In this document: positions 1 through 64,000 of the stretch, piece by piece
Numbering within the stretch: position 1 is the first letter of the stretch
How the letters are laid out: the number at the start of each line of letters is the position of its first letter
Origin: Oligoflexales bacterium
Lineage (GTDB): Bacteria > Bdellovibrionota_B > Oligoflexia > Oligoflexales > RGVZ01
Reading direction: 5' to 3'
Assembly: GCA_044236265.1 (NCBI GenBank)
Contig: JBIIGV010000002.1
Coordinates: 4,778-68,777 of the forward strand
Length of the DNA: 64,000 bases
Position numbers and translations under genes: made by a program
The notes under the pieces: model-generated
What the model was told of the DNA's origin: nothing
Database searches by the model: none
The model's input: only the letters and a program-made list of their open reading frames with translations

Positions 1-1
1 G

Positions 2-553
2 ATTGTCGAGCGATTGCAAAATTCGGGAGTCAACGCCACCCAACTTGTCGTTGGCGTAGGATTAACGCAGGCGGCAATTATCTCAGCTCGCCTGCGAGAC
101 CTTGTCGCTGGCAGAGACGTGTTTTTTTGCTGTACCGCTGGAATTTTGGGTAACTTTCGCAACGTTGAGTTATTTACAGCTTTGGGAGTTGACTTTGCGC
201 CCGTGGATGTTCGTACCGGTCAGGGCTATCTCGTAACAAATTCTGAGGAGAAACTCATGCTGAACAGCTTGCAGCTTCCGCTTCCTGCCTGCTGGGTTCA
301 CAATAGCGCATCGATTTCTCTGAAGACGCAAAAATCTACCAAGGACCTGCCCGTTTTAGAAACGCTTGAATTATACGCCGTCGCCAAAAACTGGCTACCT
401 GTAGCAAAGTCTTTTACTTGCGTCGTGGCTGTGACCAATGCTGTGGGTCCAGACGCCCATCAGCAATGGAAGGACCATTTTCGCGACGCAGCAACTTTAA
501 CTGCGGATTTTTTAGCAAATGAAATAAAAGTTATGGGACGTCGTTGGAGTTAG
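2..553 (+). CDS. 5'-truncated ORF; possible PNP/UDP-fold nucleosidase (futalosine hydrolase MqnB-like)
   Basis: The ORF runs off the window start (in frame from nt 2; the listed start at 14 is TTG). It has a GVGxxxAA-like segment near the N-terminus. The C-terminal 'VAVTNAVGPDAHQQW' recalls the ISNxVGxRDxxxW tail of futalosine hydrolases. The resemblance is judged from memory only. Confidence 0.3.
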   Translation: MVERLQNSGVNATQLVVGVGLTQAAIISARLRDLVAGRDVFFCCTAGILGNFRNVELFTALGVDFAPVDVRTGQGYLVTNSEEKLMLNSLQLPLPACWVHNSASISLKTQKSTKDLPVLETLELYAVAKNWLPVAKSFTCVVAVTNAVGPDAHQQWKDHFRDAATLTADFLANEIKVMGRRWS

Positions 554-554
554 A

Positions 555-1100
555 ATGCAAATTACTAATAAAAAATCTGTTCTTAAGACGCGGCCGTTCG
601 AAGTAGAGGAGGTTGGATTTCGCCTCGAAAACGACCACGCCATCGAGGGTTACTTTCGGCTGGCAGCGCCAGACTGGGTCAATGTTTTACCTGTGGCTGC
701 AAACGGGCAGATCATTTTAGTAAAGCAGCCCCGCGTAGGAACAATGTCGTATGTCTTGGAAACACCAGGAGGCGTCATTGATCCTGGCGAAAAGGATCCA
801 ACAATGGCTGCCGCTCGCGAGTTAGAAGAGGAGACGGGATTTATTAGCCAACGCTTTTTGCCACTTGGCGCCGTAAACCCAAATCCTGCAATCATGACGA
901 ACCGTTGTCATTTCTTCATTGCTCTGGGCTGCCTACCCGCAACGCAGCGAAAACATTTTCCAGACCCAGATGAACGCATCTCTCTTGAATTTATAAATCC
1001 TCAGGATATTGACTCCTTAATAAGAACAGGCCAGATCAATCACGCGTTAGCTTGTTTATGCCTTTTGCTAGGTGGTCGCTATCTGGCCAAGTCACCATAA
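555..1100 (+). CDS. NUDIX hydrolase (ADP-ribose pyrophosphatase-like)
   Basis: Clear Nudix box: GGVIDPGEKDPTMAAARELEEETGF (Gx5Ex7REuxEExGu). The ATG lies 1 nt after the upstream stop. Confidence 0.85.
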   Translation: MQITNKKSVLKTRPFEVEEVGFRLENDHAIEGYFRLAAPDWVNVLPVAANGQIILVKQPRVGTMSYVLETPGGVIDPGEKDPTMAAARELEEETGFISQRFLPLGAVNPNPAIMTNRCHFFIALGCLPATQRKHFPDPDERISLEFINPQDIDSLIRTGQINHALACLCLLLGGRYLAKSP

Positions 1101-1140
1101 AAATCTTGTGTTATAATAAGTGAGTGACGGGGAGACAGTG

Positions 1141-1902
1141 ATGGCAATTCCGCAGTTTCAAATTAACGGAAACGGAAACACTCATATTGGACGAGTTCGT
1201 TCAACGAACCAAGACAGCTACCTTTGTGACAATAAGCGCGGCCTTTACATTGTTGCTGACGGCATGGGCGGACATGCTGGCGGCGAAGTTGCGAGCAGTT
1301 TAGCCGTCCAGAATATTCGAGCTTTTCTTGATTCAAATTCAAACAAAGCTGATGCTGCGTCTGATGAAAACGCGGGTGCCACCGCATCTTTGGTGGCCGA
1401 GGCTATTAACCATGCTTCAATGAAGATTTATGAGCGCGCCCTAGAAGAGCCTACATTGAAGGGCATGGGAACTACCGCTACTGCTATCAGAGTATTAGGC
1501 AGATCCGTTGCATGCGCCCATGTAGGAGATAGCCGCCTTTATCTCATCAGGTGTGGTTATATTTATCAAATCACGACAGACCACAGTTTGGTGAGCGAAC
1601 AAATCAGAGCAGGCGTTATTACGAAAGAAGAAGCGGAGAACCACCACCTTCGTAACGTAATCACTCGTAGTGTTGGCTACCAGGAGCAAGAGGACGTCGA
1701 CACCTACACCGTAGACGTCGAAGACGGTGACCTGCTCATTATATGTAGCGACGGACTACATGGCCGGGTTCCCGAGGAAGTCATCGCAAATTGCTGCCAA
1801 AAGTATGGTATTTTGGCCGTAGACCATCTAATTGCCGAAGCCAATCAACGCGGTGGCGATGATAATATTTCTGTCATTATTTGCCTAGCTAAGGCTAAAT
1901 AA
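1141..1902 (+). CDS. PP2C-family Ser/Thr protein phosphatase
   Basis: PPM motifs are present: RSTNQDS, VADGMGGHAGGEVAS, CSDGLHG and GGDDNISVI. The start is set at ATG 1141 (MAIPQF), which is preceded by a GGGGAGA Shine-Dalgarno. The ORF-track start at 1120 is probably an extension. Confidence 0.85.
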   Translation: MAIPQFQINGNGNTHIGRVRSTNQDSYLCDNKRGLYIVADGMGGHAGGEVASSLAVQNIRAFLDSNSNKADAASDENAGATASLVAEAINHASMKIYERALEEPTLKGMGTTATAIRVLGRSVACAHVGDSRLYLIRCGYIYQITTDHSLVSEQIRAGVITKEEAENHHLRNVITRSVGYQEQEDVDTYTVDVEDGDLLIICSDGLHGRVPEEVIANCCQKYGILAVDHLIAEANQRGGDDNISVIICLAKAK

Positions 1903-1954
1903 TTTGCCCAGTTAAGTTTCTCTGCGCAGAGCCGAATCACACTCTACGGAATTT

Positions 1955-2941
1955 TTGTTCCATGAGGTGTGTAACGTGCGTCGATATACAATTGTCATCA
2001 TTCCAGATAGCAAATCGGGATCCAAGCGGTACAGCATCACGTATCGCTCCGTATCGTTATTGAAGTTTATGATGGCAGTCGCGCTCATATTTTTAGGTTA
2101 TGGCATCGCTGACTATTTCCATATGCGAAGTCTGCGCTCGTCATACTTACAGGCAATTCAGGATGACCGAGCGTTAAAGGGAGAGGCTCGTATTCTCATG
2201 TCCAGTTTAGATGAAGTGCGCTCATCGCTTCGCAAGGTCAAAGAGTACTCAGCCAAACTTGCAGAGATCACAAATCTACAAACCCAGTCCCTGACAAAAA
2301 GAACTGGTCTTTCATCCATTACGAGTACAAATCAGACCAGCTCAGGTCCGATTGAGCCAAAGATTGACCACCACTCATCTGTTCCAGGAAATGTTGACTT
2401 GGATCGATTGGTCTTTAAACCAGTTTTTGCACGTCTGGACTCCATTACTTTAAACAGTCAAAAAGGGGCTCTCGAGCTTCAGCAAATCATTAGCCGTCTC
2501 TCTCAGCAGAAGACACTTTTATCTTCAATCCCGTCCATGACTCCCGTCGATGGCTGGATCACAAGCAATTTTGGCTCACGTTCAAGTCCTTTCACAGGAG
2601 AACCCTCCAATCACAAGGGTCTTGATGTCGCCGCTCCCGTTGGAACACCAATCTATGCGCCGGCAGATGGGGTCGTGATTTTCTCCGGAAAACGTAATGG
2701 TTTTGGTAACTTTGTTATGATTGCTCATGGTTACGGGATTGTGACCGGCTATGGGCACAATGCTCAAAACTTGGTCAGCCCAGGCCAGGTCATTCGCCGC
2801 GGCGATCAAGTCGCAACGGTCGGGCAGTCCGGCCGATCCACCGGTCCTCACCTTCACTACGAAATTGCTGTAAATGGCAGAGTTGTCGACCCAAAGAAAT
2901 TCATTCTAAATATCGACGACTTAGCAATAGCAGCCCACTAA
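1955..2941 (+). CDS. M23 (LytM-type) peptidoglycan metalloendopeptidase with N-terminal TM and coiled-coil region
   Basis: HKGLDVAAP (HxxxD), GTPIYAPADGVV and GPHLHYEI (HxH) are all intact. A hydrophobic helix (MMAVALIFLGYGIADYF) sits near the N-terminus. An alternative GTG start at 1976 has a GAGGTG Shine-Dalgarno. Confidence 0.85.
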   Translation: MFHEVCNVRRYTIVIIPDSKSGSKRYSITYRSVSLLKFMMAVALIFLGYGIADYFHMRSLRSSYLQAIQDDRALKGEARILMSSLDEVRSSLRKVKEYSAKLAEITNLQTQSLTKRTGLSSITSTNQTSSGPIEPKIDHHSSVPGNVDLDRLVFKPVFARLDSITLNSQKGALELQQIISRLSQQKTLLSSIPSMTPVDGWITSNFGSRSSPFTGEPSNHKGLDVAAPVGTPIYAPADGVVIFSGKRNGFGNFVMIAHGYGIVTGYGHNAQNLVSPGQVIRRGDQVATVGQSGRSTGPHLHYEIAVNGRVVDPKKFILNIDDLAIAAH

Positions 2942-3016
2942 GAAAAGTATATAATAGATGACCCCAGCTTCCGTGGTTCAATGCCGCGCCAAGCTTATTG
3001 TACGAGGTCATTGCAC

Positions 3017-5656
3017 ATGCTTACGTTTGCAAAAAAAATCTTTGGGACCAAAAATGACCGCGAGATTAAACGCATCCGCGGACTCATCGATCAAGTCAAT
3101 GCGCTGGAACCTTCCATGAAGTCTCTTGCCGACAGCGACTTTCCGAAAAAGACTGCTGATTTCCGGGAACGTCTGGCCAAGGGCGCGTCGATTGATAGTT
3201 TAATTCCTGAGGCATTTGCTTTGGTTCGCGAAGCTGCGCTGCGGGTCCGTGGTGAGCGTCATTATGATGTTCAGCTCATAGGCGGCGTTGTCCTGCATGA
3301 AGGAAAAATCTCGGAAATGAAAACGGGTGAAGGGAAAACCCTCACCGCGACAGCTCCCGTTTATTTGAACGCTCTTTCAGGCAAAGGTGTTCACGTTGTT
3401 ACGGTGAACGACTACCTTGCTCAACGCGACGCCGCGACCATGGGCCAAGTCTATTCGTTTTTGGGGATGACGACTGGAGTGATTGTCCATGGTTTAACTG
3501 ACAGCGAGCGACGCCAGAGCTATTCCGCCGATATTACTTACGGAACAAATAACGAATTTGGTTTTGATTACTTGCGCGACAATATGAAAACCGATTTAGG
3601 TCGGTTCGTTCAACGTGGACATAACTTTGGCATCGTTGATGAAGTGGATTCTATTCTCATTGATGAGGCGCGTACGCCTTTGATCATCAGCGGGCCAGCG
3701 GAAAGTAATTTAGAGCTTTTCGTCAAGGTTAACGCGGCGATCCCTGGGCTGCAAAAAGATGTGGACTATATCGTCGATGAAAAAAGTCGTGTGGTATCGT
3801 TAACCGAAGACGGAATGAGTAAGCTCGAAAAGAGACTTCGGGTTGAAAATCTTTATGACCCAAAAAGCATCGACTATCTCCATCACGTTCAGCAAGCATT
3901 GAAGGCCCACGTCATTTTCAAAAAAGACGTCGATTACGTTGTGCGCGATGGCAAGGTGGTCATCGTCGATGAATTTACTGGCCGACTCATGCCAGGACGC
4001 AGATATAGTGACGGACTACACGGGGCGCTGGAAGCAAAAGAACATGTTGCCGTGCAAAATGAAACACAGACAATGGCAACAGTAACGTTTCAAAACTATT
4101 TCCGTTTATACGCCAAGCTTGCTGGGATGACCGGAACTGCCGACACCGAAGCGGTTGAGTTTAAGAAAATCTATAATTTGGATGTTCTCTGTATTCCAAC
4201 AAACAAAAACATGATCCGAAAAGATCACCAGGATGAAGTTTACCGAACGGCTCGTGAAAAATTTAATGTGATCGCTGACGAAATCGAAAAGGCTCAGAAG
4301 AAGGGCCAACCCATACTGGTGGGTACGGTTTCTGTCGAGAAAAGTGAGCTGTTGTCGGCCCTCCTTAAGAAGCGGGGCATTCCTCATGAAATTTTGAATG
4401 CAAAAAATCACGCTCGCGAAGCCGATATTATCAAAGAAGCCGGTCAATCGGGTCGTGTCACAATTTCGACGAACATGGCTGGTCGTGGTACTGATATTAT
4501 TCTTGGCCCTGGCTCAAGAGAGGCCGGAGGACTTTTTGTCATTGGCACTGAGCGACATGACTCACGACGGATTGATAATCAGTTACGCGGGCGCTCAGGA
4601 CGTCAAGGCGACCCTGGGGAATCAAAATTCTTTTTAAGCCTTGAAGACGACCTCATGCGTATTTTTGCCAGTGATCGCCTTGGGGCCATCATGCAGCGCC
4701 TAGGTATGCAAGAAGGCGAAGCCATCATTTCTCCAATGGTAACGCGTTCGATTGAGCGCGCTCAGAAAAGGGTCGAAGAGCAAAACTTCTCGAGTCGAAA
4801 ACATCTTCTCGAATATGACGACGTCATGAATCAGCAACGACAAGTTATTTACGGCCTTCGCAATGAAGCACTTCACAATAAAGACGGCCATCAACTGGAG
4901 TTCATTCAGGAAACGACCCGTAAACTCATTGACGCTATTGTCTCAAGCAACGCCGCCTTGGAAAAGGGTGGCGGGTTCAATCTGGACGGGATTCAAGATC
5001 AGATTAAATCTGAGCTTGGACAAAAAGTCGACTTGTTCCAAGTAAAAGGAGACGGAATTTCGGAAAACGAACTGGTTGATCTACTATCAAAGCAGGTCGC
5101 TGATGCTTATGACAGTAAGTTTAGACACCTCGGCAAAGATAATCTCGGCAGACTCGAGAGCTACGTGTTCCTTCAAATCATTGACCGGGCTTGGAAAAAC
5201 AACCTCCTTGCCATGGATCATCTCCGTGACAGCGTAAGTCTTCGAAGCTATGGCCAACGCGATCCACTCCAGGAATATAAGAAAGAAGCGTTTAGGCTGT
5301 TTGAAACTATGATGACACGCATATACGACGAAACAGCTCAAGCCATGCTCCACTTGGAGGCCCCGAAAGCGCCGAACCAAATGGAAATGGAGGCAGACGA
5401 ACCCGATGAAGAGTCTCTTACATTTAGGCATCCAGATGCACCCCAAACGTCCACTGCGCAATCGCCTGCAGCAGAAGAGGTCGCCTCGGAAGACGGCATG
5501 ATTTATCACGGATCACGCGCTGGCTCTGAGCCAGAGCGCCCGGCCGCTCAACCCCACCGCAGAGCTGGCGAAAAGGTCGGACGCAACGACCCATGCCCCT
5601 GTGGATCCGGTAAAAAATTTAAGAAGTGTCACGGCGCCCTCGAGGCAGTTGAATAA
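3017..5656 (+). CDS. secA: Preprotein translocase ATPase SecA
   Basis: Canonical N-terminus [19 protein letters not shown]. Walker [29 protein letters not shown] and [10 protein letters not shown] are present, as is the C-terminal zinc finger [14 protein letters not shown]. The start is trimmed to ATG 3017. Confidence 0.97.
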
Positions 5657-5741
5657 CTCCGCTGCCGTCTGGGCATTCTTGGCGATGTAATGCTACACTA
5701 TTGATGAGCATTTTTCGAAAGCGGCCGGAGTTTCTAAAAAG

Positions 5742-6212
5742 ATGACACGGATTCTTGAGTTTCAGCCAACAGATGAGCAGACCGTCGTGGCGCGCGTATT
5801 GGTAGAGCTGCATCAGGCTATTGATGTCAATTTTCCTGGGGCAAACCCATCTGCTCGCCAATTTACAAAGACGGTACTGACTAATCACGCCGGCGAATCA
5901 ACTCGCATCGACAATGTTGTTAGCTCCGGAAGCTCTCCTGATGCAAACGACGCGGCCAATAATCAAGCTGCAAACTTATCAGGATCCGACACGCCTCGCT
6001 CTTCAAATTTATCTTTAACTCCGAAAACTGGCCATGGCCTCCGAAAACCGGAGGCGCCTCTAGCAACAGAAGAGTTGCGACAGCTTATGGGCGAAACAAC
6101 AGCTGGTCGACGCATTCGAAGAATTCTTGTCGGAACACTCGTCGCAGGCATTATCATGTTTCTGTGGATATATTTTGCCGGTGCTGAGTCACTAATGGGC
6201 CTCAGTCAATAA
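5742..6212 (+). CDS. Hypothetical protein, low-complexity middle and C-terminal TM anchor
   Basis: ATG-initiated 156-aa ORF filling the secA-rph gap. The centre is S/N/A/P-rich. A single C-terminal hydrophobic helix (ILVGTLVAGIIMFLWIYFAG) follows an RRIRR stretch. No family recognised. Confidence 0.35.
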   Translation: MTRILEFQPTDEQTVVARVLVELHQAIDVNFPGANPSARQFTKTVLTNHAGESTRIDNVVSSGSSPDANDAANNQAANLSGSDTPRSSNLSLTPKTGHGLRKPEAPLATEELRQLMGETTAGRRIRRILVGTLVAGIIMFLWIYFAGAESLMGLSQ

Positions 6213-6215
6213 GCC

Positions 6216-6947
6216 TTAAGCTTCTCCAACTTGGCCATCAGCAGCCTGGGACTGCGCCGTAAATACCGAGGCCAATGCCTCCTCTGCCAGATCCATGATC
6301 GCCATAACCTGGTCTTTAGTAAAAGACCCTTTTTCTGCCGTACCTTGGATCTCCAAAAATTTGCCACTGTGTGTAATCACAACATTCATATCTAGTTCTG
6401 CGGTACTATCTTCTACGTAGTTTAAATCACAAAGAAGATTTCCTTCCGATATTCCGATGGACACCGCCGCAACGCCATCTGTAAGAGGATTACGCTTTAA
6501 CCTGCCTTGGCGAAGAAGGCGGTCACAAGCCATCTTGAGAGCGACATAAGCACCTGTAATTGACGCCGTGCGGGTTCCGCCGTCAGCCTGCAAAACATCG
6601 CAATCAATCGTAAATGTAACTTCCGGACAGGCAGTAAGGTCAATCACTCCACGCAGTGAGCGGCCGATAAGTCGCTGGATCTCTTGGGTGCGGCCACCCA
6701 CACTTTGACGCTCACGCTTAGACCGCGACAAAGTCGCTCCTGGAAGCATGGAATATTCTGCTGTTAACCAACCTTGCGCTGGCGATGCATGTCGCAGAAA
6801 TCCTGGCACACCATCCTCCGCAAAAACAGTGCACAAGACTTTGGTGTCACCAAATTCAACTAAGACGCTGGACGTTGCATTTTTTGTAAAATCAGGAGTG
6901 ATACGAACCGGCCTCATTTGCCGAGAGGTGCGTCCATCTTTACGCAT
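6216..6947 (-). CDS. rph: Ribonuclease PH
   Basis: MRKDGRTSRQMRPVRIT...SVLVEFGDTKVLCTV and DCDVLQADGGTRTASITGAYVAL are typical RNase PH motifs. Length is about 240 aa. Confidence 0.93.
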   Translation of the reverse strand: MRKDGRTSRQMRPVRITPDFTKNATSSVLVEFGDTKVLCTVFAEDGVPGFLRHASPAQGWLTAEYSMLPGATLSRSKRERQSVGGRTQEIQRLIGRSLRGVIDLTACPEVTFTIDCDVLQADGGTRTASITGAYVALKMACDRLLRQGRLKRNPLTDGVAAVSIGISEGNLLCDLNYVEDSTAELDMNVVITHSGKFLEIQGTAEKGSFTKDQVMAIMDLAEEALASVFTAQSQAADGQVGEA

Positions 6948-6973
6948 GGGATACCCTTTTAAGATAGGGAGGG

Positions 6974-8437
6974 CTACTTTTTGGAAAACAACCCAGGCCC
7001 ATCCACATCTGTCGGCTGTTTTTCAATTGTTACGACACCGGTCTCTTCCGGATAATCGCCATTAAAACAAGCCATACAATACGACTTTCCTTCACTTTCC
7101 TCCAGAGCTTTACGCAGTCCGGCCTGGGAAATAAAGCCCAAACTATCAGCTTCTAGTGCGCGTCGGATAGCGTCAGTGGAGTTTTGGGCGGCCATGAGAT
7201 TTTGACGATTTGGCGTGTCGACACCATAATAACAGCTATGGGTTATTGGTGGTGCGCCAATTCTGAAGTGAATTTCGCGAGCACCGGCATCTTTTAAAAG
7301 GCGCAATATCCTTGCGGCTGTTGTGCCTCGCACAAGTGAGTCATCAACGACAATCACTTTCTTACCGCTAAGGACACTCTTGACCGGGTTCAATTTAAGC
7401 CTAACACCAAAATCACGATCTGCTTGCTTAGGCTTTATGAAAGTACGCCCTATGTAGTGATTGCGTACTAAACCCATCGCCATTGGTATTCCGGATGCAT
7501 TGGAAAATCCTTCGGCCATGGCTACGCCGCTATCTGGTATCGGTATGACAACATCCCCTTCGGCAGGGCACTCTGTTGCTAAGACCTCTCCGATTCGTCG
7601 CCGCCTAAGATAAATAGATTCACCAAAAAGCAGACTATCAGGCCTTGCAAAGTAAATTGGCTCAAAGCTACAAAATGCCAACCGACGCCGCTCTTGGGGA
7701 TACCAAGAAGATAAGCCTTCAGATGTGATTTCTATAACTTCACCGGGATTGACATCTCTGACAAAGTCCGCGCCCATCAAATCCAATGCGCACGTTTCAC
7801 TGACAACCACATAACCATGGTCGAGTTTTCCTAAAACTAATGGACGAAGGCCGCGGGGATCTCTTACCGCATACATTGCTTCGGCGGTCATGATTGAAAG
7901 AGAGTAGGCTCCGCGCACCTGTCTTAGAGCATCCCCGATTCGCTCTCGCATAGAGCTTGACGTACTACGAGCGATCAAATGCACAAACACTTCAGTGTCT
8001 GAGGTGCTGTGAAACACAGATCCACTCTCCTCAAGCTGCTTTCGGATCTCTCGGGCATTTGTCAAATTGCCATTGTGCGCGATCGCAACTGGTCCTAACA
8101 CCGTTTTGAATTGAAACGGCTGAATGTTTTCCTGTATGGCCCCGCCTTGAGTGGAATATCGGACATGGCCAACACCACAATCACCCTGCAAGCGAGCAAT
8201 GACAGACTCGTTCACACCGTCTGCCACCAAACCAAAATCTTTATGAAGGTGTAGCTTTACCCCTTCCGATCGCTCCTGGGATCTATCAAAAGTCACAAGG
8301 CCTGCTGCCTCTTGACCACGATGTTGGAGAGCAAAAAGAGCGAGATATAAAAGCTTACTGGCATCTTGCAGGCCAAAAACTCCAGCAACACCACACTCTT
8401 CTCGCAATTTATCACTATTTAACTCTGACAGATCCAC
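6974..8437 (-). CDS. purF: Amidophosphoribosyltransferase
   Basis: A short propeptide precedes the catalytic Cys (..EECGVAGVFG). SDTEV, the PRPP-binding loop VIVVDDSLVRGTT and a C-terminal Cys-rich region are present. Confidence 0.95.
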   Translation of the reverse strand: MDLSELNSDKLREECGVAGVFGLQDASKLLYLALFALQHRGQEAAGLVTFDRSQERSEGVKLHLHKDFGLVADGVNESVIARLQGDCGVGHVRYSTQGGAIQENIQPFQFKTVLGPVAIAHNGNLTNAREIRKQLEESGSVFHSTSDTEVFVHLIARSTSSSMRERIGDALRQVRGAYSLSIMTAEAMYAVRDPRGLRPLVLGKLDHGYVVVSETCALDLMGADFVRDVNPGEVIEITSEGLSSWYPQERRRLAFCSFEPIYFARPDSLLFGESIYLRRRRIGEVLATECPAEGDVVIPIPDSGVAMAEGFSNASGIPMAMGLVRNHYIGRTFIKPKQADRDFGVRLKLNPVKSVLSGKKVIVVDDSLVRGTTAARILRLLKDAGAREIHFRIGAPPITHSCYYGVDTPNRQNLMAAQNSTDAIRRALEADSLGFISQAGLRKALEESEGKSYCMACFNGDYPEETGVVTIEKQPTDVDGPGLFSKK

Positions 8438-8441
8438 TCAA

Positions 8442-10781
8442 TTAGCCCCCAATCGGCTGAGAGGTTGCCAGTGCCTCATTAATGCGATCTAGATCTATCT
8501 CTCCAAGACATGTTTTAAATATCCGGTTATCGCCTGGCTTAACTTTAGCAATCATTCTTAGGACAAGTTTATGCTCTCGTGCGATTTTTTGTGCAAGCTC
8601 CTGACCGTCCTTCGTAAGCTGAATAAGATACCTAGGCTCGCCTTCTGCTAAAAGTTCACTCGCGTCTTTTACATCGAAGTCAATGCTGACCTTTTTTAGC
8701 ATAATAGACGCAAGCATTTTCACAGCGGTAATGCCGAGCCCACCCTCTCCAACCTCGCGGACTGCCACTAATAAACCTGACTGTCTTAGTGAGTTCAAAC
8801 ACTCACTAAGCAAAATCTCATGAGACCAATTTATATTGTTTATCTTACCGAGGTCCGGGGCGATATTATGAACCTTAGCGCAAAGGCTTGCAGCCCACGA
8901 AAGATCATCTTGCTCGGCTGATAACACATAAAGATTTAAATCTTGATCCTCATTGCACACTGCAGGCGTTGCAAGCCGCACGTCATTCATTCGGCCAACC
9001 ATTCCGATCATCGGCGTCGGATGAATACTGACTGAACCGGTTGAGTTGTAAAGACTTACGTTGCCACTGACTACGGGAACATCGAGCTCACGGCAAGCCA
9101 TTGTAATGCCATCAACACTATCACTAAACTCTCGCATGACATCTGGAATTTCTGGGCTACCAAAATTCAGGCAATCTGTTATGGCAAGAGGCTGACCACC
9201 AGCGGCCCAAATCTGCCGAGCACACTTCAAAACAGCTTCAGCAGAACCAACAAGTGGATTATTTTTAACGCGGCGCTCATTACATCCTGCCGTCATTACG
9301 GCCCCTAGAAAAGGGACGTCTTTGGCCGCGTCGTCACGAAGCCACATAACAGCGGCACCTCCGTGCTCAGGACCCAAAACAGACCTGGCACCGATGTGCC
9401 GATCATACTGGCCGTAAAGTGTTTCCTTTGAGCCTGTATCGTGCAGGGCCTTTAAAAAAGTTTCGAGTGCAAATGAGGCGTCAGACTTTAGACGATCTTC
9501 AAGGATTTTTAGCTCGCTCGATTCCTCGTTATTTCTTTTTCGATCCGCCATCGGACGCTGATAAACTGGAGCCTCGTCTGTGAGTGGCGCCACAGGTAGA
9601 TCAATTTCCAAATAGTTTTTATGAGAAATCTGCATACGACCGGTATCTGTTACCACACCAACAACAGCATGCGCCAACTGCCACTTCTGTAGAACCGCGG
9701 AAAGATCCTGCCAACGGCTCGGCTCAATCACCATCAGCATTCTTTCCTGACTTTCGGACAGAAGAATTTCGTAAGCATTCATATTAGCGGCGCGCACGGG
9801 AATACGGTCTAAATCTATATAGACACCGTTACCAGCTCTTCCAGCCATCTCAAAGGAAGAAGACGTCAGTCCTGCAGCGCCCATATCTTGAATGCCTACG
9901 ACCAGGTTTTTTTCTAAGACCTCCAAAGTCGCTTCTAGCAAAAGCTTTTCAGCAAATGGATCGCCAACTTGAACGGTCGTTTCCTGCTTTACAGTTTGTG
10001 TAGCAAAAGAGTCCGATGCCATTGTGGCTCCGTGGATTCCATCGCGACCCGTAGCGCTACCAACGTAAACCACTAGATTACCAACACCGGAGGCAAATCC
10101 TTTAAATATTTTATCGTCATAGATCAAACCAACTGTCATTGCGTTGACGAGACAGTTTCCATTGTAGCTGTCGTCATAAGCAACGCTTCCACCGACTGTC
10201 GGAATTCCAACACAGTTACCGTAGTCTCCGATCCCTTTGACAACTCTGGGCACTAAATAGCTTGTACGAGGATGCTTGCGGCTTCCAAATCTCAGACAAT
10301 TTAAATTTGCTATAGGGCGCGCGCCCATGCAGAACACGTCTCTCAGAATTCCACCAACACCGGTTGCGGCTCCTTGATACGGCTCGATGTAGCTTGGGTG
10401 GTTGTGGCTTTCCATCTTAAAAGCCAGACATAACTTGCCGTGTAGTCGCACCACTCCAGCATTTTCACCTGGTCCAACCACGACGCGCTCTCCCTTAGTT
10501 GGAAAGCGCTTTAAGTGATATCTTGAACTCTTGTAGCTACAATGCTCCGACCACATTGCGGAGAAAACACCGAGCTCTGCCAGAGTTGGTGGCTCTTTGG
10601 TGATCGATAGGATGGTGCGAAACTCTTCTTCACTTATCTTATGCCGGGTTAGCAGAGACCGAAGCTCCACCTGGTTTTCTAGGTTTATTTTGCTAGGTCG
10701 ATTCATTTTGTGAGCAATACAGGCATGGTCCAAAGTGACGACTGCACCAGCATTATTGTCTCTACTGTTTAAACCAGACAT
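8442..10781 (-). CDS. purL: Phosphoribosylformylglycinamidine synthase subunit PurL (FGAM synthase II)
   Basis: MWSEHCSYKSS, ESHNHPS and repeated AIR-synthase-like domains are present. The size is about 780 aa. It sits between purQ and purF. Confidence 0.95.
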   Translation of the reverse strand: MSGLNSRDNNAGAVVTLDHACIAHKMNRPSKINLENQVELRSLLTRHKISEEEFRTILSITKEPPTLAELGVFSAMWSEHCSYKSSRYHLKRFPTKGERVVVGPGENAGVVRLHGKLCLAFKMESHNHPSYIEPYQGAATGVGGILRDVFCMGARPIANLNCLRFGSRKHPRTSYLVPRVVKGIGDYGNCVGIPTVGGSVAYDDSYNGNCLVNAMTVGLIYDDKIFKGFASGVGNLVVYVGSATGRDGIHGATMASDSFATQTVKQETTVQVGDPFAEKLLLEATLEVLEKNLVVGIQDMGAAGLTSSSFEMAGRAGNGVYIDLDRIPVRAANMNAYEILLSESQERMLMVIEPSRWQDLSAVLQKWQLAHAVVGVVTDTGRMQISHKNYLEIDLPVAPLTDEAPVYQRPMADRKRNNEESSELKILEDRLKSDASFALETFLKALHDTGSKETLYGQYDRHIGARSVLGPEHGGAAVMWLRDDAAKDVPFLGAVMTAGCNERRVKNNPLVGSAEAVLKCARQIWAAGGQPLAITDCLNFGSPEIPDVMREFSDSVDGITMACRELDVPVVSGNVSLYNSTGSVSIHPTPMIGMVGRMNDVRLATPAVCNEDQDLNLYVLSAEQDDLSWAASLCAKVHNIAPDLGKINNINWSHEILLSECLNSLRQSGLLVAVREVGEGGLGITAVKMLASIMLKKVSIDFDVKDASELLAEGEPRYLIQLTKDGQELAQKIAREHKLVLRMIAKVKPGDNRIFKTCLGEIDLDRINEALATSQPIGG

Positions 10782-10801
10782 TTGAGAGCCTTTTTGTGAA
10801 T

Positions 10802-11488
10802 TTAAATCCGCTGAATAAACTCTTCCAGGACCACTAAACCATCATCACTTCCACCCATGATTTTGTCTGTTGCTCGTTCTGGATGCGGCATCAAGCCCAA
10901 AACTTTTTTGTTTTGTGAAAACACTCCAGCAATATTTGCTACAGAACCGTTGGGATTTTGTGCATGACCAGTGACCCCATAATCATCGGAATACCTGAAG
11001 GCAACCAACCCGTCCCCCTCCAGACGAAGAAGTCCATCTTCATCGATCCAATATCGCCCTTCGCCATGTGCAATTGGCATTTTTAGAATTTTTTTATTGT
11101 GGTTAATTAGGGTCGTCTTCTTACAAATAAATGTTCGTGAATTGTTTTTGAGCAAGACCCCGGGTAGCAGACCAGTTTCAACTAATATTTGAAATCCATT
11201 ACATATCCCAAGAACGGCGCCTCCTCGTTCCGCGAAACGTTTCACGTCATTCATTATGGGTGAATGTGCAGCCAAGGCCCCGGAGCGCAAGTAATCACCG
11301 AAGCTAAATCCTCCAGGTATAATAACTGCATCCAAAGACGGAAGCTCCGCCGCCTGATGCCACACAACCTCGACCTTAATTTTGAAATGTCGGCTTAAAG
11401 CATCCGCGCAATCTGCGTCGCAGTTGGACCCCGGAAATTGCATGACACCTATGCGCGGAGTTCCAACGGGCGAGATGCGCTTATTCAT
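10802..11488 (-). CDS. purQ: FGAM synthase glutamine amidotransferase subunit PurQ
   Basis: FPGSNCD, GGFSFGDYLR, the nucleophile motif GICNGFQ and MPHPER are present. Confidence 0.93.
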   Translation of the reverse strand: MNKRISPVGTPRIGVMQFPGSNCDADCADALSRHFKIKVEVVWHQAAELPSLDAVIIPGGFSFGDYLRSGALAAHSPIMNDVKRFAERGGAVLGICNGFQILVETGLLPGVLLKNNSRTFICKKTTLINHNKKILKMPIAHGEGRYWIDEDGLLRLEGDGLVAFRYSDDYGVTGHAQNPNGSVANIAGVFSQNKKVLGLMPHPERATDKIMGGSDDGLVVLEEFIQRI

Positions 11489-11727
11489 GCATTTAGCCTC
11501 TTAATCGTAAATGTTTCAGAAACAGGGTTGGCAAGATAGCGGCTGGCAACATCATGCACGATTGACTCGGGTGCAGGTGTCTCGTGCGCGATGGAGACGA
11601 CATAGCGTTTTGCTACCGTCACAGAGTTAATTGCAGAGATGCCGTGGGTTTTCAAAGTTTCATGGATGGCCCGGCCCTCCGGGTCAAGAACTTCGGCCTT
11701 AAGCTGAACAAGAACCTCGTACTCCAT
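11485..11727 (-). CDS. purS: FGAM synthase subunit PurS
   Basis: Small protein beginning MEYEVLVQLKAEVLDPEGRAI, which matches the PurS pattern (V.LK.GVLDPQG). It overlaps the purQ start by 4 nt. The start is trimmed to ATG 11727, which has an AAGGGGG Shine-Dalgarno; the ORF track extends it to 11772. Confidence 0.8.
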   Translation of the reverse strand: MEYEVLVQLKAEVLDPEGRAIHETLKTHGISAINSVTVAKRYVVSIAHETPAPESIVHDVASRYLANPVSETFTIKRLNA

Positions 11728-11849
11728 TTGCCGACCCCCTTCATGTGGGATGTGCACTTTGACGATAGGCACTTATGTTCCATAGGCTATCATGTTGTCA
11801 ATGTCTGGACGGATGAAAATCGGCGTTGTTTCGAGGCTTAACAAAGATT

Positions 11850-11884
11850 TAACAAAAGAAAAGGCGGGCAAGAAGCCCGCCTTC
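11850..11884 (-). terminator. Rho-independent terminator after sdhB
   Basis: The minus strand reads AAGGCGGGC-TTCTT-GCCCGCCTT followed by TTCTTTTGTT, immediately 3' of the sdhB stop. Confidence 0.7.
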
Positions 11885-11886
11885 AT

Positions 11887-12660
11887 TCATTCGCCGCCAT
11901 GCCCCTCTTTGGGCGTCTCTTCTCTCACAGCCGCTCTAAAGTATTCTCGATTCATACGAGCAATATGCTCGACCGAGATTTCTTTTGGACAAGCAGCTTC
12001 GCACTCGTATTGATTCGTACAGTTTCCAAAGCCTTCCTTTTTCATTTGATCAACCATAGCGAGAACCCTACGCTCTCGCTCAGGTTTACCTTGGGGTAAA
12101 AGGCTTAACTGACTAACTTTTGCTGACACAAAAAGCATTGGGGAGGCGTTCTTACATGCAGCCACACAAGCGCCACAGCCGATGCAAACTGCTGCGTCAA
12201 ATGCTTTATCAGCATCCTGCTTTGGAACTGGAATGCAATTGGCATCCTGAGGCGAGCCGGTGTTAACGCTTATAAAGCCACCGGCCTGCTGAATTCGGTC
12301 AAATGCGCTGCGATCCACAACGAGATCTTTAAGCACTGGGAATGCTTTCGCGCGCCAAGGCTCGATGAAAATATTTTGTCCGCTCTTAAAGCTTCGCATG
12401 TGTAGCTGACATGATGTTGTCCCATACTCTGGGCCATGAGGCTCTCCGTTGATAACCAGCGAACAGCTTCCGCAAATTCCCTCACGACAATCGTGATCAA
12501 ACGCAATGGGCTCTTTCCCATTTTTTTGAAGGTCCTCATTGACTGTATCAAGCATTTCCAAAAACGAGGCGTTCTCACTAATGCCTTTAGCTTCGATAGT
12601 CTCCATTTTGCCGGCGTCTTTGGAATTTTTTTGGCGCCAAACGTGTAGTGTCAGGTCCAT
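11887..12660 (-). CDS. sdhB: Succinate dehydrogenase/fumarate reductase iron-sulfur subunit
   Basis: Three Cys clusters are present: [10 protein letters not shown]..(2Fe-2S), [11 protein letters not shown] and [12 protein letters not shown]. The stop and start abut sdhA. Confidence 0.9.
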
Positions 12661-14573
12661 TATTTGTAACTCCTTGTTGCAAGCTTCACATTTTCAAAGA
12701 CAAGTGGCTCCTTATGCACGGCCGACTTCTGACCCGTCCCTTTATGCTCCCAGACTCCCACGTAGCAGAACTGATCGTCGTTACGTTTGGCCTCGCCGTC
12801 TTCGGTTTGGTGCTCAGTCCGGAAGTGGCCACCGCAACTTTCTTCGCGGTGCAAGGCGTCACGACACATGAGTTCTCCGAACTCAAGGAAATCAGCCACA
12901 CGTCCAGCTTTTTCAAGAGACTGGTTCAGTGACTCACCATCTCCAAGAACCTTAACTGACTGCCAGAACTCGTCGCGTAGCTTTGGAATCTTGACAAGCG
13001 CTTCCTCCAGCCCGACCTTGTCGCGCGCCATTCCACACTTATCCCACATGATCTTACCAAGCTCTCTATGAAAGCTATCGACCGTTCTTGATCCTTTAAT
13101 GGAAAGAAATGCTTTGGTTCTCGAACGGACTTCGTTTTCGGCGTCTTTAAATGCCGCGTTTTCTACGGTTACTTTATCGAGCTTTTCTCCAGCGAAATAA
13201 TTTGGCAGCGTGTACGGAATCACAAAGTACCCGTCAGCCAGCCCTTGCATTAAAGCGGATGCGCCAAGACGATTTGCGCCGTGATCGGAGAAGTTTGCCT
13301 CCCCCAAAACGAATAGCCCTGGAATGTTACTCATCAAGTTGTAGTCAACCCAGAGACCACCCATCGTATAGTGAACGGCCGGATAAATACGCATTGGGGT
13401 CTTGTATGGATTTTCCGCTGTAATTTTTTGATACATGTGAAACAGGTTGCCATACTTTTTCTTGATGCCATCTTCGCCAACCCGCTTGATAGAATCTGCG
13501 AAATCAAGATAAACACCCAATCCTCCAGGACCAACGCCAAGCCCTGCGTCACATGCCTCTTTCGCCGATCTTGATGCGATGTCACGGGGGGCAAGGTTGC
13601 CAAAGCTCGGATACTTGCGCTCTAGGTAGTAGTCTCTTTCCTCTTCGGGAATTTGGTGCGCCGGGCGCGTATCGCCTTTTTTCTTTGGCACCCAAACGCG
13701 ACCATCATTTCTTAGAGACTCTGACATGAGTGTCAGCTTTGACTGATAATCACCACTCACCGGGATGCATGTTGGATGGATCTGCGTATAGCAAGGATTG
13801 GCAAAGCCTGCGCCCTTCTTGTGAGCGCGCCAGGTCGCCGTCACATTGCAGCCTTTTGCATTTGTAGACAGGAAAAACACATTGCCGTAACCGCCGGTTG
13901 CAAGAATAACGGCATGCGCTGCATGAGATGAAATCTCTCCTGTTACGAGATTTCTGACGACGATCCCGCGCGCCTTGCCATCTACCATGACCAGCTCAAG
14001 CATCTCTGTTCTTGGATACATTTTAACTGAGCCACGGTTTATTTCACGGTTTAGAGCCGAATAGGCCCCGAGAAGCAGTTGCTGTCCAGTTTGACCGCGC
14101 GCATAAAATGTTCGGCTCACCTGTGCTCCACCGAAAGAGCGATTATCAAGCAAACCACCGTAGTCGCGAGCAAACGGCACGCCTTGCGCAACACACTGAT
14201 CGATAATATTTCGACTCACCTCAGCAAGCCGGTGAACATTTGCTTCCCGCGCTCTGAAGTCGCCACCTTTGATGGTGTCGTAAAAAAGTCGTCGTACAGA
14301 GTCGCCGTCACCTTGATAATTTTTAGCCGCATTGATTCCACCCTGAGCCGCAATTGAATGAGCGCGCCTTGGACTATCCTGGAAGCAGAAGCATTTGACG
14401 TTATAACCTAAACCACCAAGCGTTGCCGCCGCTGACGAACCAGCCAGCCCGCTACCAACGACAATGACATCGTATTTTCTACGGTTCGCCGGATTGACGA
14501 GCTTCATGTCAAACTTGTGTTTTTCCCATTTTCCTTCTAGCGGCCCTGACGGGATTTTCGAATCTAAATTCAT
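12660..14573 (-). CDS. sdhA: Succinate dehydrogenase/fumarate reductase flavoprotein subunit
   Basis: FAD fold [14 protein letters not shown], the covalent-FAD region [14 protein letters not shown], and HYTMGGL and [18 protein letters not shown] are present. The 637-aa length fits type B enzymes. Confidence 0.93.
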
Positions 14574-14585
14574 GAGAGGCCTCCC

Positions 14586-15251
14586 TTATTTCACTAAGCC
14601 AGCTAGTACCGCCAGCGGAATGCTTGAAAAACCAACAAAGACAATGGTCGCTACGATGGGTCCTAATTTTTCCGTCATTGGGTTTAAATTTCCATGATAA
14701 AGACCCAACGTTTGAAACACGCTGCTGACGCCGTGGCACAAGTGAAACGACAACGCCAACATTGCCAGGACATAAAATCCACTCACCGCTGGTGATGAAA
14801 ATCCAGCGATAACCATCGCATAAATATCTCCTTCAGGAAGAGATGCGAAACTAGGATCCGTCCAGCGAAATGTGTAATGAGCCAAATGAAAGGCGATAAA
14901 CGCTGCCATCATTAAGCCCGTGTGAATCATATATCTCGATGCAAACGAGGCTTGTATTGTCGCCTCGTGCGCGTACTTAACAGGGCGTGCTGATCTGTTT
15001 TCAGCGGATAGTTTAACCGCCAGATAAACGTGCAACACAAATGCGCCTAAAAGACCAAGACGAGCCACCCACAACAGAGCGCCCAATGACTTCAGCCCTG
15101 CTGCATAGGCATTGAATTTTTCAGCCCCGGCAAAAATAAGCAAATTGCCAGAAAGGTGCGCAAGAACGAAACCCGTTAGCATGAGTCCGGTGACTGCCAT
15201 AAGCATCTTCGCGCCGACGGATGAGTTGAAAAGCCTGTCACAAAGTTTCAT
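14586..15251 (-). CDS. sdhC: Succinate dehydrogenase cytochrome b subunit (type B, 5-TM, b558-like)
   Basis: 221-aa polytopic membrane protein with conserved His residues in helices. It lies directly upstream of sdhA-sdhB on the same strand. Confidence 0.7.
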   Translation of the reverse strand: MKLCDRLFNSSVGAKMLMAVTGLMLTGFVLAHLSGNLLIFAGAEKFNAYAAGLKSLGALLWVARLGLLGAFVLHVYLAVKLSAENRSARPVKYAHEATIQASFASRYMIHTGLMMAAFIAFHLAHYTFRWTDPSFASLPEGDIYAMVIAGFSSPAVSGFYVLAMLALSFHLCHGVSSVFQTLGLYHGNLNPMTEKLGPIVATIVFVGFSSIPLAVLAGLVK

Positions 15252-15317
15252 GACCCTCTCCTGAAAAGATAGATAACAGGGCTGTAGTTTAGCACAGCTT
15301 TGAACGGGCCTAAATCT

Positions 15318-17900
15318 TTATCCTACAAGGACTTTCCGCATTTTTTCCGGGTCAAAATATTTTGCAGCGGCCTGCCTAATAGTGGCAGCGTCCACACTCT
15401 CAACGGACTGGGGATATTTCATAAAGTCATCCCAACCCTGACCGTAAAGTTCCATGAGCGCCATAGTCATTGACTGGGAGCTCGTCCGCTGCAAGCCAAT
15501 CTCATGACTACCTAAAATATAGGCCTTTGCCCTGGTAATCTCTTCCTCTGTAGGGCCTTCTGTTGAAATTTTGCGCAACTCCCGCTTCAAACCATCAAGA
15601 GCCTGCTCTGTCTTGTCGTGACTGGTGGCAATGTAGGCCCCAATCATACCGCCAAGCACGCCCTGTGAATGCAGCGGGGAGACAGAGTAGGCTAAACTCT
15701 CCTTTTCCCTGAGGGAGCTGAAAAGCCGACCACCATGTCCACCCATAATGTTGGTCAACACGTCAATCGCTGCCCGGTATGGGTCCCCCCACTTAGGGCC
15801 GCTACCAGCCAGAGCAAGGTGCGCCTGCTCTTGGTTTCGCCTTGGCTTTAACGGCACGCCCAGCAAAGATAGATCTTCTGTAAGCGTAGCTGCAAAATCC
15901 CGACGGGATTTTTTTGGTGAAAATCCAGCGAATGATTTTGTCATCACTCTTTCGACACGATCAACTGGGACACCACCTGCGATGGCTATGACCCATGGTC
16001 CTCGGTCGCGCCACGATTCAAAAAAGGTCTCTAACTTGGCAGCAGTAAAGTCTTTAACTGTGCGCTCAATGCCAGTCACAGGGAGTGCGTAGGGATGTTT
16101 CCCAAACACCTCCTGATGCAATCTGCGCATACATATCCATGACGCGCTGTCTTGCTGCAGTTTCAAAGATTCCAGTGTTTCCCTTCGATAGGCGTCCCAC
16201 TGCTCTTCAGGAAACGACGGCTCAAGAATCGCGTGTGCAAGGCAATCGACCATCTCCTCCACTTGATCTTCAGTGCAATGCATCTCAAAGCCTACGCTGT
16301 CTTTGCCACTAAAGCCGCCCAAGACAGATCCAAGATCTTCGATACGCCCAGAAAAAATTTCAAATGGCTTTGTCTTTGTTGCAAGACCCAATAGCGTTGC
16401 CAAAGCATGGAAAATTCCGGCACTCGCCATGTCCTCACCACGAAGGCCTCCCTCAGTCGATGCGGACACACTAAACATTTTTGCACCATCAATATGACGG
16501 TAAATAACAGGAACGTCAGAGCCAACCGTAAATCGATGAACTGAGACGGCAGCATTGGCTGATGCCATCTTTGGCTTGGTCACTGCTTTTTTTTGCCCCT
16601 CGGCAACGCCTGCTCTGAATGTTTCCACCAGCCTCTGCTCGCTCGGAGCATGGGCTTTGTCGCAAAGAACAACAATCAATGCATCGTTGAAGTTCCAGTC
16701 TCTGCGCATAGCTGGAGGCAACTCATCCACCGGACTTTCGTTCAACAAACGCTCATAAACATCTTCAAACTTGTCTTTCATAGTAGTAGCAAGGCCGGAC
16801 ACCAGGGCTCTGGCCACGCCGTCAACCGTTTCTTCTCTGTGAATTTTTCCAATCCTGGAAGCCGCTCTCGCTCGATCGACTTCCTGCTGAGTTGGTGGTT
16901 CTGAACTTGTTACTAGGGACAACTCCCGAGCGATTGCAAATGTTGCCGCCTCAAAATTAGAAGGCTCCAACGCAGCACTTACTTCAAATACGCCCTCAAA
17001 CACCGGCGTATAGGCCGAGGCACCAATAGCGTTGACGATTCCCTCTTTTTCTTTGAGCCGGCGCTGGAGCCTTGACACATCGCTTCCACCAAGGACATAT
17101 GCGGCTAAATCAATTAGGGGACAGTCTGGTGAGTCCATCGGTGGAGCACCCAGAGCCACGTCCAAACGTGTTTGTTCAAAGTCACCAGTTATGACAATAG
17201 CTCGAACGTCGCCACTCTTTGCGCGGGAAAGACTGCGGTGCCGAGCAGGCCCGCAACTTATTTCTGGCAAATTTGCAGATACGTTCTGACCAAAATATTT
17301 TTTTGCATATTTTTGGGCGTCATCCTCTGGAAGATTGCCAACAACAACAAGCGACATGTTTTCCGGACGATACCACCGTCGCCAAAACCCAACGAGTGTG
17401 TCACGAGAAAAGTGTTTAACCTCGTCAGAAAAACCAATAACAGGCCGACCAGCCTCTGTGCCTGCATACAGAGTGGAGAAAATCTTTCGCCCCATCTGTG
17501 CGCCTGGATCATCATTGCCACGCTTTATTTCCTCAAGAATTACGTCTCGTTCTCGCGCGAATTCAACCTCGTCAAACGAACTGTGAAAAATCGCGTCCGA
17601 TAAAATATCAAATCCAAGCTCCGCCTGAGAGGACGGCATGGTCAGATAAAAAACGGTCTTATCAAAGGTGGTGTAGGCATTAATGTCTCCACCAGCGCCC
17701 TCCACGAGCGAGGCGATCTGTCCAACCCCTCTTCTCTGCGTTCCCTTAAAAAGCATGTGTTCAAGAAAATGGGCAACCCCTCTCTCGTTGGCGCGCTCAT
17801 CGAGAGATCCAGCCCAAACAATGCACTGAATCGAGACAACATTGGCCCCCGCTCGCGGGCAGACTACATATTCGAGGCCATTAGCAAAACGATCGCGCAT
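15318..17900 (-). CDS. M16 (pitrilysin) family zinc peptidase, tandem double-unit protein
   Basis: The inverted zinc motif HFLEHMLFKGT plus EE..R lies in the N-terminal unit. A second M16-like unit without HxxEH forms the C-terminal half. Total length 860 aa. Confidence 0.85.
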   Translation of the reverse strand: MRDRFANGLEYVVCPRAGANVVSIQCIVWAGSLDERANERGVAHFLEHMLFKGTQRRGVGQIASLVEGAGGDINAYTTFDKTVFYLTMPSSQAELGFDILSDAIFHSSFDEVEFARERDVILEEIKRGNDDPGAQMGRKIFSTLYAGTEAGRPVIGFSDEVKHFSRDTLVGFWRRWYRPENMSLVVVGNLPEDDAQKYAKKYFGQNVSANLPEISCGPARHRSLSRAKSGDVRAIVITGDFEQTRLDVALGAPPMDSPDCPLIDLAAYVLGGSDVSRLQRRLKEKEGIVNAIGASAYTPVFEGVFEVSAALEPSNFEAATFAIARELSLVTSSEPPTQQEVDRARAASRIGKIHREETVDGVARALVSGLATTMKDKFEDVYERLLNESPVDELPPAMRRDWNFNDALIVVLCDKAHAPSEQRLVETFRAGVAEGQKKAVTKPKMASANAAVSVHRFTVGSDVPVIYRHIDGAKMFSVSASTEGGLRGEDMASAGIFHALATLLGLATKTKPFEIFSGRIEDLGSVLGGFSGKDSVGFEMHCTEDQVEEMVDCLAHAILEPSFPEEQWDAYRRETLESLKLQQDSASWICMRRLHQEVFGKHPYALPVTGIERTVKDFTAAKLETFFESWRDRGPWVIAIAGGVPVDRVERVMTKSFAGFSPKKSRRDFAATLTEDLSLLGVPLKPRRNQEQAHLALAGSGPKWGDPYRAAIDVLTNIMGGHGGRLFSSLREKESLAYSVSPLHSQGVLGGMIGAYIATSHDKTEQALDGLKRELRKISTEGPTEEEITRAKAYILGSHEIGLQRTSSQSMTMALMELYGQGWDDFMKYPQSVESVDAATIRQAAAKYFDPEKMRKVLVG

Positions 17901-17933
17901 AATTAAACTTTCTCAAAAAATATCGCCAGATCA

Positions 17934-18950
17934 TTACATAGCGATCTCAAGGCCCAATGCTACAGCGTGATGAACGGATTCAACACTTGTATTCGGTCTC
18001 ATCGCTTGATAGCTGAAATTAAATTGCTGATTTACTAAGGACACGCCACCGGCGACTCTTGTTGCCGATTCTTTTCCCGTAACTTCTTGCCCAACAGAGG
18101 CAATCAGACGAAGTAAATCGTAGACTTTAACCACGGCGCTACCGACTAATAAATTTTCTGGGACACTCTGAGAGTTTTCTGCAGTGCTGGCCATCGATAA
18201 ACCTGGCGCTGTGCCTTCGTAGACACTAACAGACTCGCGACGGCGATAATCTAGATTCAACGTGGCAATGTCTCCGAGAAAAAAACTAGCGCCCGCGCGG
18301 TAAAAGGTCGGGGCAGCGAATTGAATTTTTTTGTTGGCTAGATTTTCGGCCGAAATACCCACGCGCATTGCGCGAGATACCTGAGCAGCCAGACCAAGAC
18401 CAAGCGTAAAACTCTTCACTGGCTTTGAATCGTCAGACAAAAGACTGTCTTCTGGTGGGCGTGCTTCCACATAACTTCCTGACGCGCCAAGAAATGCTTT
18501 GCCCACGGGCACAGCAAACGCAAGACTTCCCCTGCGCAGCACAGGTGAATCCATCGAAAGAGAGGTCTCCTCACTCCCCGCTCCTGTTGCCTTGGTGTCG
18601 ACTAAACCTTGGTATTGATCCATGGCACTTGTATAAAGCACACCGGCGGCTATGGAGCTTGTCTTCCCATCTACAACGCCTAGTTGATAGAAGTCCCGAC
18701 CAGCTACGGGCCAATGATATGAGGCGTTTACAGAGTACTCACGGTCCATGCCAAGTACTGCCGGATTTGCGCGCACAGCGGAGACACCGCCTAATCCCGT
18801 CGCCACGGATCCACCAAAGGCAAGCGAATGGCCGCCCGTTGACTCATACTCTTCGGGAACCTTCGTGCTAGCTGCCATGGCAAACTTTGCGCCGAAAGCT
18901 GTGAGGAAAAAAATAAAACATATCGCTCGTCTTGGTCGATATTGAACCAT
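17934..18950 (-). CDS. Putative outer-membrane beta-barrel protein
   Basis: N-terminal signal peptide (ICFIFFLTAFGAKFAMAAS). Alternating amphipathic G/S/A/Y-rich strands run throughout. No specific family recognised. Confidence 0.4.
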   Translation of the reverse strand: MVQYRPRRAICFIFFLTAFGAKFAMAASTKVPEEYESTGGHSLAFGGSVATGLGGVSAVRANPAVLGMDREYSVNASYHWPVAGRDFYQLGVVDGKTSSIAAGVLYTSAMDQYQGLVDTKATGAGSEETSLSMDSPVLRRGSLAFAVPVGKAFLGASGSYVEARPPEDSLLSDDSKPVKSFTLGLGLAAQVSRAMRVGISAENLANKKIQFAAPTFYRAGASFFLGDIATLNLDYRRRESVSVYEGTAPGLSMASTAENSQSVPENLLVGSAVVKVYDLLRLIASVGQEVTGKESATRVAGGVSLVNQQFNFSYQAMRPNTSVESVHHAVALGLEIAM

Positions 18951-19084
18951 GAGTCACCCCTCTTCTTCCACGCTACGCTTTTGGTCAAAAAACTTTAAAA
19001 TACAAAGCCGTGCCGCGAACGTCTTTCAACATTCTAGCAAGATTGACGGTAAGGTTCACCTGACGCGCCGATGAATTAAGACTT

Positions 19085-19444
19085 TTACTCGGACTTAATG
19101 CCTGCAGCCTTCGGACTCTGTGATTCGATGGCACTTTTCAAAACTTTAATGACAGTGTCGCCCGCAACTTCAACGCTGACAAAGCTGTCCGCGACCGATT
19201 TCACACGACCAATGATTCCGCCCGAGGTAATCACCTCGTCACCAGCCTTAAGACTTGCCAAAAAAGCCTGATGATCCTTAGCCCGGCGTTGCTGTGGTCG
19301 AATCATAAAAAAGTACATTATCAATAGAAATCCCAATGGCATAACCAGCATCTCTAAAGTTGAAGGCCCCGGTTGACCCTGGGCTTGGGCGGCGGCCGCT
19401 GTGCTCATTAGAATCATTGCGAAAAAAGTTGCTAATCTGGACAT
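19085..19444 (-). CDS. yajC: Preprotein translocase subunit YajC
   Basis: A single TM is followed by IRPQQRRAKDHQAFLASLKAGDEVITSGGIIGRVKSV, the YajC signature. Confidence 0.85.
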   Translation of the reverse strand: MSRLATFFAMILMSTAAAAQAQGQPGPSTLEMLVMPLGFLLIMYFFMIRPQQRRAKDHQAFLASLKAGDEVITSGGIIGRVKSVADSFVSVEVAGDTVIKVLKSAIESQSPKAAGIKSE

Positions 19445-19644
19445 GGCTGAAATGTTACTCCCAAGGGTGACTAAGTATTTTTAGACCGGGCTCAAAACTA
19501 CTGATGAGCGGGTGCAAGATCAATCCTAATGTGGCATAAAAAGCCTTAACCATAAGATTTTCCGTCCAGGCCAACATGTCTCCACGAAGGCAGGCGGCGG
19601 AACTTAATTTGATTAGCAATCATTGCGGCGGTTTTATTAATTTC

Positions 19645-21708
19645 ATGATTGATTTAGGCACGTTAAATCCCGAGCAAAGGACCGCAGTCGAGACTATCGA
19701 CGGCCCGGTCCTTGTGCTTGCGGGGGCAGGCACAGGCAAGACTAAAGCTATAACCATGCGTATGGCCTACATGATCTCCATGGGCATTGCCCCGGAGGCG
19801 ATCGCCGCCATGACGTTTACCAACAAAGCAGCTCGCGAGATGGCCGAGCGCCTTCGACAGCTGGTCGGTGAAAAAACCGCCTCCAAGGTGAGGCTTGGGA
19901 CGTTTCATAGCTTTTGTCTTAATATTCTTCGTGAGTTTGGTGACCGCATCGGAATTCCTAAGAAATTTTCTTTAGCAGGAACCGGCGACCAACTTGATTT
20001 ACTTCGGCGCGCACTTCAAGAAGAACTCGCACTTGCCGCCGTCAACGTCGAAGCATTGCATGCAGAGATCAGCCGCGCAAAGAACGCCCTGCTTACTCCA
20101 GAAGACTTTTCTAAGAGGGCCCTGCACATCGCCATTGGTGTCGAAGCCGAGCTGATGGTCAAAGCCTACGAACTATACGAAAGACAACTAAAACTAAATC
20201 GTATGATCGATTTTGATGACTGTATTTTCAAAGCCGTCCAGATTCTTGAACAGTTTCCAGAAGTCAGAGGACAACTGGAAAATCGCTATCGTTATTTTAT
20301 GGTCGATGAATTCCAGGACACAAACGCGGCCCAGCTGAAAATTTTGGAGCTTCTCGGCAGCCGGCACAAAAATGTTTGTGTCGTCGGTGATGATGACCAA
20401 TCTATTTACAGTTGGCGCGGGGCTTTATTTGAGACCCTCGAAAAGTTTGAGACCATGTTTCCAGGAACGCGCCTCATCAAGCTCGAGCAGAATTATCGAT
20501 GTACCAATGTGATTCTTGATGCTGCCAACGCAGTTATAAAAAATAATACAAAACGAAAAGATAAAACCCTTTGGAGCGCTAATGATGGTTCATGGCCGAT
20601 CCAAGTTCAAACTTTAGCCTCTGATGAGGAAGAGGCGAGATTTATTGCCGACAAATGCATGTCATTTATTGGCGAGGGGTTTAGACCTGCAGACATCGCG
20701 GTGTTGTATCGTGCCAACAATCAGGCGCGCGGCATTGAACTAGCATTAAGGGAAGTAAACATTCCCTACGAAACATTTGGAGGCGGAAGTTTTTTTGAAA
20801 GAAAAGAGGTTAAAGATTTTTTAGCCTACGTTCGCGTACTGGCAAGGCCTCACGACCGTATCGCGTTCTACAGAATTATCAACACTCCTAATCGTGGCAT
20901 TGGGATCAGATCACTAGAAAAAATTGAGGAGCATTCCAATAAAACAAACGAGTCACCATGGTCAGTTGCACGAACCTCTGGTGACAAGTTGGGCTTAACC
21001 GGGAAGTCCCAACAAAGTCTTCAGCAATTTGTTTCTGATATGGAGGAGCTCGCCTCTCAAAACCTAACAACTCCTGAGGACATAGAGTCCCTTGGTCACG
21101 AAATCATAAAAAGATTTTCTTTGGCTCAAGATATCCGAGCGCACACAAAAGACCCGGCCAGCCAAGAACGTAAAATTGATGCACTTAAAAGCCTGCCGAA
21201 GTGGCTTCATAGCGCAGCCAAAGACGTTTTGAAAGAAACCGGCACGGCCAATATTCATGACCTTCTTGATCGACTGACTTTAAATGATCGTGACATCAGT
21301 GACCGCGATGAAAACGGTCGTCCTAACCGGGTCTCACTCATGACAATCCACGCCTCCAAAGGCCTGGAGTTTCCGGCGGTCTTGGTTTGTGGCCTGGAAG
21401 AAGATCTTTTTCCGCACAAAAACTCGTCTTCAAACTCCCACGGCGTGATGGAAGAGCGAAGGCTATTTTACGTAGCTTTAACCAGGGCAAAATCGAGACT
21501 CACACTTACATGGGCTGCCGAGCGCGGTGTTGGGACTATGAAATCGTCACGTCTGCCCAGTCGGTTTTTATCTGAACTTCCTTCCGAAGTGTTTCAGTCA
21601 AACCAGTCCGCAAGGACCGCCTCTGAAGAAACGGCGGATCGCCAGAAGAAAACGGTGTCCGCTTTGAAGAATCTTCGAGCAAATCTCAAACCGAACGCGA
21701 GAATTTGA
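19645..21708 (+). CDS. UvrD/PcrA/Rep-family ATP-dependent DNA helicase
   Basis: LNPEQRTAV, Walker A AGAGTGKT, DEFQDTN, QNYRC, IHASKGLEFP and FYVALTRAK are present. The start is trimmed to ATG 19645 (MIDLGTLNPEQ). Confidence 0.9.
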   Translation: MIDLGTLNPEQRTAVETIDGPVLVLAGAGTGKTKAITMRMAYMISMGIAPEAIAAMTFTNKAAREMAERLRQLVGEKTASKVRLGTFHSFCLNILREFGDRIGIPKKFSLAGTGDQLDLLRRALQEELALAAVNVEALHAEISRAKNALLTPEDFSKRALHIAIGVEAELMVKAYELYERQLKLNRMIDFDDCIFKAVQILEQFPEVRGQLENRYRYFMVDEFQDTNAAQLKILELLGSRHKNVCVVGDDDQSIYSWRGALFETLEKFETMFPGTRLIKLEQNYRCTNVILDAANAVIKNNTKRKDKTLWSANDGSWPIQVQTLASDEEEARFIADKCMSFIGEGFRPADIAVLYRANNQARGIELALREVNIPYETFGGGSFFERKEVKDFLAYVRVLARPHDRIAFYRIINTPNRGIGIRSLEKIEEHSNKTNESPWSVARTSGDKLGLTGKSQQSLQQFVSDMEELASQNLTTPEDIESLGHEIIKRFSLAQDIRAHTKDPASQERKIDALKSLPKWLHSAAKDVLKETGTANIHDLLDRLTLNDRDISDRDENGRPNRVSLMTIHASKGLEFPAVLVCGLEEDLFPHKNSSSNSHGVMEERRLFYVALTRAKSRLTLTWAAERGVGTMKSSRLPSRFLSELPSEVFQSNQSARTASEETADRQKKTVSALKNLRANLKPNARI

Positions 21709-22641
21709 TCAAGCGTCGATGGTGGTCATAGCTTCATCGTCCATCAACTCGGTCAATGTTCCTTTTTTGCGAACAAATTCTTTAAGATTTTTGAGGATTC
21801 TTGCCTCAATCTGACGGGCGCGCTCTCTTGTAATTCCATACCGGTCGCCAATCTCTTGCAGTGTCAGAGGTTTTTCTGCCATCAACCGCTCATTAAACAC
21901 GTCGAGATCTCGCCCCTTCAGCGTGGTGCGAAACTCGATGAGATGCTCTTCAAAAATCTCAAGTAGCTCCGAGTCTGCAAGAACGTCATCGGCCGCCTTT
22001 CCAGTACTTTCGACGTCGATCACATCCGCGTGAGTACGATCACTTCCATCCGCAATGGGGGCATCAAAACTGACGTCACGAGCATTTAATCTCTGCTGCA
22101 TGGCGACAACGTCTTTTTCCTTAACGCCCAAGTTTTCTGCCAAAAGTTTTGGATCGACCGTGTCGTATTCGCGCAGAAGTTTTTCAGTTTCTTTTCTCAG
22201 ATTATAAAAAAGCTTTCTTTGCGCTGCCGTTGTACCTATGCGAACCGGTCCACGAGTGTCCATCAGGTATTTTAAAATATAAGCTCTGATCCACCAGGCC
22301 GCGTAGGACGAAAGTTTAACGCCCTTATAGGGGTTAAACCTCTTGACCGCTTGCATCAGCCCATAGTTTCCTTCCTGGATGAGATCCAGAGCGGCAGCTG
22401 ATGCCGTTCGAAAATCATTGGCGATTTTAACTACTAGTCTGAGATTGGACGTTATCAGCCGCTGAGCCGCCTCTTTGCTTTGATGTTCAAAGTGAGCCAC
22501 GGCAAGTTCATATTCTTCCTGTGGGGACAATAAGGGATAGCGATTAATTTCCCGCATATAGGATTGTAAAGGGGTTGGCCGAGCCGGTAACTGCTCGGTC
22601 TTAATGACTAAAGATTTATTATCGTCCTTACGTTCAACCAC
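21709..22641 (-). CDS. rpoH: RNA polymerase sigma-32 (heat-shock) factor
   Basis: Sigma-70 region 2 (NLRLVVKIANDF, QEGNYGLMQAVKRF, YAAWWIRAYILKYL) is present. AAQRKLFYNLRKE matches the RpoH box Q(R/K)(K/R)LFFNLR. The region 4 HTH reads TLQEIGDRYGITRERARQIE. Confidence 0.85.
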   Translation of the reverse strand: MVERKDDNKSLVIKTEQLPARPTPLQSYMREINRYPLLSPQEEYELAVAHFEHQSKEAAQRLITSNLRLVVKIANDFRTASAAALDLIQEGNYGLMQAVKRFNPYKGVKLSSYAAWWIRAYILKYLMDTRGPVRIGTTAAQRKLFYNLRKETEKLLREYDTVDPKLLAENLGVKEKDVVAMQQRLNARDVSFDAPIADGSDRTHADVIDVESTGKAADDVLADSELLEIFEEHLIEFRTTLKGRDLDVFNERLMAEKPLTLQEIGDRYGITRERARQIEARILKNLKEFVRKKGTLTELMDDEAMTTIDA

Positions 22642-22693
22642 GGCTTAAATCAACATTCTCGTTTGGTTATTTGAGCAAACAGACCTATATTAC

Positions 22694-23668
22694 ATGTTCT
22701 TTCTATCAGGAAGTGGGAGATTCTGCGAGATGCCCGGCATTGGAATCATCACAAACCCGTTTTCAAAGCTGAATAAAAAGAGCCCTGCACGCGGCCGGCT
22801 GTTGGGCTACATCGTTGGCCAGTTTGGCAATCTAGAAATTACAAACTCCGTTGACGACATTGGGCGCGTGGCGGAGCTATTCAAAACTCAAGACATCGAC
22901 ATCCTGGCTATCAATGGCGGTGATGGCACTATCTCTCGCACATTGACCGCATTTATTCGTACTTATGGTGACGCTCCACTTCCAAAGATTTTGATACTTC
23001 GCGGAGGTACCATCAACATGCTTGCGGATAATCTGGGCATCTTTGGAAGCCCGGAGGAAATATTGGTGCGCATGCTCGAATGCCAAAGCGGCCTGCGCCC
23101 GAGGGTGATTCAGACCTATGCCACCCTATCGGTTGGTGGGCAGTATGGTTTCTTGTTTGGAAATGGCTTTGTGGCCCGTTACTTAGCAGAGTTCTATAAA
23201 AACAAGACAGGCCCGGCAGGCTCCATCTTTTTGATTTTAAAAATCTATTTTAATTGGCTTTTTTCCAAAAGCCGCTATCAGCAAATTGTTCACGATGAGT
23301 TCTACCGCATGTCGGTAGATGGCCATGCTTCCATGGATGAGACCATGAGCCTTGCGATCATGGCTAGCACCGTTGAAAGGATGCCCCTGGGGTTTAAATT
23401 TTTTCCCGCCGCAAGAAATAACTTAGCAAAATTTCAAATGTTTTCTCTTCAGATGACCTCCGGCTCACTTCCCTGGCGGCTCCCATTATCATGCCTTCGA
23501 AACCGGCCCGGGACGTTCCTCGGCAAGGTCACGCGCCTAGCATCGTCCGTCATTTTGGCTACAACATCCGGGCGTCAACTCTACACCCTAGACGGAGAAT
23601 TGTTTGAGGCTCCTGAGGGACGACTTGCGATTGAGGTGGGACCGGTCGTACAATTTGTTGTGGTTTAA
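22694..23668 (+). CDS. Diacylglycerol/lipid kinase-family protein (DAGK catalytic domain-like)
   Basis: IGIITNP...DILAINGGDGTISR matches the GGDGT nucleotide-binding motif of the DAGK/YegS/BmrU family. The start is ambiguous (ATG 22694 or ATG 22730). Confidence 0.55.
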   Translation: MFFLSGSGRFCEMPGIGIITNPFSKLNKKSPARGRLLGYIVGQFGNLEITNSVDDIGRVAELFKTQDIDILAINGGDGTISRTLTAFIRTYGDAPLPKILILRGGTINMLADNLGIFGSPEEILVRMLECQSGLRPRVIQTYATLSVGGQYGFLFGNGFVARYLAEFYKNKTGPAGSIFLILKIYFNWLFSKSRYQQIVHDEFYRMSVDGHASMDETMSLAIMASTVERMPLGFKFFPAARNNLAKFQMFSLQMTSGSLPWRLPLSCLRNRPGTFLGKVTRLASSVILATTSGRQLYTLDGELFEAPEGRLAIEVGPVVQFVVV

Positions 23669-23692
23669 AATATAATTCGACAGGTGATCGTG

Positions 23693-24808
23693 ATGTCTCA
23701 AGTTCCTGGACGATTATCCCCCCCGCCCCCTCAAGCCGTGGCCGACGCCCTCGGTGTTGACCATTTAACTATTGAGTGGCTCGCGGGTGACGGGTCTGAC
23801 CGTTGTTATTTTCGCGTTCGCTCTCCAGAGCTCGCTCGAAGTTTTGTGCTCATGCAGCTTTCAGGTAACGATGCGGAAAATTTGAAGAAAGGGCGATACG
23901 ACTGGGTTACCATATCTAACATACTGAAATTAAATGGAATTTCGGCCCCGGCAAGCGCCGCGATTTTGGCTGACCATGCCGCTGTTATAATAGATGACTA
24001 TGGCGACATGATGCTAGAGACCGTGGTTCTTGAACTTGCCAAAAAAGGCATTGTTAACAGCAGTTTACCTCTTTATTTAGACTCCCTCAAAACCGTCGCT
24101 CGCTTTATTTCGATTGCGGCAACCCCTGGCGACATCTGGACGACGCGCTCATTTGACCGCGAGCGTTTTGAGTGGGAGCTCAATTTTTTTGTCAGTAAAT
24201 ATCTTGGCCCCGTAGCCCATTACTCTTTGTCGCCGCAAGAGGCTCAAGATTTCTCTAATGATGTTAGGGCGATATCAAGTTATTTGTCCGAGTCATCAAA
24301 GTACTTCGTTCACAGAGACTTCCACAGCCGCAACATTATGATTCACGAACAGCAAGTTGCGGTTATCGATTTTCAGGATGCGCGCCTGGGCCCACCCTCG
24401 TACGACCTGGTCAGCCTAGTCTTCGACAGTTACGTGCCTCTGAGTCCGGACACGCGGATCAAACTTTTAAACGAGGGTCTTGATCTCATAAAGGCTTCGG
24501 CCAGTGACGCAGTATCGGAGCGGGCTCGGCAAGAATGGAAGCCCATGTTACTTCAGCGGCAACTAAAGGCAATCGGAAGCTTTGGCTACCTAACCATCGA
24601 TAAAAACAAGGGTGACTACATCAAAAACGTTGCGCCAGCCCTGCAGACCCTCCTTGATGCTGGAGTTCAAGATGCTCGATGGCCATTTCTTAGTGGTAAG
24701 CTTCTCCAGATTCTGGCCAAGACTTTACCAGATCGGACCTCTCGCGGGTACGGCGCTAGCAATAAACTCGAGTTGGCGAGGGCATCCTCGTCACCGCGTC
24801 AGTCCTAG
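23693..24808 (+). CDS. APH-fold sugar kinase, AmgK-like (anomeric MurNAc/GlcNAc kinase family)
   Basis: The Brenner/APH motifs HRDFHSRNIMI and VIDFQDARLGPPSYDLVSLVFD are present. It lies immediately upstream of a sugar-1-P nucleotidyltransferase, the pairing described for AmgK-MurU in Pseudomonas putida. Confidence 0.6.
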   Translation: MSQVPGRLSPPPPQAVADALGVDHLTIEWLAGDGSDRCYFRVRSPELARSFVLMQLSGNDAENLKKGRYDWVTISNILKLNGISAPASAAILADHAAVIIDDYGDMMLETVVLELAKKGIVNSSLPLYLDSLKTVARFISIAATPGDIWTTRSFDRERFEWELNFFVSKYLGPVAHYSLSPQEAQDFSNDVRAISSYLSESSKYFVHRDFHSRNIMIHEQQVAVIDFQDARLGPPSYDLVSLVFDSYVPLSPDTRIKLLNEGLDLIKASASDAVSERARQEWKPMLLQRQLKAIGSFGYLTIDKNKGDYIKNVAPALQTLLDAGVQDARWPFLSGKLLQILAKTLPDRTSRGYGASNKLELARASSSPRQS

Positions 24809-24819
24809 AAGGGCGCCGC

Positions 24820-25794
24820 TTGAGCCATAAAGATAGTAAACCATTGAAAGCCCTGGTTCTTTGTGCGGGCCATGGAACAAGGCTAAAGCCTTTAACGGAA
24901 CTCCTACCAAAGCCATTGGCGACCGTTTTAGATGTGCCGCTTGTCGATCTTGCGATCAATCGCTGTGTTGAAGCTGGCGTAACTGACGTTGCCATTAATA
25001 CTCACCACCTTGCCGACAAAATGGGGGATCACGTTCAGGCCCGCCACCGCCAACTCGGAGTCTCAAGCCTCCATGTTTCCCATGAAACACCTCAAATTTT
25101 GGGGACAGGAGGTGCTTTATCTCAGGTCGCAGATTGGTGGGGCGATAGCCTCCTACTCGTTTACAATGGCGACATTCTTAGCAATATAAGCTTTGAGCAG
25201 TTGATATCCGCTCACCGACAGTCAAAGGCCATTGTTACGATGGCTGTCACAAGGACCCCGCCCGCCCAAGGGCGCTCGGTGTGGGTGAACTCAGGTGGAA
25301 TGGTAAAAGCCATCTGTGAAAAGAAAGACCTTCCGTCATCGCTCAAGGTTAATGATCTTAGCGAGTGCGGCTTTGCCTGTGCTTACGTTGCAGGCCCAGA
25401 ATTGAGAGCCTATTTGCCGAAAAAACCTGAGTTTTTCGATGTTATAGTCGCATTTCAAAAGGCTCTGACTGATGGTCATCAAATCAGTGTGACGTTCCAT
25501 GAGGATATTTGGGCTGACGTCGGTACGCCCTTGGCCCTGTGGCAAACAAATTTAGACATAGTCCATCTAAGTGAAGCCAGAAGAAAGTCGCTCTTTGGAA
25601 AGCTGGCCTCATGGCAGGCTTCATGGATAGGCCATGACTTTCAAGTTGATCAAATCTCGGTCGTAAGTAGATCGGCCATCGTTGGTCGGGGGGCGCGCAT
25701 ATCTCAAAGCGTCATTTTGCCGAATGCTGCCGTTGCCGCGGGCGAGGTCGTAGAAAGATCCCTTCTAGGGCCAAATTTTAAAATTAAATTTTAG
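24820..25794 (+). CDS. Sugar-1-phosphate nucleotidyltransferase, MurU-like, with a C-terminal extension
   Basis: The N-terminal ALVLCAGHGTRLKPLTELLPKPL is the G-x-G-T-R-x-P signature. About 100 extra C-terminal residues include a hexapeptide-like segment (SAIVGRGARISQSVILPNAAVAAGEVV). The start is non-ATG (TTG) and uncertain. Confidence 0.6.
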   Translation: MSHKDSKPLKALVLCAGHGTRLKPLTELLPKPLATVLDVPLVDLAINRCVEAGVTDVAINTHHLADKMGDHVQARHRQLGVSSLHVSHETPQILGTGGALSQVADWWGDSLLLVYNGDILSNISFEQLISAHRQSKAIVTMAVTRTPPAQGRSVWVNSGGMVKAICEKKDLPSSLKVNDLSECGFACAYVAGPELRAYLPKKPEFFDVIVAFQKALTDGHQISVTFHEDIWADVGTPLALWQTNLDIVHLSEARRKSLFGKLASWQASWIGHDFQVDQISVVSRSAIVGRGARISQSVILPNAAVAAGEVVERSLLGPNFKIKF

Positions 25795-26258
25795 AGAGCA
25801 AGCCGAGCACTCACTCAAAGTGACTAGGCGCTAACGTGACTAATCAAATGTTTTGACTAGGCACCTGCTCACAAGAAGTCCGTCATCTTTAACACTTAGC
25901 CTGATTAGGCAGGTGAACAGTAGTGATGACTATTCAAAAACATAGACTAAACACAGGCACTTATCTGAAAGAAAGAGCGTTAGGTGTTTCGGTGAGGTTT
26001 AAGCTTCTGCTTTTTTTCTGCGAGCCTTTGCCCGGGTGGCGCCTTTTTCTGCGGCTCGTTGAAACAATGGCTAAACCTTTAAGCTCTACTAAAACACCAA
26101 ATGCTCGAATCGTCTCAATCATCTTCTTTCCAGGTCTTTTGACGAGTGGCTCTTAAGTATCGGTTGGTTCATTAACTTAAGGCGCTCTGGTTGTCTTCCC
26201 GTCTTTTCTCTTGAGCCCTGGTGACAGTTTTAGCGTTGTCGCGCGTAGTTGTAAGTTA

Positions 26259-27278
26259 TTAAACTGCTGGAACCGGTGTAAAGAACGCCTGAGTCATCAG
26301 GTTGATAGTTTTATTGACTTTTTTCGCTACTACTTTGTTAACATTTAAATTTTTCAGGGTGTTGAAAGCTGTCTTAATTGAACCTGCTTCTACGTAATAG
26401 ACGGTCATGCCCGCCTGCAATACATCTGGATTGTCGATATTGTCATTTTGACGCCAGATGTGTTTCCAGAGATTGGATTTACCATAAACTCTCTTGGAGA
26501 TGGCAGCTAGCGTGTCGCCTTCGCGAACAGTTTCCTTGGCGCGACGAATGTTTTCATAAGTCTGAGCAAAGTTCATGCTTGCATCTTCAAGGGTGTAGTA
26601 AATCAGATCGCCTGGATAGATTTGGTTCGGGTTATCAAGGCCACTAAGGCTTGCGATATCCCTCCAGCGCTTTTGATCGCCGTAAATCTTCTGAGCAATC
26701 TTACCTAGTGTGTCGCCTGCCTCCACAACGTAAGCCATCTTGGAGCCGTTTTGCGGCATACCAGCTGCTGAAGCTGCTGGGGCTGGTGCAGCTTCCGCAG
26801 TGGCTGGTGCCGGTGCTGCCTCAGCTGGTGCTGGTGTAGCTTCCGCGGTGGCTGGTACGACTTCCGCTGGAGCTGCCTCAGGGGCGGCTTGACCTTCAGA
26901 AGGAGTATTACTCATTTCTGAAATAATACCGGCTACATCACCGTTTGGAGTCGTCTCTGCTCCCGCTACCGCTTCATTAGTTGTAACGTTTGAACCATTG
27001 CCGACATTTGCGGTTTCGCCAGCATTGTTTCCTTCAGCACCACCTTCTTCGTTCGCGGCAACTTCGTTACCGCCATCTTGGGTGGCCTCCTCTTGTTGTT
27101 GACCTTGAGCCTCAGCCGTTTGGCTGTCCTCCTGGCCCTCACCTTGTTCTTGTCCCTGAGCACTGACTTCTTCGTCCATGCCTTGCTGTTCTTGCTGGCT
27201 TGAACATCCAGCAAAAGACAGCAACGAAGCGGTGGCGAAGGCCGTCAGCACTAAGCGACGTCTCCAATTAAACCTCAT
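26259..27278 (-). CDS. LysM-domain lipoprotein with acidic low-complexity linker
   Basis: Lipobox signal peptide (LLSFAGCSS). An E/Q/G/A-rich and AP-repeat region follows. There are two LysM repeats: YVVEAGDTLGKIAQKIYGD...IYPGDLI and VREGDTLAAISKRVYGK...LQAGMTV. Confidence 0.85.
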   Translation of the reverse strand: MRFNWRRRLVLTAFATASLLSFAGCSSQQEQQGMDEEVSAQGQEQGEGQEDSQTAEAQGQQQEEATQDGGNEVAANEEGGAEGNNAGETANVGNGSNVTTNEAVAGAETTPNGDVAGIISEMSNTPSEGQAAPEAAPAEVVPATAEATPAPAEAAPAPATAEAAPAPAASAAGMPQNGSKMAYVVEAGDTLGKIAQKIYGDQKRWRDIASLSGLDNPNQIYPGDLIYYTLEDASMNFAQTYENIRRAKETVREGDTLAAISKRVYGKSNLWKHIWRQNDNIDNPDVLQAGMTVYYVEAGSIKTAFNTLKNLNVNKVVAKKVNKTINLMTQAFFTPVPAV

Positions 27279-27638
27279 CGTTTACCTCCATAAAAAGTTT
27301 TTTGAAAACAAATCCACAGTATGGACGTCGGCAAATTTCTTTCCTGCTTTAATTTTGAAATAGAGCCAAGTCAGCAGCAATGGGCAAGGCTTTCACGTTC
27401 TGTGTGGCCACAAAATTAAACTAACGACCCTGTTCACGTCTAATCAGCTTAAAACCATTCGAAGCCAAGGGATCCAGAGCCTGGTGATGGGTCTGATTAA
27501 CCACAAATTGGAGCTCTACTAGGCATTTTTTTTACAGCCAAACGGAAAAACATCTAAAAAAATTTTTTTATCAGCTATGATTTTTTTTGAAAATCACAGG
27601 GACCTTGTCCTCATTAAACAGATTTCAAGTCAGGCGTA

Positions 27639-28628
27639 TTGATTTTGGCAAAACATTCAGAACAAAAAACTTATCAGCACACACCAGTTCTATTCCATGA
27701 GTCGGTGGACATCTTGAGTCCAATGCTTGGCTCTACACTCATTGACTGCACGCTTGGCGGCGGCGGTCACACGTCTCTTATGCTAGAAAAAGTTGGCCCT
27801 ACCGGCCGGGTGGTAGCTTTTGACAGAGACCTCAAGGCGATCGATAACGCAAAGGCAAAATTGTCGAGCTCATTGGCGTCCGGAAAACTTGAAATCGTTC
27901 ATGCAACATTTGGTGACATCCTTAAACATGCCGAAAAACTTAATTTAGTCGGCGCCGTTTCCGGTGTACTTGCCGATATTGGAGTGTCCAGTCACCACTT
28001 GGATGAGGATTCTCGTGGGTTTTCATTTATGCACGATGGCCCCCTCGACATGCGCATGGATCAGACGAGTGGAATCACTGCGGCCGAATTTCTTCGTTAT
28101 GCCGACGAAAAAGATATTGCGGATGTCATTTGGAAATATGGTGAAGAACCGAAATCTCGTTTCATCGCCCGGCTCATTTGCGAGATACGAACGAAGTCTC
28201 CCCTTACAACGACAAAACAATTGGCAGACCTCATTTCATCAAAAGTTATTTGGAAGGAGGCTAGTCGAAAGCATCCTGCAACGCGAACATTCCAAGCCCT
28301 CCGAATCCATGTAAACGACGAGCTCGGACAACTCAAACAACTACTGAAAGACGCGCCCAAGGTTCTGGCCCCCGGTGGAATTCTCGCAATTATCACTTTT
28401 CACTCCCTTGAAGATCGCTTGGTTAAGGAGTCCATGTTAGAGATGAGCGGAAAAACCAAACGACAGTCGATACCGCGAGATCTTCCCCTGACGGATGCGC
28501 AAGTCAGCCAAATGAGTGCCAGCCAAGGAACAATCCTTAAACCTTTTCCAGTTGCTCCCAACGAACAAGAGATTCGGGACAACCCTCGTGCACGAAGCGC
28601 AAAGTTAAGGGCTATCCGTTTCCAGTAA
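27639..28628 (+). CDS. rsmH: 16S rRNA (cytosine1402-N4)-methyltransferase
   Basis: HTPVLFHESVD, DCTLGGGGH, DIGVSSHHLD, RGFSF, DMRMD and FHSLEDR are present. It is the first gene of the dcw array. It starts at TTG; there is no in-frame ATG near the N-terminus. Confidence 0.92.
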   Translation: MILAKHSEQKTYQHTPVLFHESVDILSPMLGSTLIDCTLGGGGHTSLMLEKVGPTGRVVAFDRDLKAIDNAKAKLSSSLASGKLEIVHATFGDILKHAEKLNLVGAVSGVLADIGVSSHHLDEDSRGFSFMHDGPLDMRMDQTSGITAAEFLRYADEKDIADVIWKYGEEPKSRFIARLICEIRTKSPLTTTKQLADLISSKVIWKEASRKHPATRTFQALRIHVNDELGQLKQLLKDAPKVLAPGGILAIITFHSLEDRLVKESMLEMSGKTKRQSIPRDLPLTDAQVSQMSASQGTILKPFPVAPNEQEIRDNPRARSAKLRAIRFQ

Positions 28629-28695
28629 TAAATGCGTATAATGGTTTTGAGAGATTTAAAAATTACATTGATTGGCACATTTTTCTGGGGGGTCT

Positions 28696-28968
28696 ATGCG
28701 AACCTTAACTATTCGCTTAGCAATTCTTTGGACCTTTGTTCTTTCTATGTCGGCATTCGCCCGCGTACACTTTCGCAGTGTTACAACGGGAGTCGCCTAC
28801 GACCTGGGTCAATTAAAGACCCGCGAGGGCAAACTCCTTGAAGAGCGAAGCGAGCTACGCGGCGAGCTGGCGCGTCTGACCACAAAGAAAAAACTTGAAG
28901 ATTTAGCTCAATCAGCAATTAAGCCAGCAAAGACGAGTAACAGTGAATCCGGAGCGACACGCCAGTGA
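28696..28968 (+). CDS. ftsL: Cell division protein FtsL-like
   Basis: 90-aa protein with one TM (LAILWTFVLSMSAF) and then a coiled-coil (LKTREGKLLEERSELRGELARL). It sits between rsmH and ftsI and overlaps the ftsI start. The call rests on position and topology. Confidence 0.55.
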   Translation: MRTLTIRLAILWTFVLSMSAFARVHFRSVTTGVAYDLGQLKTREGKLLEERSELRGELARLTTKKKLEDLAQSAIKPAKTSNSESGATRQ

Positions 28969-30845
28969 CTGCAAATGGGTCTAGGTACAGTTTGGCAAAA
29001 CTGCAAAAACTCCTTAAAAAATCCTTTGAGACAAAAGAGTCCACGGGAGGGTTTGATATAACGAGGGCATCTTTTCTTGCCTTAATTTTACTTGGTATCT
29101 TCGGTGTTTTGATTGGGCGCGCAGCAGTCATTCAGTTATTTCCCCCATCCGCGGAAGCGCTTCGACGCATAGCGGCCCGTCAATATGAGCAACATTTGGA
29201 GCTAGCCCCTTACCGAGGCCCGGTTCTAGATCGCAACAGTCACCCCCTGGCCATAAGTGTAAAAAAACCATCCGTCGCGATAAACCCGCGCGTGTTCAGG
29301 CCAAACGCCCAACAAATGAAGCAACTGGCATTACTTCTTGATCTACCTCGCGAAAAGATAAAAGACGTCGCGTCCAAGGACGCGTATTTTGCATGGCTTA
29401 AACGAAAAATCGACCCCGCCGTAGCACAAAAGGTAGAAGGTCTGGAGCTGAAGGGGCTCTATCTTGTCAATGAGGCCACCCGCCTCTACCCTCTGCAGTC
29501 AACGGCCGCCCATCTACTCGGAGCCGTAGGCAGTGAAAATCAGGGTTTGCTTGGGATTGAGCGCCAATTCCAGCAACTCCTAGCCGGAAAGACCACCGCT
29601 GTCAGTCCTTCAAAGGACGCCAGAGGAAGAACTATTCTATATTCGAGTGATATGGCTGCACCAGATCTTCCCGGTCATACGATTCAACTCAGCATTGATC
29701 ACGCCATTCAGGAAATCACTGAAGAGGCTTTAACCTCTGGCGTTATCGCTGCACGAGCTAAAAGCGGATTTGCGGTTGTAACCGATCCGCACACAGGAAA
29801 AATCCTTGCTCTAGCAAACTATCCGACATTTGATCCCAATCAGATTAGTAAAGCTAAAACGGAACACACCAGAAATTATGCGCTCCTAGATCTCTTTGAA
29901 CCCGGATCGATCATCAAGCCATTTGTCGTAGCCGGAGCCCTGGAGATGAAAAAAACATCCCCCCATGAACTTCATAATTGCGAAAATGGTGTATACCGTG
30001 CCGGCGGCGTTGTTTTCCGGGACGACCACCCGGCACCGATGCTGTCTACCGTCGAAACGCTCGTAAGGTCGAGCAATATATGTACTTTTAAAATTGCAGA
30101 GCGACTTGGCAAGCAAGGTCTCTACGACATTTTACAGAAATTTGGTTTCGCTGGTGGCATCTCAATTTCTGAGTTTTTCCCTCCTACCATGCGAGGAAGC
30201 ATTGCAAAGCCAGGGTCCTGGAAGCCGATTAGATTTGCAAATGTGGCCTTTGGACAGGGATTTACAACCACTGGAATCGAAATTGCCATGGCATACGGCG
30301 CATTAGCCAATGGGGGCAACCTAATGCGTCCAATCTTAGTGGATCGCATCACAAGTCCAAGCGGTGAAATCGTTTACGCTGCAACCCCCGAAGCAAGTGC
30401 CCATGTTCTTTCGATTGATCACGCTCGACAAATGAGAGATATCCTGGCGCGTGTCGTCACGGACAAAAAAGGGACCGCCTCGAAGGCTGCGACAGAAGAC
30501 TACACAACTGGGGGAAAGACCGGAACCGCCGAAAAAGTTGATCCAGTTTTAAAAGCTTATTCACCAGACAAAAGAATTGCCAGCTTTGCTGGCTTTGCAC
30601 CTGTTGCAGACCCTTACCTGACAATTTTTGTCATCATCGATGAGCCCGGAGTAAAACCGGCTTATGGCGGTCTCTGGGCGGCACCCGTATTCGCAGATAT
30701 TGCGGAAAGAAGTTTAAGATATTTAAATGTAGCGCCCGATAAAAAGCCAACTAAGATAACCTCGCAGGCACAGGCAGCAAAAGTCTCCACTGCAAAGCCA
30801 ACGCCAGCTAACGAGTCAAATGAAAAACCATCGCGCAGATTTTGA
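28965..30845 (+). CDS. ftsI: Penicillin-binding protein 3 (division transpeptidase)
   Basis: N-terminal TM, PBP dimerisation region and transpeptidase motifs. SxxK is read tentatively as 'GSIIKPF'. SSN ('RSSN') and KTG ('GGKTGTA') are clear. It lies in the dcw position. Confidence 0.9.
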   Translation: MTANGSRYSLAKLQKLLKKSFETKESTGGFDITRASFLALILLGIFGVLIGRAAVIQLFPPSAEALRRIAARQYEQHLELAPYRGPVLDRNSHPLAISVKKPSVAINPRVFRPNAQQMKQLALLLDLPREKIKDVASKDAYFAWLKRKIDPAVAQKVEGLELKGLYLVNEATRLYPLQSTAAHLLGAVGSENQGLLGIERQFQQLLAGKTTAVSPSKDARGRTILYSSDMAAPDLPGHTIQLSIDHAIQEITEEALTSGVIAARAKSGFAVVTDPHTGKILALANYPTFDPNQISKAKTEHTRNYALLDLFEPGSIIKPFVVAGALEMKKTSPHELHNCENGVYRAGGVVFRDDHPAPMLSTVETLVRSSNICTFKIAERLGKQGLYDILQKFGFAGGISISEFFPPTMRGSIAKPGSWKPIRFANVAFGQGFTTTGIEIAMAYGALANGGNLMRPILVDRITSPSGEIVYAATPEASAHVLSIDHARQMRDILARVVTDKKGTASKAATEDYTTGGKTGTAEKVDPVLKAYSPDKRIASFAGFAPVADPYLTIFVIIDEPGVKPAYGGLWAAPVFADIAERSLRYLNVAPDKKPTKITSQAQAAKVSTAKPTPANESNEKPSRRF

Positions 30846-33675
30846 TCAAATTTTTCGTGAGCTTGATAGTGTCGGCCTTGAGCCAGAAATTCTATCCAAA
30901 GTGGGCGGGCGACCGCTTTATTCGGGTGTAGCCGCAGACTCCCGACGCGTTACAAAGGATGACATTTTCTGCGCCATAAAAGGCGCGAAAAACGACGGCC
31001 ATGCCCTACTTCAAGACGTCGCAGAAACTTCCACCCTTTTGATTGTTGAAAGAGCAGTCGACGTTACAACGCTTGCTAATGCGAGCATTATAAAAGTTAA
31101 ATCTACGCGCGGAGCCTGGGCCACATTGGCATCTTTCTTCGCAGATCACCCCGCCAATGAACTCATTATGGTTGGGATTACTGGAACAAACGGCAAAACA
31201 AGTACGACATGGTTGCTTCGGGAAATCTTTACGGGACTTGGGATAAAATCAGGAAGCATCGGAACCCTTGGGTTTTTTGCTGGCGAAGAGCACATAGAAA
31301 GCGCGCACACAACACCGGACCCGGATGTGTTGTATCCAATGCTTTCGTCATTTGTCACAAAAGGCTTAACGCACGTGGTGATGGAGGTATCCAGTCATAG
31401 CTTGGCGCAAGGTAAGGTTTGGCCGATCATGTTCGATGCCTGCGCCTTTACCAGTTTTAGTCAGGACCATCTCGATTTTCATTCGTCTATGGATGAGTAC
31501 CTGACCGCTAAACTTTTGCTTTTTTCTAGGCATCTCAAAGATGGCGGCATCCCTCTAGTCCACCAAAAGGTTCTCGAATGGCCAGCAGCTAAAATGGAGA
31601 TGGCTCGGTTGCCGCACGGCTATCTTTCTTATGGCCATCATTCAACGTACGCAAACTTTCGTGTGCGCTCTGATTCCAATTTTAAACAAGGTTTTTCGCG
31701 CGTAGTAGTCGAAAGCACTGAAGACATGTCAAGCACTCTTACATTGCCAATGGTGGGCGATGTTTTTTGTGAAAACTTCTCAGCCGGCTTGATACTCGCG
31801 ACACAATTACTTAATTCAAAGCTTTCGATCATTAGTCAAAGAATCGGCCAGTCTCAAATAAAACCAGTTCCAGGGCGCTTAGAGCTTGTACGGACGTCGC
31901 AAAAACCATGGCGGCCATCTGTTTACGTAGATTATGCGCACACGCCTGACGCTCTTGAAAAAAGTATTGCCAACCTATCTTCTACTCCAAAGTCGATCAT
32001 TACCGTTTTCGGATGCGGAGGTGAACGGGACAAAACCAAGCGCCCGATCATGGGTGACATAGCTGCAAGATTATCATCAAAAGTCACCATCACTAGCGAC
32101 AACCCAAGATCTGAGAATCCGGCAACGATCATTGAGGACATTTTGGCAGGTATAGTGGACAAGTCTAACGTCGACTCCATTATCGACCGCAGAGTTGCCA
32201 TAAGACAATCCATTGCTGGATGCACAGCACAAACACCAATTTTGATTGCTGGGAAAGGGCATGAACCATACCAGATCATCGGCTCAAAATCGTTTCCTTT
32301 CAGCGATCAAAAAGAGGCGCTAACTGTTCTTGAAGAGTCAAAGGCGTGGCTTGTGGTGGGAGCAGGAGTCACCGGTTTCGCCGCGGCAAAGTTGCTTAGT
32401 CAGGCTAAGGAGAAGGTTTATCTTTACGACGATAAACCAATTCAGATTCCTGAGTATCTCAAAGACTTAACGTCAGTAGTCACGGCTGAAGATGTCCCGT
32501 GGTCTAAAGTCGATTTTGTTGTTAGCAGTCCAGGCTTTTCAAGAGAACATCCGATACTGATGGCGGCTGCTCAAAACAGTAAGGAAATAATTTCTGAAAT
32601 CGACTTGGGCCTTGACCGCTACCGGGGGTCAATCATCGGGGTCACTGGAACAAATGGCAAGTCGACGACTGTCTCTATGATCGAATTTATTTTGCGCAGT
32701 AAAGGAGTCGATGCCGATGCCTGTGGCAATATCGGTATACCACCATCATCGATTCCTATTTGGAAAAAGTCTGACCGCCACGTCTGCGTGTTGGAACTAT
32801 CAAGTTACCAGCTAGATGGAAGCTCTGTCTGGCCAACAAGCGCGGCTGCGATCACAAGCTTTTCGGCAGACCATCTTACAAGACACAAGACCATGTCCGG
32901 CTATTTCGCTGCCAAGTGGCGACTTACAAAGTGGTTAGAGCCATCATCCGTACTGGTGTTGGCGCAAGATGTTGCAGAATTTGCGCTCCGAGAGGGCTCT
33001 CTTTGGCCCAACTGCCGTACAATTATTGTCCGCAAAAATAACGCCATCATCGCTGCTCCAGCCGGTTGCGAATTTGCGGAAATCATCGGCGGACAATTGG
33101 AGTTTGGTGGGTGGCAACTTCAATTTAACCATCTAGGAATCCTGGGAGAGCACAACCAGTTTAATGCTTTCGCAGCAGTCATTCTAGCAAGCCACGTAAT
33201 GGGTCTTTCACCACAAGAGCTCATGCCAATTTTGCGTCAATACAAGGGATTGCCATATCGATGCGAGGTTGTTTTTGAAGATGGTCGGCGATCAATCATA
33301 AACGACAGTAAATCGACAAATTTAGAGAGTACCTTGGCCGCCATGAGCATGGCAAAACGCCCAGTTATTCTTATGATGGGTGGCCAAGGAAAGGGTGAGC
33401 CATACGATGACCTTAGCCAGGTTAAGGATAAGATCGCCACCTTGATTACATTCGGACACTCCGGTCGAATCATCGCTGATCAGTCCCCAAGCGGGGTTCC
33501 TGTCGAATCATTTGACAAAATGGCCCCGGCCGTCTTGCGCGCACTAGATCTTGCGAAACATCATAATCTTGACGTCATCTTTAGTCCCGGCTGTGCCAGT
33601 TTTGACGAATTTAGAAACTTCGAACATCGCGGCGCTGTCTTTACACAAATGGTCGCAGACCATGCACTTGTATAG
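30820..33675 (+). CDS. murE-murD: Fused MurE (UDP-MurNAc-L-Ala-D-Glu:meso-DAP ligase) - MurD (UDP-MurNAc-L-Ala:D-Glu ligase) polypeptide
   Basis: One uninterrupted 951-codon ORF. Residues 1 to about 505 carry MurE motifs: GITGTNGKTSTTWL, DYAHTPDALEKS, GCGGERDKTKRP, TSDNPRSENP (the DNPR determinant for mDAP) and AGKGHEPYQ. From about residue 506 (about nt 32335) MurD motifs follow: VVGAGVTGFAAA, VVSSPG, GVTGTNGKSTT, LELSSYQL, GLPYRCE, INDSKSTN and SPGCASFDEFRNFEHRG. Confidence 0.9.
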   Translation: MKNHRADFDQIFRELDSVGLEPEILSKVGGRPLYSGVAADSRRVTKDDIFCAIKGAKNDGHALLQDVAETSTLLIVERAVDVTTLANASIIKVKSTRGAWATLASFFADHPANELIMVGITGTNGKTSTTWLLREIFTGLGIKSGSIGTLGFFAGEEHIESAHTTPDPDVLYPMLSSFVTKGLTHVVMEVSSHSLAQGKVWPIMFDACAFTSFSQDHLDFHSSMDEYLTAKLLLFSRHLKDGGIPLVHQKVLEWPAAKMEMARLPHGYLSYGHHSTYANFRVRSDSNFKQGFSRVVVESTEDMSSTLTLPMVGDVFCENFSAGLILATQLLNSKLSIISQRIGQSQIKPVPGRLELVRTSQKPWRPSVYVDYAHTPDALEKSIANLSSTPKSIITVFGCGGERDKTKRPIMGDIAARLSSKVTITSDNPRSENPATIIEDILAGIVDKSNVDSIIDRRVAIRQSIAGCTAQTPILIAGKGHEPYQIIGSKSFPFSDQKEALTVLEESKAWLVVGAGVTGFAAAKLLSQAKEKVYLYDDKPIQIPEYLKDLTSVVTAEDVPWSKVDFVVSSPGFSREHPILMAAAQNSKEIISEIDLGLDRYRGSIIGVTGTNGKSTTVSMIEFILRSKGVDADACGNIGIPPSSIPIWKKSDRHVCVLELSSYQLDGSSVWPTSAAAITSFSADHLTRHKTMSGYFAAKWRLTKWLEPSSVLVLAQDVAEFALREGSLWPNCRTIIVRKNNAIIAAPAGCEFAEIIGGQLEFGGWQLQFNHLGILGEHNQFNAFAAVILASHVMGLSPQELMPILRQYKGLPYRCEVVFEDGRRSIINDSKSTNLESTLAAMSMAKRPVILMMGGQGKGEPYDDLSQVKDKIATLITFGHSGRIIADQSPSGVPVESFDKMAPAVLRALDLAKHHNLDVIFSPGCASFDEFRNFEHRGAVFTQMVADHALV

Positions 33676-33710
33676 AGAATTCTGTATAATAGCAGAAGGA
33701 GTTGCCAAGT

Positions 33711-34865
33711 ATGACTAGTGTAGCCAAACCAAGCTCAGCCACTTGCGAAGTGAATAAACTTCAAAGCGCCGGACAACTTCTATTTGCCACCACTCTTTTG
33801 CTCGTTATGTCTGGATTGATCATGGTCTATGCGGCCAGTGCTCTGAAGGGCGAACAGCAGTTTAATGATGCGTTTTTCTTCATTCGCAAGCAAGGAGCCG
33901 TTGCGCTGGCTGGATTTGCGTCAGTAGCTTTAATCGCAAAAGTGCCTATGCGATTCATAGAGCGCATGACGCTTCCTTTGCTAGTGGGTTCACTTATTTT
34001 GTTAGCATTAATTTTTGTACCCGGTGTTTATAAGACCGGCGGTGGTGCGGCCCGATGGATCTCACTGGCCGGCTTTCGATTTCAAACATCAGAATGTGCC
34101 AAATTAGCCCTGGTTTTTTTCTTAGCTAAAAATCTTTCGCGAAAAGGTTTCAATATAAATTCATTCAAGTCTGGCGTTTTGCCTAATGTTTTTGTGTTTT
34201 GTCTGTTTGCTCTATTCATGATGAAACAACCAGACTTCGGCTCTACAGTTCTGATGGGCACCGTCATGGTTGGAATGCTTTTTGTCGCGGGATTAGATTT
34301 TCGGCTCATTATCGGTGCTTTTTTTGCGGCTCTGGCCGCAGTCGTTGCTGCTATTTTAGTTGCGCCTTACCGTCTAGCGCGTCTCACAAGTTTTTTGGAT
34401 CCTTGGGCTCAAATCAAAGGCGGTGGATTTCAAATTATTCAGTCGTACTTGGCATTTCAAAATGGCGGGCTTATGGGGTCAGGACTAGGAGAAAGTCGGC
34501 AGAAGCTTTTCTTCCTTCCGGAAGCTCACACGGACTTTATTTTGGCCGTGCTGGCAGAGGAGCTTGGATTTCTCGGAGTGACTTTCATTTGCCTTGCGTT
34601 TGCGTACTACTGCTTTCTTGGCTTTCGTATTGCCTTCTTGCAGACCCACCCGTTTAGGATGTACCTTGCGTTCGGGCTCACCTCCATGATCGGTTTTCAG
34701 GGGGCAATTAACATGTGCGTCGCGATGGGAATGCTACCTACAAAGGGAATTCCGCTTCCATTTATCAGTAGTGGAGCAAGCAGTCTTTTGATGAGTCTCG
34801 TGGCGACCGCTCTTTTGTGGCGACTGACGATCGAAGATCATGACGAACAAAAACGACGATCTTAA
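33711..34865 (+). CDS. ftsW: SEDS-family peptidoglycan glycosyltransferase FtsW
   Basis: About 10-TM protein with QPSE-like 'FQTSECAK', MKQPDFGS and PTKGIPLPFISSGASS motifs. It lies in the dcw position. ATG 33711 is preceded by an AAGGAG Shine-Dalgarno. Confidence 0.9.
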   Translation: MTSVAKPSSATCEVNKLQSAGQLLFATTLLLVMSGLIMVYAASALKGEQQFNDAFFFIRKQGAVALAGFASVALIAKVPMRFIERMTLPLLVGSLILLALIFVPGVYKTGGGAARWISLAGFRFQTSECAKLALVFFLAKNLSRKGFNINSFKSGVLPNVFVFCLFALFMMKQPDFGSTVLMGTVMVGMLFVAGLDFRLIIGAFFAALAAVVAAILVAPYRLARLTSFLDPWAQIKGGGFQIIQSYLAFQNGGLMGSGLGESRQKLFFLPEAHTDFILAVLAEELGFLGVTFICLAFAYYCFLGFRIAFLQTHPFRMYLAFGLTSMIGFQGAINMCVAMGMLPTKGIPLPFISSGASSLLMSLVATALLWRLTIEDHDEQKRRS

Positions 34866-36234
34866 GGTAGAATTGGCATCTATTTCGCCAATTCATTTTA
34901 TTGGTGCTGCGGGTAGTGGCATGAGGCCTCTCGCCGAGTTTGTAGCGGGCCTCGGCATTCAAGTTTCTGGAAGTGACTCCAAAGCTGACGGTATTAAGGC
35001 TAGTTTTCCATTACATGTTGAAGGATCACCTGAGGATCAACAGCGGCAGCTGTTGGCAAAAACGATCGTTTATTCTAGCGCTATCGGTCCTAGTCATCCT
35101 GCTTTTGTGACAGCTAAAACTTCGGATAAACGCACGCTTCATCGAAGCGAGTTACTAGCTATTATTTGTAAGTTTTATCAGACCATTGCGGTCGCGGGTA
35201 CCCATGGAAAATCAACGACATCTGCAATGGTGGCGCATGTTTTGAAGCAGATCGGCGATGAACCCTCATGGATAATCGGAGCGCCATTTGCTTCAGGAGA
35301 AGATTCCGTTCGCATCGGCTCTGGTCCTTGGTTAGTCATTGAGGCTGATGAGTCGGACGGGTCCTTTTTGCGCTACGAAACACATGTTTCCGTTGTTACC
35401 AATATTGATGCCGATCATATGGACTACTACCAAACGGTTGATAGGCTTAACGAAGCTTTCAAGAAATATTTAGGCCAGACCAGCACTCGAGGAGGCATTG
35501 TCTTCTCTGCTGATCATGGCTCAACCGCAGTAGCGGCTGCTGACTACAGGGGCTTCAAAATATCCTATGGGCTTTCGAACGAAGCAGACTTGCAGGCCGA
35601 AAACTACCGTGTCTCAGGCTTGTCGGCCAGATCGTCTATAAGTTTTAAGGAAGAACGCGCTGAACTTACATTGCCACTACCCGGCAAACACAATACGTCA
35701 AACGCACTGGCAGCTATTGGGGTCGGACTTACTATCGGACACTCTCTCCCCAAGCTTGCTAGCGCTCTCGGCAACTTTCCAGGTGTCCAGCGTAGGCTTC
35801 AACGATATCCAGGCAGCTCAAATGCAATTATATTCGATGATTACGCCCATAATCCCCAGAAAATTCAAAGTTGCATAAAGGGTCTAGAAGAGGCCTTCCC
35901 AGGGCGCAGAATTATCGCCTGCTTTCAGCCACATAGATTTTCTAGAATTTCAAGTCTCTACGGTGAATTTATTGCATCCTTCAAGGGTAGAGACATTGTT
36001 GTTGTAGTTCTGCCCGTTTACGCATCTGGCGAGGCGCCCATAAAGGGGTTTGAGGCCTCCCGCATCGCCTCAGACATTGCCAGAGTTTCAGGGGCCGAAA
36101 CTTTTTCTGAGTCGACTTTTAAAGGCTGCGCCGAATTGATAAAATCAATGTTAGACCCAAACAATGACGTCGTAGTTACGATTGGGGCCGGCGATATATG
36201 GAAAGTCGCGAGGCTTCTATCCTTGAATCTCTAG
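34840..36234 (+). CDS. murC: UDP-N-acetylmuramate--L-alanine ligase
   Basis: HFIGAAGSGMRPLAEF, AVAGTHGKSTTSAM, EADESDGSF, DDYAHNP and the QPHRFSR motif are present. Confidence 0.93.
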   Translation: MTNKNDDLKVELASISPIHFIGAAGSGMRPLAEFVAGLGIQVSGSDSKADGIKASFPLHVEGSPEDQQRQLLAKTIVYSSAIGPSHPAFVTAKTSDKRTLHRSELLAIICKFYQTIAVAGTHGKSTTSAMVAHVLKQIGDEPSWIIGAPFASGEDSVRIGSGPWLVIEADESDGSFLRYETHVSVVTNIDADHMDYYQTVDRLNEAFKKYLGQTSTRGGIVFSADHGSTAVAAADYRGFKISYGLSNEADLQAENYRVSGLSARSSISFKEERAELTLPLPGKHNTSNALAAIGVGLTIGHSLPKLASALGNFPGVQRRLQRYPGSSNAIIFDDYAHNPQKIQSCIKGLEEAFPGRRIIACFQPHRFSRISSLYGEFIASFKGRDIVVVVLPVYASGEAPIKGFEASRIASDIARVSGAETFSESTFKGCAELIKSMLDPNNDVVVTIGAGDIWKVARLLSLNL

Positions 36235-36258
36235 ATAATAACTTTTGAGAGGAACCAT

Positions 36259-37173
36259 ATGATTCGTTTTCTAAAGCGTAAGAGCGGAAAGAAACGATCG
36301 GTTCTCGAAAAACAACGTATTTCTAAAAATACTGGAAAAAAAGGCCTCCTTGACACGTCCTTCTCATGGTCACTCGGAGCAAAGTCTTTGCTCGCTGTGC
36401 TGTTTGTTGTTGTTATTGCCGCACTTTCAATCAGAGTGATTGACAAGATTAATGGTGTTATTTCCTATGTAAACTCCCTGATCGTCCTTTCGCCAACCGA
36501 ATGGAAAATTGAAGTTGTTTCTGACGGTGGCGTACCCTTGCCCGAAGACGTAAAAAAGGAAGTATACAAGGTTGCTGGCAGAGCTTTAAAAACTGGTGCC
36601 TCTGGTGAGTTAAAAAAGCTCTCCAAGCTTGTTGAATCCCTAGGAATGGTTGATCATGTAAGAGTCATTCGTCCGGTTGCAGACACGGTTATACTCTCGG
36701 CCCAACTTCGGCGCCCCGTGCTTTTAGTTAATACAGGCGCAAAGACCAGATATTTATCCTTGGATGCAACTGTCTTTGGAGACAGCGCAGATAGCACTGG
36801 AAACCCCTCTGGCGCAAGCCCAGCGGTTATCGTGACTGGCGTATTCGATCAAAGACAAAATCCAACCATCGATGATTCCATGCGCGTTGTTACAACGACC
36901 GAGGAGCGCCGTCATCTTGCGGATGCTTTAGAGGTCTGGCAGAAATCAAATGAGTCGATGATTGAGCTGCGTCAAATTAATTTTCAGAAATTTCGCGGAT
37001 ACTCCATTACGCTTGCCGACGGAACGGAGGTCGTTCTGGGAATCAAGCCATTCGATTACAAATTGAAAAAACTACGAGGAATTCTCGAAAACTTAAAGAA
37101 GGATGGTTCGGTGGCTGCGCGCATCGAGCTCGACTATGAAGGCAAAGCCTTTATTAAGGAAAAAAAGCTATGA
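36259..37173 (+). CDS. ftsQ: Cell division protein FtsQ-like (TM + POTRA)
   Basis: A basic N-terminus precedes a single TM (LLAVLFVVVIAALSI) and a periplasmic domain. It lies between murC and ftsA and overlaps the ftsA start by 4 nt. The call is mostly positional. Confidence 0.6.
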   Translation: MIRFLKRKSGKKRSVLEKQRISKNTGKKGLLDTSFSWSLGAKSLLAVLFVVVIAALSIRVIDKINGVISYVNSLIVLSPTEWKIEVVSDGGVPLPEDVKKEVYKVAGRALKTGASGELKKLSKLVESLGMVDHVRVIRPVADTVILSAQLRRPVLLVNTGAKTRYLSLDATVFGDSADSTGNPSGASPAVIVTGVFDQRQNPTIDDSMRVVTTTEERRHLADALEVWQKSNESMIELRQINFQKFRGYSITLADGTEVVLGIKPFDYKLKKLRGILENLKKDGSVAARIELDYEGKAFIKEKKL

Positions 37174-38348
37174 CAGGCCGGCTTTCAAGAAAAGACAAGC
37201 GCTTGGCCTTTATTGACATCGGGCACGGGACACTACGCATGCTCGTCACAAATAGTGACGAGTTAGAGGCGTCAGCTTATGAGGCACCTTGCCTTGGTTT
37301 AGCCAAAGGAAAAATAATCGACCCATCAGCTTTCTCTACGTCGATCAGCCAGCTTTTGAAATCAGCCAATATCTCCGGGGATGGCCTGCGCGTCATCGTT
37401 TCTGTGCCCACGCTCCACACACGCATCATCCGAAGGACTATAGAACACCGTTGTAGCGGACACTATAGATCTACGGACTATCAAAGCTTGCATGACGCCG
37501 CTATTGACTCTTGCTCAAGCGAGCTTGACGAAGTTGTCGACGTTCTTTTAACTCAGGCTTGGCTTGATCAAAAGAGCATTGACCCCTTATCGTTTGGACA
37601 TCAAGGCCGCAATCTGCGAGCTCAAGCTCTACTTGCGACCCACCCAAAAACCCTACTGGCAGATATTATTTCTTGTATGAACTCCGTTGGCCTTGAGGTC
37701 TCAGAATTTCGATCTGGTTTTTTTGGACTGTTTAGGGCTGTATTTGCCCTGCGGCCTGGGATTGAAAATGCTGTTTTGATTGACGTCGGGCACAGCACGA
37801 CATCTGGCGTGATGATTATCGGTGGGTCGGCGCAACAAGTTTTCTCTGTCGGAGCTGGAAGTCACCACATTACCAAGGATCTTGCCGTCGGTCTTGGTGT
37901 GGAGACCGCCGAGGCCGAGTTGACCAAGAGGCAGGTTGGTGTCTCCCTGGAGAACGGCGGTTCAAATTTTTCAAAGTTCATTCGCCCGCGGGTCGCCGAG
38001 CTTTTCGCTCTTAGTCTTAAGCATTTTGCCATTTACGCGAAAGCACTTGATGGTGGGCTTATGTTCTGCGGAGGCGGCTCCCAGCTTCCAGGTTTTTCGA
38101 GTTTTTCGGAAAAAGCCATGGGCGTTCCATCTCCGTTTATCTGCAATCTTTCAAATAAATCGGCAGCAGCCTTTCTGGATATGAAGGTGACAACGAACTC
38201 CACCCGTATTGACTCAAGCTGGCTTGCAATTCTTGCTCACGCGAGATTCAGACACGAGGAAGAGGCGGTTCGACGATTCGAACGCGAATCTGGTCCGCTC
38301 GCGAAACTGAGACCTTTGTGGACATGGCTATCTGAGTTGTCGAGATAA
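37170..38348 (+). CDS. ftsA: Cell division protein FtsA (divergent actin-like ATPase)
   Basis: Phosphate-1 FIDIGHGTLRM, phosphate-2 LIDVGHSTTSG and MFCGGGSQLPG are present. The C-terminal amphipathic helix is LAKLRPLWTWLSEL. It lies directly upstream of ftsZ. Confidence 0.75.
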   Translation: MTGRLSRKDKRLAFIDIGHGTLRMLVTNSDELEASAYEAPCLGLAKGKIIDPSAFSTSISQLLKSANISGDGLRVIVSVPTLHTRIIRRTIEHRCSGHYRSTDYQSLHDAAIDSCSSELDEVVDVLLTQAWLDQKSIDPLSFGHQGRNLRAQALLATHPKTLLADIISCMNSVGLEVSEFRSGFFGLFRAVFALRPGIENAVLIDVGHSTTSGVMIIGGSAQQVFSVGAGSHHITKDLAVGLGVETAEAELTKRQVGVSLENGGSNFSKFIRPRVAELFALSLKHFAIYAKALDGGLMFCGGGSQLPGFSSFSEKAMGVPSPFICNLSNKSAAAFLDMKVTTNSTRIDSSWLAILAHARFRHEEEAVRRFERESGPLAKLRPLWTWLSELSR

Positions 38349-38382
38349 GCTTTTTTAAAAGTAATCATTTACAGTCAAAAAG

Positions 38383-38412
38383 TTGACACGCTGTTTCAGC
38401 AGTCCTTATAAT
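38383..38412 (+). promoter_or_regulatory. Candidate sigma-70 promoter for ftsZ
   Basis: TTGACA (38383-38388), an 18-nt spacer, then TATAAT (38407-38412). An AAGGAGG Shine-Dalgarno lies 7 nt before ATG 38503. Confidence 0.5.
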
Positions 38413-38502
38413 TTTACTTATATTTTGTTTTATCTGTTTACTAATCGGACGGTTGTTAATCTTAGGACCACTTAGAGATTAACGCCTGCAAGGAGGCTGA
38501 CC

Positions 38503-40347
38503 ATGTCATTCAATGCTTTTGGAGCAAAAATAAAGGTAATTGGCGTCGGCGGAGGTGGCGGAAACGCTGTCAACACAATGATTCGCTCTGGTCTTGAAGG
38601 CGTTGATTTTATCGTAGCAAACACTGACGCTCAAGCACTCAAGGCATCTCTTGCTCCTCATAAAATTCAACTTGGTAAAGACCTGACAAAGGGCCTTGGA
38701 GCCGGCGCAGATCCAGATATTGGACGTGACGCCGCTCTGGAAGACCGCATGGAGCTGCAAGATTATTTAAGTGATGCCGACATGGTATTTATCACAGCTG
38801 GTATGGGTGGTGGCACAGGAACCGGAGCTGCAGCTGTTGTCGCTCAAATCGCTAGAGAGCTCGGCGCTTTGACAGTTGCCGTCGTAACAAAGCCTTTTGC
38901 TTTCGAAGGAAAAAGACGTCGCAAGCATGCTGAGCAAGGCGTTGCTAGACTTCGCGAGTGTGTCGACACGCTGATTACAATTCCCAACCAAAGACTTCTT
39001 CAGGTAGCAACTCCTGACTTAAGCATGCTCGACGCATTTAAACTCGCTGACAATGTTCTTGTAAATGCAGTGCGCGGCATTAGTGACATTATCAATACGC
39101 CTGGCTTAATTAACGTCGATTTTGCAGACGTTAAGACAGTGATGAGCAGCATGGGTCACGCCCTTATGGGGATTGGTTACGGCTCTGGGACTGAGCGAGC
39201 CCTGTCAGCAGCAAAGCAGGCTATATCGTCACCCCTTCTTGAGGACGTAGATATTGAGGGCGCCACTGGCATCCTGATCAACATCACGGCAGGAACAAAC
39301 GTTTCTATCATGGAAGTAAATAACGCTTGTATGGTCATCCAGGAAGCGGCCCATGAAGACGCAAATATCATATTTGGAGCCGTCATCGACGAAACGTTGG
39401 GTGACGAAATTCGCATTACAGTTATTGCAACAGGGTTTCCCGTTGAAGAGGGATTGCCTGTTGATGACAGCGCAGGCCTCACCACTAGAAGCCTTGCCTC
39501 CTCCAACTCGCCGCGAGTGATAGGACACACCACACCAGTCCCACAGAGACTGGTAAGCCCGCCACGGCTGACGTCTCCTTCAATTGTCACACCGAAGGCT
39601 GCGCCGACGCCCCAAGTAACTGCTCCTCGCACAATCTTGACGCCGCCACCTGCGGTCGTGACTCAAGAGGCTATTGCGCCGCAAGTTGTTGCTCCAGTGC
39701 AAACGGTGCGTGTCGATGTTTCGCACATTCAGCGACCAGCCCACACCACCCCACAGGTACCCGTAGTGAGCGCTCCAGTCGTTCCAGTCATCGAAACTCC
39801 TAGTGAAATCACGGCAAAACCCATCGATGCTGCTTTGGAAGCTGCCGCTCTTGCGCAGTGGACTTTAGAAGAACAGGGCTTTAGCCATCCAGACATGTCA
39901 GATGAGCTGGCTGAACTTGAAATTTCACGATCAGAGGCCCCTGGAACGCCTGTTTTTGCTCCTTCCACACCTGTAACGCAACCAACCAAGACCGTTGCTG
40001 AGCTTGTTTTTGCAGACGATACAACCTCGCCATCGATTGAGGCCAATAATGAGGGCGTTGAGCAAGAATTTGAAATGTGGTCTAGTGAGCTCCGCGAAGA
40101 GCGCGCTGGGGCGACACTCGCGGCATCAGAAGCGCCTTGGGAGTTTGATGCTCCAAACCCTGAGCTCGTATCCAACGAGATCGATCGCCGAATTGACGAA
40201 GCGTTGGCTCTCGCTGGAAAAATGAGTCAAGTAAAGGCCGAGACGAATGCGGTTGCAGGAGCCTCAGAGCAGCAAGAGCTAGACATGGATGACCTGGATC
40301 TTCCAGCTTTCTTGCGCTATGGATCTGATGCGCGTCAGGGCAGCTAA
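38503..40347 (+). CDS. ftsZ: Cell division GTPase FtsZ with an unusually long C-terminal linker
   Basis: [11 protein letters not shown], the tubulin signature [18 protein letters not shown] and ITVIATGF define the core. A linker of about 280 aa rich in P/V/T/A/E follows. The conserved C-terminal peptide is [10 protein letters not shown]. Confidence 0.97.
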
Positions 40348-40371
40348 GTTCTAGAAAGACGACCGAGCATA

Positions 40372-40404
40372 AAGCCCCCAAGGGAGATCAACCCTTGGGG
40401 GCTT
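40372..40404. terminator. Strong hairpin between convergent ftsZ and the SDR gene
   Basis: Perfect 13-bp stem AAGCCCCCAAGGG / CCCTTGGGGGCTT with a 7-nt loop. A weak T-rich tail (ATTCATTT) follows on the plus strand. Confidence 0.6.
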
Positions 40405-40429
40405 ATTCATTTACAGGGAATACAGTCTT

Positions 40430-41383
40430 TTAAAGAGCGTTTACCGGAGTCATTTTCTGCCCGCGCTCTTGGCCAAATACGACCGGAGGCACGCCCTCGA
40501 CTGGCGGTTTTTTTTCTACTGTTCCAGCATTAAAATAGTCAGAAAGGCGTGGCTCTGAAGACTTTGCAGCACCAAATCTTGACTCAGCCCAACGAAAGAG
40601 GATGTCTCCAATGGAGCCGCCAATGGTTAGTCTTCGTTTACCCCATATTTTTGATTCCATTGCAGAGATTATGGCAGCGCCGCTTAATGGCTCCGTCGAG
40701 GTCAAATCTATGATCCGGCAGTATGAGCCGCTATCCTTAATTTTTAACGCATCATCAACAGCCAGTAAAATGTCTTGAACCGTCGTGAGCACCACGCCGC
40801 CAAGCTTTTGCGGAAGAGGCAATATCAAGGGCATCTTTGCAAGTGAGGCTGCAGCCTTGATAAACCCGCTGTCAGAGAGCCCACCGCTGATGACACCTGC
40901 ACGAATAATGATCTTTTCTGGAATTGAAGAATTTAAAATAATATTTTCAGCCCAGTATTTCTCTCTAAGCACTGTGCTATTAGCACTTCGATCGACACCA
41001 ACCCAGCTTAAGAAAACTATTTTCCTCGCGTTAGACCGTTCCATGGCCCGTACAAGATTTTGTGTCATGACGACATTCGAGGAAACCTGAATCTGAGCAT
41101 CTGAAGGATAATGGCCATGAAGGCTTGGCGCTCCCAAGACATCACCCTGCCAAGCGAGATGGATCACGGTATCGGTGGACTTTAGCGCAGCCATGGCGCT
41201 GTCCGGTTGTAACAGATCCCCGCAAAGCGGAAGAAAATTATTTAGCGCTTTGGGCAGCTGATTTCTATAAAGGCCAATGGCGTGTTTACCTTGGCTAGAT
41301 AAATGTTCAGAAATTTTTTGACCAATCTGTCCTGCGGAACCGGTTATGAATGCGGTTCTACGATTAGACGACGAACTTGTCAT
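40430..41383 (-). CDS. NAD(P)-binding SDR / epimerase-dehydratase-family protein
   Basis: The N-terminal Rossmann motif is AFITGSAGQIGQKI. Length is about 317 aa. No finer assignment is possible by eye. Confidence 0.55.
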   Translation of the reverse strand: MTSSSSNRRTAFITGSAGQIGQKISEHLSSQGKHAIGLYRNQLPKALNNFLPLCGDLLQPDSAMAALKSTDTVIHLAWQGDVLGAPSLHGHYPSDAQIQVSSNVVMTQNLVRAMERSNARKIVFLSWVGVDRSANSTVLREKYWAENIILNSSIPEKIIIRAGVISGGLSDSGFIKAAASLAKMPLILPLPQKLGGVVLTTVQDILLAVDDALKIKDSGSYCRIIDLTSTEPLSGAAIISAMESKIWGKRRLTIGGSIGDILFRWAESRFGAAKSSEPRLSDYFNAGTVEKKPPVEGVPPVVFGQERGQKMTPVNAL

Positions 41384-41432
41384 GACCTAAGCCTCCCCAA
41401 TCAGCATTTAACGCTACTAATTGCTTGGACTA

Positions 41433-42542
41433 TTATAGCAAGGAGTCATAAATCTTGAGAGTTTTTTGAGCTATTTCCAACCAGCTGGGAAGCCGCAGTT
41501 GATCCAATCCCGTTGGGGCCTTGCCCACAAGGGCATCGAACGCACTAATCCACTCATCCACCGGGGAATCTGGCTTCATGGCTTTTACTTGTTTTTTTCC
41601 ATATCCCGCCACCTCATCAATCCCAGATCCCCTGCAGTAAAGCAATATGAGGCCCCGAGCTAAAGCGTCAGAGGCTGGCAGGCACCACCCTTCATAAAGT
41701 GACGGGTGAATTAATATTTTTGAGTTCGAATAAAGCTCTTCTAGTTCAACGTTTGAAACGTTTTGCAGAACAGTCAAATTTCGCGGAGAATTTTGCAATG
41801 ATTTTGCGCCAAGAGCATCTGTAACAACGGTGAAAGATCTGTGACTTAGTGCGGATGCTATCTCCGAGATAAAATGAAGACGCTTATATCCTTCACCTCG
41901 CGAAATCGTAAGCCCGTCAATAGAACGTGCAGACCATTCTTTCATTGGGGTCTGTGAGGGCGTTGTGCCGTAGCCTAAAATTTCAATTTTTTCACTAACG
42001 CCGATTCCGTAACGCTCAAGAATCTGAATTTTTGTCCATTGCGATGGGGTTAGAATCTTATCAGCTCGTTTAATCACGCCTGGTAACAACGTTAGGTATT
42101 GAAGATAGAGCGGAGTGATTTCTTCAAGATTAAGAGGTGTTAAGTCATGGACTGTTACGACAAAACGGTCACCAGTTCGTTTACGGGCGAAGACTGGTAG
42201 ATTGATGTTGCTTAGGCCGTGAAAAATAACGCTTTGATTATTCCATCTTTCTTTGGCGGCCGCGTATGTCACGCTTGGATAAAATGGCTTGAGTCGTTCC
42301 AATTTTGAAAAAAAAGTGCCTTGGCGAGCTTGGATTTTTATCCTTTGCTCCTCAGCAGTAAATTCGATCGCTTCATCAGTAAACGCAAGAATACTTGGCT
42401 GGCAACCAAGCTCATTCAAAGAACTACATAGATTGCGACCATAAACGCCAACGCCGCTGTTGGGATGTGCCAAACCGAGACCATCCCAGACAATCTGTGG
42501 ACGACCAACACGCTCCACATCTGTCGGCAACGATGTAGTCAT
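41433..42542 (-). CDS. GT-B glycosyltransferase (family 1/4-like)
   Basis: The C-terminal half carries a LIHPSLYEGWCLPASDALARG (E-x7-E type) motif. It starts 12 nt after the atpC stop on the same strand. Confidence 0.65.
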   Translation of the reverse strand: MTTSLPTDVERVGRPQIVWDGLGLAHPNSGVGVYGRNLCSSLNELGCQPSILAFTDEAIEFTAEEQRIKIQARQGTFFSKLERLKPFYPSVTYAAAKERWNNQSVIFHGLSNINLPVFARKRTGDRFVVTVHDLTPLNLEEITPLYLQYLTLLPGVIKRADKILTPSQWTKIQILERYGIGVSEKIEILGYGTTPSQTPMKEWSARSIDGLTISRGEGYKRLHFISEIASALSHRSFTVVTDALGAKSLQNSPRNLTVLQNVSNVELEELYSNSKILIHPSLYEGWCLPASDALARGLILLYCRGSGIDEVAGYGKKQVKAMKPDSPVDEWISAFDALVGKAPTGLDQLRLPSWLEIAQKTLKIYDSLL

Positions 42543-42554
42543 TAAAAAACCTAG

Positions 42555-42980
42555 TTAATGCAACGCTTTCGTAGCGCCAGCGATTTCAAGACGGTGCTCA
42601 GCACGCTTCTTTGCGCTTAGTGCACGCGGCACGTCAACTCCCCCAGATTTTGCCTGAAGCAGTTGCTCCTCCGCTTTTATGAGAGCTTTTTTTGCACGAT
42701 CCACATTTATTTCCGTTGGCTTTTCGATCACGTTTGCCAAAACCGTCACTGCGTCACGTGAAACATCGACAAAACCACCGGACACGAAAAGCTTTTCTGC
42801 AGATGTTGAGCCACTCTCTAAAACGAGGGTTCCTATGCCCAGCTCGGCAACCATGGGCGTGTGCCCAGGCAGTAGCGTCATGTAGCCAAGCTCACCAGGA
42901 AGTCCCAGCGCCCTCGCAGGTCCGCGGAAAATGATTCGCTCAGGAGAAAGAACCCTGACTTGTAATTCGCTTTGTAGCAT
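42555..42980 (-). CDS. atpC: F1 ATP synthase epsilon subunit
   Basis: LQVRVLSPERIIF..LPGELGYMTLLPGHTPMV and a C-terminal helical hairpin are present. It follows atpD. Confidence 0.9.
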   Translation of the reverse strand: MLQSELQVRVLSPERIIFRGPARALGLPGELGYMTLLPGHTPMVAELGIGTLVLESGSTSAEKLFVSGGFVDVSRDAVTVLANVIEKPTEINVDRAKKALIKAEEQLLQAKSGGVDVPRALSAKKRAEHRLEIAGATKALH

Positions 42981-43037
42981 CTAATAGCTCCTAGCTTAGT
43001 CAAGCACCCCGCTATTTTAGCGGGGGCTCACTTCGTG

Positions 43038-44474
<1,437 letters not shown>

Positions 44475-44512
44475 TTAAAGTTTTTCAAAATTAAATTTAA
44501 TTTTCACTGTTT

Positions 44513-45376
44513 CTACAATGCGTCAGCACCGCTTGTGATCTCGATCAGCTCCTTGGTAATTGCCGCCTGACGTCCACGGTTATACTGCAAGGTCAGTTTT
44601 CGAATCACTTCTTTTGCGTTTTTAGTCGCCGAATCCATAGCCGTCATGCGCGCGCCATGTTCGCTGGCCGCTGATTCCAACAGAATACGGAACATTCTTG
44701 AAACAACGAGTTTTTGCAAAAGAGGCTCAAGCAGCTTCTCAGCAACTGGCTCCACAATAATATTGGATCCCACATCATTTGCAGCACTGGCCTTTGGCGT
44801 TACAGGCAGTACTTGTTTGATAACAGGAACCTGACTAAGGGCGCTCTTAAACTCAACAAACGCAACGTGCACTGCGTCGTAAGTGCCATCGAGATACGTT
44901 GTAACAACCTCGTTAGCAAGGTCCAGAGCGACATCGTAACGAGGCTTCTCTGTTACTTTTTCGCGTTCACCAAGCAGACTCCAGCGCACTTTACGGCAGA
45001 ACATGCCTGAGCGTCGTCCCCAAGCCATGACGTCAAATTTAACGCCCTGCTCCTGGCGCTCTTTAATGTAACGATTCGTTACTTTAAAAAGTGCTGAGTT
45101 TAAGCTTCCACAAAGACCTCGGTCAGTGGCCACTAAAACCAATAGTTCTTTTTTATGCTGGCCTCTCGTTTCGGTTAGGCGCGACGGAACGTCGCCAGCT
45201 GCCGCGACGACCTTTTCCACCATATCCTCGAATCCATCGCCGTATGGACGAGCGGCGATGACAGCATGATTTGCTCTCGCAAATTTGGCCGCTGACACCA
45301 GCTTCATCGCGTGCGTAATCTTCTGCGTGTTTTTCACGCTGACGATTCGACGCTTAATGTCCTTTAGACTAGGCAT
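44513..45376 (-). CDS. atpG: F1 ATP synthase gamma subunit
   Basis: [31 protein letters not shown] at the N-terminus and [10 protein letters not shown] at the C-terminus. Confidence 0.93.
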
Positions 45377-46883
45377 TTACTTTGAATCCTTTCGAGAACT
45401 CTTCGATTGCTTTTTTGAGATCGCCCTCAACATCGGCAAGTTTTGCCCTTTGTTCGATTTTCGCTAGAACAGGGGCGTACTTCGCATTTAGATGCTCAGC
45501 CAAACCTTTTTCAAAAGCCAAAACCTGAGAAACTTCGACGTTGTCTAGATAGCCCTTCGTAGCGGCATATATAATTGCGACTTGAAGTCCGACGTGCATT
45601 GGGACGTACTGACCCTGCTTTAGAATTTCTACAAGGCGCGCGCCGCGGGAGAGCGCTCTCTGTGTTGCGGCGTCAAGGTCAGAACCAAACTGCGCAAACG
45701 CAGCTAGTTCGCGATACTGTGCAAGCTCAAGACGAAGGTTACCGGCAACCGACTTCATTGCTGGCACCTGCGCAGAACCCCCTACCCGGCTTACAGAAAG
45801 GCCCGCGTTAATGGCTGGGCGAATTCCGGAGAAGAATAAGTCGGCTTCGAGGAATATCTGTCCGTCAGTGATCGAAATTACGTTTGTAGGAATATAGGCC
45901 GAAATGTCACCTGCTTGAGTTTCAATTACAGGGAACGCCGTAATCGATCCTCCACCCAGATCATCGTTCAGCTTACAAGCGCGCTCCAAAAGGCGGCTGT
46001 GAAGATAGAAGACGTCTCCTGGATAGGCTTCGCGTCCTGGAGGACGTCTTAGAAGAAGCGATAGTTCGCGGTAGGCTGCCGCTTGTTTTGACAAGTCATC
46101 GTAGAAGATAACGGCATGCTCACCCTTGTCGCGGAAATATTCAGCCATACGGCAACCGGAGTATGGAGCAAGGAACTGCATTGGAGCAGGATCGAGTGCA
46201 GTCGCTGCAACGACGATGGTGTAATCCATAGCGCCGGCCTTTTTAAGCTTGTCTACAACCTGCGCAACCGTAGAGGCTTTTTGACCAATGGCAACATAAA
46301 CACAAACAACACCCTTGCCCTTTTGATTGATGATCGTATCGATCGTAACGGCGGTCTTGCCGGTCTGACGGTCACCAATGATGAGCTCGCGCTGGCCGCG
46401 ACCAATTGGCACCATCGCATCAATAGCTTTGATACCTGTTTGCAGAGGTTCGTGAACGGACTTACGAGCAATAATGCCGGGCGCCTTAACTTCGACTTTA
46501 CCACGCTCATCGGACTTGATGGGGCCTTGCCCATCTATGGGATTGCCGAGCGCATCTACAACGCGACCCAAAAGACCGCGACCAACTGGGACCGCGTTAA
46601 TTTCATTAAGACGCTTTACGCTGTGGCCTTCTTGAATTTCGTCTGTTTTTCCGAGAACGGCAACACCGACGTTGTCTTCTTCAAGGTTCAAAACTACGCC
46701 ACGAACGCCGTTTTGGAATTCTACAAGCTCTCCGGACTTTACGCCCTCCAAACCATAAACGCGGGCAATCCCGTCACCCACGGTTAATACGGTTCCAGTT
46801 TCAATCAACTCAGCCTTTTGGCCAAAGTTTTTGATACGGTCACTGATAATCCTGCTTACTTCCTCAACTCTAATCTTATCCAT
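45369..46883 (-). CDS. atpA: F1 ATP synthase alpha subunit
   Basis: Walker A GDRQTGKT, with highly conserved alpha-subunit sequence throughout. Confidence 0.98.
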
Positions 46884-46902
46884 AGTGCCTCATTGTCCTT
46901 TC

Positions 46903-47442
46903 TTAACGCTGCGCAAATTCGGCGACAGAATTCAAACGATTTTTCAAACTCAGATCGATAGTGTAATTGCCCAAATGTACAACGACACCGCCAAGAACTT
47001 CTTTGTTCACTTCGTTATCCAATGTGATTTTTTTGGAGAAGAGCTTTTCGAGGGCTGCTGTTAGCTCCTTTTTTGCGGAATCCGACATCGGTTCAGCCGT
47101 AACAGCGGTTGCCCCTGCAAAACCGCGCTTGGCTGCAAGCATTTCGCGGTATGCCTTGGAAATTTGCGGAATGTAAGCCGTGCGACCAGCGTCCACCACT
47201 TGATTTACGAAATTGGTGAACTCAGCAGGTGCTTTAGCCTTATCTGCGGCATACGCCAAGACGGCTTTTTTAAGGTCCGAGGGCATGACGGGACTTTTCA
47301 AAACTTTTTTCGTTTCAGTCTCAGCGAAAAGCTCGTCGCAGAGAGAAAGAAATGTCACGGCCTTGTCAGCAAGCGCATCTTCTTTGTCTGATATGCTCAA
47401 AAGAGCTTTCGCGTATCGATTTGCAATAAAACTTGAGCTCAT
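46903..47442 (-). CDS. atpH: F1 ATP synthase delta (OSCP) subunit
   Basis: IANRYAKALLS at the N-terminus and GGVVVHLGNYTIDLSLKNRL at the C-terminus. It lies between atpF and atpA. Confidence 0.85.
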   Translation of the reverse strand: MSSSFIANRYAKALLSISDKEDALADKAVTFLSLCDELFAETETKKVLKSPVMPSDLKKAVLAYAADKAKAPAEFTNFVNQVVDAGRTAYIPQISKAYREMLAAKRGFAGATAVTAEPMSDSAKKELTAALEKLFSKKITLDNEVNKEVLGGVVVHLGNYTIDLSLKNRLNSVAEFAQR

Positions 47443-47473
47443 ATTGTTCTCCGGAGCTTGGCCTTTGTCTGCG

Positions 47474-47989
47474 TTACTGAGGTAGCGTCATGTGAGACGT
47501 TTCGGAAATTTTGGACTTAAGAATTTTGTCTTTTGAGGACGAGTCTAGTTCTTTCTGAATTTTTTCTTCGGCCTGTTGCTTTGCGGCCAATACAATCTCA
47601 TGACGAAGCTCTCGCCTGGCGCGATCGATTGCATCAACGGCCAATCGGCTGGTCTCATCACGAAGATGGCGGACGAACTTCTCCGCATCTTCTAACAATC
47701 GTTTTGATTCTTCATGCGCGGCCTTTTCACTTTGTGCGGCGAATGATCTCAATTCGTCTTCAAGCGCGTCAAAACGAGATTTAGTTTCAGCAAATGTATT
47801 TTTTGCCTCTTCAAGAGCCGCAGCAGCGGCCTTTGATGCTTTGAGGTAGTTGTCGCGCTTTGACTGCGCCATTGCCGCCAATGGTTTTCTAAAAAGATAA
47901 ACGGCCGCCGCAAGAAATACGGCGAAATTAAAGTAAGGAATCAAAACAGCGCTGGTTAGATCTAGATGATGTTCCAATTTAAACTCCAC
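47474..47989 (-). CDS. atpF: Fo ATP synthase subunit b
   Basis: A single N-terminal TM is followed by a long charged helix (A/E/K/R-rich). It lies directly upstream of atpH. Confidence 0.75.
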   Translation of the reverse strand: MEFKLEHHLDLTSAVLIPYFNFAVFLAAAVYLFRKPLAAMAQSKRDNYLKASKAAAAALEEAKNTFAETKSRFDALEDELRSFAAQSEKAAHEESKRLLEDAEKFVRHLRDETSRLAVDAIDRARRELRHEIVLAAKQQAEEKIQKELDSSSKDKILKSKISETSHMTLPQ

Positions 47990-48027
47990 ATATCAACAAT
48001 AGTCATCAAACAGATGACCCGTTCAAA

Positions 48028-48459
48028 TCAATGGGTAACCTGTGCAAAGAAGCTTTCGGCGATTTCCTTAATGGTTGCGTCCTTTCTTGAACGCTCTTCT
48101 TTCAGATTTGTTTCGATTTCAGAAAGAATCCGAGCCTGCTCCTTTTTGGCTTCGCTATCTGCTTGCGCCAACAGTGCCGCACGTTTTGTCATGGCGTCGC
48201 TTTTAATTTTTTCTCGAGTTGTTGCTGCGTCTTTGTGAGCTGCGCGCATGCGGCTTGTGATTTTGTCGCCGAGAGCATCGGCCTCCTTCAGAAGAGCTTG
48301 TGCTTCGTCCTGACTTCCACCAGTCGATGCTTCTCTGCGGCTTCTGACCGTTAGGTAGGGTTCAAGAATTAATTTTTTTACGACGATCATGTTAGCTAAA
48401 AAAATTGCTGCCTGAGCGCCAATAACTATCGGGTCTGGGGTGAGGTTCAATTGAGCCAT
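48028..48459 (-). CDS. Fo ATP synthase subunit b' (second b-type subunit)
   Basis: Same topology as subunit b: an N-terminal TM (IGAQAAIFLANMIVV) and then a charged helix. It sits in tandem upstream of atpF. Confidence 0.65.
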   Translation of the reverse strand: MAQLNLTPDPIVIGAQAAIFLANMIVVKKLILEPYLTVRSRREASTGGSQDEAQALLKEADALGDKITSRMRAAHKDAATTREKIKSDAMTKRAALLAQADSEAKKEQARILSEIETNLKEERSRKDATIKEIAESFFAQVTH

Positions 48460-48483
48460 GAGTCTCTACCTGCTAATTGAGAA

Positions 48484-48534
48484 AAAATCTAAGCTATCAT
48501 CAAATCGACAAGCGGCAGAGATAGCTTAGATTTT
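48484..48534. repeat. Perfect 15-bp inverted repeat between parB and atpF'
   Basis: AAAATCTAAGCTATC (48484-48498) and GATAGCTTAGATTTT (48520-48534), separated by 21 nt. Confidence 0.8.
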
Positions 48535-48589
48535 CCATTGCGGCAACAGTGATTTATCGGGGGATATAGAGTTTCCCGACAAGTGATGA

Positions 48590-49555
48590 TCAATTCATCT
48601 TGTGACCAAAGACGGCCAACAAGCGCTCTAGCTCGGAGGCAGAGAAATAGGAGATTTCAATCTTACCTTTGGCCGCATTTCCGGAAATTTTTACCTTTGT
48701 CTTGAGGGTTCCGCGAAGGCTATCCGCAAGATATTCGAGATCCGCAGCATCTTTTCCTGTTCTACCGCCAGGCGTTTGCTGGTTTGTTTTATAATTTTTA
48801 ACTAACTGCTCAGTTTGACGAACATTTAAAGATTTTTTAATAATAATATCTCTGGCTCTTAAAATCAGCTTTCTATCATCAATCGATAGCAACGCTCGAC
48901 CATGGCCCATAGTTAGACGGCTCTCAACCAGATCGTCTTGAACCTCCTTCGGCAGATGAAGGATTCGCAAAATATTTGCAACTGTAGAACGCTCTTTGCC
49001 CACTTTTTCAGCACATTGCTCTTGAGTTAGGCCAAAATCGTTAATTAGCGACTGGTAAGCCTCCGCCTCTTCAAGCACGTTTAAATCTTGTCTTTGAATA
49101 TTTTCGATTAACGCAACCCGAAGCTGTTCCTGATCGGACATCGGCTCGCGAATAATGGCTGGAATTTTGTCGAGTCCAGCCAAACGGCTCGCTCGTAGTC
49201 GACGCTCACCAGCTATTAGAAGATAGCGCCCTGGGGTCTCCGTTTTGGTGACAGTAATAGGCTGAATGACGCCGTCAACCTTGATGCTGGCGGCCAGCGC
49301 CTTTAGTTCTTCATCTTTGAATATTCTTCGCGGCTGATGTGGGTTTACTTCAATCAAATCTTGAGAAAGTTCCACAACACTTCCCTTGGCAACAACCTGG
49401 GCCGTCGATGTCTTTTCAGCACCTTGCCGCGATGAGGCTGGCGTAGATGATTTTACCGTTGATATAGAAGGCTCCTGATCATATTCACCCAAAAGTGATG
49501 TGATGCCTTTCCCAAGCGAAGGTCTTTTCAGGCGGGGGTCGATTTTTTGTGTCAT
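48590..49555 (-). CDS. parB: Chromosome partitioning protein ParB (Spo0J)
   Basis: The ParB box is LIAGERRLRASRLAG with the arginine patch GERR. The HTH region is TQEQCAEKVGKERSTVANILRIL. It overlaps the parA stop by 4 nt. Confidence 0.93.
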   Translation of the reverse strand: MTQKIDPRLKRPSLGKGITSLLGEYDQEPSISTVKSSTPASSRQGAEKTSTAQVVAKGSVVELSQDLIEVNPHQPRRIFKDEELKALAASIKVDGVIQPITVTKTETPGRYLLIAGERRLRASRLAGLDKIPAIIREPMSDQEQLRVALIENIQRQDLNVLEEAEAYQSLINDFGLTQEQCAEKVGKERSTVANILRILHLPKEVQDDLVESRLTMGHGRALLSIDDRKLILRARDIIIKKSLNVRQTEQLVKNYKTNQQTPGGRTGKDAADLEYLADSLRGTLKTKVKISGNAAKGKIEISYFSASELERLLAVFGHKMN

Positions 49556-50388
49556 AGCTGAACTCCCTTAGGCTGGCCTTGCTCAGGCGAAAAGTTTTGG
49601 CTCTGTTTGGCTTCAGTCTTACGCGCCGTCTGACGACGAATAAGCTCACGGGCCACTTCCATATAGGCGATTGCTCCGGTGGAATTGATATCATACAAAA
49701 TGACTGGTTTCCCGTGCGACGGCGCTTCTGAGAGGCGCACGTTACGAGGGATCACCGTCGCAAACACCTCCCCTTGAAAGTGTGTGCGAATATCCTGCTC
49801 GACTTGGTGACAAAGGTTATTGCGACGATCATACATCGTTAACAAAATACCCTCTCTTTCGAGGTCGGGGTTTAGTCGACGTTTGATTAAACCAACCGTC
49901 TTCAAGAGCTGGCTCAGGCCCTCCATCGCATAATATTCGCACTGCATGGGGATTAAAACAGAGTGCGCAGCCGTTAGAGCATTTACCGTTAAGATTCCCA
50001 ACGCTGGTGGACAGTCGATGATGATGTAATCGTAGATGTCATCGACCTGGGCAAGAGCGTCTTTCAGGCGAACCTCTCTGCCTATCGCTGTAACTAATTC
50101 TATTTCTGCGCCGATCAGATCTTGGTTTGCGGCTGCCAGGTTGAGACATTTAAGCTCTGTGTGAAGTATGGCGGATTTGATTGGGGCTTCATCAACAAGG
50201 ACTTGGTACATGCTTGTTTGAATGGTTTCGGGGGAAATCCCTAGCCCACTGCCAGCATTAGCTTGAGGATCAAGGTCCACTAAAAGCACCTTTTTCTCAG
50301 CTGCGGCCAATGATGCGGCAATGTTTACAGATGTCGTGGTTTTGCCTACTCCACCCTTTTGATTCGAGACGGCGATGATGCGGGCCAT
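49552..50388 (-). CDS. parA: Chromosome partitioning ATPase ParA (Soj)
   Basis: The deviant Walker A is KGGVGKTT, directly after MARIIAVSNQ. A GGAGGA Shine-Dalgarno precedes ATG 50388. The 30-codon extension in the ORF track reads through a parS site and is rejected. Confidence 0.93.
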   Translation of the reverse strand: MARIIAVSNQKGGVGKTTTSVNIAASLAAAEKKVLLVDLDPQANAGSGLGISPETIQTSMYQVLVDEAPIKSAILHTELKCLNLAAANQDLIGAEIELVTAIGREVRLKDALAQVDDIYDYIIIDCPPALGILTVNALTAAHSVLIPMQCEYYAMEGLSQLLKTVGLIKRRLNPDLEREGILLTMYDRRNNLCHQVEQDIRTHFQGEVFATVIPRNVRLSEAPSHGKPVILYDINSTGAIAYMEVARELIRRQTARKTEAKQSQNFSPEQGQPKGVQL

Positions 50389-50461
50389 CGTTCCTCCAGT
50401 TTTCTGATTTATTCGTCCCGGAGTATAGCAAAAGTTGCTCGCGTGGCTAGGATCATTTTCA

Positions 50462-50477
50462 TGTTTCACGTGGAACA
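50462..50477. promoter_or_regulatory. parS: parS centromere-like site 1
   Basis: TGTTTCACGTGGAACA. Its reverse complement TGTTCCACGTGAAACA matches the consensus TGTTNCACGTGAAACA at 16/16. Confidence 0.8.
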
Positions 50478-50499
50478 TTCAAATTTTTTCAAAGCATAA

Positions 50500-50515
50500 T
50501 GTTTCACGTGGAACA
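50500..50515. promoter_or_regulatory. parS: parS centromere-like site 2
   Basis: TGTTTCACGTGGAACA, identical to site 1 and 38 bp away from it. Confidence 0.8.
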
Positions 50516-50537
50516 CAAACCAAACCGAACCAAGAAA

Positions 50538-50553
50538 TGTTTCACGTGAAACA
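50538..50553. promoter_or_regulatory. parS: parS centromere-like site 3 (perfect palindrome)
   Basis: TGTTTCACGTGAAACA, 38 bp from site 2. Confidence 0.85.
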
Positions 50554-50581
50554 AAAAGGGCCAGCGCCCAAGCGCCGGCCC
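50554..50581 (-). terminator. Rho-independent terminator after atpE
   Basis: The minus strand carries a GC-rich 10-bp stem (GGGCCGGCGC / GCGCTGGCCC, one mismatch) with a 4-nt loop. TTTTTGT follows, 20 nt downstream of the atpE stop. Confidence 0.65.
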
Positions 50582-50600
50582 TTTCAAGTAATGGACTAAA

Positions 50601-50909
50601 TTACTTTTGTAGCCACAGGAATGCGACTACGAAGCCCAAAAGAGCGGAAAGCTCGATGAAGGCCAAAGAGAGAAGCAGCGGAACGAAAACCGCGTCCTTG
50701 CTTCCTGGGTTTCTTGCGATACCTTCCAAAGCGGACCCAGCAGCCTTACCTTGACCACCGCTGGCACCGATTGCCGCAAGACCCATCGCTAAGGCCGAGC
50801 CAATAGCAACCAAGCCACTAGAAGAAACGCTAGAAGCGTCGCCTTCCGCAAGAGCAACACCGCTTACCATTAAACCAGCTAGAACACCTGCAAATTTCAA
50901 AAACTTCAC
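50601..50909 (-). CDS. atpE: Fo ATP synthase subunit c with N-terminal signal-peptide-like extension
   Basis: The core is [27 protein letters not shown]...[16 protein letters not shown], a helical hairpin with the loop RNPG and a carboxylate Glu. It is preceded by [23 protein letters not shown]. Confidence 0.9.
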
Positions 50910-50964
50910 AAAACACCTCTCATTAAAAAATAAAATCCGCTAAATAAATCTCAAAGAACCAAAC

Positions 50965-51756
50965 TTAGTGGTCGTGAGAAACAGCCAAAGAAATATAGAC
51001 ACTCGTCAATAGAGTAAACAAATAGCTCTGCACGAGTGCTACGAGCAAACCGAAAAACATCAAACCAGAGGGAACAATGATATAGGGAACATTGGTCGAA
51101 AAAATGCTAACCAAAAGGTGGTCCGCAAAAATATTACTCATCAGACGCAAGCTTAGACTTAACGGACGAACAGAATGGCCAATAAGCTCTATTACAAACA
51201 CCAGGGGCGCCACGGCTAACATCGGACCAGTAAATTGCTTCAAATAATGGAGACCGTGCTCCTTGAAACCAGCGAAGTTATAGATAACGAACACCATCAA
51301 ACCGACAGCTAAATTGTTGGAAAAGTTCTCCGTTGCCGGAATCACACCGGGAACCAAGCCTCCGATATTACTGACAAAAATATACATAAAAATGCCGGCC
51401 AGCAGAGGGGAATATGTTTTCCACTCAGACCCAAGGATGTCCTTGGCTAGGCCCACACACAGATCCATGGCAGATTCAACGGCAGTTCTCAATCCAAACC
51501 GACCTTCCGGAACCACAACATCCCCAGCCGCCTGGACTCTAGATCTGTACACGACACCAATTAGAGACGTTACAAGCAACACAAAGAGGCCGCCTCCAAT
51601 AACAACAAAGCGCTCTTCGCTGTGTTGGTCGCCCCCAATAAGAGCGCGATGAAGCTCAGCATACCAATTTACGATACCGCCTGACGCCAATGCGGGTGAC
51701 GCAAATCCTGTCAAAGTGAATAGCAAGCAAAGCAAACGAACCATGAACCACTCCAA
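50965..51756 (-). CDS. atpB: Fo ATP synthase subunit a
   Basis: Polytopic membrane protein carrying the conserved Arg motif LSLRLMSNIFADH. It lies upstream of atpE. Confidence 0.9.
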   Translation of the reverse strand: MEWFMVRLLCLLFTLTGFASPALASGGIVNWYAELHRALIGGDQHSEERFVVIGGGLFVLLVTSLIGVVYRSRVQAAGDVVVPEGRFGLRTAVESAMDLCVGLAKDILGSEWKTYSPLLAGIFMYIFVSNIGGLVPGVIPATENFSNNLAVGLMVFVIYNFAGFKEHGLHYLKQFTGPMLAVAPLVFVIELIGHSVRPLSLSLRLMSNIFADHLLVSIFSTNVPYIIVPSGLMFFGLLVALVQSYLFTLLTSVYISLAVSHDH

Positions 51757-51810
51757 ACCTACTGAAAGGTAGCCTAAATCACCTTATTTAAGACACTATG
51801 GTTTAGCGCA

Positions 51811-52215
51811 TCAACTCAATACTCTCAACGTTTTTTCACGTGAAATAAGCTCTCTGGCAACCAAAATAACTGTTACGCTTAAAAGCCCAAGGCTAATGCC
51901 GGACACCAAAAACAAAACCGAAAATCCCCTATCAACAGCGATATAAATGATGGACAAAGGACCCAGAAACTTAACTACGAGCCAAAATATCCCACTCCTA
52001 ATCCCACCCTTCAAAGACTGCTGAAGCAAAACCTTACGCAAAAGCATCTCCAGGCCGGAAAAAGACAGTCCAAAAACGACAAGCCCCAAAGAAAGTGCCC
52101 GCCAATTAAATACTTCCAACCATGCCGAGAAAAAAATCGCCTGAAGAGCCGCCAATAGGAAATATAGGGGCCAAATAAAACCAACTAATAAAATTTTTGC
52201 TCTGTTTTTAATCAC
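51811..52215 (-). CDS. atpI: ATP synthase protein I-like membrane protein
   Basis: 134-aa protein with four hydrophobic helices, immediately upstream of atpB. The call rests on position and topology. Confidence 0.5.
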   Translation of the reverse strand: MIKNRAKILLVGFIWPLYFLLAALQAIFFSAWLEVFNWRALSLGLVVFGLSFSGLEMLLRKVLLQQSLKGGIRSGIFWLVVKFLGPLSIIYIAVDRGFSVLFLVSGISLGLLSVTVILVARELISREKTLRVLS

Positions 52216-52438
52216 CAGTGGTTTTTTTTGAGTCGATTTTTACAATTAATACCAAAAATTTATAAACAGCATATCCACACAGTACCAACGAAAGTGGCAT
52301 TGTTGCGATAATCCAATCGAAGCCCACTGAATACACAGAATTGAGATATTTTGAAAGATAAACACCGCCGACCAAAAAAATGACCAACTCAAAAGATAAA
52401 AACATTAGATAACTAAAGCCCAATAAAAACTTTTTCAT
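52208..52438 (-). CDS. AtpZ/AtpR-like small membrane protein
   Basis: 76-aa protein with two TMs. It overlaps the atpI-like start by 8 nt, the typical position of the small 'ATPase gene 1' family protein. The call is tentative. Confidence 0.4.
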   Translation of the reverse strand: MKKFLLGFSYLMFLSFELVIFLVGGVYLSKYLNSVYSVGFDWIIATMPLSLVLCGYAVYKFLVLIVKIDSKKTTGD

Positions 52439-52442
52439 AATC

Positions 52443-52451
52443 TGTGGATAA
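52443..52451 (-). promoter_or_regulatory. Perfect DnaA box upstream of dnaA
   Basis: TGTGGATAA is the reverse complement of the consensus TTATCCACA. It lies in the 181-bp divergent intergenic region between the atpZ-like gene and dnaA. Confidence 0.6.
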
Positions 52452-52619
52452 CTCTAAAAAATCGATATTTCTAACACAATACAACTATCTAAAATCACAA
52501 GTAAAAATATCTTACATTGTCACTTGCCCAAGGCAGGTCCCTTTGCTAACGTTCACGCACCAAAATCAACCGTAGAATGCGCCGCCCTAACATCGGCTAA
52601 TTATTTGTAGGTAAAACAT

Positions 52620-54002
52620 ATGCATCCAACCTCCTCGTTTACACCCTGGGACAATATCAAACAAGCTATCAAAGCACTTGTGCCAAATCAGGAATACACC
52701 ACATGGGTCGCGCCGCTTGAGTGCGTCAACGTCACTGGAAACCAACTTCTAATCAAAGCTCCAAACATTCTCTTCTATCAGAGAATCCACGATTCCTACT
52801 TGCCACTCATTGAGAAAATTAAAACCGAGCTCGGTCTCGATCACTACTTTATTCAATTCGACACCCACAATCCAAGGCAAGACCTCCAAACTGACGAGAT
52901 CTCCGAGGAAGAGAATCCCATCGACCCATCCTCGCAAGATATATCGACTTCGACAAAAAAGGTTTCGGCTGAAAGTTGTCTAAACCCAAATTACACCTTT
53001 CAAAATTTTGTTAAAGGTTCCAGCAACCAGTTTGCAATGTCCACTTGCCAAGCTGTGGCAAACAAACCTGGCCAATCATACAACCCGTTATTTATCTGTG
53101 GTAGTTCCGGTCTCGGTAAAACTCACCTACTTCATGCTGTTGGTAACGAAGTTCTCCGCCAAAATCCGACAGCAAATGTGGCGTACATCACCTCAGAACG
53201 ATTCATGAACGAAATGATCTATTGCATTCGTTTCGGCAAAACAATGGAGTTTCGACAGAAGTATCGTTCCTGCGACGTCCTGCTAATTGACGACGTCCAA
53301 TTTATTTCTGGTGGCAAGAAAGCAACTCAGGAAGAGTTTTTTCACACATTCAACAGCCTGTACGGTGCCAAAAAGCAAATCGTCATGACATCGGACGTTT
53401 TGCCGCAAGCAATACCTGACATCGAAGATAGACTTCGAAATCGTTTCCAATGGGGACTGATTGCTGACATTCAACCACCTGATGTCGAACATCGGATAGC
53501 CATCTTAACCAAGAAAGCTGAAGCTCTCGGTATAAAACTTGAATCAGACGTTGCCGAATACATTGCAAAGCACAAAAAGAAAGACATTCGCGAACTCGAG
53601 GGCGCAGTATTGAGACTTCGCGCTTTCAGCGAATTTGACAATGTCCCGATTACACTCAATTTAGCTCAAACGATATTTCAAGATTTCTTCGTCGCTGAAT
53701 CACCTAAAAAACTTTCAGTCGAAGACATACAAAAAACTGTGGCTGATCATTTTAAGATAAAAATCTCTGATCTGAAGTCCAAGAAAAAACACAGCGCAAT
53801 TGCACACCCAAGGCAGATCGCTATGTTCCTGGCGCGCAAACTGACTCCAGCTTCCTTACCAGAACTGGGACAAAAATTTGGCGGCAAGGACCATACAACG
53901 GTGCTTCATAACGTTAAGAAAATCGAAGCCGCAATCGTATCGGACTTGGATCTGCGGGCCGTTGTAGACTCATTGCAACGCAATTTAGAGCATCTATCAT
54001 GA
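52620..54002 (+). CDS. dnaA: Chromosomal replication initiator DnaA
   Basis: Walker A GSSGLGKTHLLHA, LLIDDVQF, the sensor region, and the domain IV DNA-binding signature HPRQIAMFLARKLT...GGKDHTTVLH are present. Confidence 0.97.
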   Translation: MHPTSSFTPWDNIKQAIKALVPNQEYTTWVAPLECVNVTGNQLLIKAPNILFYQRIHDSYLPLIEKIKTELGLDHYFIQFDTHNPRQDLQTDEISEEENPIDPSSQDISTSTKKVSAESCLNPNYTFQNFVKGSSNQFAMSTCQAVANKPGQSYNPLFICGSSGLGKTHLLHAVGNEVLRQNPTANVAYITSERFMNEMIYCIRFGKTMEFRQKYRSCDVLLIDDVQFISGGKKATQEEFFHTFNSLYGAKKQIVMTSDVLPQAIPDIEDRLRNRFQWGLIADIQPPDVEHRIAILTKKAEALGIKLESDVAEYIAKHKKKDIRELEGAVLRLRAFSEFDNVPITLNLAQTIFQDFFVAESPKKLSVEDIQKTVADHFKIKISDLKSKKKHSAIAHPRQIAMFLARKLTPASLPELGQKFGGKDHTTVLHNVKKIEAAIVSDLDLRAVVDSLQRNLEHLS

Positions 54003-54277
54003 CAATGAATTGTGGATATCTTGTGTATTAGTCTTGTGAAAACCCTTGAATCGAATGTTGGCCGACAATGAACAGAATTTTGATGCCAGAAGTTTTCAAA
54101 TAGAACTCAAAAAGAAACCGAAATGATTTCCAAAGACAAACCACAAGAAGAAATGCAGAAAAATCAATTAATAAAGATACTTAGAGAGATATCCACAAAA
54201 CCAGAGCTGACATACTAAAACATATATCTAAAAGAAAATGACTTTAACCTAATATTGACCTCACAAAGGAAACTAAC
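54003..54277. other. oriC: Candidate oriC (dnaA-dnaN intergenic region)
   Basis: 275-bp AT-rich spacer. It has inverted near-consensus DnaA boxes TGTGGATAT (54011-54019) and ATATCCACA (54189-54197), each 8/9. Weaker boxes are present (TGTGTATTA, CAAACCACA), as are A/T runs (AAAAATCAATTAATAAAGATA; ACATATATCTAAAAGAAAATG). Confidence 0.45.
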
Positions 54278-55423
54278 ATGAACCTCAATTTGAAAATAGA
54301 TCGCAACCTCCTTGGCTTGGCAATGAATCGGGTCCAAGGCGCTATGGCTGAAAGAAATCTGGCACACGTCGGACTGAACGCCCGGAAGGGAAGGCTTCAT
54401 GTAGCAGCCGCGGACCAGGCTTTAGCGATATTCAATGATTTCCCATGTGAGATTAAGAGCGAGGGACTCGTTTTTGTTCCTGCCAAAATCTTTTCAGATT
54501 TAACGAGAGAATTACCAGAAGGCCTTGTTCAGCTGGAAAAAGATGGTGCCAATCTCAAAGTCACCGCCGGCCCAAACAAAGAATTCACGATGAAACTTCC
54601 ACTTATCGAGGACGTTCAATGGCGAGACTCTCCATCGGTTGAATATGAAAATACGGCTAGTATATCCGTGTCCAAGCTGGCCTACATGATTGAACAAGTC
54701 GGTAGCTGTGTTGCGACTGATTCCCCTCGTAACTACGGCACGGTTGCCTTCATGCACCGCCCATCAACTGATAAATCTGCTTTAAGACTTGTTGGTACCG
54801 ACTCTTTTAGACTGTCGTATTGTGATATCCGAGTGGATATGCCGGATGCCTTCTTAAAAACGGGTGTCAGCCTAACCAAGAGAGCTCTTCAAGAACTCTC
54901 GAAACTGGCCTCTGAGGGATTTGAACAGGTAAAATTAAGCATTTCTGATGACCAAACCACCTTGGTTGCGGAGGTTCCAAACTTCCAAATCTTCGTAAGA
55001 TTGTCTGCAGTGAAGTACCCGAATTATTCTTCGGTGATACCTGATCTTAAACAACGTGGTGTATTAGTAAGCACAAACCACATGAAAGGCGTCGCACGCC
55101 GCGTGTTGCTAGCCGCTGATAAAAGCAGGGTTTTACAGTTGAGCTTTTCCGATTCATCACTTACCCTTAGTTCGAAGAATACCGCGAACTCTGAGGGCAA
55201 AGAACGAATTGGCCTTGAAGGGTATCATGGCGCAAAATGTGACATTGCGATAAACGGAAAATATATTACCGATATTGTAAATGTAACTGGCGCTGAAAAG
55301 ATGTCTTTGCAATTTAAGGACGCGGTAGAGCCAATCGTCCTGACACCTTATGGTGAGCCGACAGATTGTGCCACAAGACATATCCTCGTTCCTATTACCG
55401 GTGGAGCTGAAGCTCACGCGTAA
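54278..55423 (+). CDS. dnaN: DNA polymerase III beta sliding clamp
   Basis: 381 aa with a three-domain clamp pattern (LRLVGTDSFRLS; YPNYSSVIP). It lies directly after dnaA. Confidence 0.93.
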   Translation: MNLNLKIDRNLLGLAMNRVQGAMAERNLAHVGLNARKGRLHVAAADQALAIFNDFPCEIKSEGLVFVPAKIFSDLTRELPEGLVQLEKDGANLKVTAGPNKEFTMKLPLIEDVQWRDSPSVEYENTASISVSKLAYMIEQVGSCVATDSPRNYGTVAFMHRPSTDKSALRLVGTDSFRLSYCDIRVDMPDAFLKTGVSLTKRALQELSKLASEGFEQVKLSISDDQTTLVAEVPNFQIFVRLSAVKYPNYSSVIPDLKQRGVLVSTNHMKGVARRVLLAADKSRVLQLSFSDSSLTLSSKNTANSEGKERIGLEGYHGAKCDIAINGKYITDIVNVTGAEKMSLQFKDAVEPIVLTPYGEPTDCATRHILVPITGGAEAHA

Positions 55424-55488
55424 CAGGGATGAGGCGTTTTCGTGTTTTCGGTTGAAACAAAATTAGCTCAAAACTTTTCGCAAAGTGA

Positions 55489-58026
<2,538 letters not shown>

Positions 58027-58056
58027 GCGGCTACCACTCGCTTAAAGGAATAAATC

Positions 58057-60507
58057 ATGGATCAATCAAATAGTGTGATTCCAATTAAAATCGAAGAAGA
58101 GATGCGAACCGCGTTTCTCGATTACTCGATGTCGGTCATCGTTTCGCGCGCACTTCCAGACGTCCGCGATGGCTTAAAGCCCGTTCACCGCCGCATCTTG
58201 TTTGCGATGCATAATTTAAAAAACTTTCACAACCGCCCATACCTTAAAAGCGCCCGTGTTGTCGGGGAAGTTATCGGCCGGTTCCATCCGCATGGCGATA
58301 GTCCTGTGTATGAGGCGATGGTCCGATTGGCTCAAAATTTTGCGATGCGGTACACCCTGATCGATGGCCAAGGAAATTTCGGATCTATCGACGGCGATTC
58401 AGCGGCCGCGATGCGTTACACCGAGTGTCGTTTGGAAGAAGTAGCGGAATTGCTACTTAGCGACATTGATAAGGAAACGGTTGATTTCGGTCCAAACTAT
58501 GACAACAAGGAGGAAGAGCCACTTGTTCTTCCCACAAGGCTGCCGCAACTGTTGGTGAATGGAGCATCCGGGATTGCCGTAGGTATGGCGACGAATATTC
58601 CTCCTCACAATTTAGGTGAGGTGCTGGATGCTTTGCTCGCTCTAATAGAAAATCCGTCCCTGCGCATCGAAGAGCTCATGACTTATGTCAAGGGCCCAGA
58701 CTTTCCAACAAAGGGCCAGATTGTTGGCATTGCTGGAATTCGCGAAGCGTTTATGACTGGTCGCGGATCAGTTATCATGAGGTCCAAATCCCATGTGGAG
58801 CCTGTGCCCAAGTCTCAGGGCAAGGAACAAATCATAGTTACGGAAATCCCATACCAGGTGAACAAAGCTCGTCTTATCGAAAGAATTGCAGACCTGGTTC
58901 GTGAAAAGAAAATCGAAGGAATTTCCGATCTTCGTGATGAATCTGCTGAAGACGACATTCGCGTCGTGATTGAGCTAAAAAAGGGAGAAATCCCGGATAT
59001 CGTCTTAAATAATCTTTATAAGCTTACGCCGATGCAAACTAGCTTTGGTGTGAATGCCGTTGCCCTCGTCAACGGGGCGCCAAAGATTTTAAACCTCAAA
59101 CAGATGCTGGAGCAATTTTATCTCCACCGCCGCGAAGTGATCGTTCGTAAGACGGCCTACGAGCTTCGTCAGGCCGAGGCCCGCGGGCATATTTTGCTTG
59201 GCTTAAAAATAGCGGTCGAAAATATCGACGAAGTAGTCCGAACCATTCGCGGGGCAACTGATACCGATGCGGCTCATCAAGATTTGGTTGCGAGATTCAA
59301 GCTTTCCGACACTCAGGCCAAAGCCATCCTGGAGATGAGACTTGCAAAACTTACGGGCCTTGAGCGCGACAAGATAATTGCCGAATATAACGAGACCATG
59401 GCACTCATAGCCGACTTGCAAGACATCTTAGCGTCTCCAGCCCGCGTTACCAAGATCATCAAAGATGACTTTGAAGATCTTCGCACGCGATTTGCCGATG
59501 AGCGTAAGACGGAAATCATCGCCGATGCCGCTGATGAGCTAACCATGGAAAGCCTCGTTGCCGACGAGGAGGTCGCGGTCACCATTTCTCAAGCTGGTTA
59601 TATAAAGCGTACTCCGATTGTGGAGATCCGCGCCCAAAAGCGAGGTGGCAAAGGCAAGAGCGGAATGCTCACCAAAGAAGAAGACATGGTGAAAAGTCTA
59701 TTTATGACTAGCAACCACCAGTCTCTCCTTTGCTTCACAAATACCGGTCGAGTCTACGACATAAAAGTATACCAAGTTCCAGAGCTCCCTTTACGCAGCA
59801 AAGGCAAGCATTTCGCAAACCTCATCAAGCTTGATGAGGGCGAGCGAGTTGTAAGTGTGTTGCCAGTCAAGGAATTCTCTGATGGCAAATTCATTATCAG
59901 CGCAACGGCTCAGGGCTATGTTAAGAAAACCGAGCTAATGGCATACGACAATATTCGCACGACTGGAATTATCGGTCTCAAACTTGAAGATAAAGACGAA
60001 CTGATTGGTTGTGCGATTTCTACCGGTAAGAACGATGTTGTCATGGCGACTAAACAAGGCAAAGCGATTCGCTTTAACGAGGATGAAATCCGACCCATGG
60101 GTAGAAGCGCTCGCGGCGTGACGGGAATCCGTTTTGGTGAAGAGGATGATCATGTTATCGGCCTAGAGGTCATCGATGCTGAGTCAACAATTTTAACGGT
60201 ATGTGAAAATGGCTACGGCAAGCGCAGCCCACTTGACGAATATCGCCAGCAGACTCGTGGCGGTAAAGGGATCTACACCATTAAGCTAAGTGATCGAAAT
60301 GGATTCGTTGTCAGCATCTTGCAAGTCGCCGATGCCGATGACGTGATGATCATGACAACAGGCGGCAAGATCGTAAGATTTAACGTTCAAGAGCTTGGCG
60401 TCATCAGTCGACATACCCAGGGCGTTCGCTTGATTAACGTTGATGAGGGCGAAAAAGTGATTGGCGTTTGTAAAGTCGTCAAATTTGAAGGCGAGGAAGT
60501 TGGCTAA
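58057..60507 (+). CDS. gyrA: DNA gyrase subunit A
   Basis: [11 protein letters not shown], the catalytic Tyr context AAMRYTE and the [17 protein letters not shown] are present. C-terminal beta-pinwheel repeats follow. Confidence 0.98.
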
Positions 60508-61528
60508 CCTCGAAGAAATCAGCAGGCGCTATGAAGCCGCAGGATTGTACACCCATGTGTACGCCTCCTGCGGCTTTTTAAATGAATCAAAGCCAAGATT
60601 CAAATGGTCCAAGTTACCCGACGGACGTAGTGTTTTTGATCTGGCAAGCTTAACCAAGGCTCTGGTCACAACGCCCCTGGCCATTTTAAGCTGTGATGAG
60701 ATTAAGAAAGACCCGCATGAGGCTAGCGTTTTACAAGCCTTCGGGGACGGCACAGTCAATAGGCCTGGGTTTGATTTATTTGTAGATACCAAGGTTTCTA
60801 CCCTGCTTCGGCACGAGTCTGGTTTGCCAGCGTGGAGAAATTTCTATGTTGAATGTGAGGGCAAGCGTCAATCGCTGGCGGACATTTTATTACGCGCACG
60901 GCCTAGTCCTGATCGCGGAAGTTTGTCTGATGTATATAGCGACGTCGGATTTATTTTTTTGGGCCAATTAATCGAGTCGCAGCGACAAAAAAAGCTGATC
61001 GATATCTGGTTTGATTATTGTAAGGAACTTGGAATACTGGCGCGCCCCGTCTTGGGACTTGGTTCGGCTTTCGCCTCGGAAAATTTAATCTCGACTGGGT
61101 TTTGTCCGGTCCGCGGACGCAATCTTTTGGGCGATGTTCACGATGAGAATTGTTGGGCTTTGGGTGGTTTTGCCGGCCACGCGGGACTATTTGGAACAGG
61201 TGAAGGAATCGAGGAGTTTCTGCATGGTCTTTGGCGGAGTCCTCGTGGTCGTAGAGTCTTTACGCTCAACTTCAGTGAGGCGTCTTCATCTGGAGAGTCT
61301 TTAATGGGTTGGCGAAAGGGGCGCGACGAATCAGCCCGAACCTTTGCCGAGGGACGAGGTTGTGGTCATATGGGCTTCACAGGCACAGCGTTCTGGGTCG
61401 ACCCGAAAACAGAAGCTTACGCCATTGTTTTAACAAACAGAGTGATTTCTGGACGAATCTCGTCTCTCATGAAGTCGTTTCGCTCTGAAGCTTTCGGCGC
61501 GCTTTGGGAAAAGCTAAAGACATGCTAG
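60461..61528 (+). CDS. Beta-lactamase-fold serine hydrolase (class C / PBP-like family)
   Basis: The SxxK motif is ASLTKAL. A YSD (Y-x-N-like) motif and [13 protein letters not shown] (H/K-T/S-G) are present. No in-frame ATG precedes the active site, so a TTG start at 60461 or 60500 is implied; both overlap the gyrA 3' end. Confidence 0.7.
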
Positions 61529-62637
61529 CCAGTTCCGACAAGGGTCAGAGCTGCCTGATTATCGGCGCAGGTCTTGCTGGTCTGACTGTGGCGTTGGAGC
61601 TTGCTCGACGGGGGGCTGGCGTTACTCTGGTGTCTCCTCCGGATGATCCTATTTGCGCTTCGAATGCAGCTCACGGAATTTCTACCATCAAAGGAATACT
61701 TGAAAGTGATTCAAAGCTTTTTGGTCTCAAACTTGAGGGGCACCGTGGATTTGATGCTTGGCTTACAAAATTAGAAGAAGAGATTGGAAAAAAACGCCCA
61801 CTTGATGTGTGGCGAAAGGGTGTCGAAGAAAATTTTCCTACGACTTACCTGTTCAAAAAAGAATTTGGTCGGATATATCGAAAAGATTTTATTGGAGCAA
61901 AACAAGTGCAGTGGCTTCGTAAAGAAGATGACTGTTTTGCGTCCGTAAAATACCCCGGTGATTGGTGGATCAATCCTAGGTATTTATTAGATACCTTACA
62001 TGAAGGACTTACACGTTTGCGGGTTAAGAAAATCTCGGCCAATGTCCAGAGCGTGGTCCTCGGGGCAGACGGTGTGAGCGCACGAATGTTAGACGGAGAC
62101 TTGTCCTCTCAGGCAGCAGTTATCTGTGCAGGCGCCGGAGTTCCGTCATTGGTTGAGAGATCAGGCCTAGAGACGATAGAGAAACTGTACGGCGTTTCAG
62201 GTTTTACTTTTGGTGCTTCAACAAACATTGATCGTCAAACGGCACTCGTAAAAGGGACATCCGGAGTGACACAGGTTGGTCGAGAAATTTTTTGGGGCTC
62301 AACGAGTGATCCTGCTTTTTTGATCGATGGCGGTGATTCCGTTCCAGAAAGCGCTAAACTTGATGCCAGGAAGTGTCGAGAACTAGGAAAAAAAACTCTT
62401 CATGAGATTTTTCCTGTAGCGGCTTGCGATACACTAACTGAATTTTCTGTAAAATGGGGCGTGAGGACTCGCACCAGACATCGTTCACCACTTGTCGAGC
62501 GGGTTGTAAAAAACAACGCTGGATCAATTTGGGTCAACACTGGCTACTATAAAAGCGGCATCATTTTATCTTGGCTTATGGCGGAAAAATTAGCCGAAGC
62601 TATAATCTCTGGACACCCATACTCTTCCAGTCACTAA
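61522..62637 (+). CDS. FAD-dependent oxidoreductase (DAO / glycine-oxidase-like family)
   Basis: The dinucleotide fold CLIIGAGLAGLTVALELARRGAGVTLV lies at the N-terminus. Length is about 370 aa. ATG 61522 overlaps the upstream stop by 7 nt. Confidence 0.7.
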   Translation: MLASSDKGQSCLIIGAGLAGLTVALELARRGAGVTLVSPPDDPICASNAAHGISTIKGILESDSKLFGLKLEGHRGFDAWLTKLEEEIGKKRPLDVWRKGVEENFPTTYLFKKEFGRIYRKDFIGAKQVQWLRKEDDCFASVKYPGDWWINPRYLLDTLHEGLTRLRVKKISANVQSVVLGADGVSARMLDGDLSSQAAVICAGAGVPSLVERSGLETIEKLYGVSGFTFGASTNIDRQTALVKGTSGVTQVGREIFWGSTSDPAFLIDGGDSVPESAKLDARKCRELGKKTLHEIFPVAACDTLTEFSVKWGVRTRTRHRSPLVERVVKNNAGSIWVNTGYYKSGIILSWLMAEKLAEAIISGHPYSSSH

Positions 62638-63733
62638 CTCTGACGGCCCAGCGCTCTCGATCCATAGCCTGCCAAGAGTCGATTCTAATAGTTCCCCAGA
62701 GTCTACTGTTCGCCGGTATTTTTGCGACCAAATCAGATGGAACTGTAATTTTCATCGACGCAGCAGGGGCGGTACAGGTGATTCCGGGAAAAGTTCCCAT
62801 CGGAGCGATGGTCAGAGTGGCAACAGAGTTTTTAGCGTCGCCGGCGAGAGTCCATGAGGCCACCATCGTAGATCCTCCGCTAACTTTAATAGCTGGGGGA
62901 TCAATGTCTTCTAGGCCATCGTCATTTGCCTCGGCTTGTTCTCGTCCTGAAAATATTGAAGACGCCATCAGGGTGGGCCTTGCTAGTCTTATCCGTCCAA
63001 AGCCCTCCGTCGACCTTGCCGTGATGTTCCACTCGCTGCTTTGTCGCTGTACCGAGGAGAAGGTCCCTCCGAGAGCATTTGGTGAAACTCTGGATGTAGT
63101 TGCGTGAATAAATCCGCGACTAGTCGCACTTTGTAATACAAGTGCGCCCTTGGTCATCGGATTTACTTGCATGTTTGCGTCGCTAAGAGCGCACTGTTGC
63201 CCATTAGACGAAATGCTTTTTGCGACCAGCTCTGAGGGCTGAGCACTTGAGGCAACTGACACGAGGTCCATCCTGGCAGCGCCCATATCGACAAAAACCA
63301 TATTGACCGCATTCGCGCCGGCGGAGGGAAGGGCCTCAGGCAATGTCATGACGGTTGCGCTTGTCTCGGACAGTTTTGCAGGCCAGATACGAAGAATAAT
63401 CGTCACAAGCTGATCTTTTGGTAATCCGGTAATGGTCTCGGAGAATTTCGTGGCGGAACTGTTTGCACACGGATTGGGCGTTTCGCTTGATCTTTGCCCA
63501 GAAGCTGGAACAAAAAAACCTAATTTGCAACTAGCGGCCTCTCTAGTGTCGAAACTTAAGATAATGGACGTGCCGTCGTTTGCCCGTTCAAGGCTTATGG
63601 AGTCCTGTATGACAATTCCATTATCTTTTGATCCAAGTCGGCGAGGAGCTTTGATGGGTGCCACCAATTTACAAGAGACAAGCTCAACTGCAAAAAGTAG
63701 AGCAAAAAACCTGTATGTTCTCGTTTTAAACAT
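62600..63733 (-). CDS. Hypothetical lipoprotein, no recognisable family
   Basis: The N-terminus MFKTRTYRFFALLFAVELVSCKL carries a lipobox (L-V-S-C). The remainder is S/T/A-rich and probably beta-rich. The 3' end overlaps the convergent oxidoreductase by 38 nt. Confidence 0.5.
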   Translation of the reverse strand: MFKTRTYRFFALLFAVELVSCKLVAPIKAPRRLGSKDNGIVIQDSISLERANDGTSIILSFDTREAASCKLGFFVPASGQRSSETPNPCANSSATKFSETITGLPKDQLVTIILRIWPAKLSETSATVMTLPEALPSAGANAVNMVFVDMGAARMDLVSVASSAQPSELVAKSISSNGQQCALSDANMQVNPMTKGALVLQSATSRGFIHATTSRVSPNALGGTFSSVQRQSSEWNITARSTEGFGRIRLARPTLMASSIFSGREQAEANDDGLEDIDPPAIKVSGGSTMVASWTLAGDAKNSVATLTIAPMGTFPGITCTAPAASMKITVPSDLVAKIPANSRLWGTIRIDSWQAMDRERWAVRVSDWKSMGVQRL

Positions 63734-63834
63734 AATTCCTCAAAATATGCCCCAAAGGCTGGAATACATTTTATCAAATTCGGCCAGTGACATATAATTT
63801 TGAGACGATTTTTTTGCCATAAGGAGCAGGTAGG

Positions 63835-64000
63835 ATGTCGATAAATAACGTCACTCAGGCCCTAACCTACTTTCTTGCCATGGTTTTTGCGCTCACTTTT
63901 CATGAGGCGGCCCATGCTTTCGCCTCTTTTATGCTGGGCGATGACCTAGCAAAACGCGAGGGGCGCCTTAGCTTGAATCCGGCTGTCCATGCAGATCCGA
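63835..64000 (+). CDS. 3'-truncated M50 (site-2 protease) family zinc metalloprotease
   Basis: My own translation: MSINNVTQALTYFLAMVFALTFHEAAHAFASFMLGDDLAKREGRLSLNPAVHADP. HExxH sits in a TM helix, followed by the family-typical GRLSLNP..H.DP. An AAGGAG Shine-Dalgarno lies 8 nt upstream and TATAAT is at 63793-63798. The ORF runs off the window end. Confidence 0.75.
   Translation, partial: MSINNVTQALTYFLAMVFALTFHEAAHAFASFMLGDDLAKREGRLSLNPAVHADP

Follow-up and report, generated by a model that had tools for sequence, protein, structure and literature searches.

A 64,000-nucleotide stretch of DNA from an Oligoflexales bacterium (hereafter the window) carries a dcw gene cluster in which MurE and MurD, two ligases of peptidoglycan synthesis, are encoded by a single open reading frame (ORF) (Table 1). 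The sequence-only reading had proposed an uninterrupted frame of 951 codons at this position, and this is what was found, from an ATG start to the final stop codon. Chance falls far short of explaining a frame of this length in which two family models match over their full length. By GyrB, the window lies closest to metagenome-assembled genomes and is 67% identical to Oligoflexus and Oligoflexales. The order rsmH-ftsL-ftsI upstream of the fused gene is common to all relatives, and an AmgK/MurU-like gene pair adjoins the operon. No second murD or murE is present in the operon, and a gene-content scan of ORFs of at least 150 aa in the 64-kb window, from which overlapping spurious ORFs were left out, identified no murF, mraY, murG, murB or ddl.

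Table 1 Features of the fused gene, its product and the surrounding operon. Nucleotide positions are those of the window.
Feature	Residues (aa)	Position (nt)	Strand	Remarks
rsmH		27639–28628	+	Upstream; Pfam Methyltransf_5
Putative ftsL, 98-aa ORF		28672–28968	+	Upstream; assigned by position only, no family match
ftsI		28965–30845	+	Upstream, overlaps murE::murD start by 26 nt; Pfam PBP_dimer, Transpeptidase
murE::murD fused gene		30820–33675	+	Single ATG-start ORF, 951 codons plus stop, without internal stop
MurE module, UDP-MurNAc-L-Ala-D-Glu:meso-DAP ligase	1–505	30820–32334	+	NCBIfam match, Foldseek, phmmer
MurE ATP-binding P-loop GITGTNGKTS	119–128	31174–31203	+	G122, T123, N124, G125, K126, T127, S128 invariant in 30 fusions
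MurE DNPR motif	427–430	32098–32109	+	D427, N428, P429, R430 invariant in 30 fusions
MurE AGKGHE motif	477–482			
Fusion junction LEESKAWLVVGAGVTG	504–519	32329–32376	+	Constant length in 30 fusions
MurD module, UDP-MurNAc-L-Ala:D-Glu ligase	506–951	32335–33675	+	TIGR01087, PF21799, Foldseek, E. coli MurD alignment
MurD ATP-binding P-loop GVTGTNGKST	607–616	32638–32667	+	T609, G610, N612, G613, K614, T616 invariant in 30 fusions
SPGCASFDEFRNFEHRG near MurD C-terminus	922–938			Followed by 13 further residues to the stop
ftsW		33702–34865	+	Downstream; Pfam
murC		34840–36234	+	Downstream; Pfam
ftsQ		36259–37173	+	Downstream; Pfam
ftsA		37170–38348	+	Downstream; Pfam
ftsZ, 614 aa		38503–40347	+	Downstream; Pfam

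Family models covered both halves almost from end to end, with TIGR01085 (MurE) matching residues 34–504 of the fused protein (model positions 4–471 of 472) and TIGR01087 (MurD) matching residues 511–945 (model positions 3–439 of 441). When scored alone, the MurE half reached 421 bits against NF001126 (cut-off 373) and 413.8 bits against TIGR01085 (cut-off 257.3), and matched E. coli MurE with a phmmer E-value of ~1e-67, while the MurD half reached 317.5 bits against TIGR01087 (cut-off 211.95) versus 59.5 bits against MurF. Pfam detected two Mur_ligase_M and two Mur_ligase_C domains, the doubled central domain that had been suggested as a check on the architecture, together with the MurD-like N domain PF21799 at residues 510–591 (28.0 bits versus a cut-off of 27); the Pfam N-terminal Mur_ligase domain had no match in the MurE half. 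A Rossmann-type N-terminal domain sets MurD and MurC apart from MurE and MurF, and the GAGVTG motif of this domain in MurD comes straight after the junction. An AlphaFold2 (AF2) model of the fused protein (mean pLDDT 89.8, pTM 0.81) gave target-normalised Foldseek TM scores of 0.76–0.88 to the MurE structures 1e8c, 2xja and 4bub, and of ~0.82 to E. coli MurD. Both enzymes are complete in one linker-less polypeptide, MurE then MurD. This agrees with the earlier proposal of a complete, DNPR-containing MurE joined directly, at about nt 32335, to a MurD that runs to its normal C-terminus, in the reverse of pathway order.

Conservation of the catalytic machinery was assessed in an alignment of 30 fusion proteins that are 28–97% identical to the window protein. 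All 30 keep both P-loops, the Mg/acyl-phosphate residues, DNPR and the D-Glu pocket motifs of MurD (NDSKxTN, GGxGK and SPxCAS), and K231 (MurE) and K699 (MurD), which align with the carbamylated lysine of each enzyme, are likewise invariant. Aligned with E. coli MurD, the MurD half of the window protein keeps GxNGKST, GNIG, LELSS, DHxxR, AAKxR and HNxxNA, as well as GLPxRxE, NDSKxTN, GGxGK and SPxCASxDxFxNFExRG, and these residues do not vary among the 30 fusions. Between the fused gene and a conspecific copy, 50 codons differ synonymously and 24 non-synonymously, with a dN/dS near 0.15 (a rough estimate from site counts); the gene is under purifying selection. Taken together with scores above the equivalog or subfamily cut-offs for both halves and the absence of another murD or murE from the operon, this conservation argues against the idea that one module is catalytically dead, or has been repurposed for a structural or regulatory role, such that only one ligase activity is left. 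Such a loss, which we consider highly improbable, would fit the non-detection of the Pfam N-terminal domain in the MurE half, the presence of MurE-like proteins with non-ligase roles among the PDB matches (8w9z, 8r5o), and the fast evolution of the Mur modules. The plant MurE-like protein PAP11, for example, is a subunit of the plastid RNA polymerase. Within the fusion clade, FtsI and FtsW are far better conserved than MurC, MurD and MurE (72–76% identity versus 45–51% for the Mur ligase modules), and this faster divergence of the ligases could reflect relaxed or shifted constraint.

The same divergence might instead accompany a change in chemistry, whereby a bifunctional protein adds another diamino acid (MurE) or uses another acceptor (MurD) to build an unusual, lineage-specific peptidoglycan. 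The AmgK/MurU-like pair beside the operon would be in keeping with this, as would a single Leu-to-Phe change in the D-Glu pocket (CASLD in E. coli MurD, CASFD in the window protein). By contrast, the remaining pocket motifs of MurD are conserved, and the DNPR motif, which determines the meso-DAP specificity of MurE, is invariant in the 30 fusions along with other residues of the MurE specificity region. In addition, the best NCBIfam matches of the MurE half are meso-DAP MurE equivalogs (421 bits, versus 253 for the L-Lys type). We therefore regard altered substrates as very unlikely.

In the AF2 model the junction is predicted to be ordered and continuous (helix 496–504, strand 509–513, block pLDDT 92–95), such that the last MurE helix is followed by about four residues and then by the first MurD beta-strand with its Rossmann GxGxxG. 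There is no break in composition over the junction in the window DNA. The predicted continuity speaks against the fused ORF giving rise to two separate proteins, an ordinary MurE plus an ordinary MurD, by internal initiation near the junction or by proteolysis. Candidate internal starts do exist in the window, where a weak AAGG precedes in-frame GTG codons (V512, V513) by 8 nt, but this GTG/SD arrangement is not kept in the DNA of two relatives (L087 and L083), and direct reading of the alignment shows that all 30 fusions lack a Met at the junction. Moreover, a protein begun at V512 would have a single residue ahead of GxGxxG, compared with 5–7 in unfused relatives, and would be without the first beta-strand. 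On this evidence, the production of two proteins seems unlikely.

The E–D architecture is not a one-off. Scoring with local HMMs identified it in 53 protein clusters from NCBI, JGI, ENA and Logan assemblies, in answer to the earlier suggestion that relatives be searched for the fusion. A 98%-identical fused copy is present in the independent assemblies L081 and L082, full-length fused relatives extend from there down to ~37% identity, and a separate lineage lies at ~30%; the fusion is fixed throughout one clade. As a control, a genome-collection scan with the fusion alignment and generic P-loop and DHLD motifs returned at least 80 ordinary MurE loci with 28–39% identity, and among the 80 listed none had an ORF matching both MurE and MurD by local HMMs. 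The window itself probably comes from a metagenome-derived assembly, in which a lost stop codon, a chimeric join or a gene-calling error might mimic a fusion. Such an artefact is effectively refuted by the recurrence of the architecture in many independent assemblies and pipelines (98% down to ~30% identity), by a junction of constant length in 30 fusions without a composition break, and by the same kind of fusion in independent lineages.

The trees built for the two halves and the gene context rule out a single origin for all E–D fusions. They show at least two well-supported independent origins, and there were probably four or more. Rare fusions of other composition were also found: MurC-MurE-MurD (P0046, P0047 and P0287), MurC-MurD-MurE (P0280) and MurD-MurE (P0312). 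Like the window protein, these unite MurE and MurD, in either order, within a single chain; unlike it, they carry MurC as a further module or have the order reversed. Their sources are unrelated and AT-rich or marine, and at ~30% identity they are not close relatives of the window protein. A scan of viral contigs detected no AT-rich MurC-MurE-MurD triple fusion.

Unfused relatives show how the gene arose. They share its synteny (sigma, DAGK, APH, NTP-transferase, LysM, rsmH, ftsL, ftsI ... ftsW, murC, ftsQ, ftsA, ftsZ), within which L088 and L092 carry murE-mraY-murD and L089 carries murE-murF-mraY-murD. The gene order flanking their standalone murE and murD is as around the fused gene, but they retain mraY or murF-mraY between the two, whereas the window has nothing there; murG, murB and ddl are already missing from the cluster in all three. 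The standalone proteins of L088, L089 and L092 are 37–41% (MurE) and 35–37% (MurD) identical to the corresponding halves of the window protein and form one clade with the fusions (99–100% bootstrap). In L088, MurE ends with '...AVLESL*' and MurD begins with 'MSKVLVIGAGVSG', and the fusion point is exactly where these two ends meet. The genes separating murE from murD were excised or relocated, joining the natural C-terminus of MurE in frame to the natural N-terminus of MurD. An in-frame removal of murF and mraY had been put forward from the sequence; gene removal fits the syntenic relatives, but the last step before fusion was probably the loss of mraY alone, because the closest syntenic unfused relatives carry murE-mraY-murD.

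The missing genes presumably lie elsewhere in the genome (mraY, murF, murG and ddl). When L088 MraY was used as a query, no mraY could be assigned to the fusion clade among the best 120 MraY matches (64–98% identity). Two candidates from that search represent further unfused relatives. The late genes are retained elsewhere among carriers of a fusion: in L090, ddl, a Mur-ligase gene and mraY-ftsW-murG are located 3–8 kb downstream of its own E–D fusion.

The closest known counterpart is the MurE-MurF chimera of Bordetella pertussis (PDB 8F5D, NF008896; Shirakawa et al. 2023, PMC10214165), a linker-less protein in which both enzymes are independently functional and which was the top Foldseek match of the fused protein model (E 5.7e-39). 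As here, two complete ATP-dependent Mur ligases that catalyse consecutive steps are joined head to tail without a linker, with MurE at the N-terminus and its C-terminal domain abutting the N-terminal domain of the partner, and the fusion arose from neighbouring dcw genes. However, the partner in the window protein is MurD (TIGR01087, 382.8 bits) rather than MurF, catalyses the preceding rather than the following step, and could be joined only once intervening genes had been removed rather than by simple loss of a stop codon. Superposition of the whole models was poor (rmsd 23.7, TM 0.40–0.48), a comparison that involves predicted inter-module geometry. The window protein is not a variant of the MurE-MurF type, since it scored 478.6 bits against NF008896 (cut-off 1023) with only the MurE part matching (residues 36–508).

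Other Mur chimeras include MurC-Ddl (Chlamydiae, Firmicutes), MurC-MurB (Verrucomicrobia), MurG-MurC (Actinobacteria), MurD-FtsW and MraY-MurG, and chimeras of this kind have been read as providing co-expression, stability or complex formation (PMC10214165). These too are natural, lineage-restricted fusions of dcw-cluster peptidoglycan genes that combine two complete enzymes, but none pairs MurE with MurD. The same survey, which lists five major types and an additional MraY-MurG type, contains no MurE-MurD type; it omitted proteins from unidentified species, a filter that would exclude fusion lineages found only in metagenome-assembled genomes (PMC10214165). A full-text literature search, with matches judged by title, likewise found no description of a MurE-MurD fusion. 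Public databases name the fusion proteins plain MurE or MurD, and pathway reconstructions for these genomes will as a result list either MurE or MurD as missing, in error. This is in line with the sequence-only reading, which named no characterised MurE-MurD fusion.

Overall, these data support the idea that the product of the fused gene is a true bifunctional Mur ligase for D-Glu and then meso-DAP addition, and that the gene arose when those in between were excised or relocated; we put the probability of this reading at roughly 0.82. The fused gene would be expressed as one 104-kDa polypeptide. Its C-terminal MurD module (residues ~506–951) would add D-Glu to UDP-MurNAc-L-Ala supplied by MurC, a separate protein whose gene is the second one downstream, and its N-terminal MurE module would then add meso-diaminopimelate to the MurD product, both activities being predicted from the conserved sequence. 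Two consecutive enzymes would in this way be made in a fixed 1:1 ratio and held together. There may be a kinetic benefit, for instance through proximity or channelling of UDP-MurNAc-L-Ala-D-Glu. Channelling is speculative, and the fusion could serve co-expression or stability only.

A bolder possibility is that MurE-MurD is a covalently locked core, evolved several times over, of the long-hypothesised cytoplasmic Mur-ligase complex, with direct contact between the modules reproducing a native, non-covalent MurD-MurE interface that passes UDP-MurNAc-L-Ala-D-Glu between active sites. The C-terminal domain of MurE has been joined to the N-terminal domain of MurD repeatedly, with MurC added in a few cases. 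We hold this proposal tentatively and think it rather doubtful. If true, the fusions would be a natural reagent for solving the MurD-MurE interface and for measuring channelling, and the fact that ddl, murF, mraY and murG left the cluster in parallel in two phyla would mark a modular split of the pathway into an 'early ligase' half and a 'late, lipid-linked' half.

It is still debated in cell-wall biology whether Mur ligases work as a complex, a matter that bears on antibiotic design. To our knowledge, the MurE-MurF chimera is so far the only protein whose structure shows two ligases tethered to each other. MurE-MurD, conserved and without a linker, would be a second natural and stable pair, one that links the D-Glu and meso-DAP steps, and it comes with built-in controls in the form of unfused syntenic relatives, independent fusions in other phyla, and MurC-MurE-MurD and MurC-MurD-MurE triples. 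It is also a clean example of two genes fusing after an essential gene between them was cut out of an operon that ranks among the most conserved in bacteria.

The E-D fusion is real and conserved. As the sequence-only reading had it, murE::murD forms one uninterrupted frame of 951 codons, and base composition was continuous across the MurE/MurD junction, with no break. Near-full coverage of both NCBIfam models was accompanied, in Pfam, by a pair each of Mur_ligase_M and Mur_ligase_C domains and, at residues 510–591, a MurD-like N domain, giving two Mur ligase modules in E-then-D order. When scanned alone, each half passed its own equivalog cut-off (residues 1–505: NF001126, 421 bits, MurE cut-off 373; last 446 residues: 317.5 bits, MurD cut-off 211.95). 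This bore out a complete MurE and a complete MurD in one ORF, and the motifs quoted earlier were present at the positions assigned to them.

Features of the fused protein and its surroundings (window nucleotides unless marked as residues)
Feature	Coordinates	Strand	Remarks
murE::murD ORF	30820..33675	+	951 aa, ATG start, zero internal stops (ORF listing and translation)
MurE match TIGR01085	residues 34-504		model positions 4-471 of 472 (NCBIfam)
MurD match TIGR01087	residues 511-945		model positions 3-439 of 441 (NCBIfam)
APH-family kinase and nucleotidyltransferase	23684-25794		just upstream of dcw operon
Gap upstream of rsmH	27279-27638		too short for mraZ
FtsZ	38503-40347		614 aa
atp operon, parAB, dnaA-dnaN-gyrB-gyrA	42500-60507		

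Across an alignment of 30 full-length fusion proteins (28–97% identity to the window protein), invariant residues of the MurE module comprised the P-loop (G122–S128), E189, D216/H217/H221, K231, R403, G478–E482 and DNPR 427–430, the last being the meso-DAP determinant listed earlier among the MurE hallmarks. Invariant in the MurD module were the P-loop (T609–T616), N637, E659, D684/H685, K699, N782, R814, N828–K831/T833/N834, K858, S927/D929 and R937/G938. Compared residue by residue with E. coli MurD chains, the MurD half retained every classical motif for ATP, Mg, UMA and D-Glu, apart from one Leu-to-Phe substitution in CAS(L/F)D, and the MurE half aligned with E. coli and B. pertussis MurE, TSDNPRSE included. 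An AlphaFold2 model built from the 30-fusion alignment (mean pLDDT 89.8, pTM 0.81) gave target-normalised Foldseek TM scores of 0.76–0.88 against solved MurE structures and ~0.82 against E. coli MurD. On this evidence each module appears competent for catalysis.

Junction length was constant among the close and mid-distance fusions ('...FSDxxxAxxxL', 3–5 residues, 'WLVxGAGVSG'), and the model shows helix 496–504, the last of MurE, joined by a turn of four residues to strand 509–513, the first of MurD, at pLDDT 92–95, in agreement with the proposed absence of a linker. In L088, a syntenic relative with separate genes, MurE ends in '...FPFDDRKIARAVLESL' and a stop and MurD begins with 'MSKVLVIGAGVSG'; across the corresponding stretch the window protein reads '...FPFSDQKEALTVLEESKAWLVVGAGVTG'. 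The fusion point thus corresponds to the natural MurE C-terminus and the natural MurD N-terminus, with the start Met gone.

The fusion loci of relatives at 98%, 48%, 40% and 38% identity have a common flanking gene order, which was also seen around unfused genes, as ftsI-murE-mraY-murD-ftsW-murC in L088 and a second syntenic relative, L092, and as ftsI-murE-murF-mraY-murD-ftsW-murC in a third, L089. The three states make a series: E-F-Y-D (Y, mraY), then E-Y-D, then E::D. Together with the L088 termini, these states support the earlier suggestion of an in-frame deletion or relocation; however, the last step was probably the loss of mraY alone, rather than of murF-mraY, from a cluster already without murG, murB and ddl. 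Neighbour-joining trees of each half (100 bootstraps) placed all Oligoflexia-type fusions with L088 and L089 in one clade (99–100% support), and gave no settled order of the unfused lineages versus the deepest fusions (protein clusters P0036, P0039 and P0040).

In the same trees, a separate set of fusions (P0270, P0042, P0045, P0052 and P0043) formed its own clade (85–91%) and grouped with gamma- and betaproteobacterial standalone enzymes (76–89%). Its locus reads mraZ-rsmH-ftsL-ftsI-murE::murD-ftsW-murC-ftsQ-ftsA-ftsZ-lpxC-...-M23-secA, a frame typical of gammaproteobacteria. Two further fusions lie in unrelated contexts: that of a groundwater bacterium (L090) has ddl, another Mur-ligase gene and mraY-ftsW-murG 3–8 kb downstream, and that of a 65%-GC genome (L091) stands alone. 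Given the second clade and these contexts, there is good support for at least two independent origins of the fusion, with four or more being likely. The reduced cluster (mraZ)-rsmH-ftsL-ftsI-murE::murD-ftsW-murC-ftsQ-ftsA-ftsZ was reached independently by gammaproteobacteria-like and Oligoflexia-type lineages (L083 6642–18508 and L173 6634–18613 versus window 27639–40347). What the two clusters lack is precisely the late-step set ddl, murF, mraY and murG; in L090 late-step genes form a separate group a few kb off.

Full-length relatives in a large protein collection (910–990 aa, 95–100% query coverage, identity 98% to ~29%) came from NCBI, JGI, ENA and Logan assemblies; those that are named at source are called MurE or MurD, and none is called a fusion. 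When long matches were sorted with local HMMs for MurC, MurD, MurE and MurF, 53 clusters were E-D and 137 E-F, with three E-E tandems, three C-E-D, one C-D-E and one D-E. When 1.84 billion representatives were searched exhaustively with a profile, 32,840 proteins had E < 1e-30, among them only ~20 clusters (50% identity level) of full-length E-D fusions; the architecture is therefore rare, not unique. The triple fusions are MurC-MurE-MurD (P0046, P0047, P0287) and MurC-MurD-MurE (P0280), the single MurD-MurE is P0312, and the tandem MurE-MurE proteins P0041 and P0276 have ~976–979 aa, P0041 with two full MurE matches. P0047 (10001–15434 of L085, a 22%-GC TARA ocean contig) has a UFD1 gene and two mitochondrial-carrier genes as neighbours, with mraY and a transglycosylase coming after it, and had no match in IMG/VR; a eukaryote, a giant virus or an endosymbiont are candidate sources of the contig.

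A survey of Mur chimeras, whose starting set was 5,914 UniProt sequences and which left out unidentified species, lists MurE-MurF, MurC-Ddl, MurC-MurB, MurG-MurC, MurD-FtsW and MraY-MurG types; MurE-MurD is missing (PMC10214165). A full-text search of 8 million papers for MurE-MurD or MurD-MurE returned two, neither of them on a fusion to judge by the title, and broader dcw and fusion searches returned nothing relevant. In keeping with the earlier statement that a characterised example is not known, MurE-MurD is, as far as this survey and search reach, a new combination within the already known phenomenon of Mur fusions.

The operon in the window runs rsmH, ftsL (putative; a small ORF named by position only), ftsI, murE::murD, ftsW, murC, ftsQ, ftsA, ftsZ. 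The genes upstream are uvrD, a sigma factor, a DAG-kinase-like gene, the APH-family kinase, the nucleotidyltransferase and a LysM protein; downstream, an epimerase, a glycosyltransferase, the atp operon, parAB and dnaA-dnaN-gyrB-gyrA. As dnaA is only ~12 kb from the dcw operon, the replication origin region probably falls within the window. MurF, MraY, MurG, MurB and Ddl were not found among the scanned window ORFs of ≥150 aa. Window GyrB shares ~91% identity with copies on contigs also carrying the fusion and 67% with those of 'Oligoflexus sp.' and 'Oligoflexales bacterium'; the closest named homologues of L088 MraY, among the matches listed, are from Oligoflexales, Oligoflexus, Pseudobacteriovorax and Bdellovibrionota. 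These affinities assign the window to an Oligoflexia-type lineage without cultured members. AmgK and MurU, which salvage MurNAc to UDP-MurNAc, were the best or near-best NCBIfam matches of the kinase/nucleotidyltransferase pair, far below cut-off; the pair sits at this place in every relative, whether its murE and murD are fused or separate (L087, L088, L089, L092). mraZ is absent upstream of rsmH, as in L089 and L092, and present in L088. FtsZ (472–657 aa in relatives) has a ~300-residue tail, its GTPase and C-terminal domains ending near residue 312.

The window differed from the contig of a conspecific (L081; L082 is identical to it) at 128 of 22,856 positions, 76 of them within 30951–33715 (10132–12896 of L081/L082), almost exactly murE::murD, at ~10 times the SNP density of any neighbouring gene. 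Codon changes in the gene relative to L081 numbered 50 synonymous and 24 non-synonymous, against 0–7 of each kind in its neighbours. The raised synonymous divergence, in a tract whose limits nearly match those of the gene, points to an allele imported by recombination, and a dN/dS near 0.15 (rough site-count estimate, versus L081) indicates purifying selection. Over window 28965–36234, FtsI, FtsW and FtsL were 72–78% identical to those of the relative locus L087, whereas MurE, MurD and MurC were only 45–51% identical, with GyrB at ~91% within the fusion clade; in that clade the cytoplasmic ligases, whether fused or separate, have unusually high rates of evolution, far above those of their membrane partners.

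In the MurE-MurF chimera, which also has no linker, each enzyme is active independently of the other, and a hydrophobic patch of the partner lies beneath the MurE C-terminus (PMC10214165). The Bordetella pertussis structure of that chimera (8F5D) was the top Foldseek match of the window model, yet whole-chain superposition was poor (rmsd 23.7, TM 0.40–0.48), so the predicted inter-module geometry may differ. MurE domain 3 closes during catalysis. As a linker is absent, MurD domain 1 must move with it, and this shared movement could, speculatively, couple the two catalytic cycles. The modules do stand in reverse pathway order, as noted earlier, MurE being N-terminal and MurD C-terminal; this simply mirrors dcw gene order and is no bar to hand-over between them. 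What the analysis establishes is the architecture, the conserved catalytic residues, purifying selection and the operon position between ftsI and ftsW. In the proposed mechanism MurC would make UDP-MurNAc-L-Ala, the C-terminal MurD module would add D-Glu and the N-terminal MurE module meso-DAP, and the tripeptide would pass to a MurF encoded elsewhere, with the fusion, a predicted 104-kDa protein, fixing the 1:1 ratio and proximity of MurD and MurE.
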